Virus record (IMG/VR): IMGVR_UViG_3300047548_001236 | Location: 1-64,000 of that record | Direction: 5' to 3' (one strand) | DNA: 64,000 nucleotides | Part shown: piece by piece, positions 1 through 64,000 of the stretch | Layout: each line of letters opens with the position of its first letter | Numbering within the stretch: position 1 is the stretch's first letter | Notes under the pieces: generated by a model | What the model saw: the letters and a program-made list of their open reading frames with translations, nothing else | Databases searched by the model: none | What the model was told of the DNA's origin: nothing | Program-made: the position numbers and the translations under genes

Positions 1-1276
1 CTTCTAGATTGTACAGCTTCATCTTCGAACGGTCAATCCCAACAACAAACCGTCTGTAGTAGTTAATGTCACCCCATCGATTCTTCAATTGTTTAATCAT
101 CACCTGGCCAAGATTGTCCAGTTCCTCTGATGTGATAAGAGCGAAGATTGCGTCAGCGGTATGGGTGATACCCATTGATTCGGACGTGTTGGTTAGATCG
201 ACGTCTGAGTTGTCATAGCCAGAACGGTTAAACTGTGAGGATGTGACGATAGCCACATTGAACTCCATTGCAAGACCACGAATCTCTTCTGCGATTGACT
301 TAACAAGAGTATACGAGTTAGCGGTGCCTGCACCCTTCACTCTAGAAGAAGCGCATATATTCAAATAGTCAACTAAAATCACGTCTGGCGTGAAGTTTTT
401 CTTCAAACGCAGTTCGTTCAACAGGTGACGGAAGTGACCCGCATGAGCAGATCCCGTCGGATATTCCTTGATGATCAGCTTGCCTGGCGTCTTGTCCTTA
501 AATCTAGACATCTTCTTCTCCAACACATGCAAAGGAAGATCCTTCACCTGGTCGAGCGTAATGTCCATGATGTTTGCATCAATACGTCTTGCAACCTCTT
601 CTTCTGCAAGTTCCATTGTGATGTACAGCACATTACGACCATACAACAGCTGCTGAGCTGCAATGTGACATTTCACAAGAGATTTACCACCACCAGTCGT
701 TGCCAACAGAACTGTCATCGACTTTCTTGGCAGACCGCCTTTCGTGATCTTGTTAAGCATATCAACGTCAAAATCAAGACGTTCGTCTTTGCGATGGTAG
801 TAGTCATAACGAGCTTCGTACTCCTCAAGGAAGTCGTGACCAATACTCGTGTCAAAGCTGATTCCGAGTGAATCAGAAAGTAGCTTCGGAATTGACCCTT
901 TGTCATACTCTTTGTCTTGACCATCAAGGATCAGAATTGCTCGACGGATCGAGTTATACAGGTCCTTGTCTTGACAGAACTTCTCCGTCTCAGCTACGAG
1001 CCAATCCAGATTTGTATTGGGGTCAACCTTCAACTCGTCGACGGACTGCATGACTTGCTTGAAGCCTTCTTCATTCAAGTCTTTACGTTTATCGAGTGAG
1101 ATTTTCAGGGCTTCGATTGAGGGAGATTGCTTGTATGTGTTGACGTACGAAGCATATGTTGTAAAGATCTTTTTCAGATCGTCTCGATCGAAATATTCTT
1201 CCTTGATATAAGGGAAGACTTTGCGACAGTAATCGTCGTTGTATATCAGGTTTGATATAATGGTTTGTTCTAACAT
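1..1276 (-). CDS. 41: Replicative DNA helicase (T4 gp41/DnaB-like), 3' end runs off the window
   Basis: Manual translation starts MLEQTIISNLIYNDDYCRKVFPYIKEEYF; Walker A-like LATTGGGKS, VDYL and SQFNR motifs; follows uvsX as in T4. Confidence 0.92.
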   Translation of the reverse strand, partial: MLEQTIISNLIYNDDYCRKVFPYIKEEYFDRDDLKKIFTTYASYVNTYKQSPSIEALKISLDKRKDLNEEGFKQVMQSVDELKVDPNTNLDWLVAETEKFCQDKDLYNSIRRAILILDGQDKEYDKGSIPKLLSDSLGISFDTSIGHDFLEEYEARYDYYHRKDERLDFDVDMLNKITKGGLPRKSMTVLLATTGGGKSLVKCHIAAQQLLYGRNVLYITMELAEEEVARRIDANIMDITLDQVKDLPLHVLEKKMSRFKDKTPGKLIIKEYPTGSAHAGHFRHLLNELRLKKNFTPDVILVDYLNICASSRVKGAGTANSYTLVKSIAEEIRGLAMEFNVAIVTSSQFNRSGYDNSDVDLTNTSESMGITHTADAIFALITSEELDNLGQVMIKQLKNRWGDINYYRRFVVGIDRSKMKLYNLE

Positions 1277-1330
1277 TTTCTCTCCTTACTGATGGGTAAT
1301 CAGGTGGGACTATTCATCCCACCTAGTATA

Positions 1331-2398
1331 TCACTCATCGTCGTCAAGATCAATGTCTTCGTCGTCCTGTTCGGTGTCGGATCCATTAGCTGTCAGTTTG
1401 AACCGATTCTCGATGAACTCTTTGAACGTCGGATCCTTGATCAGCTTTGTGAACAACTCAGTATTGTTCTCCAATTCTTTGGATCTGTAGCTCTTTTCTT
1501 CGACTTCACCTGTAGTCATATCCACCAATTGATACCAGCCCTTCTTGGCACTGGTAATGTGACCAGACTCCATAGCAAGGTCGAACAGACCAGACCACTT
1601 CTGGATACCCTTGTTCATCAACACCGTGAACGGTAGCTTGGATTTCTCCTTAACGTAGCGCGACTTTTCAATGTTAATGGTGAACTTGAATCCAGCCAGA
1701 CCCTCGTTATCTTTCTCTTGCGAGCGCGTGATAATAAAGATTTGGTTAGCAGAGTAGTAGATACCCGTACCACCGCTAACGATCGACTTAGGATACATGC
1801 CGATTTCTTTGTAGACGTGGTTGATTGCCAAGCAGGGAATCGACTTGGTTGTCAGGTATGGAGTGACAATGCGGAACAGAGACTTCAAGCTCTTAGCACG
1901 AGACATGTCAGCAACGGACTTCTCATTTTCTGCATCTTCAACTTCTTTCTTTGAAGCCAGGTTACCGATCGAGTCGATCATGATGAACACCTTTTCATTG
2001 GTTTCGACCGCTTGCAGCTTTTGCAACAAGTCGAACTTCAACTGCTCAACGTCGGTAATCGGAATGTGAAGTACGCGATCTGTATCAATGCCAAAACCAG
2101 CAAGATACTCAGGCGTCACACCAAACTCCGAGTCGTAGAACAACGCGATTCCGGTCTCATGTTTATCCAGAAATGCCTTCATGCAATAAAGGGAGAGCAT
2201 CGTCTTGAAGCTCTTCGATTCACCTGCAACAACAGTTAGACCTGGCAGTAAACCACCATCGAGAGTGCCACTAAAAGCGATGTTCAGGATTGGAAGATCG
2301 GTGGGGGTGCTGTCCTTTGCCCCGAAAAATTTTGACTTTGACAACACAGAAGCCGACTTTGTGCTTCCCGTTTTAAGCATCTTTTCTATAAGACTCAT
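1331..2398 (-). CDS. uvsX: RecA-like recombinase UvsX
   Basis: GESKSFKT P-loop, YDSEFG, DSIGNLASKKE, GGTGIYYSA motifs. Confidence 0.95.
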   Translation of the reverse strand: MSLIEKMLKTGSTKSASVLSKSKFFGAKDSTPTDLPILNIAFSGTLDGGLLPGLTVVAGESKSFKTMLSLYCMKAFLDKHETGIALFYDSEFGVTPEYLAGFGIDTDRVLHIPITDVEQLKFDLLQKLQAVETNEKVFIMIDSIGNLASKKEVEDAENEKSVADMSRAKSLKSLFRIVTPYLTTKSIPCLAINHVYKEIGMYPKSIVSGGTGIYYSANQIFIITRSQEKDNEGLAGFKFTINIEKSRYVKEKSKLPFTVLMNKGIQKWSGLFDLAMESGHITSAKKGWYQLVDMTTGEVEEKSYRSKELENNTELFTKLIKDPTFKEFIENRFKLTANGSDTEQDDEDIDLDDDE

Positions 2399-2399
2399 C

Positions 2400-2687
2400 T
2401 CATTTCCCCTCTACGATCGCTTGAAGTTTCTTTTTGTATGCTTCGATTTTCGCAGCTCGGTCGGGCCAATGAATGCTTGGCTTATCAGCGTCGCGGCTGA
2501 GGTTATCCAACAGTGGAAGAATAGCTGCATGCAATTTATGCAGTCTATTTGTCAGATCTTCAATTTTCTGTTGGCTTGTTTGTTGCTCAGCTTCGAGTCT
2601 ATCTACCTCGACGCGTATCTGCGATGTGTCATCAGCAAAGCTGAATCCGAAATCGAAGTCTTCGATTCTATCAATATGTTTTACCAT
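2400..2687 (-). CDS. Hypothetical coiled-coil protein
   Basis: 95-aa ORF tightly packed between gp32 and uvsX. Confidence 0.7.
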   Translation of the reverse strand: MVKHIDRIEDFDFGFSFADDTSQIRVEVDRLEAEQQTSQQKIEDLTNRLHKLHAAILPLLDNLSRDADKPSIHWPDRAAKIEAYKKKLQAIVEGK

Positions 2688-2737
2688 GTTTGAATGTTTA
2701 TGGGTGGAGCACTATGTACCCCACCCATAATCCCTAC

Positions 2738-3706
2738 TTAGGTGCGAGCTGCCAGAGTCTTGAAGTATTCAAGGTCGTCATCGTCTTCACCGCTCGAAGT
2801 GATCGACGGACCTTCGTCCTCCTTGATCTTAGGAGCAGGAGCCGACTTCATTTGAGGCTTGCTCAGTTTGCTCATATCAATTTCGTCATCGACGTCGTCT
2901 TCAAAGGTCGTGGCAGGAGCCGACTGAGAAGCACCAGCATCGGACGATACACCGAGTACTCGATGCAGACGAGCCTGCAGTTCATCGTAAGGCTTGAAGT
3001 TGTGAGGAGCGATAACATCCTTCAACGGATGGCATTGCTTCCAAATAGCTTCCATACGGTCGTCGTCCTCGAACAGAGCGCCAGGCGAGTCGAATTCAGA
3101 CTTATCGTAGTTAGGATATCCGTCAACAACACGGATCTTGAGGCGGAAGTTTGCACCTTCCCACAGATCGAACGGATTGACCTTTTCCTCGTCTTCGAAC
3201 GAAGGGTTCATCAGCTCGTTCAACTTATCGTACACCTTCTTACCGTACTTGAACAAGAACACTTTACCCTCATTTTCAGGATTACCGGTGTCTTTGATCA
3301 CGTAGATGTTGGAAATGTAGTGCAGACGACGCTTCTGCTTGCGGACTTGCTTGCGCTGGGGCGATTCGTCGTCAGTTGTAGAGTTCCACAGCTTTGCGTT
3401 CAGCTCAGCAACGGGATCGGGCTCGTCCATGCTGATAGTTTTGCGAGAGTTCTCGATATACCATTGGCCAGTGGGACCTTGGAAAGCATGATCCCACAGA
3501 CGAACGAAGGGGAAATCTTCTCCATCAGGTTCAGGAAGGAATCGGATAATCGCGAAGGCGTTGCCAGCTTGATCTCGAGTGGGCTTCCAGTACTTGTCCG
3601 CTTCTGGATTGGTGTAGCCCTTATTGCCTATCTTTTGAAGCTGCTCGGTCAGCTTTTCAAAGGCTTTGTTGCGGTTCTTCTTAAGCGATGCGAAAGATGA
3701 TGTCAT
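2738..3706 (-). CDS. 32: Single-stranded DNA-binding protein gp32
   Basis: AIIRFLP, WYIENS, FKYGKK, NPFDLWEGANF motifs; acidic tail. Confidence 0.95.
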   Translation of the reverse strand: MTSSFASLKKNRNKAFEKLTEQLQKIGNKGYTNPEADKYWKPTRDQAGNAFAIIRFLPEPDGEDFPFVRLWDHAFQGPTGQWYIENSRKTISMDEPDPVAELNAKLWNSTTDDESPQRKQVRKQKRRLHYISNIYVIKDTGNPENEGKVFLFKYGKKVYDKLNELMNPSFEDEEKVNPFDLWEGANFRLKIRVVDGYPNYDKSEFDSPGALFEDDDRMEAIWKQCHPLKDVIAPHNFKPYDELQARLHRVLGVSSDAGASQSAPATTFEDDVDDEIDMSKLSKPQMKSAPAPKIKEDEGPSITSSGEDDDDLEYFKTLAART

Positions 3707-3768
3707 TATGTGTCTCCTTATGTATAGACGGTGTATGTTTCGATGTATGTTCGTTGTATTACCGACTT

Positions 3769-4395
3769 CTAATGTTCGGCTTCGTATTTATGCTGTCCCA
3801 CATAGGTTTTGAGCAATGTAGCAAACTTTTTTTTGTCCACCTTGATGAAGGGAAGATACTTCGTTGCTAGCTTGATTGCATCCTGTGCAACAACGTCATA
3901 CTCCAACTGTTGCTTCCAATATGGAAAAACATTGGTAATGTGAGTCAGGATCGTAAAGAACTCCAGTGATATCTGGTTTCTAAACAGCAACGTAATTACA
4001 TACGGATGTGATCCATTAGCCACGGTGAAGTTGTCTTCCAATGTGGGTTTGAGCTTGTTTAGCTCGCTCGTGAAATGGTGAGTCAAACCATCAATTTTTC
4101 TCTTCCATTCCACGTACACCTGTTCGGCTGACTCTTCGCAGAGATCGCGGACCCATATGTTCGGATCCTTGATCAGATTTGCGAGAATGAGGTCGTTCCA
4201 ATTCCTGTTCTTCGATAGCTTGAAAAAGAAGTATGCGTCGCTTCTTGTTTGGAACGAGTCGAACGATGCTTTCACCTTACCATGGTATTTGTGAAAATCA
4301 TACGATTCAGTGGTGAAGTGCCTTTTCAAAGCTAGATATTTCAGGTATACGTCAAACGACTCTTTAGTCGCAAAGTTGACGGGGAGCGTTGTCAT
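3769..4395 (-). CDS. 59: Helicase loader gp59
   Basis: YLKYLALKRHF...YDFHKYHGK N-terminus; 33-59-32 synteny. Confidence 0.9.
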   Translation of the reverse strand: MTTLPVNFATKESFDVYLKYLALKRHFTTESYDFHKYHGKVKASFDSFQTRSDAYFFFKLSKNRNWNDLILANLIKDPNIWVRDLCEESAEQVYVEWKRKIDGLTHHFTSELNKLKPTLEDNFTVANGSHPYVITLLFRNQISLEFFTILTHITNVFPYWKQQLEYDVVAQDAIKLATKYLPFIKVDKKKFATLLKTYVGQHKYEAEH

Positions 4396-4609
4396 CTGGT
4401 TTTACCAATCTCATCTTGATAGCTTCGGACTTGATCTTTTCTTTCATGATCTGCGACCGCTTGACTATCTCTGCAACGGTTTCGATCTCAAGGTTGTGCT
4501 TGCTTGCATATTCAACAAGCGCATCGATATACGAAACCCCACGTGATAGGTATTCTGCAATTTCGTGATGTATTTTCTCTGGTGTGCGGGGTTCTATCAT
4601 TGGCATCAT
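4364..4609 (-). CDS. 33: Late transcription coactivator gp33
   Basis: SYIDALVEYA...EIETVA...KEKIKSEA motif; synteny. Confidence 0.85.
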   Translation of the reverse strand: MMPMIEPRTPEKIHHEIAEYLSRGVSYIDALVEYASKHNLEIETVAEIVKRSQIMKEKIKSEAIKMRLVKPDDNAPRQLCD

Positions 4610-4881
4610 CCGTTCAACGTTTTGATGCCATCAATCCAATTCTCAACAGCGTCTTTGACGTAATGGATTGACCTAGCTGAAAAGTCTTCGGTCTTGAACT
4701 TCTCGCCGGTAGGTTTATAGTACTCAACGATATATCCAGATTGGTTCTGGTGTATCTCTGCTTTGTATTGACCCTCTGGGGTCTCTTTGAAATATGACGT
4801 TAGAAACACTCTATTCTCCTGTGTTGTTTTTGGCCATGAACCCAAGCCGAGGACGCTCGATAAACCCATCAGCGTCGTCAA
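4606..4881 (-). CDS. Hypothetical protein (true start probably further downstream)
   Basis: ORF in operon. Confidence 0.55.
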   Translation of the reverse strand: MTTLMGLSSVLGLGSWPKTTQENRVFLTSYFKETPEGQYKAEIHQNQSGYIVEYYKPTGEKFKTEDFSARSIHYVKDAVENWIDGIKTLNG

Positions 4882-5464
4882 AGCTCTCTATATAGATATA
4901 CCCTAACTCCTTGAAATGTTCAACAATTTCCTGCTCGTTCTGCCAAATTGGAATCAACTCGTCGTATTGAGGGTCGGGTGAATGTCTCAAATGAACCTCG
5001 ATCACTTTATCGCCTATAAACTCAACGTTGATACGGGTGATGTTGTGATCGGCTGGTTCTTCGAAAAACAAGCTGGTCAAAGGTGGAAGATCGTGAATCC
5101 TCGTCCATTTCTTGAACTTGTAGAGGTTGTCAGCATCAACAGACGCTTCCCAACCCGAAACAGGAACCCATTTACCTTCCCATTGATAGTCAACAGAAAT
5201 CTGACGTCCTTGAAACTCTTCACACCAAAAATATCCGGGTGGGACAACCGTTGCATCGTCAGCATGAATCCACTTGATACGAGCACCGGCTGACATCCCA
5301 ACAATGTTCATCACTGGTCGGATCACGTAGGCAGCTGATGTTTTTGGAGCTATTCCAGCAGGTCCACAATAGTAGCCGAGCTCCTCAGCTAGCCACAGTT
5401 TGTTGAACCAATGTCTCAAACCAGGATACTTTTGATACGCTTCGATGTCCGTTGTAGCCATCAC
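4811..5464 (-). CDS. Conserved phage protein, possibly ATP-grasp-like
   Basis: WFNKLWLAEELGYYCGPAG; INVEFIGDKVIEVHLR resembles an ATP-grasp C-terminal strand. Confidence 0.55.
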   Translation of the reverse strand: MMATTDIEAYQKYPGLRHWFNKLWLAEELGYYCGPAGIAPKTSAAYVIRPVMNIVGMSAGARIKWIHADDATVVPPGYFWCEEFQGRQISVDYQWEGKWVPVSGWEASVDADNLYKFKKWTRIHDLPPLTSLFFEEPADHNITRINVEFIGDKVIEVHLRHSPDPQYDELIPIWQNEQEIVEHFKELGYIYIESFDDADGFIERPRLGFMAKNNTGE

Positions 5465-6126
5465 TCAACCTCTGGGAATAAACATTTGCTTACGAAGTAA
5501 TCGACGTCTTGCTCGTCAAGACCCAACGCTTTCATTGTTCTAGGCGTGTGGGGATTCTGCTTCTGAAAATAAGCGTAGCGGTTGTGCGCATACGAAGAAG
5601 GCATGTCGTCCTCCACGTTCATAATGTTTACATACCAACGGGTGTTGGCCGTCACTAGCGAGACCACATCCTCAATTTCCTTTTCTGTTTGAATGTTGCC
5701 AGCGGCAATCATACTACCAGAAAAAATCGCACGAGCCCAATCAGGCAACTCGCGGTTTTTCGACCAGTTGTATTTTGACGCAACATCGGAAAAGTATTTT
5801 AACGCAGGGTCATTCAAATTGACAGGAGAGAAGTCGTGAAACGCTCCTGTTACTTTTGTCGGGCCAGATATCACATCAAACCCGTATATAGGAGCTCCTG
5901 ACTGCAGGTTTGGGAATATACACACGTGCATCATCCACAGCTTCTTACTTTCGCGAGCGTCGACAACGTCAATGTGAGCGCGTCGAAACTTGTCCGACTT
6001 CCATGTCAGATTGACCCACCCAGGACGATTGAACCTATCCATCTGATCCTCTTGATACCTTTCAAGGGATCGATCAAAAATAGTTTCAATCTCCCTTTGG
6101 AGCTTTATTAGAGGATCCCACATCAT
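5461..6126 (-). CDS. pcyX: Ferredoxin-dependent bilin reductase (PcyX/PcyA-like)
   Basis: FRRAHI, MMHVCIFP, PIYGFD, GAFHDFSP, LPDWARAIFS, QKQNPHT motifs; adjacent to heme oxygenase. Confidence 0.8.
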   Translation of the reverse strand: MMWDPLIKLQREIETIFDRSLERYQEDQMDRFNRPGWVNLTWKSDKFRRAHIDVVDARESKKLWMMHVCIFPNLQSGAPIYGFDVISGPTKVTGAFHDFSPVNLNDPALKYFSDVASKYNWSKNRELPDWARAIFSGSMIAAGNIQTEKEIEDVVSLVTANTRWYVNIMNVEDDMPSSYAHNRYAYFQKQNPHTPRTMKALGLDEQDVDYFVSKCLFPEVE

Positions 6127-6670
6127 TGAATTCTTGCTCCAATTCTTCAAAAAACTCGTATATCATGTCGAAACAGCGGTTAGCCTCATCTGCCATCCCG
6201 TCGTGCAGTTTATCGCGGATTTTCTGTTTGAGAACGTCCACGTCTTCGTCAAACTGGTAGTGGAGTCCTGAACCAGGCACTAACTTACGAAGGATTTGAC
6301 CTCCAGAAAGATCGCCCATATGTCTGACGTAGATATGAGCCATCAATCTGTCAGGTTCTGACGAAATTGACCCTACATAGTCAATGTATCTATCAATGGA
6401 CTTGAGATGTTTAGGGATAGAGAACCCATGTTCTCTTTCAAGCTCAGTTAGATCTTTGGATATCTGATTCGATCTCTTGATGACCTCAATCCCATTCAAC
6501 AAACCTTTGTTTGTGGCTGCTGATTCAAGAACGTAATAGCACAACAGTTGGTTAGATAGATAGACGTAGTACTGGTAAGGAGTTATCTCCTTTTTGATCA
6601 TACGTCTGACAAAATTTGATCGCTCGGCTCTCTTGTGATTTTCAAGCGTCAGTTCTTTCAAATTATTCAT
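6086..6670 (-). CDS. hemO: Heme oxygenase
   Basis: LKELTLENHKRAE proximal His; AHIYVRHMGDLSGGQIL. Confidence 0.9.
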   Translation of the reverse strand: MNNLKELTLENHKRAERSNFVRRMIKKEITPYQYYVYLSNQLLCYYVLESAATNKGLLNGIEVIKRSNQISKDLTELEREHGFSIPKHLKSIDRYIDYVGSISSEPDRLMAHIYVRHMGDLSGGQILRKLVPGSGLHYQFDEDVDVLKQKIRDKLHDGMADEANRCFDMIYEFFEELEQEFNDVGSSNKAPKGD

Positions 6671-6879
6671 GGTTTGCATATGTTTGTGCTCGGTAATACC
6701 AAAGACGTGAGCTCTTTCGTGAACACAACAGCGTTGTTGGTTATCACTTTGCAAAGCTCGGTTTGTTTATCGACAAATTCGTGAAGGCCTTTACGGATCA
6801 CATCGTTGGTGACTGTTGCATCCACGAATTGTTTTTTCGACTGCTGAATATAGTCGATTGTCCAGTTAACGTTTAACAT
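6667..6879 (-). CDS. Hypothetical helical protein
   Basis: ORF starting MLNVNWTID with GGAG SD. Confidence 0.55.
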   Translation of the reverse strand: MLNVNWTIDYIQQSKKQFVDATVTNDVIRKGLHEFVDKQTELCKVITNNAVVFTKELTSLVLPSTNICKP

Positions 6880-6933
6880 GGTGTTAACTCCTAGCAGGGC
6901 GAGTAACACTATGCTACTCGCCCTATATTTATG

Positions 6934-7218
6934 TTACCTTGAAGATTTATCGTTTCTCACATAACGCGTGGCGTTTGTGGCGGAACTGCTATCTGATACG
7001 AAGTTGTATAGAGCAGATGCCTTGGCTACAAGATCTTCTGGAGTATACATCTTAGGTGCGTTATCGACCGCACCATTAAGTGCTCCAATGTCGACTTGTT
7101 TAGCAGCTTCGATCTGATGGTAGTACTTCTGAGCGTTGAGCTCAAGCTCTTTGTCCATCATCTCTTGAGCCATCTTGAGAACGTCAAGCCGAATCTCGAA
7201 AGGGTTCTTATTGGTCAT
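6934..7218 (-). CDS. Conserved hypothetical phage protein
   Basis: KNPFEIRLDVLKMA...A.ALYNFVS. Confidence 0.65.
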   Translation of the reverse strand: MTNKNPFEIRLDVLKMAQEMMDKELELNAQKYYHQIEAAKQVDIGALNGAVDNAPKMYTPEDLVAKASALYNFVSDSSSATNATRYVRNDKSSR

Positions 7219-8047
7219 CTTTCGTTACCGCCGATTGACGCTCTAGGTCAGTGAAGCCCATGGAAGCATATGTTGCAGATGTTTCCATTCCCGATGCATA
7301 AGCCGACTTCATACGAGTCGTCATAGCCGAAGCTGCACGGATCGTGTTTGCTGTTCCGTGTGTATCATACTGCATTGTGTTGTTGACGTTGAACCCAAGC
7401 GCGGAGCCAGCGTGGAACGCATTGATGTTAGCTCCGAGGAATATGAAGCCCCAGTTCTTGGCTTCCGCCTTTTCGACCATCGTTTTGATGTCATCATTAC
7501 GGAAAGTGCGAGATGAATTCTCTTCTCCGTCCGTGAGAACGGTGACGATCACCGATTCACGATCCGCTTTCTTAACCTTTGAAAGTTGCTCGTTGATTTT
7601 CATCATCACACCGCCCATTGCATCAAGCAGATTGGTGCCACCGCGAGGATTGTAGCTGTTGTGATCGAGCGGATTCACGTCTTTGACATTGACATGGTCA
7701 ATCGTGCATTTGACGGATGAACCATCAAACTTATATAGCGAGACAAACGTTTCGATTCCACTCTTTTCAGCGTCGACTTTTTGACCATCGAGGAATTCGT
7801 TGAATCCGGAAATGGTGTTGTCTCGGCAGCTCTGCATTGAGCTCGAGTCATCAAGAACAAAGATGATGTGGGAGGTTTTCTTGCCAGCCTTCTTGGGCTT
7901 GAACGCTTCCCCGAGAGTCGGCTTCGCTTGAACCGTCTGAGGAGCTTGTTGCACAACTGTGTGCGGGAGAATCGTAGTAGTTATATGAGGAGTTTGTACA
8001 ATTGACGGGTTGATCAAATTGTGGTAGGGGTAGTTTATATATGTCAT
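7208..8047 (-). CDS. von Willebrand factor A (MIDAS) domain protein
   Basis: FVLDDSSSM, GGTNLLDA, LTDGEENSS. Confidence 0.88.
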   Translation of the reverse strand: MTYINYPYHNLINPSIVQTPHITTTILPHTVVQQAPQTVQAKPTLGEAFKPKKAGKKTSHIIFVLDDSSSMQSCRDNTISGFNEFLDGQKVDAEKSGIETFVSLYKFDGSSVKCTIDHVNVKDVNPLDHNSYNPRGGTNLLDAMGGVMMKINEQLSKVKKADRESVIVTVLTDGEENSSRTFRNDDIKTMVEKAEAKNWGFIFLGANINAFHAGSALGFNVNNTMQYDTHGTANTIRAASAMTTRMKSAYASGMETSATYASMGFTDLERQSAVTKDDQ

Positions 8048-8108
8048 TTAGACCATAACCTTTCTGTGTTGTGTTGTGTGTTGTATTTTTCACAGAATCA
8101 TAATAAAC

Positions 8109-8168
8109 GTCACCGTTTCTGTTTCGAGGTAGGTGACCCACCCAAGAGAATCAGGCTGCGAGAGCCAT
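8109..8168 (-). pseudogene. Displaced 3' remnant of a tmRNA coding piece (...MALAA* plus pseudoknot)
   Basis: ATG GCT CTC GCA GCC TGA followed by GGGTGGGTCACCTACCTC...GGTGAC, which can form a pseudoknot. Confidence 0.6.
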
Positions 8169-8244
8169 GATATTATAAATAAGTATGGTTCGCGGATTTC
8201 GTGGTAGTCATCCCAACCATTCTAGAAACAATAGGAGTCCCAGC

Positions 8245-9036
8245 ATGTCTATTTATACACCTTATACCTATCTTATAGGATGGTCTTCAATAAGTAAATA
8301 TTATTATGGCGTCCGTTTTGCGAAAAACTGCCACCCAAGTGATTTGTGGGTGAAGTACTTCACCTCTTCCAAAACCGTAGCTGAATACCGTAAACTTTAC
8401 GGTGAGCCTGACGTGATTGAGGTTCGAAAAACATTCACAGATAAACACTCGGCAATTTTGTGGGAGGAGAGAGTGCTCCGAAAACTAGATATCAAGCACA
8501 ACGAAAAGATGCTTAATGCGAACGTTGCAGGCGCAATCGTGAAGAATCTTGATCACGCAAAAGGAAGACCGAGTAAACTCAGAGGCAGATATTGGACGGA
8601 GGAACAGAAAGCGAAGCTCAGAAAACCAAAATCAGTCCCTAGTCCGTTAAAGGGAAAACAATTGACAGATGAACATAAAGAGAAGCTCCGTGCTGCTAAA
8701 CGCGACTATAAACCGTGGAACGCTGGCAAAACTGGCCTACAGAGTCATTCGAGCGAAACAAAAGAAAAAATGCGGATGGCTAAGATCAAGTCAAAAGTCA
8801 TTATATTTTCAGAATGCCCTTGCTGTAAGGAAATAAAAGTTAAGCCAAATCAAACTTTCTGTAGCAATTCGTGTAGAGCGAAACACAACGCACAAAAATT
8901 ATCAGCTCAGGGAAAATTTGGATTTCAGAACAAGTCTAACCAAGATGCTGCGCAGTTAGCTAGAAGGCCCGTTGGGTTATACGGTGGAGCCCATACCGCA
9001 GACTCAATCAAGCAGCTAGGCGAACCTGTGGCTTGA
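8245..9036 (+). CDS. Homing endonuclease, GIY-YIG-like with NUMOD3 repeats
   Basis: YTYLIGW...YYYGVR, HSSETKEKMR repeats; late promoter TATAAATA at 8174-8181; antisense to its neighbours. Confidence 0.8.
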   Translation: MSIYTPYTYLIGWSSISKYYYGVRFAKNCHPSDLWVKYFTSSKTVAEYRKLYGEPDVIEVRKTFTDKHSAILWEERVLRKLDIKHNEKMLNANVAGAIVKNLDHAKGRPSKLRGRYWTEEQKAKLRKPKSVPSPLKGKQLTDEHKEKLRAAKRDYKPWNAGKTGLQSHSSETKEKMRMAKIKSKVIIFSECPCCKEIKVKPNQTFCSNSCRAKHNAQKLSAQGKFGFQNKSNQDAAQLARRPVGLYGGAHTADSIKQLGEPVA

Positions 9037-9336
9037 AATTATCGTTTGCAATGTTTGTTGCAGTTATTATTGTCTTCGCGGTAACGGCGCTTAGATCCCG
9101 GTAGCTCCATCCTGCCTAGTCCGCCTGTCGATCCTATTTCGAGCCCATCAAAGATACACTTGCTGATATCCTGTTAGATTTCAACTTGACCCACTACAGA
9201 TCAAAGTATCTAACACCGCTTCCGTTATCAGTCCGGTAGGTAGTTAACCTGTTTCCTTTGGCAAGTGTATCTATGGTGGACCCGCTGGGTACCGCCCCCA
9301 GGTCCAGAACGTGTTCAGTGAATATCATCACTACAA
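8962..9336 (-). ncRNA. ssrA: Circularly permuted (two-piece) tmRNA
   Basis: Acceptor piece ends GGGGGCGGTACCCAGCGGGTCCACCA (9274); intervening segment 9147-9273; coding piece starts GGGCTCGAAATAGGATCGAC (9146); tag ANDNFKPQVRLAA* (9008-9049); G3.U70 pair. Confidence 0.93.
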
Positions 9337-9339
9337 TTG

Positions 9340-9370
9340 TATTTATACTAGATCATGCTGAACAAGTCAA
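9340..9370 (-). promoter_or_regulatory. Overlapping sigma70-type (TTGACT-17-TATAAA) and T4 late (TATAAATA) promoter for tmRNA
   Basis: TTGACTTGTTCAGCATGATCTAGTATAAATA. Confidence 0.75.
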
Positions 9371-9500
9371 CCGCGATCGTATCTTCTTTGCTTTTCTTCG
9401 TAGGTGTCGTATCTTTCGGTCTCGCTTCCCATCAACTCCTCCTATGAAAAGAGGGGCTAACCATTGGCCCCTCACGAGTCTATTACGCGACCAGACGTAT

Positions 9501-9695
9501 TTATGCGTTCACCTTGCTGTTATAGAAGGCGATCACTTGTTTATCGAGAGCGGTGAGGGGTTGAGCAAACGGTGCTCCAAAACTTTCAAGCTTTTGAGAC
9601 ACCCTTGAAAGCGCATTTGCTATCTCATGGTTTGGGTATGTAGAAGCCATTTCAGCCATACCAAAAGCAAGAGTTCTTGCTATGTTCTGATTCAT
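9501..9695 (-). CDS. Hypothetical protein
   Basis: 64-aa ORF with GGAG SD. Confidence 0.6.
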   Translation of the reverse strand: MNQNIARTLAFGMAEMASTYPNHEIANALSRVSQKLESFGAPFAQPLTALDKQVIAFYNSKVNA

Positions 9696-9711
9696 GATAT
9701 CTCCAGGTCAA

Positions 9712-9743
9712 AAAGAAAGGGGAGGCCCGAAAGAGCCTCCCCT
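9712..9743 (-). terminator. Rho-independent terminator after porin gene
   Basis: GGGGAGGC...GCCTCCCC hairpin followed by T-run. Confidence 0.75.
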
Positions 9744-9749
9744 TGTTGA

Positions 9750-10343
9750 TCAGAATGCCATGCCGAGCTTGATGGCGACGTTGGTCTCGTCGGCAGCGGT
9801 GTCGAACGAACGGGTCACGCTCGGACGAACATAGAGACCGTCTTGGATGTTGTAGGTAGCACCGACTTCAACCAGACCACCTTGCTGAGCCCAGTCGTTG
9901 GTAGCGTCCCACGAATACGACACTTCACCAAATGCGCTCAGCTTGTCGTTGAAGCGGTACGATGCGCCGACCAGCGGAGTAGCCAGCCACACGCCATCGG
10001 TCGAACCCGATGCGACGGTATACGCAGCTTCCAGCTGACCATATGCAGTCACGGCATTGAACTCCTTGGACACGCCATAGGTAGCGCTGACCGTTAGATC
10101 TTCGGTGACGACACCATATTCAGCACCCAGGGTCAAGTCGGCAGTGGCACCGAGCACTTCGTGGGGCAGAACAGCGACGTCGACGCCAAGCGATGTTGCT
10201 TCACCAGCAACAGTGCCCAGGCTAAATGCAACGTTGTCACGATACAGTTCCAGCGTCGCGGTGTTGTTGTCAAAATCATCGGCCATAGCAGCAGTACCGA
10301 GAACAGCAACAGCGGCAGTAGCCAAAAGAACAGACTTCATCAT
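9750..10343 (-). CDS. Outer-membrane beta-barrel (porin-like) protein
   Basis: Signal peptide (...AAMA/DD), amphipathic beta strands, C-terminal Phe. Confidence 0.8.
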   Translation of the reverse strand: MMKSVLLATAAVAVLGTAAMADDFDNNTATLELYRDNVAFSLGTVAGEATSLGVDVAVLPHEVLGATADLTLGAEYGVVTEDLTVSATYGVSKEFNAVTAYGQLEAAYTVASGSTDGVWLATPLVGASYRFNDKLSAFGEVSYSWDATNDWAQQGGLVEVGATYNIQDGLYVRPSVTRSFDTAADETNVAIKLGMAF

Positions 10344-10390
10344 TATTTTCTCCTTGAGGTTGATTGTGGGATGGTGTTATGCCATCCCTT

Positions 10391-10861
10391 TTAAATAGTG
10401 TTGTGAGCGTAGTGGTCGCCAGCGAAGCTCGCAGCAAATGCTTGTGGCTTCATCTTGGGTTCTACGCCTGTGACACCAAGCACGTATCCTGCTGCTTGCG
10501 TAGCAACACAGTTAGAACCGTGTTTTGGGTCGGTGTTGACATCGCAGTGGATCTCAACATCAAATTCGTCAATGAACGGAGCGAGCTGAATATACAGTTC
10601 ACAAGACTTCATAACCTCATTCATGAGGCGCGTTGAAGGACGATTCTTCTTAACGTCGAAGTCGGGTTCGACAGAGCGGTGCTTGAAGACTCTACATCCT
10701 CTATTACCGTTCATGTGGACAACGCATACTGTTGCATATTTTGCGAACCAGCGACCATCCTTACGAAAACGAACGGAGTCTGTACCGATATAGACTTTTG
10801 TATCCTTGTTGAGCGAGTACAGTAAGTCGACCAACTCTTCTACTTGTGCTTGTGTGAACAT
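10391..10861 (-). CDS. RNase H-like YkuK family protein
   Basis: VYIGTDS, RLMNEV, EIHCDVN, AASFAGD. Confidence 0.8.
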   Translation of the reverse strand: MFTQAQVEELVDLLYSLNKDTKVYIGTDSVRFRKDGRWFAKYATVCVVHMNGNRGCRVFKHRSVEPDFDVKKNRPSTRLMNEVMKSCELYIQLAPFIDEFDVEIHCDVNTDPKHGSNCVATQAAGYVLGVTGVEPKMKPQAFAASFAGDHYAHNTI

Positions 10862-10941
10862 TATAACACCTCATTATCTCCTTTCTGATGTAAACGTAAT
10901 TGTTTCACATCAGTAGGTACAATTACGAAAACCTGTAGTAT

Positions 10942-11628
10942 TTATGACGTCCAACGATCGTTTGTAAACTCATGAAAGTCAACAGGACCGTTTACACCTT
11001 TGTAATATTCTCCGATCACATATCTTCCGTGATACACAGCACCGCAGTCAAGATTGACGCGATTGGGTGATTTGATCGGACCGTGCTTTCTTGGTGTATG
11101 ACCATGAGTGAGAAACAGACGATTGTCTTTACTCGGGAAACTCATCCAGTCGTCCATTCGAGTCCACAACAGACTGCCGCTACTTTGTAGCCCAGGAGGA
11201 TACGTGTCATCGTAGAACGCATGTGCAAAAACGTTATTATCCTCGAAGTGGAACTTTTTCAGTCCCCTCATCCACTCGATCACTTCTTTAGGAAACGCAG
11301 CGTGAGCTCTGTCGTAGTTGACAGGTTGAATTGAAGGGGGGCAAAAGTGAACAAACACGTTGAAGTCATAAAGGCGATCTTTGCGGTCATACGCATCCAG
11401 AAACATGTCTTCGTGGTTGCCCATCAGGCAAATGAACTCCCAGTTCTTGGGAGTATACATTACGGTCTCAACGACTTTCTTGTTGTCTGGACCACGGTCG
11501 ATGTAGTCGCCAAGGAAGATGATCTTCCCACCGTTAGGGTTGTTCTTGTACACAAAATCCAGAGCTTGATCAAGTAGATCGTCACACCCATGAATATCGG
11601 GAAATACGTAATATCTTTGTTCATCCAT
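10942..11628 (-). CDS. Ser/Thr phosphatase-type metallophosphoesterase
   Basis: DIHG, GDYIDRG, GNHE, HGHTP. Confidence 0.92.
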   Translation of the reverse strand: MDEQRYYVFPDIHGCDDLLDQALDFVYKNNPNGGKIIFLGDYIDRGPDNKKVVETVMYTPKNWEFICLMGNHEDMFLDAYDRKDRLYDFNVFVHFCPPSIQPVNYDRAHAAFPKEVIEWMRGLKKFHFEDNNVFAHAFYDDTYPPGLQSSGSLLWTRMDDWMSFPSKDNRLFLTHGHTPRKHGPIKSPNRVNLDCGAVYHGRYVIGEYYKGVNGPVDFHEFTNDRWTS

Positions 11629-11962
11629 TTTTCAATTCTTTCTGCCATACAGAGAGTTCCTTGTATGTGCTACAACCACATGGTTTCCAGTTCAAACACT
11701 TTCTACCGAGCCAACCTAACGTGATGCAATGACATTTTTGTTTACTGCAAACTCCGTAATGTTCATTCAGGTAATGCGTTAAGTCTTTGTCTTGCATCTT
11801 GTATCTGCTTTTCCGCAAAATCGAGTAGGTAGTTACTCCTGTCACGACAATCATCTTCAAGGAACAGTTTTAAGTTAACAATAGCAGACTGTATATCGTC
11901 CTCTATCGTCCCCTTCATATTGAGACCAAACAACCCCATCAATATACTCCTAATCTCTAAAA

Positions 11963-12039
11963 TGGCGCCCCCGGCAGGAGTCGAACCCGCAACCCTCGGA
12001 GTCGAAATCCGATACTCTATCCAGTTGAGCTACAGAGGC
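11963..12039 (-). tRNA. tRNA-Arg(UCG)
   Basis: Cloverleaf, loop TTTCGAC, CCA. Confidence 0.92.
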
Positions 12040-12131
12040 TAAATGAGTGGCCTAACAGACGATCTTAATGGGCATTGGCATAAGCCTGGAGGTTCCTGGT
12101 TTGCCACTCGCTACTACGAACCTTTATTCGC

Positions 12132-13274
12132 TCAGATCTCAACCACCCTTAGTGGAGGAAACCCATTGAAAGCAACGCTGCTATATGTAGTAGTGTACGC
12201 TCCAGTGTTATTTATGATCACCTTATCGCCTGTTTTTATCGTTGCAGGCAACAGAATCTTGTGTTTTTCATAAAGCACGTCAGCACTGTCGCATGTTGGA
12301 CCAGCGAGTATGAAACCCTCCACAGGTTCATTTTCCTTACCAATCACGGCGATCTGATACTTAATAGCTTCCTGCTCTGTTTCTGCCAAACCAGAGAATC
12401 TACCAATGTTCAAATACACCCATTTTGTCGAATCGTTGTTTGACTTTTGCGACACTAGGAGAACGTCTGCAGCAATTGCACCGAGGTTTGCAACCATACC
12501 TCGACCAGGTTCAACAATCAGATAGTCGACTCCTTTGAATCTCTTTTTAATCATCGTATTGAGTAATTTATTATACTTCGAAGCTGGTGTAATGTCAACA
12601 CCGTAATAGCTTGGAAAACCACCTCCTATATTCAGCACATGAAAGTCGAATCCCTGCTCACGACATTCTTTCCATATCTCGGAAATGTAGTCCAACGTCG
12701 ATGTCCACATTTGTGGGTGTTTTGTTTGACTGCCGATATGGAAGCTCAATCCAACAGGATTCAGTCCTTTTGATTTAGCACGCTCGGCGAGCGGAATTAC
12801 CATGTCACGATGGCATCCAAACTTACGGCTGAGTGGCCAATCTGCTTCCGTATCGAGAATGATCACACGGATAAACACTCTCGAACCAGGAGCGTGTTCT
12901 GCTACTTTATCAATTTCATCAGACGAATCGACGGCAAAGAGATCAATACCTACACGATGTGCAAACCGTATATCGGAAACGCTCTTAATCGTGTTACCAA
13001 AGCTGATATCGGCAGGCTTTGCTCCTGCATCTAGACACTTTTGAATTTCACCAGCGCTTGCTGCATCAAACTTGCCTCCATACGAGCTGATTGCCTTTAA
13101 AATAGAAGGGTGAGGGTTTGCTTTAACCGCATAATGCACATTGCAGTTGGTAAAGTTTTCAGTGAAACTATCATAGTTCTGTTTAAGCGGTTCGAGATCA
13201 AGAACCAAGGTGGGATAGTCAAACGAGTTGTCTCGTATGAAACGATGTAGTTTACTTTCCATGAAACCCTCCAA
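12132..13274 (-). CDS. Fold-type III PLP-dependent ornithine/lysine decarboxylase
   Basis: HYAVKAN, FDAASAGE, SFHIGSQ, NIGGGF, EPGR, GPTCDSAD, GAYT. Confidence 0.92.
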   Translation of the reverse strand: MEGFMESKLHRFIRDNSFDYPTLVLDLEPLKQNYDSFTENFTNCNVHYAVKANPHPSILKAISSYGGKFDAASAGEIQKCLDAGAKPADISFGNTIKSVSDIRFAHRVGIDLFAVDSSDEIDKVAEHAPGSRVFIRVIILDTEADWPLSRKFGCHRDMVIPLAERAKSKGLNPVGLSFHIGSQTKHPQMWTSTLDYISEIWKECREQGFDFHVLNIGGGFPSYYGVDITPASKYNKLLNTMIKKRFKGVDYLIVEPGRGMVANLGAIAADVLLVSQKSNNDSTKWVYLNIGRFSGLAETEQEAIKYQIAVIGKENEPVEGFILAGPTCDSADVLYEKHKILLPATIKTGDKVIINNTGAYTTTYSSVAFNGFPPLRVVEI

Positions 13275-13331
13275 AAAGAAAAAGGTGAACGGACAACTCC
13301 GTTCACCTATTTATTACATTTTTTTCTACTA

Positions 13332-13646
13332 TCAGGCCTTCGACAGCTTCTGGTAGTAGGTAGCGGCAGTGTTCTTGCCAACACCACGGGCCACAGCTTC
13401 GGCGATCAGCTCGCTGCGCTTGACCTTGCCGAACTTCTCAGCAAACAGGGTGCGGAAGATCGACACGGGCGATTCGATGTTGGAAGCAGTCGTGCGGCGC
13501 TTCACAACAGCTTTGACGATGGCTTCGCTGACAACGACCTTGCCATCAGCACGTTTGGTGAACACCGGATTCGCGATCTTTGCGCGAACAGCACCGCGCT
13601 TGGCGCTCGACATCGAGGAGTAGATCTTTTCAACGGTTGCGGTCAT
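13332..13646 (-). CDS. Small basic hypothetical protein
   Basis: MTATVEK... with AAGGAA SD. Confidence 0.65.
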   Translation of the reverse strand: MTATVEKIYSSMSSAKRGAVRAKIANPVFTKRADGKVVVSEAIVKAVVKRRTTASNIESPVSIFRTLFAEKFGKVKRSELIAEAVARGVGKNTAATYYQKLSKA

Positions 13647-13902
13647 CTGTTTGTTCCTTCTGTGTGAGTGTGGTTTGTTTCTTTCGATGACCCTCATATA
13701 ACCCATGACACTGGGTCGCTCAACAGGAAAAACACACCGCAACACATTTTTTTCAAAAAAACTTAGACCAGCCTTACTTTTTCTTCTGCTGCTCTCGATA
13801 CTCGGCCAATTTCTTGAAGTACTCGGCACCTTCGAGATTGTGCCATTCATCACACTTACCGGTTGGCGACTTACCGCAGTTACACTCTTGTTGTTCCATG
13901 GC

Positions 13903-14121
13903 TTACTCCTTTCGTCTGTCGGTATTTATTGGTTCATCGTCGATCAGAGCTTCGTAAAACGCCCATACGAAAAGCAGAGCTGGAGCTACGATCAATGTGA
14001 ACAAAGCTAACCACCAACAACGTCCAAAAGCCTTGACTACTCCAATAAACAGGCACTTGCTGACCCAGAATAGCAGGACAGCAAGTGCAATAAGGAATAG
14101 TAACGCTAGAGGTTGTTCCAT
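13903..14121 (-). CDS. Small membrane protein
   Basis: Two hydrophobic segments. Confidence 0.55.
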   Translation of the reverse strand: MEQPLALLFLIALAVLLFWVSKCLFIGVVKAFGRCWWLALFTLIVAPALLFVWAFYEALIDDEPINTDRRKE

Positions 14122-14265
14122 TACAGACGCGTTTTGTTGGTAACCTTATCTTGCAGATCACGGGCCCACTTCGGCTGAGGGAGATTCCACCCAACGACCA
14201 GACCAACGATACCACCGATAATGAATGCAAACATCTTTCTCATCCTTTCATGTTATAGAGATTTC

Positions 14266-14357
14266 TCAGGAACGCGTTTGCCACCATGGCGATCAGTCGA
14301 AGTTACTCGATTGACAGGAGTCGAACCTGCTATTTCGTGTTTGCTGAAACGTTCCTT
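14266..14357 (-). ncRNA. CAGCAA-stem cassette 1: permuted tRNA-elbow mimic (T arm, loop-closed acceptor, D arm)
   Basis: AGGAACG/CGTTCCT closing stem, TTCAGCAAA, GCAGGTTCGACTCCTGT. Confidence 0.7.
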
Positions 14358-14363
14358 TGTATG

Positions 14364-14435
14364 TGGCCCTTCCTGCGTGAATTGAACACGCCTTCCCTGG
14401 TTTAGGAAACCTGGCCCCGACCCAGCGGAGGAAGG
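14364..14435 (-). tRNA. tRNA-Arg(CCU), atypical D arm
   Basis: Loop TTCCTAA, 7-bp acceptor, CCA. Confidence 0.7.
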
Positions 14436-14436
14436 A

Positions 14437-15726
14437 TTATTTTGGATAGTATGTCATTTCTGAGCCGTAGTCAACATCGTAGTCTGGCTCGTCGTGTTTG
14501 AAGCCGTGCTTCTCATACCACTTGATTAGTCTTTTGGTCGATTTAATATGCTCAGGACGGTTTGAGTACGCCTTTGCGAACAAGTTGATCTTAACACCGT
14601 GTTTATCTGCAAGCCCAGTCAGATGTTTCAAAGCCTTTGTGCCTGCCCCGCTCTTTGGCGCAAGAGATACGATATCGTGCATATGAACGTCGTTGCCATC
14701 TCTCGACAGATCGACGGTTGCGCCGTGTAGAATTCTGGCTGAGCGGTGAAACGGATGCTCAGTAGAGTCATTCCCGTATTCTGCCATAAATTGCTTAGCA
14801 CGCTCACCCGTTGCACCTTTACCTAGCTTGATACGAACAGGCTCTTCGGATTCGTTTATAGAGGTCTTGTACGCAGATGCTGGTATGCGATAAAAAGCAT
14901 AGCCAGACCCTGCTTCCGTATGTCCGCCCAATTTGTTTGTGTATCTGCGATATAACTTTCCCCGAGATGGTTCGGTGCTATCTGATGTGAAAAGTACAGT
15001 ATGTATTTGCGGGTTTCTTTTTAGATGGTGAGCGATGATGTTATGCATAGTACTCATCACTTTACCCGAACTTGCACCAGCATTGCCGGTAACGCCAACG
15101 TTACCATGTTTAGTCATGAAATACACATGCGCTGTGTTTGAATTGGCTTTGTCGTGGTTGACAAAGGCAATGTACGGCGTGCCATTATGCTCAAATTCGT
15201 AATTAGCACCACCACGCTGATTAATTGCCGTAGTAGTGAATAATAGGGGACTATCTCCAGCCTCGTTTATGGAAGATTTGTAGGCACTTGCAGGGACCAC
15301 GTGGATTGTATCATAGCCCGTTGGATCGGATATTCCACCGTGCTTTTCGGCATACCGCGCGTAGAGCTTTTCACGAGAAGGTTCATCAGGAGATGACGTG
15401 AACCGTACTTCTTCGATTTCAGGGTGCTTACCTAGGTGGTGCTTGACAATATTGTGTACCGTTGATAAGACTTTGACAGCCCCATGTCTTGCTCTACCTG
15501 TTACGTTCATGTCTCCCAATTCTGGTCTTTGGGAGTAGTCAGCAAAATTGACAAAGGCTGTTGGGAACGGCGCATCGTGGTGCGCGATGTTTACACGAAA
15601 CGGCTTTCCGTTATGTTGGAATGAATAGCGGTGATACCGTTGATCATACTCGTCGTGCTCGCCATCAAACTTGAATGGCAGCGCACCATCGCCTGCTTCT
15701 TTGAGGAATTGTGAAAATGACAACAT
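14437..15726 (-). CDS. Putative internal head polyprotein: capsid-targeting-like N-terminus, two repeated domains, C-terminal GNAT
   Basis: MLSFSQFLKE start; internal SINE/AGD and SINE/SEE linkers; GAGTKAL...LIKWYEKHGF; TATAAATA upstream. Confidence 0.7.
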   Translation of the reverse strand: MLSFSQFLKEAGDGALPFKFDGEHDEYDQRYHRYSFQHNGKPFRVNIAHHDAPFPTAFVNFADYSQRPELGDMNVTGRARHGAVKVLSTVHNIVKHHLGKHPEIEEVRFTSSPDEPSREKLYARYAEKHGGISDPTGYDTIHVVPASAYKSSINEAGDSPLLFTTTAINQRGGANYEFEHNGTPYIAFVNHDKANSNTAHVYFMTKHGNVGVTGNAGASSGKVMSTMHNIIAHHLKRNPQIHTVLFTSDSTEPSRGKLYRRYTNKLGGHTEAGSGYAFYRIPASAYKTSINESEEPVRIKLGKGATGERAKQFMAEYGNDSTEHPFHRSARILHGATVDLSRDGNDVHMHDIVSLAPKSGAGTKALKHLTGLADKHGVKINLFAKAYSNRPEHIKSTKRLIKWYEKHGFKHDEPDYDVDYGSEMTYYPK

Positions 15727-15757
15727 AATGGGATCTCCTTTATGCTGTATTTATACA

Positions 15758-15847
15758 TGGCGGATGGAGAGGGAGTCGAACCCCCACGAGTCGTTATCTC
15801 CTAACGCATTTCGAATGCGCGGCCACCACCTATTGGCTTGTCCATCC
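15758..15847 (-). tRNA. tRNA-Ser(CGA)
   Basis: Long variable arm, loop TTCGAAA, CCA. Confidence 0.88.
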
Positions 15848-15854
15848 GTTATTA

Positions 15855-15928
15855 TGGTGCCCTCGAAAGGATTCGAGCCTTTTCCTCTACGATGTGAACG
15901 TAGTGTCCTCCCATTAGACGACAAGGGC
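15855..15928 (-). tRNA. tRNA-Val(CAC)
   Basis: Loop TTCACAT, CCA. Confidence 0.82.
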
Positions 15929-15933
15929 AATTT

Positions 15934-16007
15934 TGGTCCTGACTGATGGGCTCGAACCATCCCTACCGGTTCCACAGACCGGTGTGCTACCGCTATCACT
16001 AAGTCAG
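15934..16007 (-). tRNA. tRNA-His(GUG), no G-1, A73
   Basis: Loop CTGTGGA; 3' end GGACCA. Confidence 0.88.
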
Positions 16008-16016
16008 GTTGATTTT

Positions 16017-16093
16017 TGGCACCGCGCCGGGATTCAAACCCTGTCCGCCTCAGTCACAGTGAGGAATGCAAATTCAATTACACCTGTCGCGGC
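16017..16093 (-). tRNA. Atypical tRNA-His(GUG)
   Basis: Loop CTGTGAC; degenerate D and T arms; G73. Confidence 0.6.
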
Positions 16094-16130
16094 ATTGTTA
16101 TTCTATTTATACTATATCTGGTCGGACGTG

Positions 16131-16505
16131 TCAACCGATTCTTTTGGTCAATTCGGCGAGCTCTGCCTCGAGCCTTTGTTTTTGCCTAATAGCATATTCA
16201 AGATCGTACGCTTTCCGTCTGATTTCTTGAAGCTCTTTTGATCGAATCGTTTTATCAGACTCTTTCCACTCGAGAGCAGGAATTGCTTCGACTTCACTCA
16301 TCACAACTTCAAACGTCACCACTTCACAGTCGTGGTAGTAATCAGCCTTTGTTTTTCTTGAGTAGCTGGATCCAACTTGCTTCATGTGAGATGTTACATG
16401 ATTGCGCGCTTTCCACTGCTTGCCCTTTCCATTGAACGTTGGAGACGTTCCACCTGTGCTGAAAAGGCCATCGCTTTTACGTCGAATCATATAGATGGTA
16501 GTCAT
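16131..16505 (-). CDS. Hypothetical protein
   Basis: ORF in operon. Confidence 0.65.
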   Translation of the reverse strand: MTTIYMIRRKSDGLFSTGGTSPTFNGKGKQWKARNHVTSHMKQVGSSYSRKTKADYYHDCEVVTFEVVMSEVEAIPALEWKESDKTIRSKELQEIRRKAYDLEYAIRQKQRLEAELAELTKRIG

Positions 16506-16792
16506 GTATCACCCTTAGCTGGATATTTGTTATCGCGGTTCTTACCTACATGATATCCATCGCAATGTAGGCACTTGTAGTTGGAAAACCACACACCGTG
16601 CTTTTTCGTCATCGATTCCGCGGCTCTCGTGGCAGATGCTTTAGTATTATACATCACTTTTGGCTTTCCGCTACCCTGCGAAATGTGGGAATTGATGTGA
16701 AACAACCCCCACGCATTTCGAGTAATAAAGAAGTTGCGAATAAATCGTTTCAACGGCATCTGATCCTTAACAACAAGGATGATGTTTCGCAT
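16502..16792 (-). CDS. Hypothetical protein with CxxC..H zinc-finger-like end
   Basis: YKCLHCDGYHVG. Confidence 0.6.
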   Translation of the reverse strand: MRNIILVVKDQMPLKRFIRNFFITRNAWGLFHINSHISQGSGKPKVMYNTKASATRAAESMTKKHGVWFSNYKCLHCDGYHVGKNRDNKYPAKGDT

Positions 16793-16793
16793 C

Positions 16794-17483
16794 TTATACA
16801 CGATTCTTCTCCAGGAATTCGTCAACCCAAAACGGAACAGTCTGTGTTGCAAGACCAATGTAATGTTCATCAAAGTCTTTGTAGTTTTCTGATTCTTTCA
16901 GATTGAACTCAATCGTCTGAGCTTTCTTCTTAGCCACATAAACAAAACCTGCAGCAGGATAGACGTTACCCGACGTGCCTATTGCCATGAAGATGTCACA
17001 ACGACGCAGCTCGTGATCGATGTCCAGCATATAGAATGGCTCTTCACCAAACCACACGATGTCGGGACGGACGGTCAACTCTCCACACTCGTAGCAAGGA
17101 TCGTTGACTGACATATGATCTGTTGCTAGTTGCTTATGGCCACAACATTCGCAGACAGCTTGAGCGAGGGATCCGTGCATATGGAGAACTTTTGACCCAG
17201 CTTTCTCGTGCAGGTCATCGACGTTCTGAGTTACGATTGTGACCTTATGTCCACTTTGCTGCAATTTAGTCAAAGCAAAATGTGCCGCATTCGGCTGAGC
17301 AGGTGCCGCGTCTTTACGACGCTGATTGTAGAAGTCCAATACCATCTGAGGATTGCGACGATACCCTTGAAGGGTGGCAACTTCTTCAATAGAGTAGCCA
17401 CTCCACAGACCGTCAGAATCTCTAAATGTCGGTATACCGCTTTCTGCGGAGATTCCGGCTCCAGTCAAAATCACTATATGCAT
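16794..17483 (-). CDS. cobB: Sir2/CobB NAD-dependent deacylase
   Basis: TGAGISAESGIPTFR, TQNVDDLHE, HMHG, RPDIVWFGE, GTSGNVYPAA. Confidence 0.93.
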   Translation of the reverse strand: MHIVILTGAGISAESGIPTFRDSDGLWSGYSIEEVATLQGYRRNPQMVLDFYNQRRKDAAPAQPNAAHFALTKLQQSGHKVTIVTQNVDDLHEKAGSKVLHMHGSLAQAVCECCGHKQLATDHMSVNDPCYECGELTVRPDIVWFGEEPFYMLDIDHELRRCDIFMAIGTSGNVYPAAGFVYVAKKKAQTIEFNLKESENYKDFDEHYIGLATQTVPFWVDEFLEKNRV

Positions 17484-17498
17484 AATGTACGTTTCCTA

Positions 17499-17951
17499 TC
17501 ATCTGTAAGCGTCTGCTTGTATCACGTGCCGATGTTCATGGCCAAGGTCAATTGTACGGCCGCCCATTTGTTTTGTGTACCTTGTATACACCGAAGCTCT
17601 TGAGGGCTCCGTTTTATCCGAGGTAAAGTCTATTGTTTGAACGTGGGGTCGATTTCCAACATGATGTTTGATTATGTGATGGACGGTGGACATTATACGG
17701 GCAGCTTTTGTTCCCTTATCACCAGTCATTTTATATACGTGGCTTTTTCTATCATCGTGGAAAGGTTCGAATGATACTTCCGCCTCACCTTGTGTATAAT
17801 GTCTCACGTCTACAAGTAGTTTGTGGCCATCTGCATCAAACGCATACGAAGCTGAATCACCGTGCCCCAATTCTGGGGACTTTTCAACTTCCTTAAAGGA
17901 GTAAGGGTTATCACGGGATTCCATTACAACAAATTGATGAAATGTCAGCAA
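17499..17951 (-). CDS. Putative internal head protein (paralog of 14437 domains)
   Basis: MLTFHQFVVME start; STVHHII...FTSD.TEPSR..Y motif. Confidence 0.7.
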   Translation of the reverse strand: MLTFHQFVVMESRDNPYSFKEVEKSPELGHGDSASYAFDADGHKLLVDVRHYTQGEAEVSFEPFHDDRKSHVYKMTGDKGTKAARIMSTVHHIIKHHVGNRPHVQTIDFTSDKTEPSRASVYTRYTKQMGGRTIDLGHEHRHVIQADAYR

Positions 17952-17980
17952 TTGTTTATCTTTCTTCGTTGTTGCTTTTA

Positions 17981-18064
17981 TGGTGCGGTCGGAGAGATTC
18001 GAACTCTCACGCTTTGCAGCACAGCGACCTCAACGCTGCGTGTCTACCATTCCACCACGACCGC
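17981..18064 (-). tRNA. tRNA-Leu(GAG)
   Basis: Class II cloverleaf, CCA. Confidence 0.92.
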
Positions 18065-18065
18065 T

Positions 18066-18524
18066 TTATTTTCTGTATGCGTCTGCAGGTACTGTATGGA
18101 CGTTAGTATCATATACCATGTTCGACCGATGGGTTGTTCCTCCCATCCTCATTGTGTAACGGTGATACAGGGAAGCTCTTGACGGTTCCGTAGTATCGGA
18201 CGTAAACCCTATCGTCCTCAATTCTGGATGTTTGGCAACATGTCTTTTAACGATATGATGAACAGTTGAAAGAATTCTTCCAGCCTTCATCCCTTGTTCG
18301 CCTGTCATGTGAAACGTAGGCATCTCCTCGCCATATTCATCTTCGCCATGATGTGTATGAAAAGTAACGTCTGCGTCTTTACCAAAATGCGTTATCGTTG
18401 CTGTATAAGGTGTTCCGTCAGCATTGAAATGATAACGTGTTTCAACTTCATCTTCGTCGCGGAGGTGGAAGTCGTAAGGTTTATCGCCAGCTTCTGCAAG
18501 CATAAAGGTTTTGAAGGAAAGCAA
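18066..18524 (-). CDS. Putative internal head protein (paralog)
   Basis: MLSFKTFMLAE start; same FTSD..EPSR motif. Confidence 0.7.
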   Translation of the reverse strand: MLSFKTFMLAEAGDKPYDFHLRDEDEVETRYHFNADGTPYTATITHFGKDADVTFHTHHGEDEYGEEMPTFHMTGEQGMKAGRILSTVHHIVKRHVAKHPELRTIGFTSDTTEPSRASLYHRYTMRMGGTTHRSNMVYDTNVHTVPADAYRK

Positions 18525-18569
18525 TTGTATTCTCCATAAACATTCAGTCGTTCTGTATATTTATGAAAT

Positions 18570-18674
18570 TGGTATCCCAGACAGGATTCGAACCTGCACC
18601 TACGTCGACTGATAACCAGCGGTAGGCCCTAGCTTTTTATGGCCCCGGTGTTTACCCACTTCCACCACTAGGAT
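18570..18674 (-). tRNA. Degenerate Leu-like tRNA with enlarged variable arm
   Basis: Acceptor, D and T arms and CCA intact; anticodon stem poorly paired. Confidence 0.5.
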
Positions 18675-18680
18675 ATTTTT

Positions 18681-18757
18681 TGGAGGTCGACCATGGACTT
18701 GAACCACGACCCCAGCTCTTGCAAGAGCTGTACATTAACCAATTTTGCTAATCGACC
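18681..18757 (-). tRNA. tRNA-Cys-like with 8-nt anticodon loop
   Basis: CAGCT-CTTGCAAG-AGCTG; U73; CCA. Confidence 0.7.
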
Positions 18758-19117
18758 TTATTGTTTAGGATCGCGGTACATCGCTTCTCGAGTACTGTAA
18801 TCCTTGTTACGTCCTTTGTTCTCGACAAACCCATGACGCTTGTAGAACTTGATCAACCGAGACTTTGAACCACCAAAGTCTGATGAGGGAGTCAACGTCA
18901 CACGCTTTTGTTTATCATCAGCGTATGCCGTGATACGCTTCATGGCTTCTGTTCCAAGACCTTCATTCCGACGATCCTTCGGCACGATGATCTTGCCAAC
19001 GTGCAAATAGCCAGGACGACTGTGATGGACGGAGTGGTCAACACCAAGCTCATCCAGAGCCTGGCGAAGCTGATCGATATCGTTACTTTCAAGAATGTAT
19101 TGTTTGAACGAAAACAT
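18758..19117 (-). CDS. GNAT acetyltransferase with capsid-targeting-like N-terminus
   Basis: MFSFKQYILE; RRNEGLGTEAM; LIKFYKRHGF. Confidence 0.8.
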   Translation of the reverse strand: MFSFKQYILESNDIDQLRQALDELGVDHSVHHSRPGYLHVGKIIVPKDRRNEGLGTEAMKRITAYADDKQKRVTLTPSSDFGGSKSRLIKFYKRHGFVENKGRNKDYSTREAMYRDPKQ

Positions 19118-19414
19118 GGTCCACCCTTTTGGGTGTATTTATCAATAGTATTCGTACATCTGATTGAGGCAGCGCTTACACTCGCCCTTGTAGTATTCGT
19201 TCATCGTTATCCTTAGCAGCCATATTATGGCCTGCGATTTTGCTGGTATCATTTTTGTCTCTCTGTGTGTCTATGAGGCAGGTGCGGTATCCCCAGCATC
19301 TTTAAAGCCAAAAACAGGCTCGCTAGTCCCATGCTCCTTTTGAGATTAGGGCCCTAATCCCTCCAGCTGTATTTATGATCACTAGATACAGTTGGACTTT
19401 CCTTACCTCGGTTC

Positions 19415-19490
19415 TGGTGCTGGAGGTGGGATTTGAACCCACGACCTTCGCTTTACGAGAGCGCTGCTCTGGCCTCTGAGCTACACCAGC
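19415..19490 (-). tRNA. tRNA-Thr(CGU)
   Basis: Loop CTCGTAA, CCA. Confidence 0.9.
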
Positions 19491-19815
19491 ATATGATTAG
19501 TTAAGAGCACATCGAGATCAATTACACCACAATGGTTCTAAGCCAAAGCCAGGTCGCCAACTGGTTCTTCTGGTGATCAAACCAGATGTGTTTTAGATGT
19601 GGGAGCATCGTAGGCGAAGATCTTTGTTCTGTTGTAGAACTCTCCCAAGCTCTGTCTAGTCAGACGTGCTCGTAACTAACCATATAGAAACAGATACCCA
19701 CTATACGCTGACGAGGCGTTATGTGTCTGGTGATAGCGAACGAGAATGCCTTCTAATCCGTTGTTCTATCTAAGTTCCGCCCAGAACGGCTAAACGTCAA
19801 GTATCTGTTTGTATA

Positions 19816-19891
19816 TGGTGCCGCCACGAGGACTTGAACCCCGGACATCCTGATTACAAATCAGGCGCTCTACCAGCTGAGCTATGACGGC
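19816..19891 (-). tRNA. tRNA-Thr(UGU)
   Basis: Canonical cloverleaf. Confidence 0.95.
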
Positions 19892-19892
19892 G

Positions 19893-19965
19893 CAGGGGTG
19901 CCCGGATTCGAACCAGGTTTGCATCGTTTTGGAGACGAGCCGCGCACTGCCACACGCACACCCCT
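19893..19965 (-). tRNA. tRNA-Trp(CCA), no encoded CCA, abutting tRNA-Thr
   Basis: Loop CTCCAAA; acceptor AGGGGTG/CACCCCT. Confidence 0.75.
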
Positions 19966-19972
19966 ATATGTG

Positions 19973-20296
19973 TTATTTATATTTATCAACAATCGCGGCA
20001 GCTTTCTTCCGCCACTTTTTCAGCTCAATCACGCGCTCTTTGATGCTCGGATTGTTTTCGATGAATTTCAGAAGAGCCTCTTTTTTCGAGGTCCCGCGAC
20101 CATAGTTACCACCGTAAATGTAGTGAGCAATGCACCAATCGTTAGCGTTACCATTCAGACAGTAGGCGTGATATGCACCATAACGATCTCCGTTGATGCA
20201 GACGTTGCCGTGCTCGTCAAATCCCGCAACAGGGTAAAGTGCAGCGCGTTCAACAATTGCTTGAGCTTGACGCAGCGACGTGATCTTCGGAAGCAT
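19973..20296 (-). CDS. Hypothetical protein
   Basis: GAGG SD, 107 aa. Confidence 0.6.
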   Translation of the reverse strand: MLPKITSLRQAQAIVERAALYPVAGFDEHGNVCINGDRYGAYHAYCLNGNANDWCIAHYIYGGNYGRGTSKKEALLKFIENNPSIKERVIELKKWRKKAAAIVDKYK

Positions 20297-20405
20297 TCCA
20301 ATACCTCTTTCTGTATGAGGATAGGTATAGCTGATTTGGTGTTAGGCGACAACGGGCAGTTTCGCTTCATGCCCAGGAAGTTTTAGTAGGAGAATTAATC
20401 GCTGC

Positions 20406-20780
20406 TTATTGTTGATCGACCCATGCTTGAATATGCTTGAGGTCGATGTTCGGGTTGTCGTACTTTTTGACGAGTGCAAGAACTCTAGGGAGAATTTTGT
20501 TATAGAAGGTTGCTTCTTTACTCTCTTCTCTCTTAGCCTCTACGCTCTTATACGGCTTACCTGCAATGTAAGCTCTGGCGAGGAACGTCGATCGATTTTC
20601 GTTGCGCACATCCCATCTACGGTGTTCGTTCAACGAAAACCACTGGTTTGCCATACCGGCCCAGTCTTGTTCGTTCGTCTTTGCCCATTCGATCTGTCGC
20701 TTGAGCTTGTGCTCTTCGTGACGAATGATCTTTGCTTCCACGCTCAGGTGTTTGGACTTCACTTTAAGTTCGATGCTCAT
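20406..20780 (-). CDS. Conserved hypothetical phage protein
   Basis: ELKVKSKHL..EAKIIR.EE; LARAY..GKPY. Confidence 0.7.
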   Translation of the reverse strand: MSIELKVKSKHLSVEAKIIRHEEHKLKRQIEWAKTNEQDWAGMANQWFSLNEHRRWDVRNENRSTFLARAYIAGKPYKSVEAKREESKEATFYNKILPRVLALVKKYDNPNIDLKHIQAWVDQQ

Positions 20781-20838
20781 CTTAGCTTCCTTTTCTGATT
20801 TGAATTTGATTGGTAGTCTGGTTCAATTCAGAAGGTCG

Positions 20839-21108
20839 CTAAGGAGGTACCCAGTCTTCGATGATGGCATGGTTATCCTCATCGATCGTCAACCGACACT
20901 TTTTAACCTTGATCGCGCCTTTCGTGTGCGGGTTATCTGGCGTCTGCTTGGTTGTCCAAGGCTTGTTACATTCTACGCTATTGCAATAGAACGACTGTCC
21001 CTTGGCTTTGAGCACCCACATCGGAATGCTAGAGTCTTCGAGGTGTTTTTTGTTGAAGTGGAATACAATATCATCACACCTCATATCAACCTAGAAAGTC
21101 ATAGTTTT
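20839..21108 (-). CDS. Hypothetical protein
   Basis: ORF with AAGG SD. Confidence 0.55.
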
Positions 21109-21237
21109 ACCCTTTCGTTTGTTACGTTTGTCGGATATGTGAACGCTCTCCGTTCGCGTTTCAGTAACCTTCTCCACTTAGCCTTGGGCTCATCCAGCAG
21201 AGTCGGTTTAGGCTGTCACATTCAGCACTGAAATCTA

Positions 21238-21313
21238 TGGCGGCCCTGGTGGGACTCGAACCCACGACCATGAGTTTTAGAGGCTCTAGCTCTACCATCT
21301 GAGCTACAAGGCC
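21238..21313 (-). tRNA. Amber suppressor tRNA (anticodon CUA)
   Basis: Loop CT-CTA-AA, canonical D/T arms, G73, CCA; two mismatches in anticodon stem. Confidence 0.8.
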
Positions 21314-21694
21314 GTATGCTGGTTTTGAGGAGGATCCAGCAACCTCACTAATAGCAGAATCGCACGCATTGATTCCGAGTCGCCAGACATTGCGATGTGG
21401 CCATTGTAGTTATTACCTACAAATCATGGGCGATGAACACCCGCCATATATTCTGGTCGAACAAGACCTAAAAGCGAGCCTCTAGGCTGGTTGGGCTTTG
21501 ACATAATTTCACCACGTTTGAAAGCAGGGTGGCTTGTGGCTACTTTAGTGTCATACCAACCAAACGCTGATTTTATCATTCTTGGTTGCAGTATCCACCC
21601 AAATTCTTCGACCTTTCACCGGTTAAGGTCGACTGTTGCTTTCACGGGCTCCCCTGAGCGGACAGGGTAAAGCAAGCAATCAGATTCTTAAAAA

Positions 21695-21806
21695 CAGATT
21701 GAGATTTCTACTTCTTTGATAGACCAGGAAATCGAAGACTGGGGTGACCGGTGAGCCGGAGCTCTGGTGGTCGTGCTATGTTTCTTAGTTGCGGAACACT
21801 CAATCT
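21695..21806 (-). ncRNA. CCGCAA-stem cassette 2 (non-tRNA cargo)
   Basis: AGATTGAG/CTCAATCT stem plus TGTTCCGCAA. Confidence 0.55.
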
Positions 21807-21842
21807 TGAATACGTTATACTATACTCTTTAGTGAGAAACAA

Positions 21843-22020
21843 CAGGATCATTTTACGTGCTCTACTAACTGAGCTACTCTCCCATCAAAGATACACCGTT
21901 TTTACAGATTTCCCTCTTTCGAGTAACGCACCTCTGTCGATGTATCTGTGGTGGGAGAGGGTGGATTTGCACCACCGACCACGGCTTTATCGGAGCAAAA
22001 AGATTGCTGAATTGATCCTT
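21843..22020 (-). tRNA. Circularly permuted tRNA-Ile(GAU) in CAGCAA cassette 3
   Basis: 3' half 21949-21996 transcribed before 5' half 21856-21883; rejoins to 76 nt with CGGCT/AGCCG stem and loop CCGATAA. Confidence 0.85.
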
Positions 22021-22031
22021 TTGAAATTATT

Positions 22032-22157
22032 TCAGGTTCGCCTTTTACGTTGACCTAACTACTTAGTCGATCACCCCGTAGTGAAGTTGGCGGGGTGAGC
22101 AGGACTTGCACCTGCATCTACGGCTTGACATGCATAATTGTATGCTGAACCGAACCT
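22032..22157 (-). tRNA. Circularly permuted tRNA-Asp(GUC) in cassette 4
   Basis: 3' half 22088-22133, 5' half 22048-22077; stem ACGGC/GCCGT, loop ATGTCAA, G73. Confidence 0.85.
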
Positions 22158-22164
22158 TTTAATC

Positions 22165-22238
22165 TGGTGCTCCAGCGCGGTAACGATCCGCGGTCTCACC
22201 CGTACCAAGGGCGTGTAATACCTTTATACTACAGGAGC
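22165..22238 (-). tRNA. tRNA-Thr(GGU)
   Basis: Loop TTGGTAC; variant T loop. Confidence 0.85.
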
Positions 22239-22391
22239 AAAAACACTCACTTCAAACGAAGCAACCACTTAACAAACTTGGTCATCGCCATCTCGTTGTT
22301 CGGCTGAGGCGGAAGATGCCCTGCCTTCGGAGTGTCGATGTAACGCTGGATTGGGTTGGTCATATTCACTTCTCCATCATGTTGTTGAAAG

Positions 22392-22479
22392 TGGTACCCC
22401 CTGCCGGACTCGAACCGGCACGCCCTTCCGGACAGTAGATTTTAAGTCTACGGCGTCTGACCTGTTTCGCCAAGGGGGC
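22392..22479 (-). tRNA. tRNA-Leu(UAA)
   Basis: Class II cloverleaf. Confidence 0.92.
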
Positions 22480-22484
22480 ATATC

Positions 22485-22561
22485 TGGTAGTCCCTGTAGG
22501 ACTCGAACCTACAACCGACCCGTTATGAGCGGGGGGCTCTAACCAATTGAGCTAAGGGACC
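22485..22561 (-). tRNA. tRNA(CAU), Ile2 or Met
   Basis: Loop CTCATAA. Confidence 0.9.
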
Positions 22562-22568
22562 ATTATCT

Positions 22569-23030
22569 CTATTTATTGCAAAGCTCACGAGGCAGCAGGT
22601 CGAATTCAGGAAGATAATCGTTGAAATAACGACGGTAGCTTCCGACGACTGACTTGATCTTACCCTTGACCTTGCGACGCTCTTCAACGTTGCGAATACT
22701 GTTCATCAGGTTGCCGAGCAGATGACGAACCGAAGCAATGTGAGCCTGTTTGTACAGCCTCTCTGCTTCAACCTTGGAGTAACCACGTTCGACAACATAA
22801 TTGACGAAGCAACGATTACCACGTTCTTCATTGCACTTCCGGCACATCACGAACATGTTGTCCGTAGTATCTGGACCACCGTACGACTTTGCTACCATGT
22901 GGTCAACAGTCGCCATGTTGCGTTGCACTTTATCAGGATTTGCTTTCCAGACCAACTGAACGTTGCAGCAAGGGCAACGACGAAGTCCGCTTTCGAAAGC
23001 ATTCTGCAGGGCTGTTTTCTTGAAGCACAT
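22569..23030 (-). CDS. HNH endonuclease
   Basis: CPCC...ATVDHMVAKSYGG...NMFVMCRKCNEERG. Confidence 0.85.
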   Translation of the reverse strand: MCFKKTALQNAFESGLRRCPCCNVQLVWKANPDKVQRNMATVDHMVAKSYGGPDTTDNMFVMCRKCNEERGNRCFVNYVVERGYSKVEAERLYKQAHIASVRHLLGNLMNSIRNVEERRKVKGKIKSVVGSYRRYFNDYLPEFDLLPRELCNK

Positions 23031-23087
23031 TTGAGTTTTTCCTCTCTTGTGCCGTCTATATAGGGGAAGTTGGTTGTACAGGCAACA

Positions 23088-23399
23088 TCAATAATTGTGA
23101 AAAAGATCGTATGTCTTCTCAAAAATATCTGGCTTGCAAGGATAATGCTCACCATTGACACCTCGAATAATATAATCGCCAGGAAGCGCGTTCATCGTAC
23201 CTTCCAGAGTAATTATTTTGAAGATTTTACCGTCGTTCTTCACGTGATCCTGATACTGTTCGAAGGAGTTGAACCACTTGAACCAATCAGGATGCTTACC
23301 CGTGAAGTCGAGTACTTCTCTAAGGTTGTCTCCTGTGTATTGTATCGCTTCGATCACAACAGGTCTTTTAATGTATTTGTTGATCATCACGTTCTCCAT
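23088..23399 (-). CDS. Conserved phage protein (PGDYI-type)
   Basis: KRPVVIEAIQY...TLEG.M...GDYIIRG..GE.YPCKPDIF..TY. Confidence 0.8.
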   Translation of the reverse strand: MENVMINKYIKRPVVIEAIQYTGDNLREVLDFTGKHPDWFKWFNSFEQYQDHVKNDGKIFKIITLEGTMNALPGDYIIRGVNGEHYPCKPDIFEKTYDLFHNY

Positions 23400-24355
23400 T
23401 CTACTTGCAACGGGGAGTACGAGGGGATTTGCACCAGGCCCCTGAACCTTCTCCTCTTTTCAGCTCCTCAGGGAAGGAGCCTACTTCTGCACCTTGCTTA
23501 CTCCGCTCTGGAAGTAGAATATTGTTGCGGGTGAGATTACCCCGTATTGTGAGCGCCTTTCCGATGTACCACATCCCTTGCGAGGAGTGTTGTCGGGTTA
23601 TCCACAAGAGTCTTTCGATCATCTTGTATCGCTCAGTGCTGCCGTTTTTGAGGTCTGGCTGTTGACCTGTCGCATGTTACTACTCGTCCGTCTTTCCTAC
23701 GCCTGCCTTGCGAGCAGCTCAGAGGCGCTAACCTCCTACGTGATCATTCTGAACAACTACTCTAGCCTTGCGAGCCTTCGTAGGCCTGATTATCTTTCGA
23801 CTCAGGCATTAAGCACCTTTCGTAACACACCGGAGCAGACTTTCGCTTTTTGAATCTATGTTGCTTTGAACCAAAATCAAACGCTAATTTAATAGCTGCG
23901 AACCTACTGAGAAGTGCTGCTCCAGTTGCTCCACACCTTGTTAGATGCAGAATACCACACTCCTCCTGTCTTTCTCCTTGCGGGATACTCAACGTCACTT
24001 CACGAATCCGGTGTGACCCTTCCTCGTTGATGATCCTACACCGCCCTTCTACGCGAATAGTCGGACTATGTAGACACCTGTTGGACTTTTCCATTCGTTA
24101 GTTTGGCTGAAAACTGTTTGGGCGCCAACCCTCTTACACCTCACCGATCGGCTCTGGTGCTATCCTTTCGGACAGTCTTCCTAACTTACTGGATACCTCC
24201 TAGCTTCTAAGGCTAGAAGGGACTTGCTTTCGGTTTAATCCGAGTCAAGTCTATCCCAGGCTTGTATGAATGGACCATTTTACTGGCGCAGGTATGTAGG
24301 AATCCCTGCTTTGGGTGTGTTACCACACTTACCCTGACGACGTCATACCGCCATT
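23400..24355 (-). ncRNA. Candidate large structured ncRNA (about 950 nt)
   Basis: No credible ORF, many hairpins, downstream of a promoter and boxA within the tRNA island. Confidence 0.45.
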
Positions 24356-24567
24356 ACACTGTTTATATCTAACACAATGAGCAACTTACTCGTGCACATT
24401 TCAGTCACAACTGCAGGAATCGAACCTGTACTCCTATCTTTTTAATGATAGGTGCGCACCTAGCGCTGTTCAGCCTACTAATGCTCGGTCATCAACCGTC
24501 GGTACGTTAATGTACAGCATCTAGCATCGTGTTAGATAAAAACAGTGTATGTCACTGTTTTCTAAAT

Positions 24568-24578
24568 TGTCAAAGAGC
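24568..24578 (-). promoter_or_regulatory. rrn-type boxA antitermination element
   Basis: GCTCTTTGACA just downstream of a TTGACT-17-TATACA promoter. Confidence 0.65.
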
Positions 24579-24644
24579 GTGAAGACTTTCATCTTCGGTA
24601 GAGATCTGTATAAACTATTCTTTCCAGACAGTCAACAGATTTTA

Positions 24645-24768
24645 ACGGGAACATCTGATTTTTGCCGGCTGCTCTACCACTGAGCTACAAGATCCTTGTG
24701 GGGACCTTGGAGGGATTCGAACCCACGACCCGCTGGTTGGTATATCAATATTTGCTGTATTGTTCCCT
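24645..24768 (-). ncRNA. CAGCAA cassette 5: permuted tRNA-like RNA with G-1:C73-type acceptor
   Basis: T arm, CAAGGTCCCCA-CAA-GGATCTTG, then D arm; GGGAACA/TGTTCCC closing stem. Confidence 0.75.
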
Positions 24769-24938
24769 AATTGGGATTCAAGATGGGAGTCTTTTCCTCC
24801 CTGCCAGCCTGGCATTCGCTTCAATGGGGCTCTCGGTGAGTCACTCCCCTCCACGGGATGGAACAAATTCCATCGCAGCCACCGTCTACAAGCATCTAAC
24901 TACAGGCGTGTCAGTGTAGACGTTCCAACACCCTTAAT

Positions 24939-25016
24939 TGGCTCCCTCTGCTGGACTCGAACCAGCCTCATTCTTGATTAACAGTCAAGCGCCATCACCT
25001 GGACGACTCAGAGGGA
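24939..25016 (-). tRNA. tRNA-Asn(GUU), atypical D arm
   Basis: Loop CTGTTAA, CCA. Confidence 0.8.
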
Positions 25017-25404
25017 ATGAAAGGTTACAGTCGCAAACCCGTTGCCATAGCCATCCAAAGAGGCATCAGCTGAGGAACGAATGTGGTCAGCACACATGCA
25101 ACAAACGTAGAAAGAACCATCGAGCTGACCAGTTCGGTTTTGTCGTTGATTCTGACCAGAGTGGGCAGACCAAGGGAGATTCCAATGTTTTTCATCTGTT
25201 TCACCTTCACTTGAGATTTGCGTTGTAGGCTTTCGAGCCTGCTGCCTTCGCTTTGGTAGTGGCTTCGAACTTGGTCATTCCTTCGCTGATACTCTTTTTG
25301 TATTCAGCGTCGAATGCTTCCTTAGCCGCCAGCATCGCTTTCTCTTCAATGTCTAGTGTCAAAGTTGCCATGACTCAGTTCCTTTCGTTCGTCATGTGAG
25401 TAAC

Positions 25405-25674
25405 TTAGCTGATATGCTTGGACGAGTCAACAACTTTTTTCAGATATTCATAAACTTCATCATAATCGTCAAACATCCTCGTTCCATGCTTGCTCATCAC
25501 TCGGACTTTTGACCCGAAACACTGAACCAGACCAAAACCTGGATATCTTCCGTTACCGAGACGTCTAGCATTCCAGCGTGTTCTTCTCGGCACTGGTTCT
25601 ACAAAAGCATAATCGACGTTGAGGATTTCTCCGCAGGTTTCGTAGAACTTCTTCTTTTCTTCGTTTGTTTTCAT
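25405..25674 (-). CDS. Hypothetical protein
   Basis: ORF overlapping upstream stop (ATGA). Confidence 0.6.
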   Translation of the reverse strand: MKTNEEKKKFYETCGEILNVDYAFVEPVPRRTRWNARRLGNGRYPGFGLVQCFGSKVRVMSKHGTRMFDDYDEVYEYLKKVVDSSKHIS

Positions 25675-26072
25675 GGATTGTAAGGGATTGCCAGCCTTTC
25701 GTCTAACATCAGTTGGTTGATATTCACACCATCGACGTACAGCACAGCAAGATAACGTCCATACTTGTCGGGCTCATCCTTGATCGATTCAATCACGATC
25801 GTACGACCCTGAGAGATTTTAGCGCGAAGCCAATCTCGAACAGCAAGACCTCTTTCCCTTGTGGCTCCTCTAACTTCTGGAGCGTCAAGACCATACAACC
25901 TAAGACTCTTGTCTTTGATCCAGATGGAAAATCCGAGGTCGATGTCTACTGTTAGCGTGTCGCCGTCGTATACGGAAACAACCTCTACCTCGTAGATATA
26001 GTTTCGAGTGGCTTGTTGTGCATGAGCAGATGTTGCAAACAACAACGCACATATGGAAAGTATTTTGATCAT
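25671..26072 (-). CDS. Thermonuclease (SNase-like) with signal peptide
   Basis: VYDGDT, LRLYGLDAPE, DKYGRYLA. Confidence 0.9.
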   Translation of the reverse strand: MIKILSICALLFATSAHAQQATRNYIYEVEVVSVYDGDTLTVDIDLGFSIWIKDKSLRLYGLDAPEVRGATRERGLAVRDWLRAKISQGRTIVIESIKDEPDKYGRYLAVLYVDGVNINQLMLDERLAIPYNP

Positions 26073-26740
26073 GTGAAGTCTACACCAAACGCGATACTGA
26101 TTCTTGTAAAGTTAGTTTTCTTGGTTGGACTAACCATGTGAGGCATCCAGCAAGGAAACAATACGAGGGTGCCTTCCTTTGGCGTGATACAGATTGGGTT
26201 ACCAAAAAATGGATACCGCTGAACGTTATCTTTCATGATAACTGGAGTTTTTGCGAAGTGGATAGGATCAAGAAACACAAGATCGCCAGGATCTGGACGG
26301 CTTGCAGACTTGATCAACACCTCTTCATCTAAGGGAACGTCCACATCTAGGTTGTCTTTATCAATGCCGCTGGTTGGAAAATACACGCCAGCAAGCATGT
26401 CTTTAGCATTATGAGAGTGGGGCATGTGATATGCGTATCCGTCATTGTTAATGTTACCCCAGTACGTTCTAGAGTTGGGAGTTCCGCTAATTCCAAAGAA
26501 CGATTGTGAGCTGAGAACAATATTGTCAATGATCTGCTTCAAAGACTTAAAGCTGTCATACCGATCTTGAAGTCCCGCGACTGTTTGATCGATATCGACA
26601 CCTGAACGCATTTGTAAAGGGTCGATGTTCGCAACGTGCAGTAGATCGTGGATCAGTTGTTTGTTCAGTTCTTTAGATTTCTCTCCAAGCGACATGTATG
26701 CGATTGGATTGGGAAAAGCTGACATTGTCTGTAGTTTCAT
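26069..26740 (-). CDS. Putative 2OG-Fe(II) oxygenase
   Basis: WGNIN...HMPHSH, GVYF, LVLFPCWMPHMV, RISIAF. Confidence 0.85.
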   Translation of the reverse strand: MKLQTMSAFPNPIAYMSLGEKSKELNKQLIHDLLHVANIDPLQMRSGVDIDQTVAGLQDRYDSFKSLKQIIDNIVLSSQSFFGISGTPNSRTYWGNINNDGYAYHMPHSHNAKDMLAGVYFPTSGIDKDNLDVDVPLDEEVLIKSASRPDPGDLVFLDPIHFAKTPVIMKDNVQRYPFFGNPICITPKEGTLVLFPCWMPHMVSPTKKTNFTRISIAFGVDFT

Positions 26741-26756
26741 ATTGTTCTCCGATTAT

Positions 26757-26830
26757 TGGAGCGGGTGAAGGGAATCGAACCCTCATCTTCTGAGTGGAAG
26801 TCAGTGGCTCTGCCATTGAGCTACACCCGC
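26757..26830 (-). tRNA. tRNA-Gly(UCC)
   Basis: Canonical. Confidence 0.92.
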
Positions 26831-26843
26831 ATCAATGGCCGCA

Positions 26844-27947
26844 TCAAGCGGCCATATCTACTTCATAAAGGAATCTTGTGTTCGGCATCAGCTTGCGATT
26901 GTAGGAAGTCGATTGAACGAACACGTCATACGGAAGACCATTAGGACTAACGTTGCCACGCATACCATAAGGAATTCCGATCATTTCTCGGGCGCGAGCA
27001 CCAGTGTACATATCACCAGTCAGCTTGTCTCGCAGCACGACTTCTTTGTTTGGTTGGATTTCTTCACGCTTGGTGAATTCGTAGAACCCACGACCAGTTT
27101 GGAAGATCAGGTTATGATCCTGCACAAACTCTTTAATGACGCGAGGAGCTGAACCGACATCCATCACCTGGAATCTGCCTGGATCGACCGGCTTGAGATC
27201 AGCCGACATATTCTGGTCGATCTTAACATAACGTCCCTTTGCATCGCGAGGACGGTTGGTGAGAACACCAAACGACTTGTCCAAAGTACGGTTCATGCGA
27301 CCGCTATTAGCTACAACTTCTTCATACTCACGAACGCGCTCTTCGGATACCTGACGATATACGATAGCGTTCACGAGGCTCAAGATGTCAGTGAACTGAT
27401 CCAAATACAGATGGTATCCATTACCGATACGAGCCAACTCTGAGTAGTAAGGAGGAGCTTCTGGCCTGGACAAGCATTGAATGGTATAAATCTGGATTCC
27501 CATGTCAGCCAACTTGCGAGCTTCTTGTCTCCAGTCGATACGATCTCTGTTGTCGCGATAGTTTGGCGTGTGAGCAATCTCATCGCCAATCATTACAAGA
27601 ATTTTACGAGCGTTCAATGACCAGTTGAAAGCAGTCTGTGCTTGACGAAGCACTAGTTCATAGGCTTCACCGCCGTTACCGCCACCACCAGTTGGATTGA
27701 CATTTCGCACGAATTGTGTAAGAGTGTAGAGATCCGTAGTCAGATCGACTTGCTTGGTAATGTACCCATAGCGATGGAGATCGCAGTAGTCGCCGTTTGC
27801 ACCAAGGCCGATTCTGAGATTGGGGATTTCTTTAAAAAGAGAACCTACAGTGTTCTCCAGGTTTCGCCTGACTTGGTCTAGGCAGGGGTACATCGACCCG
27901 GTAGTGTCAAAATTGAAAACGATTTCGAGCTTATCTTGCGTATTCAT
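26844..27947 (-). CDS. vWA domain protein
   Basis: FNFDTTGSM, GDYCD, GGG..EAYE, LVMIGD. Confidence 0.88.
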   Translation of the reverse strand: MNTQDKLEIVFNFDTTGSMYPCLDQVRRNLENTVGSLFKEIPNLRIGLGANGDYCDLHRYGYITKQVDLTTDLYTLTQFVRNVNPTGGGGNGGEAYELVLRQAQTAFNWSLNARKILVMIGDEIAHTPNYRDNRDRIDWRQEARKLADMGIQIYTIQCLSRPEAPPYYSELARIGNGYHLYLDQFTDILSLVNAIVYRQVSEERVREYEEVVANSGRMNRTLDKSFGVLTNRPRDAKGRYVKIDQNMSADLKPVDPGRFQVMDVGSAPRVIKEFVQDHNLIFQTGRGFYEFTKREEIQPNKEVVLRDKLTGDMYTGARAREMIGIPYGMRGNVSPNGLPYDVFVQSTSYNRKLMPNTRFLYEVDMAA

Positions 27948-28078
27948 GTGTATTCTCCGTATGTTTTGTATATGTGCGTATATTTTTGTATGAACAATGT
28001 GTAGGCACGATGTAGTAATGCGTTCACAACACTATTTATACACGGTTACGCATACGATACAGCACCTACGAAGAAAAA

Positions 28079-28177
28079 TATCCTGGTTGGACTCGAACCA
28101 ACGGCCTGCGCTTTATTCCCAGCGTTTGGGTCCTTCACCATGAGGGAGCACTGCTCTACCGACTGAGCTACAGGATG
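28079..28177 (-). ncRNA. tRNA-like RNA with 34-nt anticodon loop, no CCA
   Basis: Canonical D and T arms; two hairpins in the anticodon loop. Confidence 0.6.
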
Positions 28178-28190
28178 TTTCGGAATTCGT

Positions 28191-28248
28191 TGGTACCCCC
28201 GGCCGGACTCGAACCGGCAAGCCCGAAGGCGCTTCATTTTGAGTGAAA
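28191..28248 (-). pseudogene. 3' remnant of tRNA-Leu(CAA)
   Basis: TTTCA-CTCAAAA-TGAAG, variable arm, T arm, CCA; 5' half absent. Confidence 0.8.
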
Positions 28249-28284
28249 TCTCTACTAATATAAATACCCCAAAAGGATGTAGAA

Positions 28285-29100
28285 ATGCACTTGTTATTTG
28301 ACTGCGTCGAGGGAAAGAACCCCGAAGATATCATACCCCGTAAGTATCGTGCCTTGATCAAACTGCTTGGGAAGCATACTCCCACATATCATGATCTTCA
28401 ACAATTTCGTGATAAGGTTCATGATATGATTCATGTCACTGGTTACAGTCCTAGTCAGATACAGAACCTCTTGGGGGTCGAATATTCTGATTTTGGTATG
28501 TTTATTAAGCGCTGTCTCGGCATCAAGCTTAAACATATACGCGACGCTAACATCGCATCTGCTGTTAGGATGGGTAGAAACACATCAGACGAAAAGCAAC
28601 GTTACATGAAATCGTGTGAGTTTTCTTTCGATCCATATTCTTATCCGGATGTTCCGGGGTATCAACTATTACTCGACCGTGGTATATATCACCCCAAGAG
28701 TAACCCAACCGGGGTGTGTAGAGACCATATGGTATCGAAAGAGTATGGTTGGAGGAACCACATACCACCTAATGTGATTTCAAGTGTGTACAATTGTGAA
28801 TTTCTGTTGCATCACGACAATGTCAAAAAGAGTACAGCATGCTCGATTACACCAAATATGCTGTACGAAAGAATAGCAAGTGCTAGTTTTGATCCCCTGG
28901 TAAAAACTACACATATGCTATCTAAAACCGTCGAACACAAGACAAAAATTTCTAAAACCCTTTCCACATACATGTGTGTTACAGATGGCACTTGTAATAT
29001 CAGGATATTGAAGACAGACCCAATACCAGAGGGGTTTAGGAGAGGTATGACTAGAAAGCGTAAAATGGTAGGCGTGGTCGGACTCGAACCGACAGAATGA
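28285..29100 (+). CDS. Putative HNH-like homing endonuclease
   Basis: RDHMVS...NCEFL...N..K; C-terminal TDG...IPEGFRRG motif; TATAAATA at 28259. Confidence 0.7.
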   Translation: MHLLFDCVEGKNPEDIIPRKYRALIKLLGKHTPTYHDLQQFRDKVHDMIHVTGYSPSQIQNLLGVEYSDFGMFIKRCLGIKLKHIRDANIASAVRMGRNTSDEKQRYMKSCEFSFDPYSYPDVPGYQLLLDRGIYHPKSNPTGVCRDHMVSKEYGWRNHIPPNVISSVYNCEFLLHHDNVKKSTACSITPNMLYERIASASFDPLVKTTHMLSKTVEHKTKISKTLSTYMCVTDGTCNIRILKTDPIPEGFRRGMTRKRKMVGVVGLEPTE

Positions 29101-29146
29101 CGCTCTTTTTGAGAGAGCCGACTTTACCAAATTTGCCCACACGCCC
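29066..29146 (-). tRNA. tRNA-Leu(CAA), short variable region
   Basis: GCTCT-CTCAAAA-AGAGC; CCA. Confidence 0.88.
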
Positions 29147-29154
29147 ATTTTTAT

Positions 29155-29227
29155 TCAGGATGGCCTTCTGTAAGCTACTACAAATTGGAGGTTTGTTGCT
29201 TTCTGAGATATTGGCTGAAACCATCTT
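29155..29227 (-). ncRNA. CAGC-stem cassette 6
   Basis: GATGG/CCATC stem plus TTTCAGCCAA. Confidence 0.5.
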
Positions 29228-29236
29228 ATAATTTAT

Positions 29237-29321
29237 TCAGGATCAATGTTTGTGGAATCGAACCACTTCGACAAGTTTTTCAAGACTCGTTTTATCCGAA
29301 GATGTTGCGGAACTGATCCTT
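29237..29321 (-). ncRNA. CCGCAA cassette 7 carrying anticodon-like arm and T arm
   Basis: AGGATCA/TGATCCT; CGAGTCTTGAAAAACTTG; GTGGTTCGATTCCAC. Confidence 0.7.
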
Positions 29322-29713
29322 TATTTGTCTTTACATACTATCAAACAGTTCCTCATGGAAGTCAATAATTAATTTGCCCAGCCGCTTCCTGGGCGATGTA
29401 CCTACTTTGACCTTACGTCCTAGACCGGTACCCGGTGCTCGCGCGGACCCAAGCCACTAGTGCTCTCCATATTTATAGACCCATGGGCTGATGATGGGTC
29501 TTTCTTACATAGGTTGAGTCTGATATGCATTTTAAGATCCCCGCTTATACTCTGCTCGGATCACGTTTGAAGTTAGACTTCAACTCGTCTTAGACGGACC
29601 ATCCCGTTGCTTTCAGAGGTTAAACCACCTATGTGAGTCATGTCCCGGGTCCCCGTACGGTGAACCTATTACCCCCTCGAGGCAAGCCTCACTACAGGAC
29701 GGGCATTTCATAC

Positions 29714-29830
29714 TTACGAGCTGGCTTTCTTATCGTTGTAAGCCTTGAGCTTCGCAAGAAACTCTTCTTCTGTTAGCGAGTGCCAACCAACACATTTGCC
29801 AGTCGGCGATCGTCCACATCCACAGTCCAT
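29714..29830 (-). CDS. 38-aa CDGSH-like Fe-S/Zn mini-protein
   Basis: MDCGCGRSPTGKCVGWHSLTEEEF...; AAGGA SD; below the ORF-track size cutoff. Confidence 0.7.
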   Translation of the reverse strand: MDCGCGRSPTGKCVGWHSLTEEEFLAKLKAYNDKKASS

Positions 29831-29852
29831 TTTCATTATCCTTTGTTTTGTT

Positions 29853-29981
29853 TCTGGATCATCTTTGATGCGTCGTTGCGTTTACCATTCCGCCACACGA
29901 ACATTGGCTCGTGGTAGGACTCGAACCTACAATTGCTTGTGCAATACGATTTTACAATGCAGAGTTGCTGTACTGATCCAT
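29853..29981 (-). ncRNA. CAGCAA cassette 8: permuted class-II tRNA-like RNA (Tyr-GUA or Leu-like)
   Basis: TTGTAAA loop, variable arm, T arm, CCA in loop, then D arm GGCGGAATGGTAAACGC. Confidence 0.72.
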
Positions 29982-29989
29982 TAATTGAA

Positions 29990-30433
29990 TTATACCTCTT
30001 CAAAAGCCTTTAGTTTCCACTGGAGAGTTTCGTGGATATCAATTTGACCTTCAAGGAAGTTAAGCACACCACGTTCATTCAATTCTTCCGCCATTTTTGC
30101 AGCCGTACGCAGCTCATCAAGAACTACTTCGTTATCAGATGCAAGACGAATAAACATGAACTTAGCGCTTGGGATAGCAATCTCGTCGGAGATTGCGCTT
30201 AGCTCCGAGAATCTTTTCAACGATCCTGGGGTGAATGCTCCCATTGCACGGATATGCTCAGCGTAGAGATCTACAGAGTTCCACGTGTCTGTATATACTG
30301 TTCCGAAGAACGTGTGATACTGGTCAAAGTTTGGACCTGTAACGTTCCAGTGATAGTTATGTGCTTTCAGGTAGAAAGCAAATACAGATGCGAGAACTTT
30401 CTTCATCTGTTCTATGAGTTGTTGTTTGTCCAT
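29990..30433 (-). CDS. dps: Dps/ferritin-like DNA protection protein
   Basis: KAHNYHWNVTGPNF..YH..F; D..AEHIR. Confidence 0.92.
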   Translation of the reverse strand: MDKQQLIEQMKKVLASVFAFYLKAHNYHWNVTGPNFDQYHTFFGTVYTDTWNSVDLYAEHIRAMGAFTPGSLKRFSELSAISDEIAIPSAKFMFIRLASDNEVVLDELRTAAKMAEELNERGVLNFLEGQIDIHETLQWKLKAFEEV

Positions 30434-30450
30434 GTTAGGGCCCTCTCGAA

Positions 30451-30819
30451 TTACGGATATCTGTTGATTGAAGGATAGTTGCCAGTCTTAGCAAGATGGA
30501 ATCCGCGGTCGACAGCACCTTGTAGCGTGTCATGTGGCTCTTTTCCAAGAGCACCATATGCACCAGTACGTAGGTAATACTTTCCATCACCCTCCTGTCT
30601 GATTACAACAACTTCATCCCCATCCTTTTCAACCTCATGAACAACGTGAGGATCTTCTCTGTGAATCTTAGAAACGTAAACAGAGTATCCTTTGGAACGA
30701 AGATCACGTACTTCTGGATGTTGGTTCAGTGGAGGAATATCATCATTGTATCCGACATCCGCCTCCGACAAGTTAGCACGAATAGCCTGCTCGACAAGCA
30801 GCTTGATATTGGTCATTGT
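30451..30819 (-). CDS. Late hypothetical protein, possible internal protein
   Basis: TATAAATA upstream; LVE/LSE motifs near N-terminus. Confidence 0.55.
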   Translation of the reverse strand, partial: TMTNIKLLVEQAIRANLSEADVGYNDDIPPLNQHPEVRDLRSKGYSVYVSKIHREDPHVVHEVEKDGDEVVVIRQEGDGKYYLRTGAYGALGKEPHDTLQGAVDRGFHLAKTGNYPSINRYP

Positions 30820-30859
30820 GTTCCCCTTGTAGTATACTGACACAACAGTATTTATACTA

Positions 30860-31075
30860 CTAGGCTAGTTCACCTTTTTCAGCGACGCAAGCACCATCAA
30901 TAGACGTGACCGTGTACATTGATGACAGAATGACAAACAAATCCTGGCTCATTTGATTCACTCGAATGTTACAGTTTTCGATGGTGTTGTAAGGTCCCCA
31001 TTCATCTTCAACCACAGCACATCGTTCGGATGTAGGGGTCACCATCAAGCATACAAGAACCATTGCCTTAAACAT
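30860..31075 (-). CDS. Small Cys-containing hypothetical protein
   Basis: MFKAMVLVC...D.WGPY...C. Confidence 0.6.
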   Translation of the reverse strand: MFKAMVLVCLMVTPTSERCAVVEDEWGPYNTIENCNIRVNQMSQDLFVILSSMYTVTSIDGACVAEKGELA

Positions 31076-31331
31076 AGACACATCTCCTTTTGAATACAAC
31101 TCTAAGCAAGAGCACGTTTGTACTCAGGGCGTGCAGATGCTATGCCTTGATATTTATTTCAGAACAGCCGCAGTCCTCGATGATCATCATACTGCCACAA
31201 CCACATGTTGCACGTTCCCTGGCTCGTCCACGATCCACCGCCAGGTCTCTAAGCTGCTCTAGGATAATCACCTGCCGGCTTCTACCCTAGCCTCACGGTT
31301 TGTTCTAGAATTTATCCACTTTGGCTTATTT

Positions 31332-31425
31332 TGGTGCCCATGACAGGATTCGAACCTGCATGCCCCTTTTACAAGGCGGCGCCATCTCAGGGCGCTGTGG
31401 CTACCAGAAGTTACACCACATGGGC
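31332..31425 (-). tRNA. tRNA-Leu(GAG), second copy
   Basis: Loop CTGAGAT, long variable arm. Confidence 0.82.
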
Positions 31426-31520
31426 AGAATATTGGTCGGTCTCTCCCTGATGTCACACCTTTGCAGAGCGGTCTCTACAACCGTAAAGGATGCTTCGATG
31501 TTTACAGAGCCTTTGGATAA

Positions 31521-31626
31521 TGGTGGTCTCAGCAGGATTCGAACCTGCACCGCGCCGGAAGCACATTCCGGTGTTCACCCGAGGTTTCACTCTGCAGCGC
31601 TACTACCCTCAACGAACTCCGAGACC
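31521..31626 (-). ncRNA. tRNA-like RNA with acceptor, T arm and CCA but aberrant body
   Basis: GGTCTCG/TGAGACC-A-CCA; GCAGGTTCGAATCCTGC. Confidence 0.6.
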
Positions 31627-31631
31627 ATAAT

Positions 31632-31712
31632 TGGTGCTGATGGAGGGACTCGAACCCTCAAAAACTCACTTTCTGAAAATGAGATGTCTACCTGAAATTG
31701 CATCACATCAGC
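31632..31712 (-). tRNA. tRNA-Leu(CAG), short variable region
   Basis: Loop TTCAGAA. Confidence 0.8.
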
Positions 31713-31717
31713 GTTAT

Positions 31718-31793
31718 TGGATGCCCCGCTTGGACTCGAACCAAGGTTTTCGCGCTCAGAACGCGACGTCCTACCGGCATAGACGACGGGGCA
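31718..31793 (-). tRNA. tRNA-Gln(CUG)
   Basis: Loop TTCTGAG; U1-A72. Confidence 0.88.
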
Positions 31794-31797
31794 AAGA

Positions 31798-32523
31798 TTA
31801 TATGGTGCGGCCGAAGTTCCACCCGTCAGGGAGAGTGTCTCCTTTAGCCATTTTCCTATTGTTGTGACCGTCTGTTATCCAAACAGAGTTCTCTGTTTTT
31901 CCACGCACCCAACCTTCTGGTATATCGGAATCGTTAGTTAGACGTTTATTCGTTTTACCGTCGGTTATCCACATAAACGGTTGTCTCTTTCCTTTATTCC
32001 GCTCTTTAGAGCGGTAATTTGAATCTTTCCATTTCTGAGAAATACTTTCTGATATTTTCTGTTTATGTTCTTCGGTTTTTGCCACACCTTTGTGGAGTTT
32101 GCTATTGTGTTCAGCTATACGCTTTTTGTGATCAACCGTCAACTTGCGCCCAACACCGTGCTTATTCCCTTTCATGGCGCGTGAAATAAGTTTTTTTGTT
32201 GATTCGTTATGTGTTCTACCCTCGAACGTCAACCCATTGATCTGTTTACCGCCCAGACCACCCCCAACGCAAATGTTATATGTATCAGAACGCGCGACAA
32301 AATCTTCGTTAACTATTTCTCGTTCTTTTTGAATTGCAGCGTCAAGAGTATCGAAGCGGTACATTACTTCCTTAGAAAAGGTGTCTCTACCATACTTTAC
32401 AATAGCCCTTTTTAATAGTTTTCCGGAACCCATATATCCGTCATCAACATCGTCGGTTTTATGAAGTCCAATGTATATTTTACCATTAGCCAAATTAGTA
32501 ACTTTGTAAATGGTGTAATCCAT
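31798..32523 (-). CDS. Seg-like GIY-YIG homing endonuclease with NUMOD3
   Basis: TIYKVTNLANGKIYIG, YMGSG, HNESTKKLIS. Confidence 0.9.
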   Translation of the reverse strand: MDYTIYKVTNLANGKIYIGLHKTDDVDDGYMGSGKLLKRAIVKYGRDTFSKEVMYRFDTLDAAIQKEREIVNEDFVARSDTYNICVGGGLGGKQINGLTFEGRTHNESTKKLISRAMKGNKHGVGRKLTVDHKKRIAEHNSKLHKGVAKTEEHKQKISESISQKWKDSNYRSKERNKGKRQPFMWITDGKTNKRLTNDSDIPEGWVRGKTENSVWITDGHNNRKMAKGDTLPDGWNFGRTI

Positions 32524-32556
32524 GTGCTAATACCTCCAGCACATATTTATGATTTT

Positions 32557-32584
32557 GGAGATTTTACCATTAAACTACCTCCCA
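32557..32584 (-). pseudogene. 5' remnant of a tRNA (Gln-like)
   Basis: TGGGAGGTAGTTTAATGGTAAAATCTCC, truncated by the HEG promoter. Confidence 0.6.
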
Positions 32585-32779
32585 TCGCTCTTCTTTGAAC
32601 TGCACCGGCTGCATTCGGATCCTTGGCCGAGGCGTTCTGGCATGCAGCAGCGTACCCGTCGATGCAGTCCAAAGAAGAGTCGGTTATTACTGGTTTCCTC
32701 ACCGAAAGGTCTTTAATACACCAGTCCTATTGTCAGTCATTAAAAAGATCGTACGTCAGACTGACAATTGAGTACGATC

Positions 32780-33154
32780 TCATCCCACCGTGTCGATATG
32801 AGTCAACCGAGACGGTTCAATTTTTCCGTGATGAATATATCCATGTCCGTCTGTTCCAGGTGCAAACTTGCTCGACCAATCACTCATATCATCTGTTTCA
32901 TGATCTTTATGAAGTGGTAGGTTACTCGAATCAACTTTCCATATATCCATGGACTTGCCATCATCTGCATGGAGATTAGCAAACCACTTGGCATTATTTA
33001 AGTCTTTCCACACATACACCTTTCCAGATCTAGTGTCAAGACCTTTTTGCTTGATGGTATTATGTCTGTCAGCCAGCGACACGTGGTAGCTTGTATCGAT
33101 ACTGTGAGTCGTTTGCTCGTGTAGCTTGGTAATAAATTGGATGAAACTATCCAT
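32780..33154 (-). CDS. Putative internal protein, ADP-ribosyltransferase-like fold
   Basis: MDSFIQFI..LHE start; YHVS...IKQKGL...VYV. Confidence 0.55.
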   Translation of the reverse strand: MDSFIQFITKLHEQTTHSIDTSYHVSLADRHNTIKQKGLDTRSGKVYVWKDLNNAKWFANLHADDGKSMDIWKVDSSNLPLHKDHETDDMSDWSSKFAPGTDGHGYIHHGKIEPSRLTHIDTVG

Positions 33155-33184
33155 CACTTTCTCCGATTGTTTGATATCGGATAT

Positions 33185-33472
33185 TTATTGTTGTGATTGT
33201 TTCAGAAGAGCTTCTCTACGTCTCGCGACCTTGAGGTTACGGATCAACGTTTTTACTTCTGTTGGAGCTTTGAGATTGCATTCCATGCAAGCAGAGAGCG
33301 CTTTTACTCTAACCTCACGATCGGAAATGGTAGACACAACATCCACATAATGAAAGTAGTCGCTAACGTGTCTCATAACCTTGGATTGTAGTGCCGGATC
33401 ATTGCTTACGATCCTTTGCAGCAACAAAGCAGCTTCCGACTTTCCAAACAGATAATCCATTTCACACTCCAT
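33185..33472 (-). CDS. Hypothetical protein
   Basis: ORF. Confidence 0.5.
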   Translation of the reverse strand: MECEMDYLFGKSEAALLLQRIVSNDPALQSKVMRHVSDYFHYVDVVSTISDREVRVKALSACMECNLKAPTEVKTLIRNLKVARRREALLKQSQQ

Positions 33473-34010
33473 GCTAATTCGAATGACTGGCCCCACCTAT
33501 CTCGCCGTCAAACCGATCCTACCATTTTACCCTGGATTTACCCAGTCAAAAATAGGACCCTCCGTGATTCCGTTGGGAGGAGCAACCCTCCCGGAGTAAC
33601 AATCGAAGTGATGAGCTTCTACAAATTCGGTGTGTTACCAACCTAGCCATTTCCCAGTATAGCCTACTGCCCAACGCCTTCACGATCGGTTGGCAATCGA
33701 ATCCTGATAACCCGCAGATTCCTAGGGTATTGCAAGGGATGTTCATCACACATCCACAGGCCATATTCTTTATGCCGCTTCGAGTTTCCATTGAATTTGC
33801 AGTAACACTTCTTGCAGCCTATGATACTCGACCCGAGCATCAAGCCGTTCTGCAGCAGTGTAATCGGGATTTCTCGTTTCTTCGTGCTTGATAGACATTT
33901 GACGAGAGATCTCAACCCACTGCTTGATTAAACTATCGCGGTCCACGTCGAACTCCTAATCTTGTAAGCAGGACATACGTCCTTTTCGATTCGCAGTCAA
34001 CGTGTTTTTG

Positions 34011-34070
34011 CGGGATCATCTTGCTTTTCAACCAAAATGAAAGTTTGTATTTGTTGCGGAACTGATCCCT
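34011..34070 (-). ncRNA. CCGCAA cassette 9 displaying only an anticodon stem-loop
   Basis: GGGATCA/TGATCCC; TTTCA-TTTTGGT-TGAAA. Confidence 0.7.
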
Positions 34071-34074
34071 TTAT

Positions 34075-34149
34075 TGGTGCAGCTTAGAGGATTCGAACCT
34101 CTGACATCTGTCGAGTCAGGACAGCACTCTACCACTGAGTTAAAGCTGC
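34075..34149 (-). tRNA. tRNA-Val(GAC)
   Basis: Loop CTGACTC. Confidence 0.88.
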
Positions 34150-34156
34150 GTTATTC

Positions 34157-34232
<76 letters not shown>

Positions 34233-34369
34233 AAATATGCTCCTGGTGGGAATTGAACCCACTTCGGTCTAGAAGTTAACTTCTCTCACTGGCTCACCAG
34301 CTCGTTCGACCTACCGAGTATGTTTCAACTCTGCATTTCCCTGTGTAGCGAACTGCACAGGCAGGAGTA

Positions 34370-34430
34370 TGTGTTTGGCTCTACCACCTAATTGGCGACT
34401 TAGCTTCGTAAAGGTTAACACGAAGTACCA
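34370..34430 (-). repeat. Three-way-junction leader motif, copy 1 of 4
   Basis: GGTA-stem-CTAAGTC-stem-AGAGCCAAACACA. Confidence 0.7.
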
Positions 34431-34435
34431 GTATT

Positions 34436-34747
34436 TCATTTTTGTCTTGCTTTTGCAAAACGTGCTTGTTGTCGCTTCCATGAACGATCAGCTTTTGCCT
34501 GTTCAGCAAACACATAAGCCTTGTGTTCTGCTACCCGTCGATCATACTCCTCTTCTGTTTCCAGTCGAAGCTCGAGAATGCCGATGCCGTTACTCCCCTC
34601 CAACACGATTTCATTATCGGGGTTAGCATCTTTCGTGAACTCTTCGATCTTATCGAGTAGATCTGAAACGGTTACATATCCAGTGTTGATCGTGGTTCCT
34701 CGTACTTCAATGATCCTACGATGTAATGCTTGTTCGAGAATACTCAC
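34436..34747 (-). CDS. Hypothetical protein
   Basis: AAGGAA SD; R.ETEEEY..R motif. Confidence 0.6.
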   Translation of the reverse strand: MSILEQALHRRIIEVRGTTINTGYVTVSDLLDKIEEFTKDANPDNEIVLEGSNGIGILELRLETEEEYDRRVAEHKAYVFAEQAKADRSWKRQQARFAKARQK

Positions 34748-34773
34748 GACAGATTCCTTTCATGAACATATTT

Positions 34774-34848
34774 TGGTCAGTCTGGCGGGGATCGAACCCG
34801 CGACCTCTAGGCTCCCGACCCAGCACTCTCCCGCTGAGCTACAGACTG
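34774..34848 (-). tRNA. tRNA-Pro(GGG) with C33/A37
   Basis: Loop TCGGGAG; C1-G72, A73. Confidence 0.82.
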
Positions 34849-34854
34849 ATGAAT

Positions 34855-34931
34855 TGGTCAGGGTAGTCGGATTCGAACCGACGGTCTCCGGAGTCCAGGT
34901 CCGGCACTTTACCAAACTAAGCTACACCCTG
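34855..34931 (-). tRNA. tRNA-Pro(UGG) with C33/A37
   Basis: Loop CCTGGAC; C1-G72, A73. Confidence 0.82.
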
Positions 34932-35092
34932 TTTATTTTACTCTACGAACTTTGAAGCTCTCAGTTGTCCAATCGCCTCTTTTCTTCCACTTCATTCTGA
35001 CATCGAACACCGATGTTGCCTCAATCGTTGAATAATATTCAAATCTGAACCCATTATTCACGAGAATCTCGAACATCGTGTGATCTTTCCTA

Positions 35093-35317
35093 TCAGAAGT
35101 ACACATGAAGGTTTTTGCTTACTTTGCCTTCACCTTGAAACAGCTCCGAACCAGTCAGGAGGATCGTTTCACCCTGTTCCGTCTTGACGGTAACAGAAAG
35201 GTCAGTACCAGCCTTGGTACGAACACTCTCAATGTGACCGTAGAACGGCTGGTCGTTGTAAACACCCGTGACAACCGAACCATTTGCATTCCACAGAGCG
35301 TTCATGAAGCTGTTCAT
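35093..35317 (-). CDS. Early hypothetical protein
   Basis: AAGGAG SD, sigma70-type promoter upstream. Confidence 0.65.
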   Translation of the reverse strand: MNSFMNALWNANGSVVTGVYNDQPFYGHIESVRTKAGTDLSVTVKTEQGETILLTGSELFQGEGKVSKNLHVYF

Positions 35318-35539
35318 CTGTCGATCTCCTTTGTTGCGTTCCTTTTAGCTGATTTGAACAGCCACGTCAACGCACAAAACAGATATTTTTGAAAAATTGC
35401 AGTAGCAGCGCTCGCTTAGCACGACGGGGTCGAAAGCTGTCATTAGACATCCTGCAAGTCGGTCTTATCCGCAAACCGTCACCCAACAAGGACAGCCCAA
35501 TATCGGAATGACGGCGGTCCTAGATGCTCTTGTGAAACT

Positions 35540-35623
35540 TGGTGCTGACGGTGAGACTCGAACTCACGGTGGGTTTCCCGACGGATTACAAAACCGTTCC
35601 AATCGCCGCTATGGGACGTCAGC
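35540..35623 (-). tRNA. tRNA-Thr(UGU) with long variable arm
   Basis: Loop TTTGTAA; GGGAAACCC variable hairpin. Confidence 0.75.
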
Positions 35624-35632
35624 ATATATTTT

Positions 35633-35770
35633 TCTGGATCAACTTTTTGCTGTATACTGTGCTGCTATTACACTAATCCGCCATAGTTAGATTTGGTGGC
35701 GGACCTAGGATTTGCACCTAGACTAGTCGTTTATGATACGAAAAGCTAATTTGTTGCTGGAATGATCCAT
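35633..35770 (-). tRNA. Circularly permuted tRNA-Met(CAU) in cassette 10
   Basis: 3' half 35694-35740, 5' half 35656-35682; stem GT|CGT/ACGAC, loop ATCATAA. Confidence 0.85.
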
Positions 35771-35777
35771 TATTGAT

Positions 35778-35856
35778 TGGAGCGGGCAGGGAGAGTTGAA
35801 CTCCGCGTTCTACGGCTTGGAAGGCCGCTGGTCGCCCCTTGACCTTGTCTACCCGC
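35778..35856 (-). tRNA. tRNA-Gly(UCC), atypical
   Basis: Loop CTTCCAA; U73; odd D arm. Confidence 0.75.
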
Positions 35857-35867
35857 ATTTTTTGTTT

Positions 35868-35943
35868 TGGTCGGGGTGGCCAGACTCGAACTGACGACTT
35901 TTAGTACCCAAAACTAACGCTCTACCACCTGAGCTACACCCCG
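35868..35943 (-). tRNA. tRNA-Pro(UGG)
   Basis: Loop TTTGGGT. Confidence 0.9.
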
Positions 35944-36323
35944 TAATGTACTTTTCTATGACAGTTGGAACACAAGACTATACACTTCTGTGCTTCCTCG
36001 TAAAAGAGGCGCCGTCCTCTTGCATCGCTCGGATGCAAGTCTTTAACGGTAGGATCGAGATGGTGCAGATCAAGTACCGCAGGGTGATTCTCACCACAGT
36101 GAGCACATCCTCTCGATACCTTATACTCTCTCACCTCATCGGCAAATTTATCTCGTGCCTTTTTACGTATTACGTCATACTTCTGTTTCTTTTTAGCCTC
36201 AGATAAAGCACTAAATGCGTTTGAGCACTTCTTACAATACCGTTGATAGCCATCAGGCGACTTCGCTTGTTTGTAGAAGTTACCCAACGGTTTAGTTTGT
36301 TGGCACTGTAGACACGTTTTCAT
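35934..36323 (-). CDS. HNH endonuclease whose stop codon lies inside tRNA-Pro
   Basis: CAHCGE..LDLHHLDP...KCIVLCSNCHRKVH; TATAAATA upstream. Confidence 0.88.
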   Translation of the reverse strand: MKTCLQCQQTKPLGNFYKQAKSPDGYQRYCKKCSNAFSALSEAKKKQKYDVIRKKARDKFADEVREYKVSRGCAHCGENHPAVLDLHHLDPTVKDLHPSDARGRRLFYEEAQKCIVLCSNCHRKVHYGV

Positions 36324-36468
36324 ACGAACCCCCGTTTTGGGGTATTTATATAAACCCGAATCTCACCATATTCTAACTGTAGGGGTCTGAATCCTACAGC
36401 AGAGAAGGAAAGGGATAATCGTCAAAGGCTCTACAGACTATAGCCTCGGATCAGTGCGCTATTCCTTC

Positions 36469-36750
36469 TTATTCTTCGTACTTGGCCACTCCGCGAATGT
36501 ATTGCCAGCCATACCAATGGCGACCAACACGCGAATCAGTAATACGGATGTTGTGATCTTCCGGATTGTGACCATGCTTCTTCATGACGTCGATCAGCTT
36601 CTGCAGCTCACCTTGTACGTCTGCTTCGGTCAACATCGCACCGACGTTCCGAGCGCCTTCCTTTGCACACGGGTTGGTGTAGCACTGCCACACTCCAATA
36701 CCGGCTTCGCGAAGCATCGAACGGAACTGCTTGGTGGTCATCGTCAGCAT
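36469..36750 (-). CDS. Early hypothetical protein
   Basis: AGGAG SD before MLTMTTK. Confidence 0.6.
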   Translation of the reverse strand: MLTMTTKQFRSMLREAGIGVWQCYTNPCAKEGARNVGAMLTEADVQGELQKLIDVMKKHGHNPEDHNIRITDSRVGRHWYGWQYIRGVAKYEE

Positions 36751-36828
36751 TTGAGATTCTCCTGTGCTTGTGTTAAAGCATATATACGAGATTGCTGAAC
36801 GCTTGTCAACCAGTTTCTTGAAAATAAT

Positions 36829-36913
36829 TGGTGCCCGTGGAGGGACTCGAACCCCCATGCTTTACAGCGCTTGGACCTAAACCAAGTGTGTCTGCCAATT
36901 CCACCACACGGGC
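36829..36913 (-). tRNA. tRNA-Leu(UAG)
   Basis: Class II cloverleaf. Confidence 0.93.
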
Positions 36914-36920
36914 TAAGCTA

Positions 36921-37187
36921 TCAATCTCTCATAGGATAGATGCCTTCGGTCACGATAAACTTCTTCACTTCTCCTTGACGCCAATCACGCTTGACACCAT
37001 GTTCGTCTAGCGGTCTCAGATCTGGTAAAGCAAAATCGTGTACAGCATCGCCACCGTATGTGATTCCCAATAGCGAGAAAAGTGCTTCGTTGTTTTTGAT
37101 TGGCAGCTTTCTACCATCACATGGTAGTGTGTACATAGGTGTCCATGTAACTGCCATTTCTAATATCGTACTGATGTACAATTCCAT
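36921..37187 (-). CDS. Stand-alone phage tail-collar domain protein
   Basis: CDGRKLPI..NEALFSLLG.TYGGD...FALPDLR. Confidence 0.85.
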   Translation of the reverse strand: MELYISTILEMAVTWTPMYTLPCDGRKLPIKNNEALFSLLGITYGGDAVHDFALPDLRPLDEHGVKRDWRQGEVKKFIVTEGIYPMRD

Positions 37188-37409
37188 TTTTCAATACCTC
37201 CATAACGCACCGTGCGTTGAGGTATTTATTAAGTGTTATACAGAGCCCGTCGCCACAACATCGACAGCATTATCTACATATTTTCGGCCGTGTAGTTATA
37301 GACTTGCGTCCTTAGGGTACATCATTACAGTTACTCGAAGAACCGCGTGTTCCTTTTACTACAGCCGCTAAACCGTAGCACCTTTCACTTACTGACACTC
37401 TGTATTGTT

Positions 37410-37485
37410 TGGCTGGGGATCCAGGATTCGAACCTGGAACCTGCGGTACCAAAAACCGTTGCTCTGCCAATTGAGCTAATCCCCA
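37410..37485 (-). tRNA. tRNA-Gln(UUG)
   Basis: Loop TTTTGGT; U1-A72. Confidence 0.9.
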
Positions 37486-37486
37486 A

Positions 37487-37924
37487 TCATCTCTTTGGAA
37501 ACTGATCTAGGTTCAGATAGCTGACTTCGACCGTTTCATCTCCTCTTAGCTTTGCGGCCATCACAGCATGATGGCCATCGTCGATGTAGTGCTTTCCTTT
37601 ATGTGTCACAACTCTGATATGAGTCGGTTTTGTCTCACCGATCTTCATTCTCAGCGTTTCGACATTCTCCGTTCTGACGAACGGCTGTGTCGGAAGCAAC
37701 TCTTCAACACGCATGTTTGCCTTTGTAAACATACCTCTATAGACCGAACGCGTCAGTTTTGCTTCTACACGCATTTCACGAACAGCAACGGACTCAACCT
37801 TACGAGAGTCAAATGCTGTCAGCGGAATGTGCATGCCTTTGACAACCTTTTCCCATTTACCAAAACGAGAACGTTTGCCATAACGGCGTGCTACACGAAT
37901 AGCTAGCTGAACGGGGTCTACCAT
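37487..37924 (-). CDS. ParB/Srx-like domain protein
   Basis: LLPTQ...YIDDGHHAVMAA. Confidence 0.7.
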   Translation of the reverse strand: MVDPVQLAIRVARRYGKRSRFGKWEKVVKGMHIPLTAFDSRKVESVAVREMRVEAKLTRSVYRGMFTKANMRVEELLPTQPFVRTENVETLRMKIGETKPTHIRVVTHKGKHYIDDGHHAVMAAKLRGDETVEVSYLNLDQFPKR

Positions 37925-37991
37925 AGCATTCTCCTTTGTTGTCCATATAGACGTGGCACAGTGAAAATGCAACGGTGTAAGAGGCCAATAT

Positions 37992-38068
37992 TGGTTGCGG
38001 GGGTAGGATTTGAACCTACGACCTCCTGGTTATGAGCCAGGCGAGCTACCAGACTGCTCTACCCCGCA
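37992..38068 (-). tRNA. Initiator-type tRNA-fMet(CAU)
   Basis: GCGGGGTAGAGCAGTCTGGTAGCTCG; ...CCCCGCAACCA. Confidence 0.9.
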
Positions 38069-38117
38069 AAAAATTCAGGTTACAGTTTGCTTTTATTAGC
38101 CCCGTAACACGGCTATT

Positions 38118-38205
38118 TGGCGGAGCGTCTGGGAGTTGAACCCAGTGGACCCTTACAGGTCCTACAGATTAGCAATCTGCTGCATTACCGTCCTGCCCAC
38201 GCTCC
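38118..38205 (-). tRNA. tRNA-Ser(GCU)
   Basis: Class II, loop TTGCTAA. Confidence 0.9.
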
Positions 38206-38215
38206 ATTATATAAT

Positions 38216-38291
38216 TGGTAGCCGAGGAGGGATTCGAACCCCCGACATTTTCGGTGTAAACGAAACGCTACTACCACTGAGCTACTCGGCT
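38216..38291 (-). tRNA. tRNA-Val(UAC)
   Basis: Loop TTTACAC. Confidence 0.9.
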
Positions 38292-38298
38292 ATATTCT

Positions 38299-38429
38299 CT
38301 GGATCAACTTTTTGCTACGCGTTCTATCTACTAAACTAACCCCTGTCAGTAATATGGTCAGGGGTGTAGGATTTGCACCTACGTCTCGATCTCCCAAAGA
38401 TATGCTAATTAGTTGCTGTAATGATCCAT
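38299..38429 (-). tRNA. Circularly permuted tRNA-Pro(UGG) in cassette 11
   Basis: 3' half 38355-38401, 5' half 38318-38345; stem CG|ATC/GATCG, loop TTTGGGA, C1-G72, A73. Confidence 0.87.
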
Positions 38430-38436
38430 CAGAATG

Positions 38437-38703
38437 TTATTTCTTCTTAGACTTCATCTTCTCTTCGTACCTAAACTTACCACTTCTGATGAACCAAGTC
38501 AAGTCTTTTGGCGTCACTTGTAAAGACATAGGGACATCAAAGTCACAATCTCCTGCATGGAAACCACACGAACAGTAGCTACCAGCTCGAATAGAACCGA
38601 CTTCATCGTTCTTCCAAGCTCCAACGTGCCGAATCTTAGTGTGTGTCTTTCCGATGGAATACTCATAGGTCTTTCCATCAACTTCAATCTTACGGTACGA
38701 CAT
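38437..38703 (-). CDS. Hypothetical protein
   Basis: AAGGAG SD, MSYRKIEVDG. Confidence 0.65.
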   Translation of the reverse strand: MSYRKIEVDGKTYEYSIGKTHTKIRHVGAWKNDEVGSIRAGSYCSCGFHAGDCDFDVPMSLQVTPKDLTWFIRSGKFRYEEKMKSKKK

Positions 38704-38749
38704 GTATATCTCCTTTACAGGGTGGCTTGGCAACATTGCCAATTGAATT

Positions 38750-38824
38750 TGGAGCGGGAGATGGGATTCGAACCCACGACATTTTCCTTGGCAAGGAAAC
38801 ACTCTACCCCTGAGTTACACCCGC
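38750..38824 (-). tRNA. tRNA-Gly(GCC)
   Basis: Canonical. Confidence 0.92.
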
Positions 38825-38924
38825 ATTTATATGCACATCCCCTACCTGCGATTGCACATCGACCAGTCTCAAACAAAAGGTCCTACCGACGTATCCTATC
38901 GCGCGAACTCGATACGTTTCTCAA

Positions 38925-39018
38925 TGGAGCCCTGAATAGGATTCGAACCTACATTTGCCTTTTACAGCTCATTCCAGTTACCTTTCTCGACGTTCGTAGC
39001 GTCGGGGGATACCAGGGC
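38925..39018 (-). ncRNA. D-armless tRNA-like RNA with ACG anticodon arm and long variable region
   Basis: GCCCTGG-TATCCCC-CGACG(CTACGAA)CGTCG...T arm-CCA. Confidence 0.65.
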
Positions 39019-39068
39019 ATGTTATTTCAGCCGGAAATTCTTTAGTCGGACGCCGGATCGCCTCTGTT

Positions 39069-39422
39069 TGGTGGACTGTATCGGATTTGAACCGACATTG
39101 TAAGGTTATCTGACACCAGATGGTCGTTACCGACATGGATTTACACAGGCCCCACGGTTACCGTTGTTTACTAGTCAACAGCCCATTGGTGCCTAAGTCG
39201 TACATGCTAAAGTCAGCAAGACGAACATAGGACTTTATCTTGGTGGATCTGACGGGACTCGAACCCGCGTAACTCTGCCTTGTGTACCCCTAACGAATTA
39301 AGGTGGCAGTGTGATTCCTCACGTACACTAACAGACCCATAATTTGGTGGAACAGGGAAGTCGTGTAGTCGCTCCCAGGCGGCCCATATTGGCCCCGCAG
39401 TTATACACTCTGCGCATGCCCC
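39069..39422 (-). ncRNA. Three tRNA-like RNAs with G3.U70 Ala-type acceptors and aberrant bodies
   Basis: 39069-39184, 39241-39338, 39345-39422; each GGG.../...TCC-A-CCA. Confidence 0.65.
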
Positions 39423-39433
39423 ATAGTTAACTT

Positions 39434-39509
39434 TGGTGGAGCCTATCGGGATCGAACCGATGACCTTCTGAGTGCAAGTCAGACGCTCTCCCAACTGAGC
39501 TAAGGCCCC
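39434..39509 (-). tRNA. tRNA-Ala(UGC)
   Basis: Canonical. Confidence 0.95.
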
Positions 39510-39618
39510 AAATAGTATAAACAGGTTCGACCGCGGCACTCCATCGAAGCTCCCCTACTGCCTAAATCCGCGGTACTTCAAACGGCATGTTCAGGGCTCA
39601 GTTTCGCCTGTTTATTAT

Positions 39619-39699
39619 TGGTGGAGCCACCGAGGGTACGATCCCGGCTGATTTCCGCATTGCAAGTGCGGTGACCACCCCATAGCAGTCCCTGGCCCC
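39619..39699 (-). tRNA. tRNA-Ala(UGC), atypical
   Basis: Loop CTTGCAA; variant D/T arms. Confidence 0.7.
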
Positions 39700-39938
39700 G
39701 AATTCATTGGGTATTTCTGTTTTTAACGTGGCGCACACCCTACGTCCACATCATACTGGTTCTCACGTATCGAACCGAATGTCGTCTAGCATTACGACCC
39801 CTGCTTTGCTTGTTGCAGCGCCTAGGTAGCTAAATCAAACGAGTATAGACAGGGCTGTTTGCAGCTTTGACCATGAAGGAGACTATGCTCAGCGACATGG
39901 GACACCCTCACAAGGGGTGATTACATCACTATCTATTC

Positions 39939-40012
39939 TGGCGACCCATAGGGGAATCGAACCCCTAACCTCGGATAGACAATCCGGTATGATACCACTT
40001 CATCAATGGGCC
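39939..40012 (-). tRNA. tRNA-Asp(GUC)
   Basis: Loop TTGTCTA; G73. Confidence 0.88.
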
Positions 40013-40019
40013 ATTTATT

Positions 40020-40095
40020 TGGCTCCCAGTGCAGGGCTCGAACCTGCGACCCGATGATTAACAGTCATCTGCTCTACCAACTGAGCTAACTGGGA
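40020..40095 (-). tRNA. tRNA-Asn(GUU)
   Basis: Canonical. Confidence 0.93.
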
Positions 40096-40392
40096 ACATT
40101 CTGCCCGTGCTGTCCACGCGAATCGGACTTAACCTTATGCGCTTTCTACTCTGCCGGCGGGCTTCGGCTAGCTGTATTCTAGTTGTAGCTGGTTTGACAG
40201 GGTTCAGGAGGCTTTACGGTGGCACCATCTCCGGACTTTATTTAACCACGTCCGCCGTTAGTCAAACTAGTTAGAACAAGAACGAGCCTTTTCAAGACAT
40301 GCTCAGGTCAATACTCGTTACTGTACTATTCTATTTATAGGGCAATCAAGTCTTATGGTTTCATCAACCCGCTTGATCTTTGTTTGATTCTT

Positions 40393-40623
40393 TTACGCTA
40401 CTTGCGTTTCCGTGTCAACCACTTTTTTACGCTTTTGCTTCTTTTGTTTTTCCAGAAGCCGTTTGGCTTGCAGCCGATCTTGTGCTTCCTGATCTTCTTT
40501 TTGTGAGTGTGCCGTTCTCGCGAACTTTGCTACTTGGCGTCGAAGTCGTGCTGCGATGGATCGCTTCCAACGTTCAGCTCGCGAAGGTTTTTCGATGTGG
40601 ATATCTACTTCTTCATCAGTCAT
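40393..40623 (-). CDS. Basic hypothetical protein
   Basis: GGAG SD before MTDEEVD. Confidence 0.5.
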   Translation of the reverse strand: MTDEEVDIHIEKPSRAERWKRSIAARLRRQVAKFARTAHSQKEDQEAQDRLQAKRLLEKQKKQKRKKVVDTETQVA

Positions 40624-40651
40624 GGCATTCACTCCATTATCGTTGTTGTTA

Positions 40652-40742
40652 TGGCGGAGCCGCAGGGATTCGAACCCTGGGGACGAAAAAGACGCCCACT
40701 GCCTTTCCAAGGCAGCGCGATAGACCACTCTGCCACAGCTCC
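40652..40742 (-). tRNA. tRNA-Ser(GGA)
   Basis: Class II. Confidence 0.92.
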
Positions 40743-40752
40743 ATAGTAATAA

Positions 40753-40842
40753 TGGCGGAAGCGGTGGGATTCGAACCCACGGAACGATTTCTCGTTCGCT
40801 AGTTTTCAAGACTAGAATCTTAAACCACTCGATCACGCTTCC
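40753..40842 (-). tRNA. tRNA-Ser(UGA)
   Basis: Class II. Confidence 0.92.
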
Positions 40843-40845
40843 ATA

Positions 40846-40994
40846 TGTGTTCGGCTCTACTAGCGGACGCAACTAGCGATTTAACTACAGTTTTGTAAAG
40901 CGTCTCTCTGTAGTACCATAATAGTCATTGGCTCTGGCCCGGAATGCGTGGGCGACTTAGCAGAGAGAATCTATACCTTCCCCTCTCTGTACCA
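40846..40994 (-). repeat. Three-way-junction leader motif, tandem copies 2 and 3
   Basis: 40846-40918 and 40928-40994. Confidence 0.7.
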
Positions 40995-41003
40995 GAAAAT
41001 TAT

Positions 41004-41621
41004 CTAAGGTGTGTAATTACGACACTCTGATAATGACTGTATGAATACAATATTTTTGTAGGTATTCATCAGAATATGAACTTTCTCTGTCTGCGCTTTG
41101 AAAGCAGCGGGATTTTTAGGGTCGAGATACACGTCATATTTTGGCAGATAAAAATCAGGAAAATAATTGTGAGTCACTCCTGCTGTATCTATCCAAGGTA
41201 TAGGGTCTGGCCTAACCCATTCGATATTCAGTTCATCGAGCCTTTGAGCAAGTGCTAGTTCCCACGATGAGTCTAACATAACACCCTTATATTCGACAAC
41301 CCCTTTTCGCAGTCTTCTGTGCTTTGATGCGAGAGCTTTTACTCTGGTTTTTTGTTTCGATTCATCTGTATGTTTTCTACCGAGAAATGTTCTATGATCG
41401 ACGTGATCATACACACCGTTTTTATGGTGTTCAGACACTTTTTCAGCAGCTCTTTTTCTACCCTCTATGGTTTTAGCATTTCTTGCTTTTTCCATATTAT
41501 TAACGTAGGCGTTTCTTTTAGGATTTGAGTCACACCATCTACTGTGATTAGCCATCCAACCTTTTGGTTTATCGTCTAGATCATATGTTGTGTTGCAGTG
41601 TTTGCAAGACCCTTGCTTCAT
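41004..41621 (-). CDS. Putative PD-(D/E)XK homing endonuclease with NUMOD3
   Basis: GRKHTDESKQK; DSSWE...YFPDFYLP...YLDPK; late promoter upstream. Confidence 0.75.
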   Translation of the reverse strand: MKQGSCKHCNTTYDLDDKPKGWMANHSRWCDSNPKRNAYVNNMEKARNAKTIEGRKRAAEKVSEHHKNGVYDHVDHRTFLGRKHTDESKQKTRVKALASKHRRLRKGVVEYKGVMLDSSWELALAQRLDELNIEWVRPDPIPWIDTAGVTHNYFPDFYLPKYDVYLDPKNPAAFKAQTEKVHILMNTYKNIVFIQSLSECRNYTP

Positions 41622-41674
41622 TATAGCCTCCTTTTGAGACTATTTATAAAACGAAGGCTCTCGTTCTATCCAAA

Positions 41675-41800
41675 TGGCGACCCCGGTAGGACTCGAACCT
41701 ACAACCTACTGATTAGATCGTGCCTTAGAAGATTCGCACTTCACTGGGCTTCCATACCCTCAGGCCAAGTCAGTTGCTCTATCCATTGAGCTACGGAGTC
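41675..41800 (-). tRNA. tRNA-Arg(UCU) interrupted by a 50-nt insert in the anticodon
   Basis: Removing 41717-41766 restores a 76-nt cloverleaf with loop CTTCTAA. Confidence 0.85.
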
Positions 41801-41804
41801 GCTA

Positions 41805-41868
41805 TGTGTTTGGCTCTACCTCTAGGAACAAAGGCGACTTAGCTGCTTTAACCGCCAAGCAGTACCGA
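41805..41868 (-). repeat. Three-way-junction leader motif, copy 4
   Basis: GGTA-CTGCTT..AAGCAG-CTAAGTC-GCCT..AGGT-AGAGCCAAACACA. Confidence 0.7.
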
Positions 41869-41874
41869 TATATA

Positions 41875-41951
41875 TGGTAGGGGATACCGGACTTGAACCG
41901 ATAACCTGCGGATTATGAGTCCGACGCTCTAACCAATTGAGCTAATCCCCC
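41875..41951 (-). tRNA. tRNA(CAU), Ile2 or Met
   Basis: Loop CTCATAA. Confidence 0.9.
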
Positions 41952-42112
41952 ACTCTGTTTAGAATGATACACAATGCCATGATGTTCTCTGCTGTGTTTC
42001 AAGCAACACTTTCATGTCTACTCCAGATGGCGCACGCTATGTGTATCAATCAAAACAGAATTGATACTTACACTATTTAAGTGATATCGTCAACTATTAT
42101 TCTACTTTCAAC

Positions 42113-42211
42113 TGTGCGTGGGAGGAATCGAACCTCTGCCTGGCATCTTGCTGCCTACCCCGTATCCCTACGTCTCGGTCTTCCTGTGCTCCCACTACAC
42201 CATCACGCACA
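42113..42211 (-). ncRNA. tRNA-like RNA with D and T arms, expanded anticodon region, no CCA
   Basis: GTGCGTG/CACGCAC stem extended by a long flanking helix. Confidence 0.55.
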
Positions 42212-42463
42212 TGTAAAAGTAGAATTCTGTTTTCAGCTGCACTTTACAACGGAGCGACCGTTTTAACCTAGCCGTATCGAACGGCGACTCCCTTGCGCAA
42301 AGGTGAGCTCATTCCCCGATCGGAGATAAAGTACATGTGAAAACAGAATTTTCAGTGTTCCAAAGGAACACCTCCAACAAAGGAACTCACGGACACATTC
42401 GTCAGTTTGTTCTTCTGTCTCAGTTTCATGATCGGATTTCTCCTAGAAACATTCGTGCCAAAT

Positions 42464-42474
42464 TGTCAAAGAGC
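42464..42474 (-). promoter_or_regulatory. boxA antitermination element heading the tRNA operon
   Basis: GCTCTTTGACA downstream of a TTGACG...TAATCT promoter. Confidence 0.65.
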
Positions 42475-42531
42475 GTTTCGTTTGTGTCGTTAGATTAGCT
42501 TAGCTTCTTCGTAACGTCAACCCGAAAATTA

Positions 42532-42680
42532 AGAAACCCAGGATTTTTGATCCTGGGTCACTTTGAAGTAGAGATGTCGGTTTATCTTTACGTCGAAGTG
42601 ACCCTAAACATAGGGAGTGCACGGGCTACGCCGCGTCCCTGATTTCTATCTAGTGAGGATATGGAAGGTGAAGAAGTCAT
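42532..42680 (-). promoter_or_regulatory. Candidate leader-peptide attenuator (30-aa ORF, antiterminator, terminator)
   Basis: ORF 42588-42680; GGGTCACTT/AAGTGACCC overlaps terminator ACCCAGGAT-CAAAA-ATCCTGGGT-TTCTT. Confidence 0.55.
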
Positions 42681-42756
42681 TGGTCTCTCTTGGTTTGTGT
42701 TAGAGGTATTTATACCTTTTTGCAGCTATGATCAACGGGATTTGCAACTTTTTTTG

Positions 42757-43164
42757 TTATTTTTCTTCGATTGATATGATTCGATGTGGTGGCACATTTT
42801 CAGTGTGTAGGGATATATCCGCGCCCGTCAAATCGCCTGGATGTTTGTTGAGCAAGTCTTCGTGTGGATTGTCGGGATCGTATGCCATATCTGGTGTGAT
42901 GTGATGGGGGTGATTATCGTGTGGAGGTATTCTAAACTTGACGATGGTCTTTTTAACACTCGTGACAAAATTTGATGGCTGTCCTATAGTAGCAAAGATT
43001 CCATAGTCTCCGTTTATACCATGTTTCCGAAACGAATCAGCTACATGTCCGGGCGATTCATGGTAGGCGATTATACCGTTGGGCCAATGCTTACGTATAC
43101 GATCGTGAAACTCTCGTTCGTAATGATCATTGTCTTCCGTGATAAATTGCTTGAACGTTTTCAT
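42757..43164 (-). CDS. Putative internal head protein, ART-like
   Basis: MKTFKQFITE resembles T4 CTS MKTYQEFIAE; AYHES...KHGI...GIFAT. Confidence 0.65.
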   Translation of the reverse strand: MKTFKQFITEDNDHYEREFHDRIRKHWPNGIIAYHESPGHVADSFRKHGINGDYGIFATIGQPSNFVTSVKKTIVKFRIPPHDNHPHHITPDMAYDPDNPHEDLLNKHPGDLTGADISLHTENVPPHRIISIEEK

Positions 43165-43645
43165 ATCAGTGGATCCCCTTTCGTTGTGTTATTTATTGGA
43201 AAGGGGATCTGAGCGTTTATTCTGGTTGAGTGAGCACGTCGATCATGCTTAACATCTTCTTCGTTGAATGCGTTACGTTCTGGCTAAAAGTCCCAGATCT
43301 GTCTTTTAGGACCTGGCATGTTTTACCATCTTCCATAAGGAAGAGAACAAATGCGGCATATTGCATCTTTTGAAGGTGCGATTCGCGACGCTCGAGAGCA
43401 AGAGCTTCTAACATATGATCATGTGTGCTGTAAATATAGAGGTTTGAAGGGTTTGCGATCACATACATTATGCGTCCTCGGTAATCTTCGTAAGATGTTC
43501 GCTCAGTTGTTCTGCCGTGAGAAGCTGACCGACAGCATTTCCAGGCCGGTCCTTACGGACAAGAAACTTATCGCCTTCCCAGTGACCTGCAAAGTGAGCG
43601 TGAAATAAACGCCAACCATGCGCTTCACGGAACTCACGGTCGCTC

Positions 43646-43885
43646 TTAGCAATCAGAATGTTCATCATATTCTCCTCTACAGATTCTAACAATGTGCTTT
43701 GGTGAGACGATCTTGCAGATCGCTTCGATCTCCTGAATTCGTCGTTTGGGGATGTCGTAATGTGGATACGGTGTGGAATGAAACCAACACCTATCAATCC
43801 CTAGCTGGTTAGCCATCAGATGGAGATTCTCCAGACTGTAAGGCAGGCACACCAGATGTCTCTTTCTGTCGCATACGAATACCAT
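43646..43885 (-). CDS. DUF4031-like protein
   Basis: HL...LENLH.MA..LGI.R.WF....HYDIP. Confidence 0.7.
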   Translation of the reverse strand: MVFVCDRKRHLVCLPYSLENLHLMANQLGIDRCWFHSTPYPHYDIPKRRIQEIEAICKIVSPKHIVRICRGEYDEHSDC

Positions 43886-44249
43886 CTTTGTACTCCTTCT
43901 TCAACAGCCATCTAGTATTTTTATCAACCATGAACCACTCCTTGTGTTTCGCCTGCTTCCAAGGAACAGTCGATGCGATCCACGAAGGCCCATCAAAGTA
44001 CATCGTCGGAAAACGATCTACGATCTCATTTACTACTTCTTTGATCATTGACCATTCAATGCACCTCACATACCACCGAAGCTGGATGTATCGCTGGCAA
44101 GCAACGTGCATGTGTTCGTAATAGAACTGCCGAGCTTGCTCGTTATCACTAGTGATATATTCATCACCAATATCGATTGGTTCGGACTTGAAGTTATAAC
44201 GCTCAACCCGCATCTGTGTGGGGCCTGCAATGATCTTATACTTCATCAC
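43809..44249 (-). CDS. Hypothetical protein
   Basis: ORF in operon. Confidence 0.55.
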   Translation of the reverse strand: MMKYKIIAGPTQMRVERYNFKSEPIDIGDEYITSDNEQARQFYYEHMHVACQRYIQLRWYVRCIEWSMIKEVVNEIVDRFPTMYFDGPSWIASTVPWKQAKHKEWFMVDKNTRWLLKKEYKDGIRMRQKETSGVPALQSGESPSDG

Positions 44250-44617
44250 AATTCCTTCGCAAACTTCTCAACGAGATGAACGCTCTTAGAAAACGCTTCC
44301 ACTTCCCACCACCGTTGCATATACGGAATGTCGTGGCAGTTATCCATCCAGTGGCCGAGGTTTTCTTTCATATACTGCTTGACATGAATCATCTCGTGAG
44401 CAATCGTCGTGAAGATCTCACCGATGTTACGTTTACCGGTTTTGACAAGAATCACAAATTCGGATTCTGTGACATCCATGCAGAGACCATAGACACCATC
44501 GAGATCGTCTTCTCCGTGAATTGAAATGCTATCAGGCTGAATCTGCAGTTCCTTGCAGAGCCACAAAACAAACTTCTGAACGAGCGTTGCGTTGGTGATT
44601 TCAGTTTTGAGAAGCAT
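44246..44617 (-). CDS. HExxH metallopeptidase-like protein
   Basis: TIAHEMIHVKQY...WWEVEA. Confidence 0.7.
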   Translation of the reverse strand: MLLKTEITNATLVQKFVLWLCKELQIQPDSISIHGEDDLDGVYGLCMDVTESEFVILVKTGKRNIGEIFTTIAHEMIHVKQYMKENLGHWMDNCHDIPYMQRWWEVEAFSKSVHLVEKFAKEL

Positions 44618-44754
44618 CTGATTTCCTCCTTGATGCTTCTCATATATTTGAAATAAATGCAGACGTCAACAGGCTTTTGAAACAAACTGGATTTCAAAAC
44701 AACCTTTAATATTTCATAGAGCGTATCTCTAGTATACGTCGGTTGACCAAAAAA

Positions 44755-46635
44755 TCAACCTTTGTCTCTGTAGTATCGGTGAGTTACATGGCGTGGCTCA
44801 CCTCGCTTCTTTGCTAGAGCAGTTAGAGCTGCGTCCTGCACGCGATATGAGTCGTCGTTTTTGTAAGCATTCTCGAGCTGTTCTATAGTTGCCTTGCGAT
44901 GCTTGACTGCGTGTTCGCGTGTAAGCCAGTTGGGGCTCTGCAGTGCTTGAGCAACATGAGATTCATCTGCTTTTCTGTGCTTCAATGCGGCCTGGTGGAT
45001 GTGTGTCTCGTCTATCCACGATTGGTCAGTGTGGTTGAGAGCTTTTGTTAGTAGCTCTTTATCAGCATTCTTGTGTGAAACGACTGTCTTCTTAACGTAA
45101 GCAGAAGGATCTTCAAATCCTGCGTGCAGATCCGATGCTGTGTTTTCAGGATGTGCGTATGCAGCCTCACGTACAGTCCACGCAGGATCGGACTTCGCCA
45201 TCTTTATGTGCTCGGCTGTTGCCTTTGGATGTGTGACGACCGCAACACGAGCTATTGCACGATCGTTGGATTTCTTGTTCAAGACCCGAGTTAGAGTCTC
45301 TGGCGATGTCGATGGATGTTTCAAAACGTAAGCGACAGCGTTTCCAGATGTGGATGTGTCAACAATTTTATCAATGTGGTGCGATCGTGTGTTGGGATGG
45401 TCAGCAACTGCTGCTGTAATACTAACGTTATCAGCTGCCTCTGGACGCGATAGAATATCGTCAATATCTTTTGAAGTAGCATTTTGGTTTTTACGTAGTG
45501 CCGCTGCTGCTGTCATTAGATTAGAATGAGACATTCCAGCTCGAATTACTCTTGGTGTTGCATTTGGATGGTTAATAGCCATGTATGCAGATTGAGGATC
45601 TGTTTGGTTGTTCACAGCGTCCATCAGGTGGCGCTCTGTTGCTTGAGGGCTCTTCATGGCAGCTTGTCTAACCAAATTATGTTTGTCGCGAAGCGCCATA
45701 GTAATATGTTGAGGGATTATCTTATTTACATCTGTGAGAGCGGCAATGCGACTCTCATCATTACCCGTTTTAAGAATGTGTGTAATATGCGCCGATGTGA
45801 AATCTGGATGTCTTGCTACAAATCTTTTGACATCAGGATGTTGAGAGTCAAAGTTCTTCACCATCTGAACAATGTGTTGTTTAGTGATGGCGGGATGAAC
45901 GGTACGTGTCACATGATTATCATTGTAAACATCAGGGTGTTTTGTGAAAATGCCCGACGAGTATGGCCCACTTAGTTCTTTCGCTATACGATGAGAATCT
46001 TCCGTAAATTTTGGGTGACTAACTCCATATTCAGCATCGACGCTGTACATCGTGTGCCCTTGTTCGTTATGGTGCGGATGAAGAGTAGCACGGTATATTT
46101 CTTGGCCGTTTTGATCGTGGACAAAGTGAACGACCGTACCGTGCTTGATCTCATGCTTGAGGTAACGACGATTGATCCCATTGACAACATTCTTGCAGCT
46201 AATGTCTTTCCATGAATGTCCTCTCGGATGCTCGGCGTTAGGTGTGGGGTTTGTTTGTCCAGCAACTTCGGTTCCACGAACAGTCGTCGTCTTGTGATTA
46301 GTGTAGCCTGTTTGACGAACAGGGTCCTTGTCAAATTGCAGACGTAGGCTGTTGTCTTTGACAGCTCTACCTATCCGAACGTCACGACCATATTTGTCTT
46401 TAATGGAGCCACGAATGTAGTCATCATGAGATATGTCATGTCCGAGATGTCGTTCGATTTGACGATGGATTTCAGACTTATCGTCGTTCTTGATCTCACC
46501 ATGGACCTTATCGATGTCCTTGCCAAAGAAGTGATCGGTTGCTTCACGAGCTTTCGGTGTCATCTTTGTCTTAGCGTATTGATCACGCTGTTCGTCAGTC
46601 AAATACTCAAGAAGAAATGTCTTGAATCCAAACAC
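44755..46635 (-). CDS. Large HEAT/LRV-repeat protein with capsid-targeting-like N-terminus
   Basis: MFGFKTFLLE; about 24-aa repeats (VR.AA..HP.AT..HI..AL). Confidence 0.75.
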   Translation of the reverse strand: MFGFKTFLLEYLTDEQRDQYAKTKMTPKAREATDHFFGKDIDKVHGEIKNDDKSEIHRQIERHLGHDISHDDYIRGSIKDKYGRDVRIGRAVKDNSLRLQFDKDPVRQTGYTNHKTTTVRGTEVAGQTNPTPNAEHPRGHSWKDISCKNVVNGINRRYLKHEIKHGTVVHFVHDQNGQEIYRATLHPHHNEQGHTMYSVDAEYGVSHPKFTEDSHRIAKELSGPYSSGIFTKHPDVYNDNHVTRTVHPAITKQHIVQMVKNFDSQHPDVKRFVARHPDFTSAHITHILKTGNDESRIAALTDVNKIIPQHITMALRDKHNLVRQAAMKSPQATERHLMDAVNNQTDPQSAYMAINHPNATPRVIRAGMSHSNLMTAAAALRKNQNATSKDIDDILSRPEAADNVSITAAVADHPNTRSHHIDKIVDTSTSGNAVAYVLKHPSTSPETLTRVLNKKSNDRAIARVAVVTHPKATAEHIKMAKSDPAWTVREAAYAHPENTASDLHAGFEDPSAYVKKTVVSHKNADKELLTKALNHTDQSWIDETHIHQAALKHRKADESHVAQALQSPNWLTREHAVKHRKATIEQLENAYKNDDSYRVQDAALTALAKKRGEPRHVTHRYYRDKG

Positions 46636-46664
46636 TATCGTGTCCCCTCTTCATAAATAGGTTT

Positions 46665-46934
46665 ATGTTTATTTATGTTATAGGGACAGTTGAAAAGCAG
46701 AAGATCGGGTTCAGCAAGGATGTTGGACGCCGACTACGTGCGTTGCAAACAGGCAATAGCGAAAAACTAGTAATTCACCATTCTGTGCAAGTTCCAGACG
46801 AACAAGCGCGATACGTCGAAAAGACAATCCATCACGAATACAACTACTTGAGAATCAAGGGTGAGTGGTTCAAAATGACTCCTGATCAAGCTAAGATGTG
46901 CATCGAGCATGCAGCGATTAGATGGGCGAGTTGA
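46665..46934 (+). CDS. GIY-YIG (T5orf172/Mug113-like) protein
   Basis: IYVIG...KIGFS..V.RRL..LQTGN...GEWF. Confidence 0.85.
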   Translation: MFIYVIGTVEKQKIGFSKDVGRRLRALQTGNSEKLVIHHSVQVPDEQARYVEKTIHHEYNYLRIKGEWFKMTPDQAKMCIEHAAIRWAS

Positions 46935-46980
46935 ATTCAGATAAATACATCTGATTCAATCCCTCTATTAGGAGAACACA

Positions 46981-47343
46981 ATGTCCAAGTCTGATATTCG
47001 TACAATTGTCAACGAAGCATTCAAGGCTGCTCTAACTGAACAAGTCGATGAAGCTTTTGGAATTTTCAACAGACGTCGCGAAGAACCTCAAGGAATGTCT
47101 GCAAATGATGTCTCAATGAGAGAGCGCCATCATAGAAACATGACCGTCAAGCATACTGAGCTCGCCGATGATTTCGACAATGCAGGAAACCGCGAAGCTG
47201 GTGACTTCCATACAGCAGCCGCTGAGGCTCATAGCCGTGCTGCTAAAGCCCTTCAATTCCATCACCAAGATCCAGAAGGATACAAGAAAGCATCGGACGC
47301 TGCTGACAGGGCCTCGATGAGAGCAGACGTATTCATCAAATAA
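46981..47343 (+). CDS. Late hypothetical protein, possible internal protein
   Basis: ATAAATA and AGGAG upstream; VNE/LTE/VDE motifs. Confidence 0.6.
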   Translation: MSKSDIRTIVNEAFKAALTEQVDEAFGIFNRRREEPQGMSANDVSMRERHHRNMTVKHTELADDFDNAGNREAGDFHTAAAEAHSRAAKALQFHHQDPEGYKKASDAADRASMRADVFIK

Positions 47344-47357
47344 GATAAGGGCGCTGG

Positions 47358-47660
47358 TTAGGCGCCCTTTTTGTAAATCCGATGCTTAGCGATATGCCAC
47401 TTCTCGGTGACGAAGCCAAACTCAGTTTCGTCCGTCACAACATGAGCGACAATGCCCTTGACAAGAGCGCGACGCGTCTGAGTCGCGCCGGGCGGACCAA
47501 CATACACCAGATGAGGAAAGTGAACCAGTTTGCCGCCGTGCGCAGGAACGTGAAGAACAAACTCGGGATTGTCCGTATATTCGAACGTCTTACCATACTG
47601 ACGCTCAATGAACGAACCAGTAATGTCAGAAATCTGAACGTCGACCGGTGCATAAGCCAT
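47358..47660 (-). CDS. Hypothetical protein
   Basis: GGAG SD. Confidence 0.6.
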   Translation of the reverse strand: MAYAPVDVQISDITGSFIERQYGKTFEYTDNPEFVLHVPAHGGKLVHFPHLVYVGPPGATQTRRALVKGIVAHVVTDETEFGFVTEKWHIAKHRIYKKGA

Positions 47661-47733
47661 GTTACATCTCCTCTGTGGCAGGAATCACATACCACAAACA
47701 GAAATTGTGTACAACAAGAAAAAGGGCGCTAAA

Positions 47734-48630
47734 CTAGCGCCCTTCATATTTCTCTAATACTGCTTTCAGCTCTGCAATCATTCGGTCGACTGGAACCTCG
47801 CGTTTGACAGCATTGTCCAGAGAACCGTAATGATGCTCTAGGCAATTCATGAGAAGCTCTTTGACTGCTTCCTCGTCAGGGGCGTGCTGCAAGGTCGACT
47901 TGACGTACAGCTCTTCAAGATGCCTTTCAGCTTCGTTGAACCAATTGCGTAGCTTCTCCTCAGTCCATTCCCCACGACGGATCGATTTCAGGATCTCACG
48001 ATTCGCTTCGATATCAAGATCATGCTCGACAAGGATCTGCTGAGCTTCAAGAGCAAGTCGAACAACGTGATACGCAAACTTCACATCATAGCCAAACTCG
48101 TCGATTGAAGCCTGACGCTTTGGGTTCGAGGCATTAGCTTTCGTGCCGATCTTGTGAAGCTGAGCGTACGCGTATCCACGGAACTTGTGGTAGCTACCCT
48201 TATGGAGGAACAACTTGCGATTGTCTCGAACCATTTGCCCAATCTTCGATGCATACAGAACGCACCGTTGTGGGACAAACAAACTGTCGCACATGTTCGG
48301 GTTGTTTTCCATACACAGGTGGAAGTACTTCACGATCGAATAGATACTGAAATCGTATTCCTGACGAGCCTCAGCATCCATGATGTGGTGTTCCTGATAT
48401 TGTTCGAATCGCTGGATCTGTCGACCGAACCCAAGGATTTCTCCTCTTAGATGAGGGAAGACATCTTCCTTAGGCGGAATACAGAAACCATACACGTCCA
48501 TATCAGACGTATCGCTAGACACGCCATAGGCAACAGAACCCATGATCACCTCATAGTGAACATTCTGAGGCAGCCACTTAGGAGGAGCGATGAGCCCCTT
48601 TTGCTTCATTAGTTGAACACGAGATGCCAT
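47734..48630 (-). CDS. Pol-beta superfamily nucleotidyltransferase
   Basis: GSVAYG...SDMDVYG; NPN; YDVKFAYH..RL. Confidence 0.88.
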   Translation of the reverse strand: MASRVQLMKQKGLIAPPKWLPQNVHYEVIMGSVAYGVSSDTSDMDVYGFCIPPKEDVFPHLRGEILGFGRQIQRFEQYQEHHIMDAEARQEYDFSIYSIVKYFHLCMENNPNMCDSLFVPQRCVLYASKIGQMVRDNRKLFLHKGSYHKFRGYAYAQLHKIGTKANASNPKRQASIDEFGYDVKFAYHVVRLALEAQQILVEHDLDIEANREILKSIRRGEWTEEKLRNWFNEAERHLEELYVKSTLQHAPDEEAVKELLMNCLEHHYGSLDNAVKREVPVDRMIAELKAVLEKYEGR

Positions 48631-48633
48631 GTG

Positions 48634-49068
48634 TCATTCCTTTTGATCGAGAGCTTTACCCGATTCAATCCAACGAAAAAGATCGTCAGTTGAAGGGTTG
48701 TTAAACATTTGACGGAGAATCAAATACTCCATGCCTTTTGATGCAAGATGCTCGAGGGTCTTGCTGTCTCCATCGAGAGTGATCGTTACACTGTCCTCGT
48801 CCTCAATAATCTCGAAGTCGTCGCCGTCAGTGGTATCAAAATCCAGGCCTACGTCAAACTCTTGCAGATCGTCTTGCAGTTCATCAAGTAGCTCAGCGTG
48901 TTGTGCTGCAGTCGAGTAATACTCGTGGACAATCAACAAGCTGTTGATGAGTGCTTTGCCTTCGTAGTCGACTTCATGGGTACTTGCAACAACGCAAAGC
49001 GAATCAGCAAGACTTTGCCGGACGAGCTCAGAGACAGAGTCACTATCGACCGTTACGGTATATTCCAT
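48634..49068 (-). CDS. Acidic hypothetical protein
   Basis: ORF with SD. Confidence 0.6.
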   Translation of the reverse strand: MEYTVTVDSDSVSELVRQSLADSLCVVASTHEVDYEGKALINSLLIVHEYYSTAAQHAELLDELQDDLQEFDVGLDFDTTDGDDFEIIEDEDSVTITLDGDSKTLEHLASKGMEYLILRQMFNNPSTDDLFRWIESGKALDQKE

Positions 49069-49486
49069 TGTATTTCTCCTTGTATGTAGCCATCATATAT
49101 TGCTCGAGTTCGAAGGCTTGCCTTTCCCAAGGCAACTCAAAATAGTCAACCTCATGAACATTACCATTCCATGTGGACTTACGCGATCCTTCACCTAATG
49201 TCAACATACCACTTATGATCTGATTAACGTGAACCATTTCGTGAAATAACGTTGCGATGATGTCCTCTTTCGATGCGCGACGATTGACACGTATAGTTGC
49301 TTGTGTGTCATCATCCTGTTCAACGTCAGCATCCCCGTACTGTGGAAATACGATATCATATGTAAACAGTATCTCAATAGAAATGTCCTCGGGAATCCCG
49401 AGGACATCGCACGCATGGTTGATCACTGTATCGAGCTGCTCATATGATAACTTTCGAGTTGGTAAGTTATCAGCGAAATATATCAT
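49043..49486 (-). CDS. HExxH metallopeptidase-like protein
   Basis: TLFHEMVHVNQ...PWERQA. Confidence 0.7.
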   Translation of the reverse strand: MIYFADNLPTRKLSYEQLDTVINHACDVLGIPEDISIEILFTYDIVFPQYGDADVEQDDDTQATIRVNRRASKEDIIATLFHEMVHVNQIISGMLTLGEGSRKSTWNGNVHEVDYFELPWERQAFELEQYMMATYKEKYNGIYRNGR

Positions 49487-50835
49487 CAGCTAATCTCTTC
49501 GAGGTCGTCGATGAACTGCTCTTTCGGAGTAGTCGTCTTCCAGTATTTGATCTGCTTCTCAACGTCTTTGATCTGCTTTGCCAGCTCCTTGACCATCTCG
49601 TCAGTCAGGCTGAGCAGGTTGATGGTCAGCAGCCGATCGACGTCACTCGCCAGAGCGCTTGTCGTAGAAAGGATTTGTTTTTCAACGTCAGCCTTCTTCT
49701 TGTTCTTGAACTGGATTTTTTCATCCAACACAGCCTGGATGAACTGCATCTTGACATCGAGCCAACGTGCTTCCTCGGTGTTCAATTGCAGTTGATTGTC
49801 GATACGCTTCTGCAGAATCGTTGAACGGTAGTCGCAAAAGTCGACGATCAAATCCCGCTCATCAACATATTCTTTCAGACGTCCGTTGTGATCGATGACA
49901 GTCAGGTTCTCAGAAAGCGGCTTAGACAGCTTGAACTCTTTGATGATCTTATCATCGTCCCAAAGAGCAGAGATCTGCTGCTTTAGTTTAACCTCAAAGC
50001 GGAATCCATCTTTATCGCACATATCATCGTAGCTGACGATGTCTCCCTTCTCTTCGAGCTTGTCGAGCACTTCGACATAACCCTCACGGTCGAAACCGTA
50101 TGGGATCTCAGTGATCAGAAGAACCGTCTTGCTCTTGCGTTCAAACTTGCCGTTGCAGTAGTACTTCTGCTCTTGCTCATTATAGATCACCTCACCGTTG
50201 AAATGAGGATATTTGACTTTCGTCCGCTTCTTGATCTTGCCTGTCGTGACGTATTCCTTACACGCTTTGATAAGATCGACAGGGTCACGAGGAAGGATGT
50301 TGGTTGCGAAACCTGTTGCAATCCCTTTGATCCCATTTGCGAGAACCAAAGGAATCACTGGAACGTAGAATGCAGGCGGCTCATGTTCCGGATCAGGGTG
50401 AACAGGTGACAGCTTAACGTCCTTGATATACTTGTCAAAGTTGCTATGCAGCTTCGAGTATGTGTAACGCGGAGCAGCAGCGGACTGAACTAGCCTCGTG
50501 CCAAAGCTACCACGTCCTTCAACGAGGCAGATGTTGTTCGACCATTCAGCCGCCATCAATTGACCAGCACCTGCAGCGGCAGACTCGCCGTGGTTGTATC
50601 CATAGTCAGAAACAACGCCAGCGATTGCACTGACCTTCTTGAACTCGCGCTTCGAATTGACAATCGAGCTGTATAGGTAGAATCGTTGAACAGGCTTCAA
50701 TCCGTCAATCATATTCGGGATTGCACGAGATTCGACGGTATACATAGCAAACGAACGCCACTCGTTGTTGGCAATCGAAGATACAGGATAGAGACGAACA
50801 TCGTCGTCTTGGAAGAATTGTGTAAGATTGCTCAT
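49486..50835 (-). CDS. 52: DNA topoisomerase II medium subunit gp52
   Basis: RAIPNMIDGLKPVQR, YNHGE, AAPRY. Confidence 0.95.
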   Translation of the reverse strand: MSNLTQFFQDDDVRLYPVSSIANNEWRSFAMYTVESRAIPNMIDGLKPVQRFYLYSSIVNSKREFKKVSAIAGVVSDYGYNHGESAAAGAGQLMAAEWSNNICLVEGRGSFGTRLVQSAAAPRYTYSKLHSNFDKYIKDVKLSPVHPDPEHEPPAFYVPVIPLVLANGIKGIATGFATNILPRDPVDLIKACKEYVTTGKIKKRTKVKYPHFNGEVIYNEQEQKYYCNGKFERKSKTVLLITEIPYGFDREGYVEVLDKLEEKGDIVSYDDMCDKDGFRFEVKLKQQISALWDDDKIIKEFKLSKPLSENLTVIDHNGRLKEYVDERDLIVDFCDYRSTILQKRIDNQLQLNTEEARWLDVKMQFIQAVLDEKIQFKNKKKADVEKQILSTTSALASDVDRLLTINLLSLTDEMVKELAKQIKDVEKQIKYWKTTTPKEQFIDDLEEIS

Positions 50836-52664
50836 TTTGTCATAAACTCCTTGCGTAGGTTCGAGTCGTTACCAAACATCATCTGGAAGTATTCAGACTT
50901 GTCGACAACAACAGTATCGAACACAGGCTCGTTGAGAATCCGACTATACTCCTGTTCGGTCAAAGATCCAAGCCCTTTGATGTAGCGGTGCGTGTATCCC
51001 TTGCTGTTCTGCTTGAACGTGTTTGCTTCTTCATATGTGTAGAACCACTTGGTGTCCTTGCCGTTGGAAGAGATCATGATCGGGGAGCGAGTGATTTTAA
51101 CACGCTTCTCTTCGAGAAGTCTCGGCCAGAACTTGTACAAGAATGCGACAATCAGCGGCGAGATGTGACCGCTACCATCATGGTCGGAGTCAGTCAATGT
51201 CGCAATGCTTTGATACGTCATGCTATCGACACTGTCTGGATCACTGATATCCAAGCCAAGCACAGCAACAAGCTCGCTCAGCTCCTTGTTCTTCAACACC
51301 TCGGCGGGCTTCATATCCCACGTGTTGAGGATCACACCACGAAGAGGATATGCACCGATCTTAGAAGGATCGCGAACCTTGAGCAAGAAGCCCATAGCTG
51401 AATCCCCCTCGACCAAGCACAGAGTAGCTTTGTCGTTGTTTGCTGCAATGTGTTTTGCAACCTTGACCTTTTTCAGCTTTTTCTGCTCTTTCTTAGCATC
51501 GCGATATTCATCTGCTTCCTTCTTGGCAATCTGAGCGGCAATGACAGGCTCGACAATATCATCAGCAGCCATTAGCTTCTTGGCGATGTACTTGAAGTCG
51601 TGAGCCGTAGATCCTTCAAAGTGCTCTTTGACATTCCCTGCCGAGTTGGTCAAGCGCTCTTTAGTTTGGCTGTCAAACTTGGGATTGACGAAGTTGCGAG
51701 CAAACATAACAAACGTGAGGCCATTCTTCACTACTGATTTTGCGACTTCAATCTTATGCTTCTTCTTAATCATTGCGAGAAGCTCGTCCACGACGCCGTT
51801 AACAATAAAGTCGACATATGCGCCACCCTGACGAGTGTTGACCCCATTGACGAAGCTGGTCGTCCGGAATCCATCGTCCGATGCAGTGAAGAAGAACGAC
51901 AGGTTGTCTGTCTTTTCGATGATCACGGAAGCCTGCTCATCAGCGTAGAGAGCAGCGTACTTCTTGAGATCGTTGACCTCGATCTTGTTCTTATTGAACG
52001 AAAAGGTGATCTCAGGAAAGGCCATTTGAAGGCTAGTCAGACGATCGTGGATCAATTCCACGGTGTCGAAATCAGCCAGAGACTTGCACTCAAACAGAGA
52101 GAAGTCTGGAATGAATGTCACAGACGTGCCGCTTCCTGCGTGACGTGACTTACGCTTTACATCGATGTTTAACCCACCGTCGGTGCAATTGACCTCGACG
52201 ATCTTCCCTTCTCTCCAGGTGTGACCTTTGAAGGACGTAGAAAGGAAGTTGGTAGCAGACGATCCGACCCCGTTGGTTCCGATCGTCACTCGCTCGCTGT
52301 CGAAAGACGTTCCAGCATTGACACGAGTCCAAGCTGCAACCGGACGAAGGATCTTTTCGCCAGACGCAGCATCGAGAATCTCATCCTGAGGAATCCCACG
52401 TCCGTTGTCTGTGATAGTGACAGCATCCTCATCGACCGAGACGTCGATACGGTTTGCATGCTTGAAATTTGTTCTGATTGCTTCGTCGATGGAGTTGTCG
52501 AGAATCTCATCGATCATTTTGGAAAGTGCGGGAACGTATGTCGCTTTCTTCCACTTTCCGAGTACGAATCTCTCTACTTCTTCTTTCGAGGAAGATCCCA
52601 TGTACATCCCCACACGCAGCCTCACGTGATCTCTTGGAGATAGAATCTGAAATTTTTCCGTCAT
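50832..52664 (-). CDS. 39: DNA topoisomerase II large subunit (fused gp39+60)
   Basis: EILDNSIDE, DNGRGIP, EGDSA, PLRG, DSDHDG, YIKGLG. Confidence 0.95.
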   Translation of the reverse strand: MTEKFQILSPRDHVRLRVGMYMGSSSKEEVERFVLGKWKKATYVPALSKMIDEILDNSIDEAIRTNFKHANRIDVSVDEDAVTITDNGRGIPQDEILDAASGEKILRPVAAWTRVNAGTSFDSERVTIGTNGVGSSATNFLSTSFKGHTWREGKIVEVNCTDGGLNIDVKRKSRHAGSGTSVTFIPDFSLFECKSLADFDTVELIHDRLTSLQMAFPEITFSFNKNKIEVNDLKKYAALYADEQASVIIEKTDNLSFFFTASDDGFRTTSFVNGVNTRQGGAYVDFIVNGVVDELLAMIKKKHKIEVAKSVVKNGLTFVMFARNFVNPKFDSQTKERLTNSAGNVKEHFEGSTAHDFKYIAKKLMAADDIVEPVIAAQIAKKEADEYRDAKKEQKKLKKVKVAKHIAANNDKATLCLVEGDSAMGFLLKVRDPSKIGAYPLRGVILNTWDMKPAEVLKNKELSELVAVLGLDISDPDSVDSMTYQSIATLTDSDHDGSGHISPLIVAFLYKFWPRLLEEKRVKITRSPIMISSNGKDTKWFYTYEEANTFKQNSKGYTHRYIKGLGSLTEQEYSRILNEPVFDTVVVDKSEYFQMMFGNDSNLRKEFMTK

Positions 52665-52891
52665 ATATTTACACCTTATCGTTATATGTATTCGTATGTT
52701 GTTTTGTCCATATGTGTTTTGCGAGTATCTCGACGTTATCGTGCATCAGAAAATATTTACGCTCGATGAGATACTTAGCCTTTTCAATGAAAAGGTCTTT
52801 ATCAGCTTGCGAAATTTTTTCCCATTTCAACTCTTCTACCATGTCGCGCACCTACTTATATAACTACAACAAAGCCTACCAGAAGAAAACA

Positions 52892-53299
52892 CTACCGGTA
52901 GCGCTGGACGTTCACACCAAGTTTTTGCAATAATGTTATCCCTGCAGCGTCACGGTACATTTCATCGTAGTACACCTCTTTAATTCCAGCTGTGTACATC
53001 TGCTTGGCACACTCAACACATGGGGAATGCGTAACGAAAAACACCGCCCCTTCCGAACTTTCAGTGCACTTTGCTAGCTTAGCAATGCAGTTGGCCTCGG
53101 CATGCAATACTTCGATTTTTGTCTTACCGTTTTCGTCCTCACATGTATTGTCAAACCCTGGAGGGGTTCCATTGTACCCTATCGAAAGGATTCTTCCATC
53201 TTTAACAGCTATCGCGCCTACTTTAAGCCTCTGTGCCTTTGACAGAGAGGCAAAAACATGAGCCACTTGCATATAAGCATCTTTCATTTCTTGCTTCAT
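52892..53299 (-). CDS. cd: dCMP deaminase
   Basis: GYNG, HAEAN, SPCVECAK. Confidence 0.92.
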   Translation of the reverse strand: MKQEMKDAYMQVAHVFASLSKAQRLKVGAIAVKDGRILSIGYNGTPPGFDNTCEDENGKTKIEVLHAEANCIAKLAKCTESSEGAVFFVTHSPCVECAKQMYTAGIKEVYYDEMYRDAAGITLLQKLGVNVQRYR

Positions 53300-54165
53300 C
53301 GCTTGATCCTTCCTTTAACAAACCCGTCGGGAATGATTTCACCCTCTTTGAACTGGGTCTCAGTGTCTCCGTTATTGTACCACGATCTCTTGAGTCTCAC
53401 AATTTTACCAGATCTAACATCATCCCAGTAAGACGTTGCTATTCGAGATAGGTGACCTGATTCAGCATTTCGCTTGCCTTGTACTTTACCACCAAGCGAC
53501 GATGACTTTCGACGTAGCTCATCGTCAAGAAAGCACCCCGTTCTCTTTTCGTGCAATGCCTTTTTAACGTTTTTTATTCGCTTTTCTTCATCAACCATTG
53601 CACGAATGCGGTCCATGTGGCCGTTCTCTGCATTTCGTCTACCCTGGACAGAACCCCCCATTGACGCATACATCTTCTGTTGTTCTTCCGTTAGGGAAAG
53701 CCACCCTGTTTTATTTTCGTACATTGATTTCTTCAACGCTTCGACGCGCTTCTCGTGATCTATCATTGAGCGGATTCTTTCCATGTGACCGCTCTCAACA
53801 TTTCGGGCCCCTTGCATTTTTCCTCCAATGGAGTTGTATGTGATAAGGGTACCGTCTGTTTCATACCCCAAGGTGAGGTTATTGTTATGCATGTTCAAAA
53901 ATGATGGATTGTTGGCCGCATTCACCCTTTTCAAAAACCTTGTCTCGTACTGGTATGCTTGTTCGGGTGTATCAAACACTCTTATCTTCACTATTTCAAA
54001 TGAAGTGATACCTTCATCGGCTATTATCTGATTTACGACCTTAGATGAAGTCGTGTAGCCATTCTCTTTTAGGAGATTATCGGGATTTGAATGTTTTGAT
54101 CTCTTGCTTCCAGCGTAGTACACGCCTGAGCTCTTGTGCCGGATTATGTAAAAATATGGTTTCAT
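53296..54165 (-). CDS. GIY-YIG-like homing endonuclease with three internal repeats
   Basis: YFYIIR...YYAGS; GG..QG.RN.E.GH repeated three times; late promoter upstream. Confidence 0.75.
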   Translation of the reverse strand: MKPYFYIIRHKSSGVYYAGSKRSKHSNPDNLLKENGYTTSSKVVNQIIADEGITSFEIVKIRVFDTPEQAYQYETRFLKRVNAANNPSFLNMHNNNLTLGYETDGTLITYNSIGGKMQGARNVESGHMERIRSMIDHEKRVEALKKSMYENKTGWLSLTEEQQKMYASMGGSVQGRRNAENGHMDRIRAMVDEEKRIKNVKKALHEKRTGCFLDDELRRKSSSLGGKVQGKRNAESGHLSRIATSYWDDVRSGKIVRLKRSWYNNGDTETQFKEGEIIPDGFVKGRIKR

Positions 54166-54482
54166 AGTAGACCTCCTATTGAACTCTACCACTATTTATA
54201 TTTTTGTTCATCTCGGCATGTATAACAAGACTACCTTGATCAAGCCACCAAAGTGATGGCCTTATTAAGGTAGTCTTTCTTCAACTGAACCTTGTCCTGA
54301 CGGCGAATCGCCTTCTTGGACTTCTGGTGAACGCCGCCACCGTTACGGTTGATCAGATGCTGAACGAACGGGTTGCGTTCCTTCGGCGCTTGTTTCTTCT
54401 TGGTCTTCATCTTGTGCCTCCACATAGAAATGCTTGCTGTTGTACACCACATACAGCAAGCATATGTATCTTTCAACAGGGC

Positions 54483-54827
54483 CTAGAGTAGTTTCAGATT
54501 GCCGGTGATTGGTTGAAGGTTTTCGTGCGTGTCTGGCCCAACAGCAATGCACGTATTGGTCGGAACGCCGTTGAATACGGTTAGTCCCGAGTCGGTGATC
54601 AATTCAGCTATCAGACCAGCTTCGCGCGCTTTGTTATAGACCTCCAGCAATTCTTCTTCACTATTGACTCCTACAGCAATTTTTGTGAAAAGTCCACTGA
54701 GCCATTCTTTCACACGAGGATCATCCATATGAAGTAGAGTTGCTTTCATTGATGCATGTGCACCTTGTGCGATCTCTTTGCCTCTAGGCATCTTAAGATC
54801 TTTACGCATCACAATAATCTGTTTCAT
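54483..54827 (-). CDS. pth2: Peptidyl-tRNA hydrolase, Pth2 type
   Basis: KQIIVMRKDLKM..GK..AQGAHA; DSGLT; TCIAVGP. Confidence 0.92.
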   Translation of the reverse strand: MKQIIVMRKDLKMPRGKEIAQGAHASMKATLLHMDDPRVKEWLSGLFTKIAVGVNSEEELLEVYNKAREAGLIAELITDSGLTVFNGVPTNTCIAVGPDTHENLQPITGNLKLL

Positions 54828-55321
54828 TTTGCCTCTCTTACACCGTATCGCAAACGGTATTGGGTTTTGTATGGATACCACATGCCATGCATCGGTTTGA
54901 ACGTCGTTGGGTCGGTATAGAACCGTTCGACGGTCCGTTCAGCTTCCAGATTATCCACATATTCCTTGAGAACCATGTACAGAGGACCTGTGTTCGACAT
55001 TGCAAACAAATGGTCTTCTGTAGGCATGGCTACCGTTCTAGCCATGTACAAATTATCGTGGAAAATTGCAGTGGGTCCTGTCATGAAAGCCTTTTGAGCT
55101 TTCGCAAAGCGCTCACACACATCATCGAATTCCGGAGGCTTTCGAGTTACAGACCAAGCGTTTGGGGTGGAAGGGGTTTCAACAGCGAGGTGTCGATCCA
55201 TCACAGACTTCCACTCGTCATACGACGTTGTGATGGTGCACTCAAAGCCGTTCAGTGGTGTATCTTCGAACAGGCTGTCCTTACGAGAGGGGATTACCTG
55301 CACACTTTCAATTTGCATCAT
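54824..55321 (-). CDS. Hypothetical protein
   Basis: ORF in operon. Confidence 0.55.
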   Translation of the reverse strand: MMQIESVQVIPSRKDSLFEDTPLNGFECTITTSYDEWKSVMDRHLAVETPSTPNAWSVTRKPPEFDDVCERFAKAQKAFMTGPTAIFHDNLYMARTVAMPTEDHLFAMSNTGPLYMVLKEYVDNLEAERTVERFYTDPTTFKPMHGMWYPYKTQYRLRYGVREAK

Positions 55322-55829
55322 TGTTCTTCTCTCCATCTTGCTCTGCAGTCGGGGCAATGAAAATCAATCCAGTAGCTGTCTGCAGTCGGATCGTAGTTTC
55401 CTGTGTTGCTCCCGTGTTTCTTTGTAAGTCCAGGGTGTTGACAGGTTGCCTGTAGTTTGGCCAATTCTCCATCGAGCTTTTCACTGCGACGGTCAATACC
55501 TGCTAGCTTCTTACGGATCTCTTCTTGGGTCATTTCGTTGCTTTCTTGGGAAAACAGGTGCACTTTGTTCCGCACGGTTTTCCTACAATACAAAAATTGT
55601 TGGGGCAGATCTTTTTGATTGCTCTAACCTTTCCAAGTAATGTCAATTCACCACCCACCATACTTCATCTTTTGAATGTCTTGGAGAGCTTGAATCAGCA
55701 TACCGATGTTCTTAATGGAGACGGAAGAAGTTTCCTCCCGTCCCCAATAATTATCGGTGTGCGTGATGGTGACTTCTTCGCCGCCATCGTAAGCGATGGT
55801 GGTATGTTCATCAACGCGGCAACGATATG

Positions 55830-56468
55830 TCACTTTTGCTTCTCCTCAAGCACTTTACGAGCCATGTCATGGTTTGCTCTTTCAAAAACACGACCCAGAC
55901 CGTAGTAAACCTGTTCCCAAACCCAAATAAACGGTTTGTGAGACAGCTCCCACACAATGCTTGCAGGCCACAGAAGAACCCAGGACGATACACGATCTTT
56001 GTTCTTACGAACAGAGTAGGGATAGCTGTCTGAATTCAGGAAGGTATCGAAGGATACATCAGCTGTCGATTTTTCATCTTTTTCACTCGGCGACATCACG
56101 ACATCACGAGCTTTGCGCTTCCAGTCAAGTTCTTCACGAGTTTTCCGGTCTGCCCAGGCGGCATACGAAATCTGGATGTTCTCTTTATTTTTGTTGATGT
56201 AGTTCGGTAGCTTCCACATTCTGGTGTAGACTGCACCGACAGCCACATACAGAACCAAATAGACAATCAACATCAACGGATTTGCTGCAATTGAAGCAAG
56301 AATCGGAATGTTGAACACCCACTCACCAACCGCCCATGCAAGCGCAATCACACCAAGGCCGATGAAGAAGCTGTCAGTTTCACTGGCCCAAACGAGGCCT
56401 CCCAGCACAATTAACAGATACAAACCAAGCCAAAAACCAGCCACGCTTGCGAAGATCATTTCAACCAT
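55830..56468 (-). CDS. Membrane protein
   Basis: Several hydrophobic helices. Confidence 0.7.
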   Translation of the reverse strand: MVEMIFASVAGFWLGLYLLIVLGGLVWASETDSFFIGLGVIALAWAVGEWVFNIPILASIAANPLMLIVYLVLYVAVGAVYTRMWKLPNYINKNKENIQISYAAWADRKTREELDWKRKARDVVMSPSEKDEKSTADVSFDTFLNSDSYPYSVRKNKDRVSSWVLLWPASIVWELSHKPFIWVWEQVYYGLGRVFERANHDMARKVLEEKQK

Positions 56469-56471
56469 TAT

Positions 56472-57065
56472 TCACTCCTTATTTTTACGGTTATCAAACC
56501 ATTGCTTCCATACTTTACGAGAGACTGTATCATACAGATCTTCATACCCTGTTTCAACCGCCTCGTCAGAACCGCCCAGCTTCACGTGAAACATAGCTGG
56601 AGCTCCATGATTTTGTTTGCAGAATGTTTCGGCTTGCTCGAGATTGTCTGCTATCTTCATCAACTCGTGCGAACCTTCGAAGAACTCGCCCTGCCAGTTT
56701 AGCTTGAGGCCATAGCAGATCACGTCGATCTCCCAGTAGTCGACCAACATAGCAAGATCCCACACCTGTTCCTTCGTCAGGAACTGGGCTTCGTCGATTA
56801 GTATGAAGTCGGGCTTGGGTTGGTTGGATTGAAACAACCGGAAGACACGAACGCTAGGAAGAATGTCTTTAGATACGATCACGCATTCTTCTTCAATCCC
56901 AAGACGACTTGAAATCGTGGTCGTCCGGTCGTCAATCTCGGGTTTCATCAGAAGAGTCTTAAAACCCTTTTGCTTAAGCATGTAGTTTTTGGTCAGTAGA
57001 CTCAAGCTCTTACCCGAATTCATGCTCGAAAATATGAACGTTAGCTTACACATTTCTTCTCCCAC
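56472..57065 (-). CDS. tk: Thymidine kinase
   Basis: SSMNSGKS, ISSRLG, LIDEAQFL, CYGL, FEGS. Confidence 0.92.
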   Translation of the reverse strand: MGEEMCKLTFIFSSMNSGKSLSLLTKNYMLKQKGFKTLLMKPEIDDRTTTISSRLGIEEECVIVSKDILPSVRVFRLFQSNQPKPDFILIDEAQFLTKEQVWDLAMLVDYWEIDVICYGLKLNWQGEFFEGSHELMKIADNLEQAETFCKQNHGAPAMFHVKLGGSDEAVETGYEDLYDTVSRKVWKQWFDNRKNKE

Positions 57066-57568
57066 TGCCCCATGATAGACATGGCATGCTTCATTTGTTT
57101 CATAAGGATACCGTTTTCGGAGTCACACCGAATCCAACGTTTGATTCCAAGAGTGGTGTTGAAATCGTAGTTGCTGTCGTCAAACAGCAAGAAGTCGTTA
57201 TAGGGTCCAAACTCTTTCAGATAGTCTGCAACCTCGACGGCACGACCATTCAGACGGTTGTATTTATCAAGCTCGTTCAACGGGTTGGTTTTCCAGTTGG
57301 GCCATGGGAATTTTCCCCGAAATCCCGCGTTCCTGAACGAAGAGTTGATCCAGTGGTAGTATACCGGATCGTCGTGTTTAATGTGGTTTTTCCACGTAGA
57401 AATCAGAACAAAGTCGACGTTGTAAAGATCGTCGATCTTGTTCATGAAATCGATGGCGATAGGATCAAAGCGATCCCACATCATGTGGTTAGTGCACGTG
57501 TGACCTAATTGCACACGTGCACTACAGAATACACCATCGATGTCGAGGAAGATTGCGTATTTAGACAT
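57041..57568 (-). CDS. HAD phosphatase (Swiss-army-knife RNA repair type)
   Basis: IFLDIDGV, LISTW, R..EV..YL, LFDD. Confidence 0.8.
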   Translation of the reverse strand: MSKYAIFLDIDGVFCSARVQLGHTCTNHMMWDRFDPIAIDFMNKIDDLYNVDFVLISTWKNHIKHDDPVYYHWINSSFRNAGFRGKFPWPNWKTNPLNELDKYNRLNGRAVEVADYLKEFGPYNDFLLFDDSNYDFNTTLGIKRWIRCDSENGILMKQMKHAMSIMGQWEKKCVS

Positions 57569-57784
57569 CTCACTCCCCAAAGAAACCAGCTTCGTAACCG
57601 TACACCATATATGCATCCTCAGCGCGTTTACTCCACAGAGCAATCGCAGCTTCGTTACCCGAAGCGACAGCAGCGTGCATCATCGCCAGGCAGAAGTCAT
57701 AAACGTTGCGCAGATTCATCAGCATTGGTCGATCTCCTTTGTTGAAATCAATATAGGCGACTCCTGTATGAGTGGCAACAGCAA

Positions 57785-58078
57785 TCACTCTTCCCAACGA
57801 TGGGTTTCATAATCCCAGTGTCGATGGTCATACACCTTGATATTGAACATAACCCCAAGCGTTTCTACTCGGAAGTCGGGACCCTGATGATCCGACCCCC
57901 ACCAATGCAGATCGATGAGAAAGTCAAATACAGTTTGGAACGACTTGAAGTTTGTGATCTGGATTTCTGCACTCTTATTTTTGGTTAGTGTCCAGTGCTT
58001 ATAGAAGTAGTCCACTTGTGATTTTTCTTTGATAGGCGGACTATAAAACAGGTTATCTATTTTCAGAGAAAGTCTCAT
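57785..58078 (-). CDS. Hypothetical protein
   Basis: DH.GP...YDHRHWD. Confidence 0.55.
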   Translation of the reverse strand: MRLSLKIDNLFYSPPIKEKSQVDYFYKHWTLTKNKSAEIQITNFKSFQTVFDFLIDLHWWGSDHQGPDFRVETLGVMFNIKVYDHRHWDYETHRWEE

Positions 58079-58614
58079 CACTCTCTCCCGTGATGATCGA
58101 TCGGCTTCCACGTCTTCTTTTTCATGATTCGACGAACATCGTCCATATTCAGCGGCATGTAGTTGTGACAGTCGACGCCGACGTCGAAGCTCAGAGCGTT
58201 AGGATCGTCAGGTAGAGATCCATGGCTATGGCCATATAGCATCCAGGCACCATGGTGAGACTTATTCCACACGCGCATTGAGTAGTGGCACAGAACGATG
58301 AACTGGCCATCGATAGTCATTTCGTGGTAGTCCTTAATCCACTGCCACCCTTTCAGGCGACGTCCTACCTTGTCGTGATTGCCAAGCACAAGGTGCTTAC
58401 GACCATTGAGACGATCGAGAATCGACTGGCCCTTTTCTTGATCCATGAAACAGAAGTCGCCGACGTGAAACACATCATCGTCGACACCAATCCTGCTGTT
58501 CCAGTTCTCGATCATTTTTGAATCCATTTCTTCCTTGGATTTGAAAGGTCGATTACTGTATTTGATAATGTTGGCGTGCCCAAAATGGGTATCGGACGTA
58601 AACCATGTAGTCAT
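58078..58614 (-). CDS. Calcineurin-like phosphoesterase
   Basis: FTSDTHFGH, VGDF, GNHD, HY, YGHSH, DVGVD. Confidence 0.9.
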   Translation of the reverse strand: MTTWFTSDTHFGHANIIKYSNRPFKSKEEMDSKMIENWNSRIGVDDDVFHVGDFCFMDQEKGQSILDRLNGRKHLVLGNHDKVGRRLKGWQWIKDYHEMTIDGQFIVLCHYSMRVWNKSHHGAWMLYGHSHGSLPDDPNALSFDVGVDCHNYMPLNMDDVRRIMKKKTWKPIDHHGRE

Positions 58615-58806
58615 TTTGCTATTCTCCACAATCCATTCTCCACGGGCACATCGAAAGCATCAGAGTGGAGCAATCATCTTCACCAAAACACGGAGGTGGA
58701 GGTTGCTGTCTGAGCTTCCTGATCTGCTCGAAGAGTTCTTGTTGTTTTTGTTTGTTTCCTAGACGTTCCTGAACAACAGATTCGTCTAGCAATTGTTGAA
58801 TCCTGC

Positions 58807-59106
58807 TCACACCCCAGCTTTCTCTTTCCACTTGGCAAGTTTCCGGCTGTTGAGAGCTTTTAGGTAATGTTCGTCGGCCAGCACACCGTAATGAATGTAG
58901 ATGATGTCGATCATACAGTTGATCACATCCAGAGCTTCGCCAACTACACCGTCGACACCTTGCTGCTTATATGACTTGCCCTCAGCAATCTGAACCTCTT
59001 GGGCCAATTCGCCGAGCTCCGTCATCGCATGGGTCAACACGTCTTGGATGGTACGTCCGTTGTCGACCTGACGTGACGTTTCGAGGATTTCAGAAACAAG
59101 TGTCAT
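58807..59106 (-). CDS. MazG-like NTP pyrophosphohydrolase
   Basis: TELGELAQE...GEALDV. Confidence 0.75.
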   Translation of the reverse strand: MTLVSEILETSRQVDNGRTIQDVLTHAMTELGELAQEVQIAEGKSYKQQGVDGVVGEALDVINCMIDIIYIHYGVLADEHYLKALNSRKLAKWKEKAGV

Positions 59107-59284
59107 TCAGCTACTCCAATGATGTCTTCGTCAGTTTCTTTGTCGTCCCAGCGATACCATCCTTTATCGTTTCGGCATGTTTGCTTTCCAGTCGTGTCAG
59201 CAAATACTGTGACGCCGCTTGACTTACGGACAAAGGTGTATTGTCTACCCTTGCGATCGACGTAGTTTTGATTTTCTTCGAACT

Positions 59285-59686
59285 TCATTCGATGCCGTCC
59301 AACTCTTTTTGCAGCTTTTCGAGTTGCTTCCGCTTGCGTTCCAGCTCTGTAGCCTTACGCTTTTCTTCGCGTGCAATTCGAGCCTTCTCTTCCTTTTCTT
59401 GCTGCTTACGCAGTTTCTCCTGCCGCGCTTCGTAAAGCTCTTTAGCCTTTTCCAAATGCTGCTCGACAGTCGATGGAGTAATCTCCTCAACCAATCGTAG
59501 AAGGTAATTTGCTTTTAGTTCGTACCGATATTGGTTAGCAAAACTGATCAACTTTTCTAGCTCAGCCACTCGTTTATCGTCCACCTCGTGCCAATCAATA
59601 CCGTCTGTGATAGTCCGAACAGTTTCGGTGCTTTCGTAGTCGTATTGCTCGTCACTATAGACTTTGACAATCTTAATTCGTCTCAT
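59285..59686 (-). CDS. Hypothetical coiled-coil protein
   Basis: ORF in operon. Confidence 0.6.
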   Translation of the reverse strand: MRRIKIVKVYSDEQYDYESTETVRTITDGIDWHEVDDKRVAELEKLISFANQYRYELKANYLLRLVEEITPSTVEQHLEKAKELYEARQEKLRKQQEKEEKARIAREEKRKATELERKRKQLEKLQKELDGIE

Positions 59687-60792
59687 ACTGTATCCTCATT
59701 GTGCTTGATACCATTCACGTCATGGTTGTTGCTTCCATAGAACCAGTGCTTTTGCGTCGCTACGTGGTTCGCTCGAACGAATTTTGCAACTGATGTCTTG
59801 AAGTCTTTGTATTCAAAACTATCAGCCAGCCTTACTACGTAACCTTCGTGGATGTCACGGTCGGTCTTTTCATTGTAGAGCTTCTTGATTGCCGCTTCGT
59901 CCCAGATCCCGTCAAACAAGACTGGCACCATCGGCATATCAAGCAAAGAGAACCATTCAATGGTATCGTCCCAGCTTAGACATTGATTATACTCGTTCCA
60001 AATCGAAAAGCCAAGTAGATATCCAGGCAGATCTTCATATTTGATCGAATGGACTGCATAAAGGTTCTCAGCGCAAACACGCCATCCTTCTGGCAGCTCA
60101 TATGAGCGCCGCATCCAGAAATTCTTTGCCCAATCTCGAGTGTAGTGACTACGACCATCAACGGACCGTGCGTGGCAGTAGTCCCGATACCCCGAGAAGT
60201 TTTCACCATCCATCTTGCGAGTAACAATCACTCGCTTCCCCTCGAACACCGAGAGATCGCTCATCGTCCGATCGTCTTCGGTTTTGCCTGGAGACCACGG
60301 AAGGTGATAGGTGCGAGGATATTTGACGTATTCGACAAAACGAATCGGCTCCAGATCACCAACGAGCTCTTCACCCATCGACAGATATTCAAACCGATTG
60401 TAGTCGGCCAGAACCTTACGAACGGATTCGTCGTTGTAAAGAGGTCCTTTTGTACGTCGACCATCTGTTAGGATCACATTACCCCACTTATCGTAGACGT
60501 GATCAGGATACATGTCTTCCGGCAGCGCAATCTTCTCGATCTTTGCCGCCCGACGAACATCCTCGACGCTCAGCCAAGTCGTTTCGGCTTTATAGTGACA
60601 CCCATCTTTACCGTCGTCGCAGAGCGTTGCTCCATTGTCTAGGTAATATCCGCCATCTGTCCAGAGACGACGTTCGATGACGTGATGAGCATCAATCTTG
60701 TGCCCGTTGTGAAGCCCATTTCCACAGACAACACAACGGTGCCGGTCTCGTTCGAATACCAAATTTCTGAAATCGTCTCTTGATAGTAGCAT
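59683..60792 (-). CDS. HNH-domain / ATP-dependent RNA ligase fusion
   Basis: CVVC...DAHH...NGATLC..CH N-terminus; KYPRTYHLPWSPG, KMDGEN, EGYVVR, KFVR. Confidence 0.85.
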   Translation of the reverse strand: MLLSRDDFRNLVFERDRHRCVVCGNGLHNGHKIDAHHVIERRLWTDGGYYLDNGATLCDDGKDGCHYKAETTWLSVEDVRRAAKIEKIALPEDMYPDHVYDKWGNVILTDGRRTKGPLYNDESVRKVLADYNRFEYLSMGEELVGDLEPIRFVEYVKYPRTYHLPWSPGKTEDDRTMSDLSVFEGKRVIVTRKMDGENFSGYRDYCHARSVDGRSHYTRDWAKNFWMRRSYELPEGWRVCAENLYAVHSIKYEDLPGYLLGFSIWNEYNQCLSWDDTIEWFSLLDMPMVPVLFDGIWDEAAIKKLYNEKTDRDIHEGYVVRLADSFEYKDFKTSVAKFVRANHVATQKHWFYGSNNHDVNGIKHNEDTV

Positions 60793-61398
60793 AACATTAC
60801 TCTTAATTCTTGCGAATGGAAGGGACGAGTCGGCCAGTATACTGCTTACCGAATACATCAACGGTTGCAATTTGATTGTTGGCGTAACCCACAAGGAGAC
60901 CCTGGACGTAGGTGTTATTGTAGACGATGGTTCTGATCATGCGATGACCTCGTACACACGGTGATATTCACCGTCTTGATTCGCCCATTGTTTTGTTTTA
61001 CGAAGCACCCGCTGAGCATCTACCTTGACGCCAATGAACGTCACCATATTGTCGATCTCGTCGATTGCATCCTTGAGCTTATCGTTACGAGTCGATAGTT
61101 GGGATCCACCTTGGCAGGTCACCTCCACGACAAACTCATCATTGAAGTGTTTTGGCATCAGAACTTTATCCATATTACTGACCTTTCTGGCTGAGTTTGC
61201 GGATGACGATGTCACGGTTGGTGATGGCAGCGGCAATCTTCTTGATTGCATCTTCCTTGGATTCGTTATCCAGGATCATCTTGACGAATGCTTCATTCAT
61301 TTTGGTGGTCGTTTCCATGATCTTGCTCCTCATTTGATAAACAACATATAGAAGGTTCGACGGACGCAGTCAACAAAAAAAGGGCCGAAGCCCTCTTT

Positions 61399-61896
61399 TC
61401 ACCAATAATCCCAAACATACTGCTTACCGAGATAGGTATCGGGGTAAGGTTTTTGCTCCCAGCTATCATCGTCCTTAATGATTTTACGAGCAAGCTCGCG
61501 GTTCAGACGGCGCAGATCGCTGGCACAGTGCTTCTTGTAGGAACGATTCAGATCGCCGTCATAGAAACGACCGTCACGTTTGAACTTTTTATATTCTTCG
61601 GTCGCATACTTCACTTCTTCGTCGTGATCGTATTCCACGTAGGTGATACGAACATTTTTGAACTCGTATTCAGTTGGTTGGCTTGGAGGAAACCAGCTGG
61701 TGCAAGGACGACCATACAGCCAATGGCCGTAAGCGGTTTCCCACTCTTCCATGGCCTTTTCGTAGGCCTTGCGACCACCTTCGGTCATGTAGTATTCCCA
61801 ACGGCGACGCTTTTTGACCACGTTAATGTGGTCATTAATGTATTTGACAAGGCTCTCCTGTTCGGTGATGGAGCTCTTGCGATAGGTTCTAGACAT
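61399..61896 (-). CDS. Hypothetical protein
   Basis: MSRTYRK...; AAGGAG SD. Confidence 0.65.
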   Translation of the reverse strand: MSRTYRKSSITEQESLVKYINDHINVVKKRRRWEYYMTEGGRKAYEKAMEEWETAYGHWLYGRPCTSWFPPSQPTEYEFKNVRITYVEYDHDEEVKYATEEYKKFKRDGRFYDGDLNRSYKKHCASDLRRLNRELARKIIKDDDSWEQKPYPDTYLGKQYVWDYW

Positions 61897-61957
61897 TTAC
61901 TTCTCCTTCTAGCTATGATAGCTCAGAAGTCGTCGTAAAACTTTCTATAATGGATCA

Positions 61958-62482
61958 TCAGATCTTTCCTTCAATGGTTTCGAGTACGCGTGATACTACA
62001 AATTGCTCTTGGCTGTCAACAGGTACATCCCACACAGGCCAAGGAGATTGGCGAATGAAATTGGTGATTGCATCTCCAGCTTCTTGTGCATACTGTTGAT
62101 CCGGTGTTCTGCCTCGAGGGTCATAGTTGTCACGACCTGGTAGAACGAAAAAGATGGATTCGAACTTAGTGTCTGCAATGTGCTTGAATAGATCGACGCC
62201 GTGATTGTCAAACTGGTTTTGTCCATAAAACAGAGAGCAGTATAGAGGACTATCAGTTACAACAACATCGACATTCTCAAATTGCTTGATCCGCCGATAT
62301 TTCTCTGAGAATACAAGAAGCTCATCAGACAGTGTCCAGTAATCCTGGCGACGATGGAGCTCTTTTGTATACTCGATAACCAATTCAACATCCATCGACA
62401 GCGCTTTGAGCTCTCTGAACACTCCTGCTGCGAGTGTTGATTTACCTGCACTAGGCGGTCCTGTAAAGTTAACGAGAAGCAT
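61958..62482 (-). CDS. P-loop kinase (NadR/AAA_28-like)
   Basis: GPPSAGKST, EYTKE, VVTDSPL. Confidence 0.8.
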   Translation of the reverse strand: MLLVNFTGPPSAGKSTLAAGVFRELKALSMDVELVIEYTKELHRRQDYWTLSDELLVFSEKYRRIKQFENVDVVVTDSPLYCSLFYGQNQFDNHGVDLFKHIADTKFESIFFVLPGRDNYDPRGRTPDQQYAQEAGDAITNFIRQSPWPVWDVPVDSQEQFVVSRVLETIEGKI

Positions 62483-62494
62483 GATATATACTCT

Positions 62495-63004
62495 TTATGG
62501 AGTTGTCTTGTTGGAAAATTGCTCAACGATAGTGTAATCGTTGCGTGTGATCGTTATTTGATTGGAAATGAGCACGCTTTTGTGTTCGATGATCTTCTTG
62601 AGTCCGTTACTATCAAACCCAAGCATTGCAAGCTGTGGCAGCCCCATAAACCGTACAAACTCGTCGATGTCGATGATCTGGTCGCGGATTGGAACGGTCT
62701 TAGTTATGAGTATTTTGTATTGCCCTTCTTGTAACTTCTGACCTCGTGAAGTCATACGAGCGATGTTCAGATCTTTTGTCCACGTTGTATAGTCACTGAG
62801 TTGTGCACGGGAACGGTAAGCATTATCAATGAATGTATCATCTACGACGATAGCAAGGTGCAACAGCTTTGTATAATTGCGCAATTGGTTTGGAATTTGC
62901 GTTTTGTTTGACTCGAGCTGTCCTGCAGCTCGAGAGGTTTGACTGCTGAGCCAAGTGTTCAGCGATTGTTTGAAGTTTTCAGAGCCGACGTAGCTTATTG
63001 GCAC
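62495..63004 (-). CDS. Hypothetical protein
   Basis: 169-aa ORF. Confidence 0.55.
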   Translation of the reverse strand: MPISYVGSENFKQSLNTWLSSQTSRAAGQLESNKTQIPNQLRNYTKLLHLAIVVDDTFIDNAYRSRAQLSDYTTWTKDLNIARMTSRGQKLQEGQYKILITKTVPIRDQIIDIDEFVRFMGLPQLAMLGFDSNGLKKIIEHKSVLISNQITITRNDYTIVEQFSNKTTP

Positions 63005-63155
63005 CTAATGCGTTCCTCTCTAGTAAGTGAATTCAAGGTCCGTGTTGCCCAGCCTTTGGTTTTAAACCTTTGTGGATAGGCTACAGTGCAGTCAGGCCAA
63101 CGGATACTCCACGATCCATCGACACATTCGATATGACACTGATACCACATATTTA

Positions 63156-63629
63156 TCACTCCAAGATGTATACATACGGTTTGACGTTCTTCAACTCTGA
63201 TTCGATGATAGCAGCAATCACGTTCCAATCACCGCCTCCAAGACCTGCGCCAATTTGGGGCATTGCAACTGCTGAAATACCGTAGATTTCAAAGAAGCTG
63301 TTGATTTTACTCATCGACTCAGCAACTGCATCATAGCTAACATAGCGCTGTCCATCACGACCATAAAGGTTTTGCGTGATTGCGTTAACAATAACTTTGT
63401 AGTTGTCGGGGTCGTTCACACGATCGCCACAAGGAACCGTAATGACGTCTCCCAGCTTTAAGTGATGGTGCTGTTCGTAAGCAGAACGATAGCGGTCATA
63501 CGCCTTCGGATACTTCTCGCGAATAATCTTCGCAACGCCAGATCCCATAACACCTTGAGCATTGCACCCATGTACAATCACTTTGATTGGGGTCTGGAAC
63601 AGATCGCCTTTGACATATTCAATTTGCAT
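63156..63629 (-). CDS. Macro domain (ADP-ribose processing) protein
   Basis: GDLF, HGCNAQGVMGSGVA, MPQIGAGLGGGDW. Confidence 0.92.
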   Translation of the reverse strand: MQIEYVKGDLFQTPIKVIVHGCNAQGVMGSGVAKIIREKYPKAYDRYRSAYEQHHHLKLGDVITVPCGDRVNDPDNYKVIVNAITQNLYGRDGQRYVSYDAVAESMSKINSFFEIYGISAVAMPQIGAGLGGGDWNVIAAIIESELKNVKPYVYILE

Positions 63630-63852
63630 TTTCGAGGTCCTCCGGCATATCAATTTGGATTACTGTGTTGGCGTCCACGCAGAGGCGGTATCTTCCATCA
63701 TCTGTAACAGCTATCCCTCCAGCTTGTTCGCACAATGCTACTTTTCGATTGTGTTCGGGCACAGCAACAAAAAAAGCATAACTCACCATTGTACCAATGA
63801 TGCTGACCATAACTCCTGCAAAGATCGCCCATAGAGTTGTTTCTGTATCCAT
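63619..63852 (-). CDS. Small membrane protein
   Basis: N-terminal transmembrane helix; AGGAG SD. Confidence 0.55.
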   Translation of the reverse strand: MDTETTLWAIFAGVMVSIIGTMVSYAFFVAVPEHNRKVALCEQAGGIAVTDDGRYRLCVDANTVIQIDMPEDLENAN

Positions 63853-64000
63853 TTACTTCGCTCCTTCTAACATCTCCAAATGCTTGCGAACGTAACGCAT
63901 AAACAGAGGAGCGTAATCTTCGGCCTTGAACGTAGCGTTCCCAATATCAGAGATCGGAACAGGAAATGCAAAGTGATCTTGCGTTTCATACCAGAGGTTG

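What the first reader, a model, noticed from the sequence alone, without database searches (positions are those of the whole stretch)
34370..41868. Four-copy three-way-junction RNA motif, mostly just upstream of tRNA 5' ends
Seen: consensus GGUA-[P2]-YUAARUC-[P3]-AGAGCC(RAACACA) at 34370, 40846, 40928 and 41805. P2 and P3 vary freely but stay paired. The junction covaries (C-UAA-G vs U-UAA-A). Loops are complementary in several copies (GACGC/GCGTC, GGAA/TTCC, ACCT/AGGT). Three copies end within a few nt of a tRNA or tRNA-like RNA. Topology and junction lengths echo a type III hammerhead, but the core is not CUGANGA/GAAA. Inference: a candidate new self-cleaving ribozyme or processing signal.
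Basis: partly seen in the sequence, partly recalled or inferred. Interest (0 to 1): 0.85.

Follow-up and report, generated by a model that had tools for sequence, protein, structure and literature searches.

The report
New phage tRNA-array junction RNA
A small, sharply conserved three-stem RNA that is absent from Rfam sits in the spacers of tRNA gene arrays of uncultivated T4-like phages; it looks like a hammerhead-style RNA-cutting or processing module, but cleavage has not been tested.

Summary
Four copies of GGUAC-[P2]-G-YUAARUC-[P3]-AGAGCC lie on the minus strand, where 0.02 are expected by chance. More than 110 non-redundant homologues exist in viral and metagenome contigs. Every one lies in a phage tRNA array, on the tRNA strand.

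Covariation strongly supports P2, P3 and a Watson-Crick-only pair inside the junction (U:A 45, C:G 44, other 1). A few compensatory variants suggest that P3 extends into AGAGCC across a bulged A. The P2 and P3 loops pair in one subfamily, and the pairing covaries.

The motif fills inter-tRNA slots. It starts about 6 nt after an upstream tRNA 3' end, usually tRNA-Asn or tRNA-Met. It ends 9-13 nt before the next tRNA.

No Rfam 15 family matches, even at E<=10. Four of six literature searches were aimed at a description of the motif and found none. It was not found in the cultured phages searched, and only two small MAG contigs match among 185,579 species genomes.

The topology, the GUA triplet and the covarying junction pair echo a type III hammerhead, but the catalytic boxes differ, so it is not a hammerhead.

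Best reading (about 0.4): a new cis-acting, probably self-cleaving, processing module. Rivals: a protein-bound or stable small RNA, an RNase P punctuation signal, or an aptamer. Catalysis is untested.

The parts
41801..41866 (-). Copy D. GGUA 41866-41863; P2 hairpin 41862-41843; CUAAGUC 41842-41836; P3 hairpin 41835-41818; AGAGCC 41817-41812; A/C-rich tail AAACACAUAGC 41811-41801.
   Evidence: Pattern match. Best model hit in the window, 70.2 bits. Sequence read.
40843..40917 (-). Copy B. GGUA 40917-40914; P2 40913-40885; UUAAAUC 40884-40878; P3 40877-40859; AGAGCC 40858-40853; tail GAACACAUAU 40852-40843. The L2 segment GACGC pairs with the L3 segment GCGUC.
   Evidence: 63.7 bits. The loop-loop duplex scores -8.5 kcal/mol.
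40930..40993 (-). Copy C, in tandem 12 nt upstream of copy B. It is a divergent copy: the closing pair of P3 is G-C, the bulge is CA, and the AACACA tail is missing. L2 GGAA pairs with L3 UUCC.
   Evidence: 25.0 bits, E 8e-5. The same CA-bulge variant occurs in L256 and L272. A canonical relative with the same loops is L314.
34368..34429 (-). Copy A. GGUA 34429-34426; P2 34425-34404; CUAAGUC 34403-34397; P3 34396-34383; AGAGCC 34382-34377; tail AAACACAUA 34376-34368.
   Evidence: 65.5 bits.
41875..41951 (-). tRNA-Met(CAU). Its CCA end lies 8 nt upstream of copy D.
   Evidence: ARAGORN, Rfam tRNA 68.8 bits, distance.
41678..41800 (-). tRNA-Arg(UCU) with a 50-nt insertion in the anticodon loop. 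It starts 11 nt after AGAGCC of copy D.
   Evidence: Rfam tRNA 58.5 bits over 123 nt. ARAGORN in intron mode.
40753..40842 (-). tRNA-Ser(UGA). It starts 10 nt after AGAGCC of copy B.
34237..34366 (-). A 130-nt tRNA-like RNA directly downstream of copy A and 4 nt upstream of tRNA-Ala(GGC). It has an acceptor-like 6-bp helix and a T-arm, but no CCA.
   Evidence: Sequence reading. Only its T-arm matches tmRNA or tRNA models. ARAGORN does not call it.
41004..41621 (-). ORF of 205 aa with no Pfam hit. Its stop codon lies 10 nt upstream of copy C.
34436..34747 (-). ORF of 103 aa with no Pfam hit. Its stop codon lies 6 nt upstream of copy A.

Best explanation
The motif is a previously undescribed, phage-restricted structured RNA, transcribed as part of polycistronic tRNA-array transcripts.

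SHOWN. It folds into a compact junction with these parts:
- P1, 3 bp (GGU/GCC), invariant, ending in a U.G wobble.
- One linker nucleotide, A.
- P2, a hairpin of 4-9 bp.
- A Watson-Crick Y:R pair that closes an invariant UAA.
- P3.

P2 and P3 are of matched length, and their loops touch.

SUGGESTED by a few variants: P3 continues into AGAGCC through the pairs U:A and C:G across a 1-2 nt bulge, so that it would stack on P1 along one continuous 3' strand.

The module fills a slot between genes. It lies about 6 nt after a tRNA CCA end or an ORF stop, and 9-13 nt before the next tRNA.

INFERRED. It is a cis-acting processing module that most likely cleaves itself by internal transesterification at the strained junction. 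The likely site is at or next to the invariant GGUA|C step, by analogy with the GUA triplet of a type III hammerhead.

Cleavage there would sever the upstream tRNA or mRNA, leaving a trailer of about 10 nt that is unstructured and ends in a cyclic phosphate. Exonucleases, or the phage's own RNA-repair phosphoesterases, could trim that trailer. The motif itself would stay on the downstream tRNA as a 5' leader, which RNase P then removes.
For: - Reality and RNA-level selection. There are 4 copies against 0.02 expected and more than 110 non-redundant homologues. In 90 distinct sequences 98.3% of cells are paired against 79.5% in shuffles, and 9 of 13 pairs show double changes. Mutual information recovers only the P2 pairs, the P3 pairs and J1:J5. 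The invariant G.U and U.G wobbles work only on the tRNA strand.
- Ribozyme-like conservation. About 20 junction nucleotides are nearly invariant, while stems and loops vary freely.
- The Y:R pair never appears as a wobble: UA 45, CG 44. It switches inside the same loop families. C3:G8 of hammerheads covaries to U3:A8 in the same way (PMC3088659).
- Hammerhead parallels. The junction strands number 7, 3 and 1, there is a GUA triplet before stem I, and the loops of the two hairpins pair. Examples are GACGC/GCGUC, GAGCGC/GCGCUU and GAGUAC/GUACUU. Only 1 of 500 partner permutations gives a mean loop-duplex energy as low.
- P1 is only 3 bp and invariant, which would allow fast release of the product.
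- Context. Every copy is in a tRNA array on the tRNA strand, 54 of 113 lie 3-13 nt after a tRNA and 50 of 113 lie 6-20 nt before one.
- Precedent. HDV-like theta ribozymes are proposed to process the 3' trailers of phage tRNAs (PMC10879173).
- The window encodes enzymes that handle cyclic-phosphate and 5'-OH ends: RNA ligase, RlaP, a HAD_SAK_2 domain protein and metallophosphoesterases.
- A stable structure 6 nt after CCA would otherwise block 3' exonucleolytic maturation of the upstream tRNA (inference from established knowledge of bacterial tRNA 3' processing).
Against: - No cleavage data of any kind exist.
- The hammerhead residues G5, G8 and G12, which are needed for catalysis, are replaced, so the chemistry cannot simply be transferred.
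- In the refined model, UC pairs with GA of AGAGCC. That makes the junction less hammerhead-like.
- A cut at GGUA|C would not create a mature tRNA end on either side.
- The family is narrow, confined to one clade of aquatic T4-like phages, and is found only in tRNA arrays. Known self-cleaving classes are scattered over many contexts.
- From my own knowledge, not checked here: several tRNA-associated candidate motifs that looked like ribozymes did not cleave when tested.
- P1 has no covariation support, because it never varies.
Confidence: 0.4

Rival explanations
1. It is a stable small RNA or ribonucleoprotein module. The host tRNA machinery excises the motif, with RNase P cutting at the downstream tRNA and an endonuclease cutting in the A-rich upstream linker. 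The conserved junction then acts by binding a protein. It could be a recognition site for a phage-encoded RNA-processing or RNA-repair enzyme, or a decoy or inhibitor of a host factor such as a tRNA-targeting defence nuclease.
For: - The motif occupies slots like a tRNA gene, with short G-poor linkers on both sides.
- Copies are multiple and often tandem, as expected for gene dosage.
- An invariant core with variable stems also fits a protein-binding site.
- The phage carries an RNA-repair gene set typical of conflicts over tRNA.
- From my own knowledge: the T4 tRNA cluster co-transcribes two stable RNAs (species 1 and 2) of still unknown function.
Against: - No candidate partner protein has been identified.
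- There is a strong positional bias for sites right after tRNA-Asn or tRNA-Met, across many motif subfamilies. That suggests a cis role rather than a freely placed gene.
- A structured trailer 6 nt after CCA would hinder maturation of the upstream tRNA unless something cuts there.
Confidence: 0.3
2. It is a tRNA-like punctuation signal. The stack of P1 on the extended P3 (9-12 bp), capped by L3 and braced by P2, imitates the acceptor/T-arm limb and the elbow of a tRNA. RNase P would then cut immediately 5' of GGUAC. That would free upstream tRNAs or mRNAs with a trailer of about 6 nt, much as mascRNA-type elements do.
For: - The refined fold has cloverleaf topology. P1 corresponds to the acceptor stem, P2 to the D arm, Y-UAA-R to a vestigial anticodon arm and P3 to the T arm. 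The 3' strand runs continuously from P3 into P1.
- The first pair is G+1:C, and position -1 is a pyrimidine in 95% of copies.
- The leader before the motif (AAAACAY) resembles the leaders before true tRNAs in these arrays.
- The motif also follows ORFs at 6-10 nt.
Against: - P1 has only 3 bp, and the stack is usually shorter than the 12 bp that RNase P measures.
- L3 is not a T-loop, and no CCA follows P1.
- A mere RNase P substrate would not need about 20 invariant junction nucleotides or an invariant P1 sequence.
- No tRNA, tmRNA or mascRNA model aligns to the motif.
Confidence: 0.15
3. It is a ligand-binding aptamer. The three-way junction pocket, held together by the L2-L3 kissing contact as in purine riboswitches, would bind a metabolite or ion. 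Binding would tune processing or stability of the neighbouring tRNAs.
For: - The global architecture is that of purine-type aptamers: P1, parallel P2 and P3 of matched length, kissing loops and a conserved junction.
- The unpaired residues A14, UAA and the bulged A are invariant.
Against: - There is no expression platform, terminator or ribosome-binding site to control.
- P1 has only 3 bp.
- No Rfam riboswitch family matches.
- The context is always a tRNA spacer, never a 5' UTR.
Confidence: 0.08

Closest known systems
Type III hammerhead ribozyme (Rfam RF00008 and related families)
   Same: - Three helices around a small conserved junction, with the open helix carrying the 5' and 3' ends.
- Nominal junction strands of 7, 3 and 1 nt.
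- A G-U-A triplet just before the first hairpin.
- The residues matching C3, U4, A6 and A14 are identical.
- A Watson-Crick pair inside the 7-nt strand switches C:G to U:A, as C3:G8 does (PMC3088659).
- The loops of the two hairpins contact each other.
- Found in phages.
   Different: - The core boxes are YUAARUC and AGA(G), not CUGANGA and GAAA. G5, G8 and G12 are absent.
- The internal pair spans 3 nt, not 4.
- Position 15.1:16.1 is G.U, not A-U.
- UC probably pairs with GA across a bulge, where the hammerhead has sheared G.A pairs.
- No hammerhead covariance model matches, even at E<=10.
Theta (minimal HDV-like) ribozymes next to phage tRNAs (PMC10879173)
   Same: A small structured RNA placed just downstream of phage tRNA genes. 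Its proposed role is processing of the tRNA 3' trailer independently of host RNases.
   Different: - Theta ribozymes have a nested double-pseudoknot HDV fold and cleave at their own 5' edge.
- They come from gut phages of Bacteroidota and Bacillota and are linked to suppressor tRNAs.
- The present motif is a junction fold, in aquatic T4-like phages, linked to tRNA-Asn and tRNA-Met.
Purine-riboswitch-type three-way-junction aptamers (RF00167)
   Same: P1 plus two parallel hairpins of matched length, joined by a loop-loop interaction, with conserved junction nucleotides.
   Different: - The junction sequences are different.
- There is no expression platform, and the motif is not in a 5' UTR.
- P1 has only 3 bp.
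- No Rfam match.
tRNA-like processing signals and stable RNAs co-transcribed with tRNAs (mascRNA/MEN-beta tRNA-like RF01684; T4 stable RNAs species 1 and 2; the T4 case is from my own knowledge)
   Same: - Non-tRNA RNAs embedded among RNase P substrates or placed at transcript ends.
- They are released by the tRNA-processing machinery.
- Cloverleaf-like four-element topology.
   Different: - There is no T-loop, no 7-bp acceptor stem and no CCA.
- The anticodon arm is reduced to one pair plus UAA.
- Sequence conservation is far higher than a mere shape mimic would need.
- No model match.

Membership tests
Hammerhead ribozyme | Three stems enclosing a junction, with one stem open (type I, II or III) | tested here: met
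   P2 and P3 are supported by covariation and P1 is the open stem, although P1 has only 3 invariant pairs.
Hammerhead ribozyme | The conserved CUGANGA box between stems I and II | tested here: not met
   The strand is YUAARUC in 88 of 88 non-redundant copies that fit the core pattern. G5, G8 and A9 are replaced.
Hammerhead ribozyme | The conserved GAAA box between stems II and III | tested here: not met
   The strand is AGA followed by G (AGAGCC), which is invariant.
Hammerhead ribozyme | An NUH cleavage triplet 5' of stem I | tested here: met
   GUA precedes P2 in all copies. Whether it is cleaved is unknown.
Hammerhead ribozyme | A match to the Rfam hammerhead covariance models | tested here: not met
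   No hammerhead family hit at the gathering threshold or at E<=10.
Hammerhead ribozyme | Site-specific self-cleavage giving 2',3'-cyclic phosphate and 5'-OH ends | not testable with these tools
   Needs a bench assay.
HDV-like / theta ribozymes | A nested double pseudoknot (P1, P1.1, P2, P3, P4) with a catalytic C | tested here: not met
   The covariation-supported fold is a junction of hairpins. No HDV-family Rfam hit.
HDV-like / theta ribozymes | Position immediately downstream of a phage tRNA | tested here: met
   54 of 113 copies start 3-13 nt after a tRNA 3' end.
Purine riboswitch-type aptamer | Three-way junction with an L2-L3 kissing interaction | tested here: inconclusive
   The topology is the same. 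Loop pairing covaries in one subfamily, and overall only 1 of 500 permutations gives a mean loop-duplex energy as low. Many copies show only 2-4 complementary bases.
Purine riboswitch-type aptamer | Conserved junction residues, an expression platform and a 5' UTR location | tested here: not met
   The junction sequence is different, the motif is always in a tRNA spacer, and there is no Rfam hit.
Hairpin ribozyme | Loop A (N|GUC opposite AGAA) docking with loop B, and a match to RF00173 or the Hairpin-meta models | tested here: not met
   AAGUC and AGAG resemble loop A, but half of the copies have AAAUC, there is no loop B domain, and no Rfam hit was found.
tRNA / tRNA-like element | Cloverleaf with a 7-bp acceptor stem, a T-loop and a match to the tRNA models | tested here: not met
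   Neither ARAGORN nor Rfam tRNA calls the motif. P1 has 3 bp, and L3 varies in sequence and size from 4 to 26 nt.

The most novel reading that the evidence does not exclude
The motif is a new class of small self-cleaving ribozyme. Its fold converges on, or descends distantly from, the hammerhead, but it has a different catalytic core. A clade of large T4-like phages uses it to cut their tRNA-array transcripts without host endonucleases.
Probability: 0.35. Interest if true: 0.92.

Novelty: new variant of a known kind. Interest (0 to 1): 0.78.

Why it matters
Only about a dozen natural self-cleaving ribozyme classes are known. A new class with hammerhead geometry but different core chemistry would bear directly on how many catalytic solutions one fold can hold. 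It would also bear on whether hammerhead-like junctions arose more than once.

Whether or not it is catalytic, this is a well-defined new RNA family with more than 110 examples and strong covariation. It belongs to the poorly understood biology of phage tRNA arrays: how dozens of tRNAs, mRNAs and other RNAs are cut out of one transcript while the host RNA machinery is under attack or being subverted.

The module is short (55-65 nt) and self-contained, and its stems vary freely. It would therefore also be a candidate building block for RNA processing in synthetic tRNA or guide-RNA arrays.

Tried and rejected
- A loose collection scan returned 117 loci. None had paired P2 and P3, so all were chance hits and were discarded.
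- Single-sequence folding gave z-scores from -1.1 to +0.2, and in two copies the minimum-energy fold differed from the comparative model. Thermodynamics alone neither supports nor refutes the fold.
- The alternative pairing of CUA (junction) with UAG, suggested by the minimum-energy fold of copy A, was rejected. It does not explain the J1:J5 covariation.
- I looked for covariation between the A/C-rich flanks, and between the flanks and the core, and found none. The flanks behave as unstructured, G-poor linkers.
- Rfam 15 was searched at the gathering threshold over the whole window and at E<=10 around all copies. No family covers the motif.
- Six literature searches were run, including one on the core sequence strings. 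Four were aimed at finding a description and found none. The other two gave the hammerhead precedent and no description.
- Cultured phages: megablast of the array matched only single tRNAs. A sensitive blastn with copy D matched only chance sites in coding regions. The nearest cultured relatives are KVP40-like Vibrio phages, with topoisomerase 50% identical. One of them, ValKK3, has no copy in or around its tRNA array when the model is run with filters off.
- Canonical hammerhead cores with a paired stem II were sought in 92 motif-bearing loci. Only chance matches in coding sequence turned up.
- An Rfam scan of 13 related loci listed only tRNAs among its top 150 rows. The lower 66 rows were not shown, so weak hits there cannot be excluded.
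- Readings as a T-loop (UUAAAUC versus UUCRANY), a UAA/GAN motif, a pistol linker and tRNA D-arm similarity (GGUAGAGC) were considered from memory. I dropped them because they do not fit the covariation-supported pairs.

Full report
**Observation.**
All features lie on the minus strand, the strand of the 38 tRNA genes ARAGORN calls in the window; Rfam adds a few more. Read on that strand, the four copies follow GGUAC-[P2 hairpin]-G-YUAARUC-[P3 hairpin]-AGAGCC. Three of them then continue with RAACACAUA. The anchored pattern occurs 4 times, against 0.02 expected from dinucleotide-preserving shuffles.

A covariance model (R1) built only from homologues in other contigs finds these four and nothing else in the window with all filters off. 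The scores are 70.2, 65.5, 63.7 and 25.0 bits, and the next hit scores 9 bits. Single-sequence folding energies are not unusual, so the case rests on comparison.

**Homologues.**
- A first, loose scan of viral contigs gave only chance hits.
- Tighter anchors recovered about 45 structured copies.
- A complete scan with a strict core found 38 loci in IMG/VR.
- The same core plus two tail bases found 98 metagenome loci, nearly all confirmed by R1.
- Among 185,579 species-representative bacterial and archaeal genomes, only two MAG contigs of about 3 kb matched.
- R1 also found extra copies in the same loci that do not match the search patterns.

In total there are 113 non-redundant instances, 88 distinct P2/P3 combinations and 72 distinct loop pairs. 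Source contigs reach 283 kb and 519 kb.

**Secondary structure.**
On 90 distinct sequences, 98.3% of cells are paired against 79.5% in shuffles. All five P2 pairs and three of four P3 pairs show compensatory double changes. Sliding the partner strand by one to three columns destroys the signal (the seed alignment gave the same picture). A mutual-information scan over core and flanks ranks exactly the P2 pairs, the P3 pairs and one more pair at the top.

That extra pair joins the first and fifth nucleotides of the junction strand: U:A 45, C:G 44, other 1, and never a wobble. The two states alternate within otherwise similar loop families. Examples are L166 versus L143:4655, L285 versus L279, L240 versus L333, and L281 versus L272. 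The switch has therefore happened several times.

Rare variants suggest two further pairs. Where the U of YUAAR-U-C becomes A, the second A of AG-A-GCC becomes U. This is seen in L155:1217, L309:13627 and a copy in L234. Two copies have U.G at this position, and no mismatch is seen (UA 87, AU 2, UG 1). This rests on two or three sequences and is the weakest part of the model.

If it holds, P3 runs on through C:G and U:A across a bulge. The bulge is A in 71 copies and CA, AA, AG or GA in a few. Window copy C carries the CA form.

P1 (GGU/GCC, ending in a U.G wobble) never varies, so it has no covariation support.

The resulting picture has these elements:
- P1 stacks on the extended P3 along one continuous 3' strand.
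- A single invariant A links P1 to P2.
- P2 is capped at its base by the Y:R pair and the invariant UAA.
- P2 plus one pair and P3 plus two pairs are of similar length.

**Loop-loop contact.**
In one subfamily, L2 (AGAG-NNNC) and L3 (GNNN-CUU) form 5-7 pairs that covary: GACGC/GCGUC in window copy B, GAGCGC/GCGCUU, and GAGUAC/GUACUU. Over all 72 loop pairs the mean duplex energy is -2.44 kcal/mol. It is -1.70 +/- 0.21 when partners are permuted, and only 1 of 500 permutations is as low. Many copies have only 2-4 complementary bases.

**Context.**
All 113 instances lie in loci with tRNAs on the same strand.
- In 50 of them a tRNA starts 6-20 nt after AGAGCC (mode 10-11).
- In 54 a tRNA ends 3-13 nt before GGUAC (mode 6).
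- 76 have one of these neighbours and 28 have both.
- The upstream tRNA is tRNA-Asn(GUU) in 33 cases and tRNA-Met(CAU) in 11. This holds across many motif subfamilies and both junction types.
- Downstream tRNAs are diverse.
- Tandem copies are common, with linkers of 8-12 nt.
- Both linkers are A/C-rich and almost free of G. Position -1 is a pyrimidine in 95% of copies.
- Ordinary tRNA leaders in the window are similarly A/U-rich.

In the window:
- Copy D lies between tRNA-Met (8 nt upstream) and an interrupted tRNA-Arg(UCU) (11 nt downstream).
- Copies C and B follow an ORF stop (10 nt) and precede tRNA-Ser(UGA) (10 nt).
- Copy A follows an ORF stop (6 nt) and precedes a tRNA-like RNA.

The window comes from a large T4-like phage. 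It encodes UvsX, both topoisomerase II subunits, thymidine kinase, a tmRNA, a GOLLD RNA, an amber-suppressor tRNA and an RNA-repair gene set. Its nearest cultured relatives are KVP40-like Vibrio phages, at 50% topoisomerase identity. One of them, ValKK3, lacks the motif in its tRNA array.

**What it is not.**
No Rfam 15 family covers the motif, either at the gathering threshold or at E<=10. Four literature searches aimed at a description, one of them using the core strings, found none. Two more gave only the hammerhead precedent. Cultured-phage searches were negative. No canonical hammerheads occur in 92 motif-bearing loci.

**Comparison with the hammerhead.**
On the simple reading the junction strands are 7, 3 and 1 nt long, as in a type III hammerhead. 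A GUA triplet precedes the first hairpin. Four core positions match (C3, U4, A6, A14). The internal Y:R pair behaves like C3:G8, which covaries to U3:A8 in natural hammerheads (PMC3088659). The two hairpin loops interact.

However, G5, G8 and G12 are absent and the internal pair spans three nucleotides, not four. The A15.1-U16.1 pair is replaced by G.U. The refined model replaces the sheared G.A pairs with Watson-Crick pairs and a bulge. Two defining boxes were tested and not met, so the motif is not a hammerhead. It may still work like one.

**Mechanism.**
Shown:
- The motif is a selected RNA structure on the tRNA strand.
- It has an invariant junction.
- It sits in a fixed position in tRNA spacers.

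Inferred: it is a cis-acting processing module. I favour self-cleavage at or beside the GGUA|C step (confidence about 0.4), for five reasons.
- The conservation pattern is that of a catalytic or binding core.
- P1 is short and invariant and ends in a U.G wobble next to a single strained linker nucleotide.
- The geometry parallels the hammerhead.
- A stable fold 6 nt behind a CCA end would otherwise obstruct 3' trimming of the upstream tRNA.
- Phage tRNA-trailer ribozymes have a precedent in the theta ribozymes (PMC10879173).

The phage's ligase and phosphoesterase genes could deal with cyclic-phosphate ends.

Against this reading:
- There is no cleavage evidence.
- The catalytic guanines of the hammerhead are missing.
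- A cut at that site would create no mature tRNA end.
- The distribution is narrow.

Rivals are a protein-bound or stable small RNA released by RNase P and an upstream endonuclease (0.3), a tRNA-shaped punctuation signal cut by RNase P 5' of GGUAC (0.15), and a ligand-binding aptamer (0.08).

**Verdict.**
The motif is new to Rfam, and I found no description in the searchable literature. I file it conservatively as a new variant of a known kind, namely small junction RNAs of the hammerhead or processing type next to phage tRNAs. The chance that it is a new ribozyme class is about 0.35.

Noticed in passing
window 41678-41800 (-): A tRNA-Arg(UCU) is interrupted by a 50-nt insertion after nucleotide 34 of the anticodon loop. 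That is far too short for a group I intron. Related arrays carry an uninterrupted tRNA-Arg(UCU) at the same place after the motif. The phage encodes an RNA ligase and other RNA-repair enzymes that might take part in its removal.
   Followed up: partly
window 34237-34366 (-): A 130-nt tRNA-like RNA lies between motif copy A and tRNA-Ala(GGC). It has a 6-bp acceptor-like helix, a canonical T-arm and several internal hairpins, but no CCA. ARAGORN and the Rfam tRNA model do not call it. A related element follows the homologous motif copy in L287.
   Followed up: partly
L249 6713-6744; L143 4455-4486 (-); L234 6787-6818; L267 1036-1067 (-); L300 9396-9427; variants in L239 and L275: A second recurrent element of about 60 nt lies between the junction motif and the next tRNA in related arrays. 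It has an 8-bp outer stem (GCAAGAAG/CUUCUUGC) around a conserved interior (AACACGGCAG...GUAACGGUG). It is absent from the window.
   Followed up: partly
window 47737-48630, 57044-57643, 58081-58629, 59686-60894 (all -): An RNA-repair gene set is present: an RlaP-family nucleotidyltransferase, a HAD domain of 'Swiss Army Knife' RNA-repair proteins, a metallophosphoesterase and an RNA ligase (PF09414). This fits a phage that defends or rebuilds its tRNA pool.
   Followed up: partly
window 23528-23965 (-) and 8962-9374 (-): A GOLLD RNA (194.9 bits) and a tmRNA that matches the permuted and alpha-type tmRNA models lie inside the same tRNA-rich region.
   Followed up: no
window 21238-21313 (-) and 18681-18757 (-): There is a tRNA with anticodon CUA, an amber suppressor that ARAGORN labels Pyl. 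ARAGORN also calls a tRNA with a four-base anticodon (UGCA).
   Followed up: no
window 16797-17483 (-), 12135-13274 (-): A Sir2-family protein and a PLP-dependent ornithine/DAP/arginine decarboxylase are encoded among the tRNA genes.
   Followed up: no
L155 1217-1276 (+), L309 13627-13680 (+), L234 about 6730-6790 (+): A divergent subclass of the motif (GGUAU or GGUAC ... CUAAGAC ... AGUGCC) carries the compensatory U-to-A and A-to-U change. It may be a distinct functional variant or decaying copies.
   Followed up: partly

Follow-up and report, generated by a model that had tools for sequence, protein, structure and literature searches.

Layout and detection of the candidate gene

Can a tRNA that lacks a D hairpin between its acceptor and anticodon stems still adopt an L-shape, be charged and decode? 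This question is raised by a 94 nt locus on the minus strand of a phage genome, situated within an array of tRNA genes. The window analysed here comprises positions 1 to 64,000 of an IMG/VR virus record (IMGVR_UViG_3300047548_001236) that is 282,855 bases long, was rated complete by CheckV and apparently stems from a freshwater metagenome.

Read on the minus strand, the candidate gene consists of a 7-bp acceptor stem (GCCCUGG/UCAGGGC, including one G-U pair), a 7-nt connector (UAUCCCC), an anticodon arm (CGACG-CUACGAA-CGUCG), 35 nt containing the motif AACUGG, and a T arm (GUAGG-UUCGAAU-CCUAU) followed by U73 and an encoded CCA. All elements listed in a preliminary description of the locus, including the perfect Arg(ACG) anticodon arm, were found. 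The features are as follows (nt, position within the RNA; family statistics are explained in the next sections).

38925–39018, minus strand: whole gene of 94 nt, candidate rewired tRNA-Arg(ACG) of the long-variable subtype; 88.6 bits against the family model R1
39012–39018, minus strand: acceptor 5′ strand, nt 1–7 (GCCCUGG), partner 38929–38935; all seven pairs covary family-wide, with 99.8% of cells paired
39009–39011, minus strand: U8, A9 and U10, with nt 10 assigned to nt 47 (38972), here as U-A; U8 and A9 are family-invariant by column counts
39005–39008, minus strand: nt 11–14 (CCCC), 5′ strand of the predicted D-like helix, with C11-G38 and C12-G37 paired and C13 opposite A36 (pair counts, 104 members)
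38988–39004, minus strand: anticodon arm, nt 15–31, with a 5-bp stem and the loop CUACGAA (anticodon ACG at 38995–38997); stem 97.5% paired, with many double changes
38981–38987, minus strand: nt 32–38 (AGAAAGG), of which G37 and G38 make up the 3′ strand of the predicted D-like helix, preceded by nucleotides of an internal loop
38973–38980, minus strand: D-loop-like segment, nt 39–46 (UAACUGGA), read as A14 A15 C16 U17 G18 G19 A20; near-invariant in the family
38957–38968, minus strand: extra small hairpin in the variable region, nt 51–62 (GCU-GUAAAA-GGC); a hairpin occurs at the same place in 20 of 87 members
38953–38954, minus strand: A65 and U66, directly 5′ of the T stem; U66 (N48) is the proposed partner of A41 (R15), based on R15/N48 counts
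38936–38952, minus strand: T arm, nt 67–83 (GUAGG-UUCGAAU-CCUAU); 100% of cells paired, double changes at three of five pairs
38925–38935, minus strand: acceptor 3′ strand (38929–38935), U73 (38928) and CCA (38925–38927); CCA is encoded in 100 of 105 first-parsed sequences

The candidate thus combines canonical tRNA features (a 7-bp acceptor, a 5-bp anticodon stem, a 7-nt loop with U33, a 5-bp T stem, a UUCRA loop and CCA) with the absence of a cloverleaf D hairpin, only 7 nt being located between the acceptor and anticodon stems. It was not called by ARAGORN, and the Rfam tRNA model RF00005 (gathering threshold, 29 bits) gave no match at 38925–39018, even at E≤10. The sole Rfam match on the candidate was to tRNA-Sec (15.9 bits, E=4.9). 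This assignment was rejected, as the score lies well below the 47-bit threshold, the anticodon is ACG rather than UCA, and the acceptor comprises 7 rather than 8 bp. Folding with ViennaRNA returned the acceptor, anticodon and T stems plus the small hairpin. The minimum free energy (–24 kcal/mol; z=–0.59 relative to shuffled sequences) indicates an unremarkable stability, which was not counted as evidence.

Homologues in viral and prokaryote genomes

To determine the extent of the family, members were collected from IMG/VR pattern scans by structure-aware parsing combined with a covariance model, R1, built from 87 relatives. The first parse yielded 105 sequences, including one mis-parse that was subsequently removed. 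Alignment statistics were calculated on 87 sequences. In total, at least 104 distinct relatives in at least 93 loci were obtained, so that the homologues which the preliminary description had proposed to search for do exist. The exact 17-nt anticodon arm was present at 43 IMG/VR loci, most of which represent ordinary tRNA-Arg(ACG) genes; the odd layout was observed in five of these loci, corresponding to four distinct sequences with different acceptor sequences. With a pattern composed of the anticodon loop and the downstream motif, 117 of the 120 matches listed showed the layout (at least 119 loci in IMG/VR), and a version without the anticodon constraint (IMG/VR, at least 119 loci) added members with UCG, UCU and CCU loops and one with a GAU loop.

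The candidate scores 88.6 bits against R1 (E=1.6e-18), while ordinary tRNAs from its own genome reach at most 36 bits, and its match to the family is far beyond chance. Its family signature is represented by UAUCCCC, AAGG-UAACUGGA and AAAU, following the general rule U8 A9 N CC, (A)GG-UAAYUGGA and A-U before the T stem. ARAGORN called none of the 87 family members (0/87), and a BLAST search of the 1.1-kb neighbourhood of the candidate against phages recovered the flanking ordinary tRNAs only.

The rewired gene is also carried by at least 11 cultured phages, in which it was missed by the deposited annotation. Carriers without a feature annotated over the gene include Xanthomonas phages BUDD, X1, XacN1 and Xoo-sp13, Stenotrophomonas phages DLP_6, CM1 and RAS14 (the CM1 record being entirely unannotated), Rhizobium phage RHph_I1_18, and Microbacterium phages Zooman and Pumpernickel. 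In Zooman, the gene is located between an annotated tRNA-Arg(acg) and an annotated tRNA-Arg(ccg). A pattern search of one genome per species across 185,579 prokaryote species identified only eight true members, and all six of those examined lie within dense tRNA arrays. The remaining 33 matches had arisen by chance in coding DNA. Among Logan contigs from 24 runs, relatives of ~92–94% identity cover the candidate and its neighbour in the RNA-labelled runs X18 and X13, although these contigs possibly derive from DNA.

A description of this architecture was not found in open-access papers and preprints, including a search for the conserved motif as a text string, and phages are nowhere mentioned in a review of non-canonical tRNAs.

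Covariation and the order of the helices

Across the 87-sequence alignment, 99.8% of cells are paired in the acceptor stem, 97.5% in the anticodon stem and 100% in the T stem. Changes on both sides of a pair were observed in 410 cells, compared with 103 in shuffled alignments, and the covariation score exceeded that of all 500 shuffles and collapsed when the partners were slid by one to three columns. RNAalifold, applied to the 87 members, independently returned just these three stems and no D hairpin.

The family connector reads U8 A9 N10 C11 C12 N13 N14 and is extended to 8 nt in nine members, mostly of the UCU type. On the other side of the anticodon arm, three nucleotides are followed by AAGG and UAAYUGGA. 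A first register for pairing between these two regions, consisting of N14-P2 and N13-P3, was rejected, as only 44.8% of its cells pair; these positions are consistent with an internal loop that is structured in part. Better support was obtained for a register in which connector nt 11–13 are predicted to pair with the three nucleotides preceding UAA. In this register, the pair at nt 11 is formed in 104 of 104 members (C-G in 103, G-C in one), as is the pair at nt 12 (C-G 92, G-C 8, U-A 3 and A-U 1). The third pair is found mainly in non-ACG members, where 51 of 60 cells are paired and the helix occurs in the combinations CGG/CCG, CGA/UCG, CAG/CUG, CUC/GAG, CCG/CGG and CCU/AGG. Furthermore, nt 10 can pair with the base directly after UGGA in 54 of 87 members, involving all four Watson-Crick types (mean of shuffles 38.9, maximum 51 in 2000 trials). 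In ACG-type members, the D-like helix is short, comprising just two G-C pairs and, in about 62% of members, the nt 10 pair.

This register and its pair counts imply a swapped order of elements. The gene order deduced from the comparison is nt 8–9, the 5′ strand of the D-stem, the anticodon arm, the 3′ strand of the D-stem, the D-loop-like octamer, the last D-stem base, the variable region and the T arm; compared with the cloverleaf, the D-loop and the anticodon arm have exchanged places on the D-stem. The locus had previously been described as 'D-armless', which holds for the D hairpin but not for the stem itself, as a short D-stem is present (connector nt 11 and 12 being paired throughout) with the anticodon arm as its cap.

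The same data bear on the notion that the gene is a decaying pseudogene or the functionless scar of a recombination event, which could have involved a tRNA-Arg and the neighbouring tRNA-Leu(GAG) (31332–31425, minus strand, 94 nt). The 3′ 42 nt of the candidate are 79% identical to positions 31332–31373 of that gene, the likeness extending over its T arm and acceptor, and the GUAAAA loop of the candidate hairpin matches the variable arm of the tRNA-Leu. The hairpin is also weak: such hairpins are seen in 20 of the 87 members with differing sequences, all of which fold, and that of the candidate is the weakest (3 bp, –2.5 kcal/mol). The fold energy of the whole RNA is not significant. Nevertheless, at least 104 distinct sequences share the architecture, every helix shows compensatory changes and the tertiary-contact bases are invariant; this pattern is incompatible with neutral decay, and the covariation effectively refutes this explanation, which we consider extremely improbable. 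The resemblance to tRNA-Leu(GAG) may instead reflect an exchange of sequence between genes of the array.

Sequence signatures of tertiary contacts and arginine identity

The UAAYUGGA segment is almost invariant across the 104 relatives and reads like the D-loop of a tRNA-Arg (A14 R15 Y16 U17 G18 G19 A20). In the 87-sequence alignment, U8, A9, A14 and G18 show no variation, while G19 is present in 79 of 87 sequences, the remainder resulting from an aligner shift in members with a D-loop-like segment shortened by one base. The second A of UAAYUGGA (R15) and the base preceding the T stem (N48) occur as A-U in 100 cases, G-C in four and G-G in one; at the sequence level, this covariation is that of a Levitt 15-48 pair. 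The T loop is of the canonical type, UUCGAAU being present in 48 of 87 members. The near-invariant octamer and the R15/N48 covariation support the initial interpretation of an arm-rearranged tRNA in which the variable region would supply the elbow contact.

The anticodons of the 104 members are ACG (84), UCU (10), UCG (5), CCU (3), CCG (1) and GAU (1), such that 103 of 104 specify arginine. Among the 87 first-parsed members, the anticodon loop is CUACGAA in 71 and AUACGAA in six. The loop of the candidate, with U33-A34-C35-G36 within the 7-nt sequence CUACGAA, has the sequence features of a TadA substrate and matches the TadA substrate loop of Escherichia coli tRNA-Arg2. Bacterial arginine identity has been attributed to A20, the main determinant for arginyl-tRNA synthetase (ArgRS), together with C35 and U/G36; A/G73 is the better-known discriminator, while U73 is also listed (PMC9976931). 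In the rewired family, an A follows G18 G19 in 80 of 87 members, and 103 of 104 carry C35 together with either G36 or U36; the corresponding nucleotides of the candidate are A46, C23 and G24. The discriminator base among the 105 first-parsed sequences is U in 58, G in 33, A in 12 and C in two.

A decoder with altered identity or properties, i.e. one that is charged by another synthetase, retains an unedited A34 or reads codons unusually through a flexible core, might be suspected from the predominance of U73 and from the single member with a GAU anticodon and no CCA. The retention of C35, of G36 or U36 and of A at the A20 position throughout the arginine members argues against it, as does the match of the loop to the TadA substrate loop of E. 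coli tRNA-Arg2, and such a decoder is very unlikely. The exceptional member itself (L165, 190–271, minus strand; IMGVR_UViG_3300022752_000079) carries the isoleucine anticodon GAU, A73 and CUA instead of CCA, and could represent either an identity switch or a dead copy. The restriction to arginine would fit a single origin in a tRNA-Arg, after which the family stayed within ArgRS identity.

Genomic setting and codon usage

The candidate lies in a minus-strand tRNA array, in which ARAGORN called 38 tRNA genes in the window and 51 in the genome. An ordinary tRNA-Arg(ACG) had been reported as missing from the window, and this absence extends to the whole record, the only arginine genes among the 51 ARAGORN tRNAs being UCG and CCU. 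Arginine codons in 148 long ORFs of the phage are dominated by CGT (33%) and CGC (15%), which together account for 48% and are the commonest, and a tRNA reading CGT or CGC other than the candidate was not found among the ARAGORN calls of the genome. Judging from these calls, the candidate appears to be the only tRNA of the phage for its commonest arginine codons.

A similar picture was obtained for the family. All 84 loci checked represent tRNA arrays, with two to 38 ARAGORN genes each. A canonical arginine gene with the same anticodon was present in only six of these 84 loci, while canonical UCU, CCU, UCG and CCG genes are frequent there. As duplicates are rare and other canonical arginine isoacceptors are common, the rewired gene is likely to fill the slot of a missing isoacceptor.

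This occupancy pattern is relevant to two further explanations. The gene could serve as a structural or processing element of the array transcript, such as a handle for RNase P or RNase Z, a punctuation signal or an integration site. Its invariable location in polycistronic-looking tRNA arrays would suit such a role, for which the acceptor/T minihelix is all that RNase P and RNase Z need. Conversely, a processing element has no need for an arginine-restricted anticodon loop, A20 or Levitt covariation, nor would it take the place of the isoacceptor that the arrays lack; we regard it as highly improbable.

Alternatively, the RNA could be a non-decoding tRNA mimic, excluded from translation by its odd core, whose role as a sponge or decoy would be directed at TadA, ArgRS or a tRNA-targeting defence nuclease of the host. 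Phage tRNAs are known to counter tRNA-cleaving immunity (PMC12409363, PMC13096335). The anticodon loop is nearly identical to that of a host-type tRNA-Arg(ACG), and a few phages, e.g. L012 and Zooman, possess both canonical and rewired Arg(ACG) genes. However, the rewired gene usually replaces the canonical isoacceptor rather than doubling it, the acceptor/T arm, CCA, A20 and Levitt pair are conserved despite being needless for a pure anticodon-loop decoy, and the architecture is used with five different arginine anticodons. A mimic of this kind is accordingly held to be unlikely. Somewhat more credible, though still doubtful, is a true topological isomer of a tRNA that would be fully decoding yet invisible or resistant to host factors reading the D-arm core (defence or host-shutoff nucleases), and thus serve immune evasion. 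Action as a decoy or in immune evasion is thus the foremost alternative to decoding, or an extra layer upon it.

Neither an ArgRS gene nor a TadA-type deaminase was found in the phage. Its single protein with a cytidine/adenosine-deaminase fold (52892–53299, minus strand; 135 aa) is of the ComEB/dCMP type, scoring 90 bits to that type versus 27 bits to TadA. In the absence of phage-encoded ArgRS or TadA, charging and formation of inosine at position 34 would depend on the host.

A model for the rewired tRNA

Based on the conservation and covariation described above, the product of the gene is probably an elongator tRNA-Arg(ACG) that is functional despite its non-cloverleaf topology. By comparison across the family, connector nt 10–13 form a short D-like helix with the strand on the 3′ side of the anticodon arm, and the UAAYUGGA octamer bulges from this helix, the chain then reaching the T stem by way of the variable region. 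The anticodon stem and the D-like helix may stack as one continuous arm, and the usual elbow could be rebuilt by U8-A14, A15-U48 and the interaction of G18/G19 with the T loop, such that the L-shape is kept. The host ArgRS would charge the RNA via A20, C35 and G36, and the host TadA would convert A34 to inosine; the edited tRNA would then be able to read CGU, CGC and CGA, the latter set including the commonest arginine codons of the phage. Points that weigh against this reading are the fold energy, no better than that of shuffled sequences, the short D-like helix of the ACG type, the predominance of U73 and the complete dependence on host enzymes. The architecture is likely to have originated when the D and anticodon arms were partially duplicated in tandem and a deletion ensued, after which changes in the anticodon may have spread it among arginine isoacceptors.

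Comparison with other non-canonical tRNAs

Outside organelles, the order in which the arms of the cloverleaf follow one another is regarded as near-universal. A canonical tRNA-Arg(ACG), such as E. coli tRNA-Arg2, shares with the rewired family the 7/5 acceptor and T arms, the CUACGAA loop, the A-R-Y-U-G-G-A segment with A20, a Levitt-type 15-48 pair, U8, the encoded CCA and the location in a tRNA array. In contrast to the canonical molecule, the two D-stem strands of the rewired RNA are predicted to be split by the whole anticodon arm, and the D-loop is positioned 3′ of this arm, leading into the variable region.

Circularly permuted tRNA genes of red algae, reportedly described by Soma and colleagues in 2007, are said to carry the 3′ half before the 5′ half, with processing restoring the cloverleaf. 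A rearranged order of segments is common to these genes and to the rewired gene. A permuted-gene reading was nevertheless rejected, given that the acceptor strands are located at the ends of the gene and CCA is terminal, so that no simple processing could restore the canonical order.

Mitochondrial tRNAs lacking a D arm, e.g. nematode mt-tRNA-Ser(UCU), likewise have a connector of ~7 nt and no D hairpin, while having lost the D-loop/T-loop elbow and being flexible (PMC7609411). Unlike these RNAs, the rewired family keeps a canonical T loop and a relocated, complete D-loop-like segment, and is encoded by bacterial phages rather than by organelles. Assignment to the mitochondrial D-armless type was rejected on the basis of the conserved D-loop-like GG and UUCGAAU T loop.

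Allo-tRNAs and 8/4 tRNA-Ser/His (Mukai et al., PMC5389517) are also non-canonical, occur in phage tRNA clusters and are missed by standard annotation. Their acceptor and T lengths are altered (8/4 or 9/3) with the cloverleaf order being kept, whereas in the rewired family the lengths are standard and the order is changed. Finally, the tRNA-like domain of tmRNA and viral tRNA-like structures similarly lack a normal D hairpin, and their elbow is formed by a T loop together with an analogue of the D-loop. These structures have no decoding anticodon arm, in contrast to the full arm with arginine anticodons of the rewired family.

If the model is correct, the L-shape can be encoded by another wiring, in which the elbow contacts and arginine identity are kept while the D-stem, D-loop and anticodon arm are re-ordered. 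The annotation gap would mean that phage tRNA repertoires, and the codon-coverage inferences drawn from them, are systematically short of tRNA-Arg. The family would furthermore offer a natural system for exploring the core requirements of ArgRS, TadA, EF-Tu, the ribosome and tRNA-targeting immune nucleases, as well as a candidate scaffold for orthogonal tRNAs.

Other irregular elements of the array

Several further unusual genes were observed in and near the array. Immediately upstream of the candidate are two tRNA-like genes (39070–39184 and 39241–39338, both minus strand), each with a normal T arm, an encoded CCA and a 7-bp acceptor in which G3-U70 and A73 mark alanine identity. The remainder of each gene is composed of small hairpins with GNRA, UUCG and GUGU loops, with no recognisable anticodon arm. 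Both were missed by ARAGORN and by the Rfam tRNA model, Rfam giving only a weak permuted-tmRNA match (18.7 bits); BLAST and nhmmer searches for relatives in the collected loci returned generic T-arm matches only.

Four Rfam tRNA matches on the minus strand were missed by ARAGORN (41678–41800, 28078–28177, 18573–18674 and 31635–31712). Three of these are 100–123 nt in length and contain apparent insertions of 25–50 nt, e.g. in the anticodon loop of 41678–41800, which may be intron-like or mark further irregular tRNAs. At 18681–18757 (minus strand), ARAGORN reported a four-base anticodon, UGCA, corresponding to an 8-nt anticodon loop in a gene that scores 45.3 bits with the Rfam tRNA model. A tRNA with the anticodon CUA, an amber suppressor labelled 'Pyl' by ARAGORN, is located at 21238–21313 (minus strand); the stop codons of the 148 long ORFs are TAG in eight, TGA in 82 and TAA in 58.

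Among the tRNA genes of the array lies a full-length GOLLD RNA (23528–23965, minus strand; 194.9 bits), and a tmRNA gene of the permuted, two-piece type (8962–9374, minus strand) is located nearby. The array also contains an ORF of 205 aa (41004–41621, minus strand) with 79 relatives of 27–60% identity in otherwise unrelated viral contigs. The 79 loci are non-syntenic, with a member of the rewired family being present in one of them (L295) only, a pattern that suggests a mobile gene, perhaps encoding a homing-endonuclease-like protein.

What the first reader, a model, noticed from the sequence alone, without database searches (positions are those of the whole stretch)
39069..39699. Cluster of G3.U70/A73 alanine-acceptor RNAs with non-tRNA bodies
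Seen: beside two tRNA-Ala(UGC), three RNAs keep GGG.../...UCC-A-CCA acceptors with G3.U70. They have a 116-nt expanded body, a 25-nt anticodon loop with a UUCG hairpin, or a non-standard T arm. Known: AlaRS needs only G3.U70 and ignores the anticodon. Inference: chargeable tRNA mimics (EF-Tu/AlaRS decoys, alanine donors, or tmRNA-like TLDs).
Basis: partly seen in the sequence, partly recalled or inferred. Interest (0 to 1): 0.7.

Follow-up and report, generated by a model that had tools for sequence, protein, structure and literature searches.

The report
Anticodon-less alanine tRNA mimics in phage
A giant freshwater phage carries, next to its two real alanine tRNA genes, three tRNA-shaped RNAs that keep the signals for processing and alanine charging but have no anticodon; at least two of them are conserved in related phages, so they are probably working RNAs, with an unknown job.

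Summary
The window is the first 64 kb of a 283-kb T4-like jumbo phage with at least 51 tRNAs, a two-piece tmRNA and a GOLLD RNA. On the minus strand, 39069-39699 holds five ...UCC-A-CCA ends: two decoding tRNA-Ala(UGC) (D, E) and three non-decoding RNAs.

- **A (116 nt):** a 56-nt branched arm replaces the anticodon arm.
- **B (98 nt):** a cloverleaf with a 25-nt "anticodon" loop holding a tetraloop hairpin.
- **C (78 nt):** an odd D arm and T arm.

Homologues came from metagenomic relatives. B has five members, 26 pairs, 100% paired, with six compensatory pairs. A has three full members plus extra contig variants and three compensatory pairs. C is conserved but shows no covariation. G1-C72, G2-C71, G3.U70, A73 and CCA are invariant in all B and C copies, and in further anticodon-less RNAs of related phages whose bodies differ. 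One A homologue has lost G3.U70 and CCA but keeps its body.

The best reading is tRNA mimics that are processed like tRNAs, can probably be charged by AlaRS, and cannot decode. Charging and function are untested. They are not tmRNA domains, not intron-bearing tRNAs, and (A, B) not decaying pseudogenes.

The parts
39069..39184 (-). A: 116-nt tRNA-shaped RNA. It has the acceptor GGGCUGU/ACAGUCC (G3.U70), A73-CCA, a canonical T arm, a small D-like hairpin, and a 56-nt branched arm with a GNRA hairpin in place of the anticodon arm.
   Evidence: Homologues are L106:1882-1996, L121:8959-9073 and L141:3452-3566. All 33 pairs are paired in the 3 sequences compared (window, L106, L121), with 3 compensatory pairs. 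Extra haplotypes in Logan contigs add a U.G intermediate. The internal GGCCUGU is ruled out as the 5' strand by L106.
39241..39338 (-). B: 98-nt cloverleaf with the acceptor GGGUCUG/CAGAUCC (G3.U70), A73-CCA, a 3-bp D stem, a 5-bp anticodon stem, a 25-nt loop with a tetraloop hairpin, and a canonical T arm.
   Evidence: There are five members (window, L106, L126, L129, L132). The 26 pairs are 100% paired, 6 pairs are compensatory, and every helix is supported. The covariance model R1 scores the family at 67-123 bits and ordinary tRNAs at 40 or less.
39345..39422 (-). C: 78-nt RNA with a six-pair acceptor stem (G3.U70, G4.U69), A73-CCA, a D-like hairpin without GG, a GGCC/GGCC hairpin with a 6-7-nt loop, and a T-like arm with a 9-11-nt loop.
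   Evidence: Homologues are L121:8824-8901 (96%) and L126:7392-7470 (89%), plus contigs in runs X3, X7 and X21. All substitutions are unpaired or keep the pair, but there is no compensatory change.
39434..39509 (-). D: canonical bacterial-type tRNA-Ala(UGC).
   Evidence: ARAGORN; Rfam tRNA 69.7 bits.
39619..39699 (-). E: 81-nt tRNA-Ala(UGC) of a phage type, with a normal anticodon loop CUUGCAA, an enlarged D region and the T loop AUCGUAC.
   Evidence: ARAGORN. It is 95-100% identical in relatives. Homologues are annotated tRNA-Ala in T5-like Serratia and Klebsiella phages.
39185..39240 (-). Y: conserved small hairpin RNA module (AAGUCCUAUG...UAGGCACCA) between B and A.
   Evidence: It is present in L102, L099, L121, L126 and L130. 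Its ends resemble those of T4 rnaD.
39510..39618 (-). S: conserved structured RNA of about 109 nt between E and D.
   Evidence: seven sequences; the closing stem has 5 of 7 pairs with compensatory changes. No Rfam match.
39020..39068 (-). Anchor: a highly conserved 41-49-nt motif just after A.
   Evidence: It is 93-95% identical in most relatives (85% in L121). It was used to fetch related loci.
38925..39018 (-). F: tRNA-like RNA with no D arm, the invariant anticodon loop CUACGAA (Arg ACG), and U73-CCA.
   Evidence: Of its 17 pairs, 9 are compensatory. It has a homologue in Xanthomonas phage X1.

Best explanation
A and B, and probably C, are genuine phage RNAs that have the shape of tRNA-Ala but cannot decode.

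**Shown here.**
- They lie inside a long run of same-strand tRNA genes, with no promoter- or terminator-like site on that strand within the cluster itself.
- Each has a 7-bp (C: 6-bp) acceptor stem carrying G1-C72, G2-C71, G3.U70 and A73, plus an encoded CCA.
- A and B have a standard T arm.
- None has a 7-nt anticodon loop or an alanine anticodon.
- The folds of A and B are kept by compensatory changes in related phages.

**Inferred from established knowledge.**
- They are cut out of the tRNA precursor by RNase P and 3' trimming, like their neighbours.
- Host AlaRS, which reads the acceptor stem and not the anticodon, charges them with alanine.
- Without an anticodon they cannot act as adaptors on the ribosome.

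**Inferred with low certainty.** They work by competition. Each offers an alanine-type acceptor/T-arm domain joined to a body of its own, and so acts as a decoy or bait for a host factor that handles tRNA ends, in the conflict over tRNAs between phage and host. Their cassette-like gain and loss among close relatives fits such an accessory role.
For: **Observation.**

**Context.** The genome is a 283-kb T4-like phage with 51 ARAGORN tRNAs. The scan found no minus-strand promoter- or terminator-like site between 38000 and 40600.

**B.** Five members; all 124 cells are paired; there are 6 compensatory pairs; 0 of 500 shuffles reach the covariation score.

**A.** 33 pairs, all paired, 3 compensatory. 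Contig variants follow the path C-G to U.G to U-A.

**Invariant G3.U70.** It is kept while neighbouring pairs change:
- B pair 7-66 goes from G-C to A-U, and pair 5-68 to U.G.
- C pair G4.U69 goes to G-C.

**Other anticodon-less RNAs with the same GGG/UCC-A-CCA**:
- L098:6762-6837, with a GNRA-capped arm.
- L111:12358-12435, with a 5-nt loop.
- L126:11784-11889.

**Variable loop.** The B loop varies from 25 nt with a UUCG, CUCG, CUUG or AUUA hairpin to a 10-nt loop (L132), and it never holds an Ala anticodon.

**Processing signals.** U at -1 in A, B, C and D, and an encoded CCA.

**Alanine identity set.** PMC9976931.

**Module gain and loss.** L126 lacks A and L121 lacks B; joints in Logan contigs show further variants.
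Against: - No aminoacylation, processing or expression data exist. An RNA library (X16) holds contigs over the region, but DNA carry-over is not excluded.
- L141:3452-3566 keeps the A body at 90% identity but has G3-C70, G1.U72 and ACA in place of CCA. In that lineage the RNA cannot be an AlaRS substrate.
- A and B lack the minor determinant G4-C69.
- C shows no covariation and has no standard T loop or D loop.
- The phage also has tRNA-like RNAs with enlarged loops and non-alanine acceptors, so odd tRNA bodies are not specific to alanine.
- No partner protein was identified.
Confidence: 0.5

Rival explanations
1. Natural tRNA scaffold. The working part is the inserted arm (the branched arm of A, the loop hairpin of B). 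The tRNA frame only secures RNase P processing and stability, and alanylation is incidental or unnecessary.
For: - The L141 homologue keeps the A body and T arm while losing G3.U70 and CCA.
- The bodies are conserved with compensatory changes.
- Other tRNA-like RNAs in the genome carry insertions on non-alanine frames.
- T4 rnaC is a stable RNA with a T arm and no alanine acceptor.
Against: - The B insert is the least conserved part: the hairpin sequence and loop change, it is absent in L132, and it is replaced by a tetraloop in L098:6762-6837.
- By contrast, GGG/UCC-A-CCA is invariant across families with unrelated bodies.
- A wobble pair is one mutation away from a Watson-Crick pair, so keeping it needs selection.
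Confidence: 0.27
2. Decaying duplicates. Tandem duplication of tRNA-Ala, perhaps driven by the homing endonucleases of the array, left copies whose anticodon arms have degenerated.
For: - Five alanine-type ends lie in 631 nt.
- Homing endonuclease genes are spread through the array.
- Modules are present or absent among close relatives.
- C has no covariation and irregular arms.
- L141 has lost the acceptor signals.
Against: - B at 81% identity (L129) and at 67% (L132) still has every one of its 26 pairs intact, with 6 compensatory pairs.
- A has 3 compensatory pairs and no broken pair.
- All 9 substitutions of C in L126 fall in unpaired positions or keep pairing.
Confidence: 0.08
3. tmRNA tRNA-like domains without a message, like the domain-only tmRNA of mycobacteriophage DS6A. 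They would bind SmpB and interfere with host trans-translation.
For: - The Rfam tmRNA model aligns the acceptor and T arm of B (31.5 bits).
- The 3' part of B resembles the tmRNA acceptor piece of Xanthomonas phage X1.
- The precedent, and the SmpB-titration idea, are described in PMC4131195.
Against: - The score is below the Rfam threshold of 47, and only generic acceptor and T-arm columns align.
- B has a covarying D stem and anticodon stem in the space SmpB would occupy.
- The T arm of the phage's own tmRNA is different.
- The phage encodes its own tmRNA and no SmpB, so titrating SmpB would also hit its own tmRNA.
Confidence: 0.07
4. Interrupted tRNA genes. The extra loop sequence is an intron or insertion that is removed to give a decoding tRNA.
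For: - ARAGORN in intron mode calls B a tRNA-Val(CAC) with an 18-nt intron.
- A clear tRNA-Arg(UCU) with a 50-nt insertion after U34 exists at 41675-41800.
Against: - No alanine anticodon is left in any B member.
- The ARAGORN 'intron' sits 5' of the anticodon and would leave C33.
- Loop length ranges over 4, 5, 10 and 25 nt among relatives.
- A has a 56-nt branched arm with no loop to restore.
- No known bacterial or phage mechanism removes such short inserts.
Confidence: 0.03
5. Alanine donors for a non-ribosomal aminoacyl transfer, to cell-wall precursors, lipids or proteins.
For: An alanine acceptor combined with an inability to decode is the design expected of a dedicated donor. This follows from established knowledge of Fem-type and aminoacyl-phosphatidylglycerol enzymes, which accept acceptor-stem substrates.
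Against: No FemAB or aminoacyl-phosphatidylglycerol synthase domain was found in the phage. Only these two families were checked, and a host enzyme is not excluded.
Confidence: 0.05

Closest known systems
tRNA-Ala and the alanine minihelix substrates of AlaRS
   Same: G1-C72, G2-C71, G3.U70, A73 and CCA sit on a 7-bp acceptor stem stacked on a standard T arm (A, B). This is the part that AlaRS and RNase P read.
   Different: There is no 7-nt anticodon loop and no NGC anticodon. A and B lack G4-C69. The D regions are atypical. C lacks standard D and T loops.
tmRNA tRNA-like domain, including the domain-only tmRNA of mycobacteriophage DS6A (PMC4131195)
   Same: A phage-encoded RNA with an alanine-type acceptor and no anticodon. 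It gives a weak Rfam tmRNA match over the acceptor and T arm.
   Different: B keeps a D stem and a 5-bp anticodon stem. There is no P2 helix, no tag frame and no SmpB site features. It scores below the Rfam threshold.
T4 stable RNAs rnaC (species 1) and rnaD (species 2) in the T4 tRNA cluster
   Same: These are small stable RNAs of unknown function encoded among the tRNA genes of a T4-type phage. rnaC has a standard T arm near its 3' end and an enlarged body.
   Different: No sequence similarity was found. rnaC has no G3.U70 acceptor and no encoded CCA. The Y module, rather than A, B or C, resembles the ends of rnaD.
Engineered tRNA scaffolds (an RNA of interest grafted in place of the anticodon arm); named from my own knowledge
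   Same: The architecture is the same: an intact acceptor, D and T frame with a foreign arm at the anticodon position.
   Different: These are natural, conserved RNAs, always on an alanine frame in these families.
YrlA / bacterial Y RNA with a tRNA-like module
   Same: A tRNA-like module inside a non-coding RNA, also reported in phages.
   Different: The ends of a Y RNA form the Ro-binding stem, not an acceptor with CCA. No TROVE/Ro gene is present in this phage.

Membership tests
Decoding tRNA-Ala | A 7-nt anticodon loop with an NGC anticodon | tested here: not met
   - A has no such loop.
- The B loop is 25 nt (10 nt in L132).
- The C loop is 6-7 nt without U33 or NGC.
- D and E meet this feature.
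Decoding tRNA-Ala | Reaches the Rfam RF00005 gathering score (29 bits) | tested here: not met
   A, B and C are absent from the gathering-threshold list and from the E<=10 list as tRNA.
Bacterial AlaRS substrate | G3.U70, A73 and G2-C71 | tested here: met
   These are present in A, B and C, and invariant in all B and C homologues and in most A homologues. The exception is L141. The identity set is from PMC9976931.
Bacterial AlaRS substrate | Minor determinant G4-C69 | tested here: not met
   - A has C4-G69.
- B has U4-A69.
- C has G4.U69, which is G-C in L126.
Bacterial AlaRS substrate | Actual alanylation | not testable with these tools
   The complex-prediction job was not folded and gives no evidence.
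RNase P / tRNA-processing substrate | Acceptor stem stacked on a T arm with a UUCRA loop, plus a 3' NCCA | tested here: met
   A has the T loop UUCAAAU and B has UUCGAGU; both have 5-bp T stems and an encoded ACCA, with U at -1. C is not met for the T loop. Cleavage itself was not tested.
tmRNA tRNA-like domain | Rfam tmRNA gathering score (47 bits) | tested here: not met
   B scores 31.5 bits, aligning only the acceptor and T arm, with model positions 26-337 skipped. A and C give no tmRNA hit.
tmRNA tRNA-like domain | No D stem or anticodon stem (the space taken by SmpB); P2 helix; tag reading frame | tested here: not met
   The B D stem and anticodon stem covary. The candidate long-range helix GUGUAC/GUACAC is broken in L126 and L129. 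A short frame in A is not conserved in L106.
T4 rnaC-type stable RNA | Sequence or profile similarity to T4 rnaC | tested here: inconclusive
   Model R1 hits the T4 rnaC region at 24 bits, the level of any T-arm-bearing RNA. Only the location and the T arm are shared.
YrlA / Y RNA | A partner Ro/TROVE protein, and termini forming the Ro-binding stem | tested here: not met
   There is no TROVE domain in the phage. The termini form an acceptor stem with CCA.

The most novel reading that the evidence does not exclude
T4-like jumbo phages of fresh water maintain several families of alanine-charged RNAs that never enter translation. Alanine is the chosen frame because AlaRS is among the few synthetases that ignore the anticodon. 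The charged or chargeable end is needed for their action, for example as bait for host toxins that attack tRNA 3' ends or aminoacyl-tRNA, or as partners or cargo of the co-encoded GOLLD RNA cage. This would be a new class of phage counter-defence or translation-control RNA.
Probability: 0.25. Interest if true: 0.85.

Novelty: new variant of a known kind. Interest (0 to 1): 0.62.

Why it matters
Phage tRNA arrays are now seen as weapons against host defences that cut or block tRNAs. The array elements that gene finders skip or label "pseudo" have not been studied. Here at least two such elements are shown by comparative evidence to be conserved, structured RNAs. They keep exactly the part of tRNA-Ala that is read by RNase P, the CCA machinery, AlaRS and EF-Tu, and they discard the part read by the ribosome. 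If they are charged, they are natural alanyl-RNAs outside translation. If not, they are natural tRNA scaffolds. Either way they give testable entry points to a long-open question, the function of the stable RNAs found in T4-type tRNA clusters. They also show that annotation pipelines miss a recurrent RNA class.

Tried and rejected
- **GenBank phage searches:** only E (T5-like phage tRNA-Ala) and the 3' part of B (X1 and BUDD tmRNA) matched.
- **Protein-anchored IMG/VR searches:** the 161-aa and 626-aa neighbours gave loci without tRNAs, or nothing.
- **Exact patterns of A and B in IMG/VR:** no hits.
- **Anchor motif in bacterial genomes:** one chance hit inside a coding gene of a CPR bin.
- **Alternative fold of B:** a three-way junction or pseudoknot with GUGUAC/GUACAC was favoured with two sequences. 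It was rejected once L126 and L129 were added.
- **Alternative 5' strand for A:** the internal GGCCUGU was rejected by L106.
- **Second two-piece tmRNA built from the 3' part of B plus A:** rejected. The Rfam hit is 18.7 bits, and L126 lacks A while L121 lacks B.
- **Phage partners:** no TROVE, SmpB, AlaRS, FemAB or aminoacyl-PG synthase was found.
- **RNA-library contigs:** they cover the region but do not prove transcription or define ends.

Full report
**1. Context**

The window is bases 1-64000 of a single 282,855-bp virus record. It encodes T4-type topoisomerase II subunits and many homing endonucleases. The best GenBank relatives of the topoisomerase are KVP40-like Vibrio phages, at only 50% identity. 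ARAGORN finds 38 tRNA genes in the window and 51 in the genome, all on the minus strand. Rfam adds a GOLLD RNA (23528-23965) and a two-piece tmRNA (8962-9374). The finding therefore lies inside the tRNA array of an uncultured T4-like jumbo phage. Its sequence recurs in freshwater, sediment and wastewater metagenomes.

**2. The observation**

Read on the minus strand, 39699-39069 holds five ends of the form UCC-A-CCA. The heptamer TCCACCA occurs 12 times in the window on both strands, against 7.8 expected. Five on one strand within 557 nt is therefore far beyond chance.

- **D (39509-39434)** is a canonical tRNA-Ala(UGC), at 69.7 bits against the Rfam tRNA model.
- **E (39699-39619)** is an 81-nt tRNA-Ala(UGC) with a normal anticodon stem-loop, an enlarged D region and the T loop AUCGUAC. 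Homologues of E are annotated tRNA-Ala in T5-like Serratia and Klebsiella phages.
None reaches the Rfam tRNA threshold.
- A, B, C and D have U at position -1, and all five encode CCA.
- The consensus scan found no minus-strand promoter- or terminator-like site inside the cluster.

**3. Finding relatives**

GenBank phages gave nothing for A-C beyond generic T-arm similarity. Relatives came from four routes:

- topoisomerase-anchored IMG/VR contigs, followed by a whole-record BLAST;
- a 41-nt motif just downstream of A that is 95% conserved;
- contigs encoding homologues of the small protein at 40396-40623;
- Logan contigs of other metagenomes laid on the region.

**4. B is a conserved cloverleaf without an anticodon**

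The five members are the window, L106:2103-2201, L126:7477-7574, L129:2826-2925 and L132:2067-2150. Blastn identity to the window copy is 90%, 81% and 67% for L126, L129 and L132.

- On the cloverleaf (7-bp acceptor, 3-bp D stem, 5-bp anticodon stem, 6-bp loop hairpin, 5-bp T stem), all 124 cells are standard pairs.
- Six pairs show changes on both sides, at least one in every helix.
- No shuffle of 500 reaches the covariation score, and slid controls drop to 31-48% paired.
- With only two sequences RNAalifold preferred a long-range helix, GUGUAC/GUACAC. L126 (GCAUAC / AUACAC) and L129 break it, and the four-sequence consensus is the cloverleaf.
- The "anticodon" loop is the variable part. It is 25-26 nt with a hairpin capped by UUCG, AUUA, CUCG or CUUG, or a plain 10-nt loop in L132. 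No member has an NGC anticodon in a 7-nt loop.
- A covariance model of the family scores its members at 67-123 bits and all ordinary tRNAs at 40 bits or less.

**5. A is a tRNA frame with a long branched arm**

- With L106:1882-1996 and L121:8959-9073, the consensus has the acceptor stem, a small hairpin at the D position, a 56-nt arm (outer helix GUGGGG/CCUUAC, inner GNRA hairpin), a 3-nt connector and a standard T arm.
- All 33 pairs are paired in all three sequences, and three pairs are compensatory.
- Contigs from runs X3, X7 and X16 add haplotypes with the same T-stem swaps, a U.G intermediate at pair 53-60, and the T-loop variants UUCGAAU and UUCAAGU.
- With three sequences the shuffle control is weak (32 of 500), so the support is moderate.
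- A second possible 5' strand inside A (GGCCUGU) is excluded, because L106 reads GGCCUAU while the 3' strand is unchanged.

**6. C is conserved but not proven**

C recurs in L121 (96%) and L126 (89%), and in contigs of X3, X7 and X21. All nine substitutions in L126 fall in unpaired positions or keep or improve a pair (G4.U69 to G-C, C5-G68 to U.G). There is no double change. Its D-like and T-like loops lack the GG and UUC motifs, so a normal tRNA elbow is doubtful. C could be a working RNA or a young degenerate copy.

**7. The alanine signals**

The bacterial alanine identity set is A73, G2-C71, G3.U70, G4-C69 and G20, with G3.U70 dominant. Changing it to G-C abolishes charging (PMC9976931).

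- G1-C72, G2-C71, G3.U70, A73 and CCA are invariant in all B and C copies and in the A copies of the window, L106 and L121. Neighbouring acceptor pairs change meanwhile.
- The same GGG/UCC-A-CCA end is found on other anticodon-less RNAs in related phages, with different stems 4-7 and different bodies:
  - L098:6762-6837, whose anticodon arm is a bulged 7-bp stem closed by GGAA;
  - L111:12358-12435, with a 5-nt loop;
  - L126:11784-11889, 106 nt.
- A wobble pair is one mutation from a Watson-Crick pair, so its retention across diverged families argues for selection on alanine identity.
- Two limits apply. A and B lack the minor determinant G4-C69. One A homologue, L141:3452-3566, is 90% identical with its body and T arm intact, but ends ACAGCCU-A-ACA. 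That gives G3-C70, G1.U72 (an antideterminant for E. coli AlaRS according to PMC9976931) and no CCA. In that lineage the RNA is either decaying or works without alanine.

**8. What they are not**

- **Not tmRNA domains.** B gives 31.5 bits against the Rfam tmRNA model (threshold 47), using only generic acceptor and T-arm columns. It has covarying D and anticodon stems. The T arm of the phage's own tmRNA differs. The phage has no SmpB. The precedent of a domain-only tmRNA in mycobacteriophage DS6A, and the idea that such RNAs titrate SmpB, come from PMC4131195.
- **Not intron-bearing tRNAs.** No alanine anticodon remains, and loop sizes vary from 4 to 25 nt. A true tRNA-Arg(UCU) with a 50-nt insertion does exist at 41675-41800.
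- **Not Y RNAs.** There is no TROVE gene, and the termini form an acceptor stem.
- **A and B are not decaying pseudogenes** (sections 4 and 5).

**9. Wider pattern**

- The phage has at least eight RNAs with a standard T arm, a perfect 7-bp acceptor and NCCA that ARAGORN does not call. Several of them have non-alanine acceptors and enlarged loops. Odd tRNA bodies are therefore a general habit of this clade, and alanine frames are the largest group among the anticodon-less ones.
- The cluster is modular. The window reads X-W-E-S-D-C-B-Y-A-anchor-F. L126 lacks A, and L121 lacks B. Some contigs join D directly to A, or C to A.
- The non-tRNA modules are themselves conserved RNAs. The closing stem of S covaries, and F has 9 of 17 compensatory pairs.
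- T4 itself carries two stable RNAs of unknown function in its tRNA cluster. rnaC has a standard T arm and an enlarged body. rnaD ends in GCACCA, as module Y does.

**10. Mechanism**

- **Shown:** conserved tRNA-like folds; alanine acceptor signals; processing signals; no anticodon; placement in a tRNA transcription unit.
- **Inferred from established enzymology:** maturation by RNase P and 3' trimming; alanylation by host AlaRS; inability to decode.
- **Inferred weakly:** action by competition or baiting in the conflict over tRNAs.
- **Partners:** the phage has a CCA-adding enzyme, and relatives encode RlaP next to the array. No AlaRS, Fem-type or aminoacyl-lipid enzyme was found.
- **Main rival:** the tRNA frame is only a scaffold for the inserted arm. 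L141 speaks for this rival. The variability of the B insert, set against the invariance of the acceptor, speaks against it.
- **Expression:** an environmental RNA library holds contigs over the F-A, D-S-E, X and W parts of the region and none over several neighbouring ORF stretches. DNA carry-over and gene-content differences are not excluded.

**11. Verdict**

A and B are functional-looking RNA families, and C is uncertain. The tmRNA option is not supported. I found no prior description in the searched literature. I therefore rate this a new variant of a known kind (tRNA mimics and phage stable RNAs), of moderate to high interest.

Noticed in passing
window 38925-39018 (-); L106:1753-1834; L098:2840-2921; L001:2765-2858: F is a conserved tRNA-like RNA with the invariant anticodon loop CUACGAA (Arg ACG). 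It has a 7-nt linker in place of the D arm and a conserved GGUAACUGGA after the anticodon stem. Of its 17 pairs, 9 are compensatory, and it is also present in Xanthomonas phage X1. It may be a tRNA-Arg that lacks a D arm.
   Followed up: partly
window 39510-39618 (-): S is a structured RNA of about 109 nt between the two tRNA-Ala genes. It has a strongly conserved core and a covarying closing stem across seven relatives. It has no Rfam family.
   Followed up: partly
window 39756-39938 (-): Modules X (a closing stem AUAGA../..UCUAU) and W (ending in the hairpin GGUUCGAUACGUGAGAACC) are conserved in many related contigs. X always follows a tRNA or tRNA-like CCA end, and W always precedes the E-type tRNA-Ala.
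   Followed up: partly
window 39020-39068 (-): A 41-49-nt motif (core GACUAAAGAAUUUCCGGCUG) is 93-95% identical in most relatives (85% in L121). That is more conserved than the neighbouring tRNAs. Its role is unknown.
   Followed up: partly
window 39185-39240 (-); L118:1554-1672: Module Y (AAGUCCUAUG...UAGGCACCA) shares its end motifs (AAGUC... and ...GCACCA) with the T4 species 2 RNA (rnaD). It may be a homologue.
   Followed up: no
window 41675-41800 (-): An otherwise canonical tRNA-Arg(UCU), at 58.5 bits against the Rfam tRNA model, is interrupted by a 50-nt insertion right after U34. The related contig G005 has the same tRNA uninterrupted.
   Followed up: partly
window 28075-28178, 31632-31712, 18570-18674, 18681-18757, 31521-31626 (-): Further tRNA-like RNAs have anticodon loops of 34, 9, 12 and 8 nt, or an irregular 106-nt body. 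One of them (28075-28178) has no CCA.
   Followed up: partly
window 21238-21313 (-): A tRNA with the anticodon CUA (an amber suppressor type) is also present in the related contig L098:592-667.
   Followed up: no
window 23528-23965 (-) and 8962-9374 (-): A GOLLD RNA (194.9 bits) and a two-piece (permuted) tmRNA lie in the same array. The phage has no SmpB gene.
   Followed up: partly
window 39441-39487, seen in run X3: In a related phage the canonical tRNA-Ala gene D carries 472 other letters between these two positions. This is either an insertion or a replacement.
   Followed up: no
window 39619-39699 (-); L098:6328-6403: The E-type tRNA-Ala has the T loop AUCGUAC (AUCGUUA in G005). Positions 54 and 58 read A and U instead of U and A, while T5-like phage homologues have UUCGAAU.
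   Followed up: no
L138:7868-7967; L009:20862-20961: A 100-nt element in the G005 lineage has a GGGGGUA/UACCUCC-A-CCA end (G3.U70) but no T arm next to the acceptor strand.
   Followed up: no
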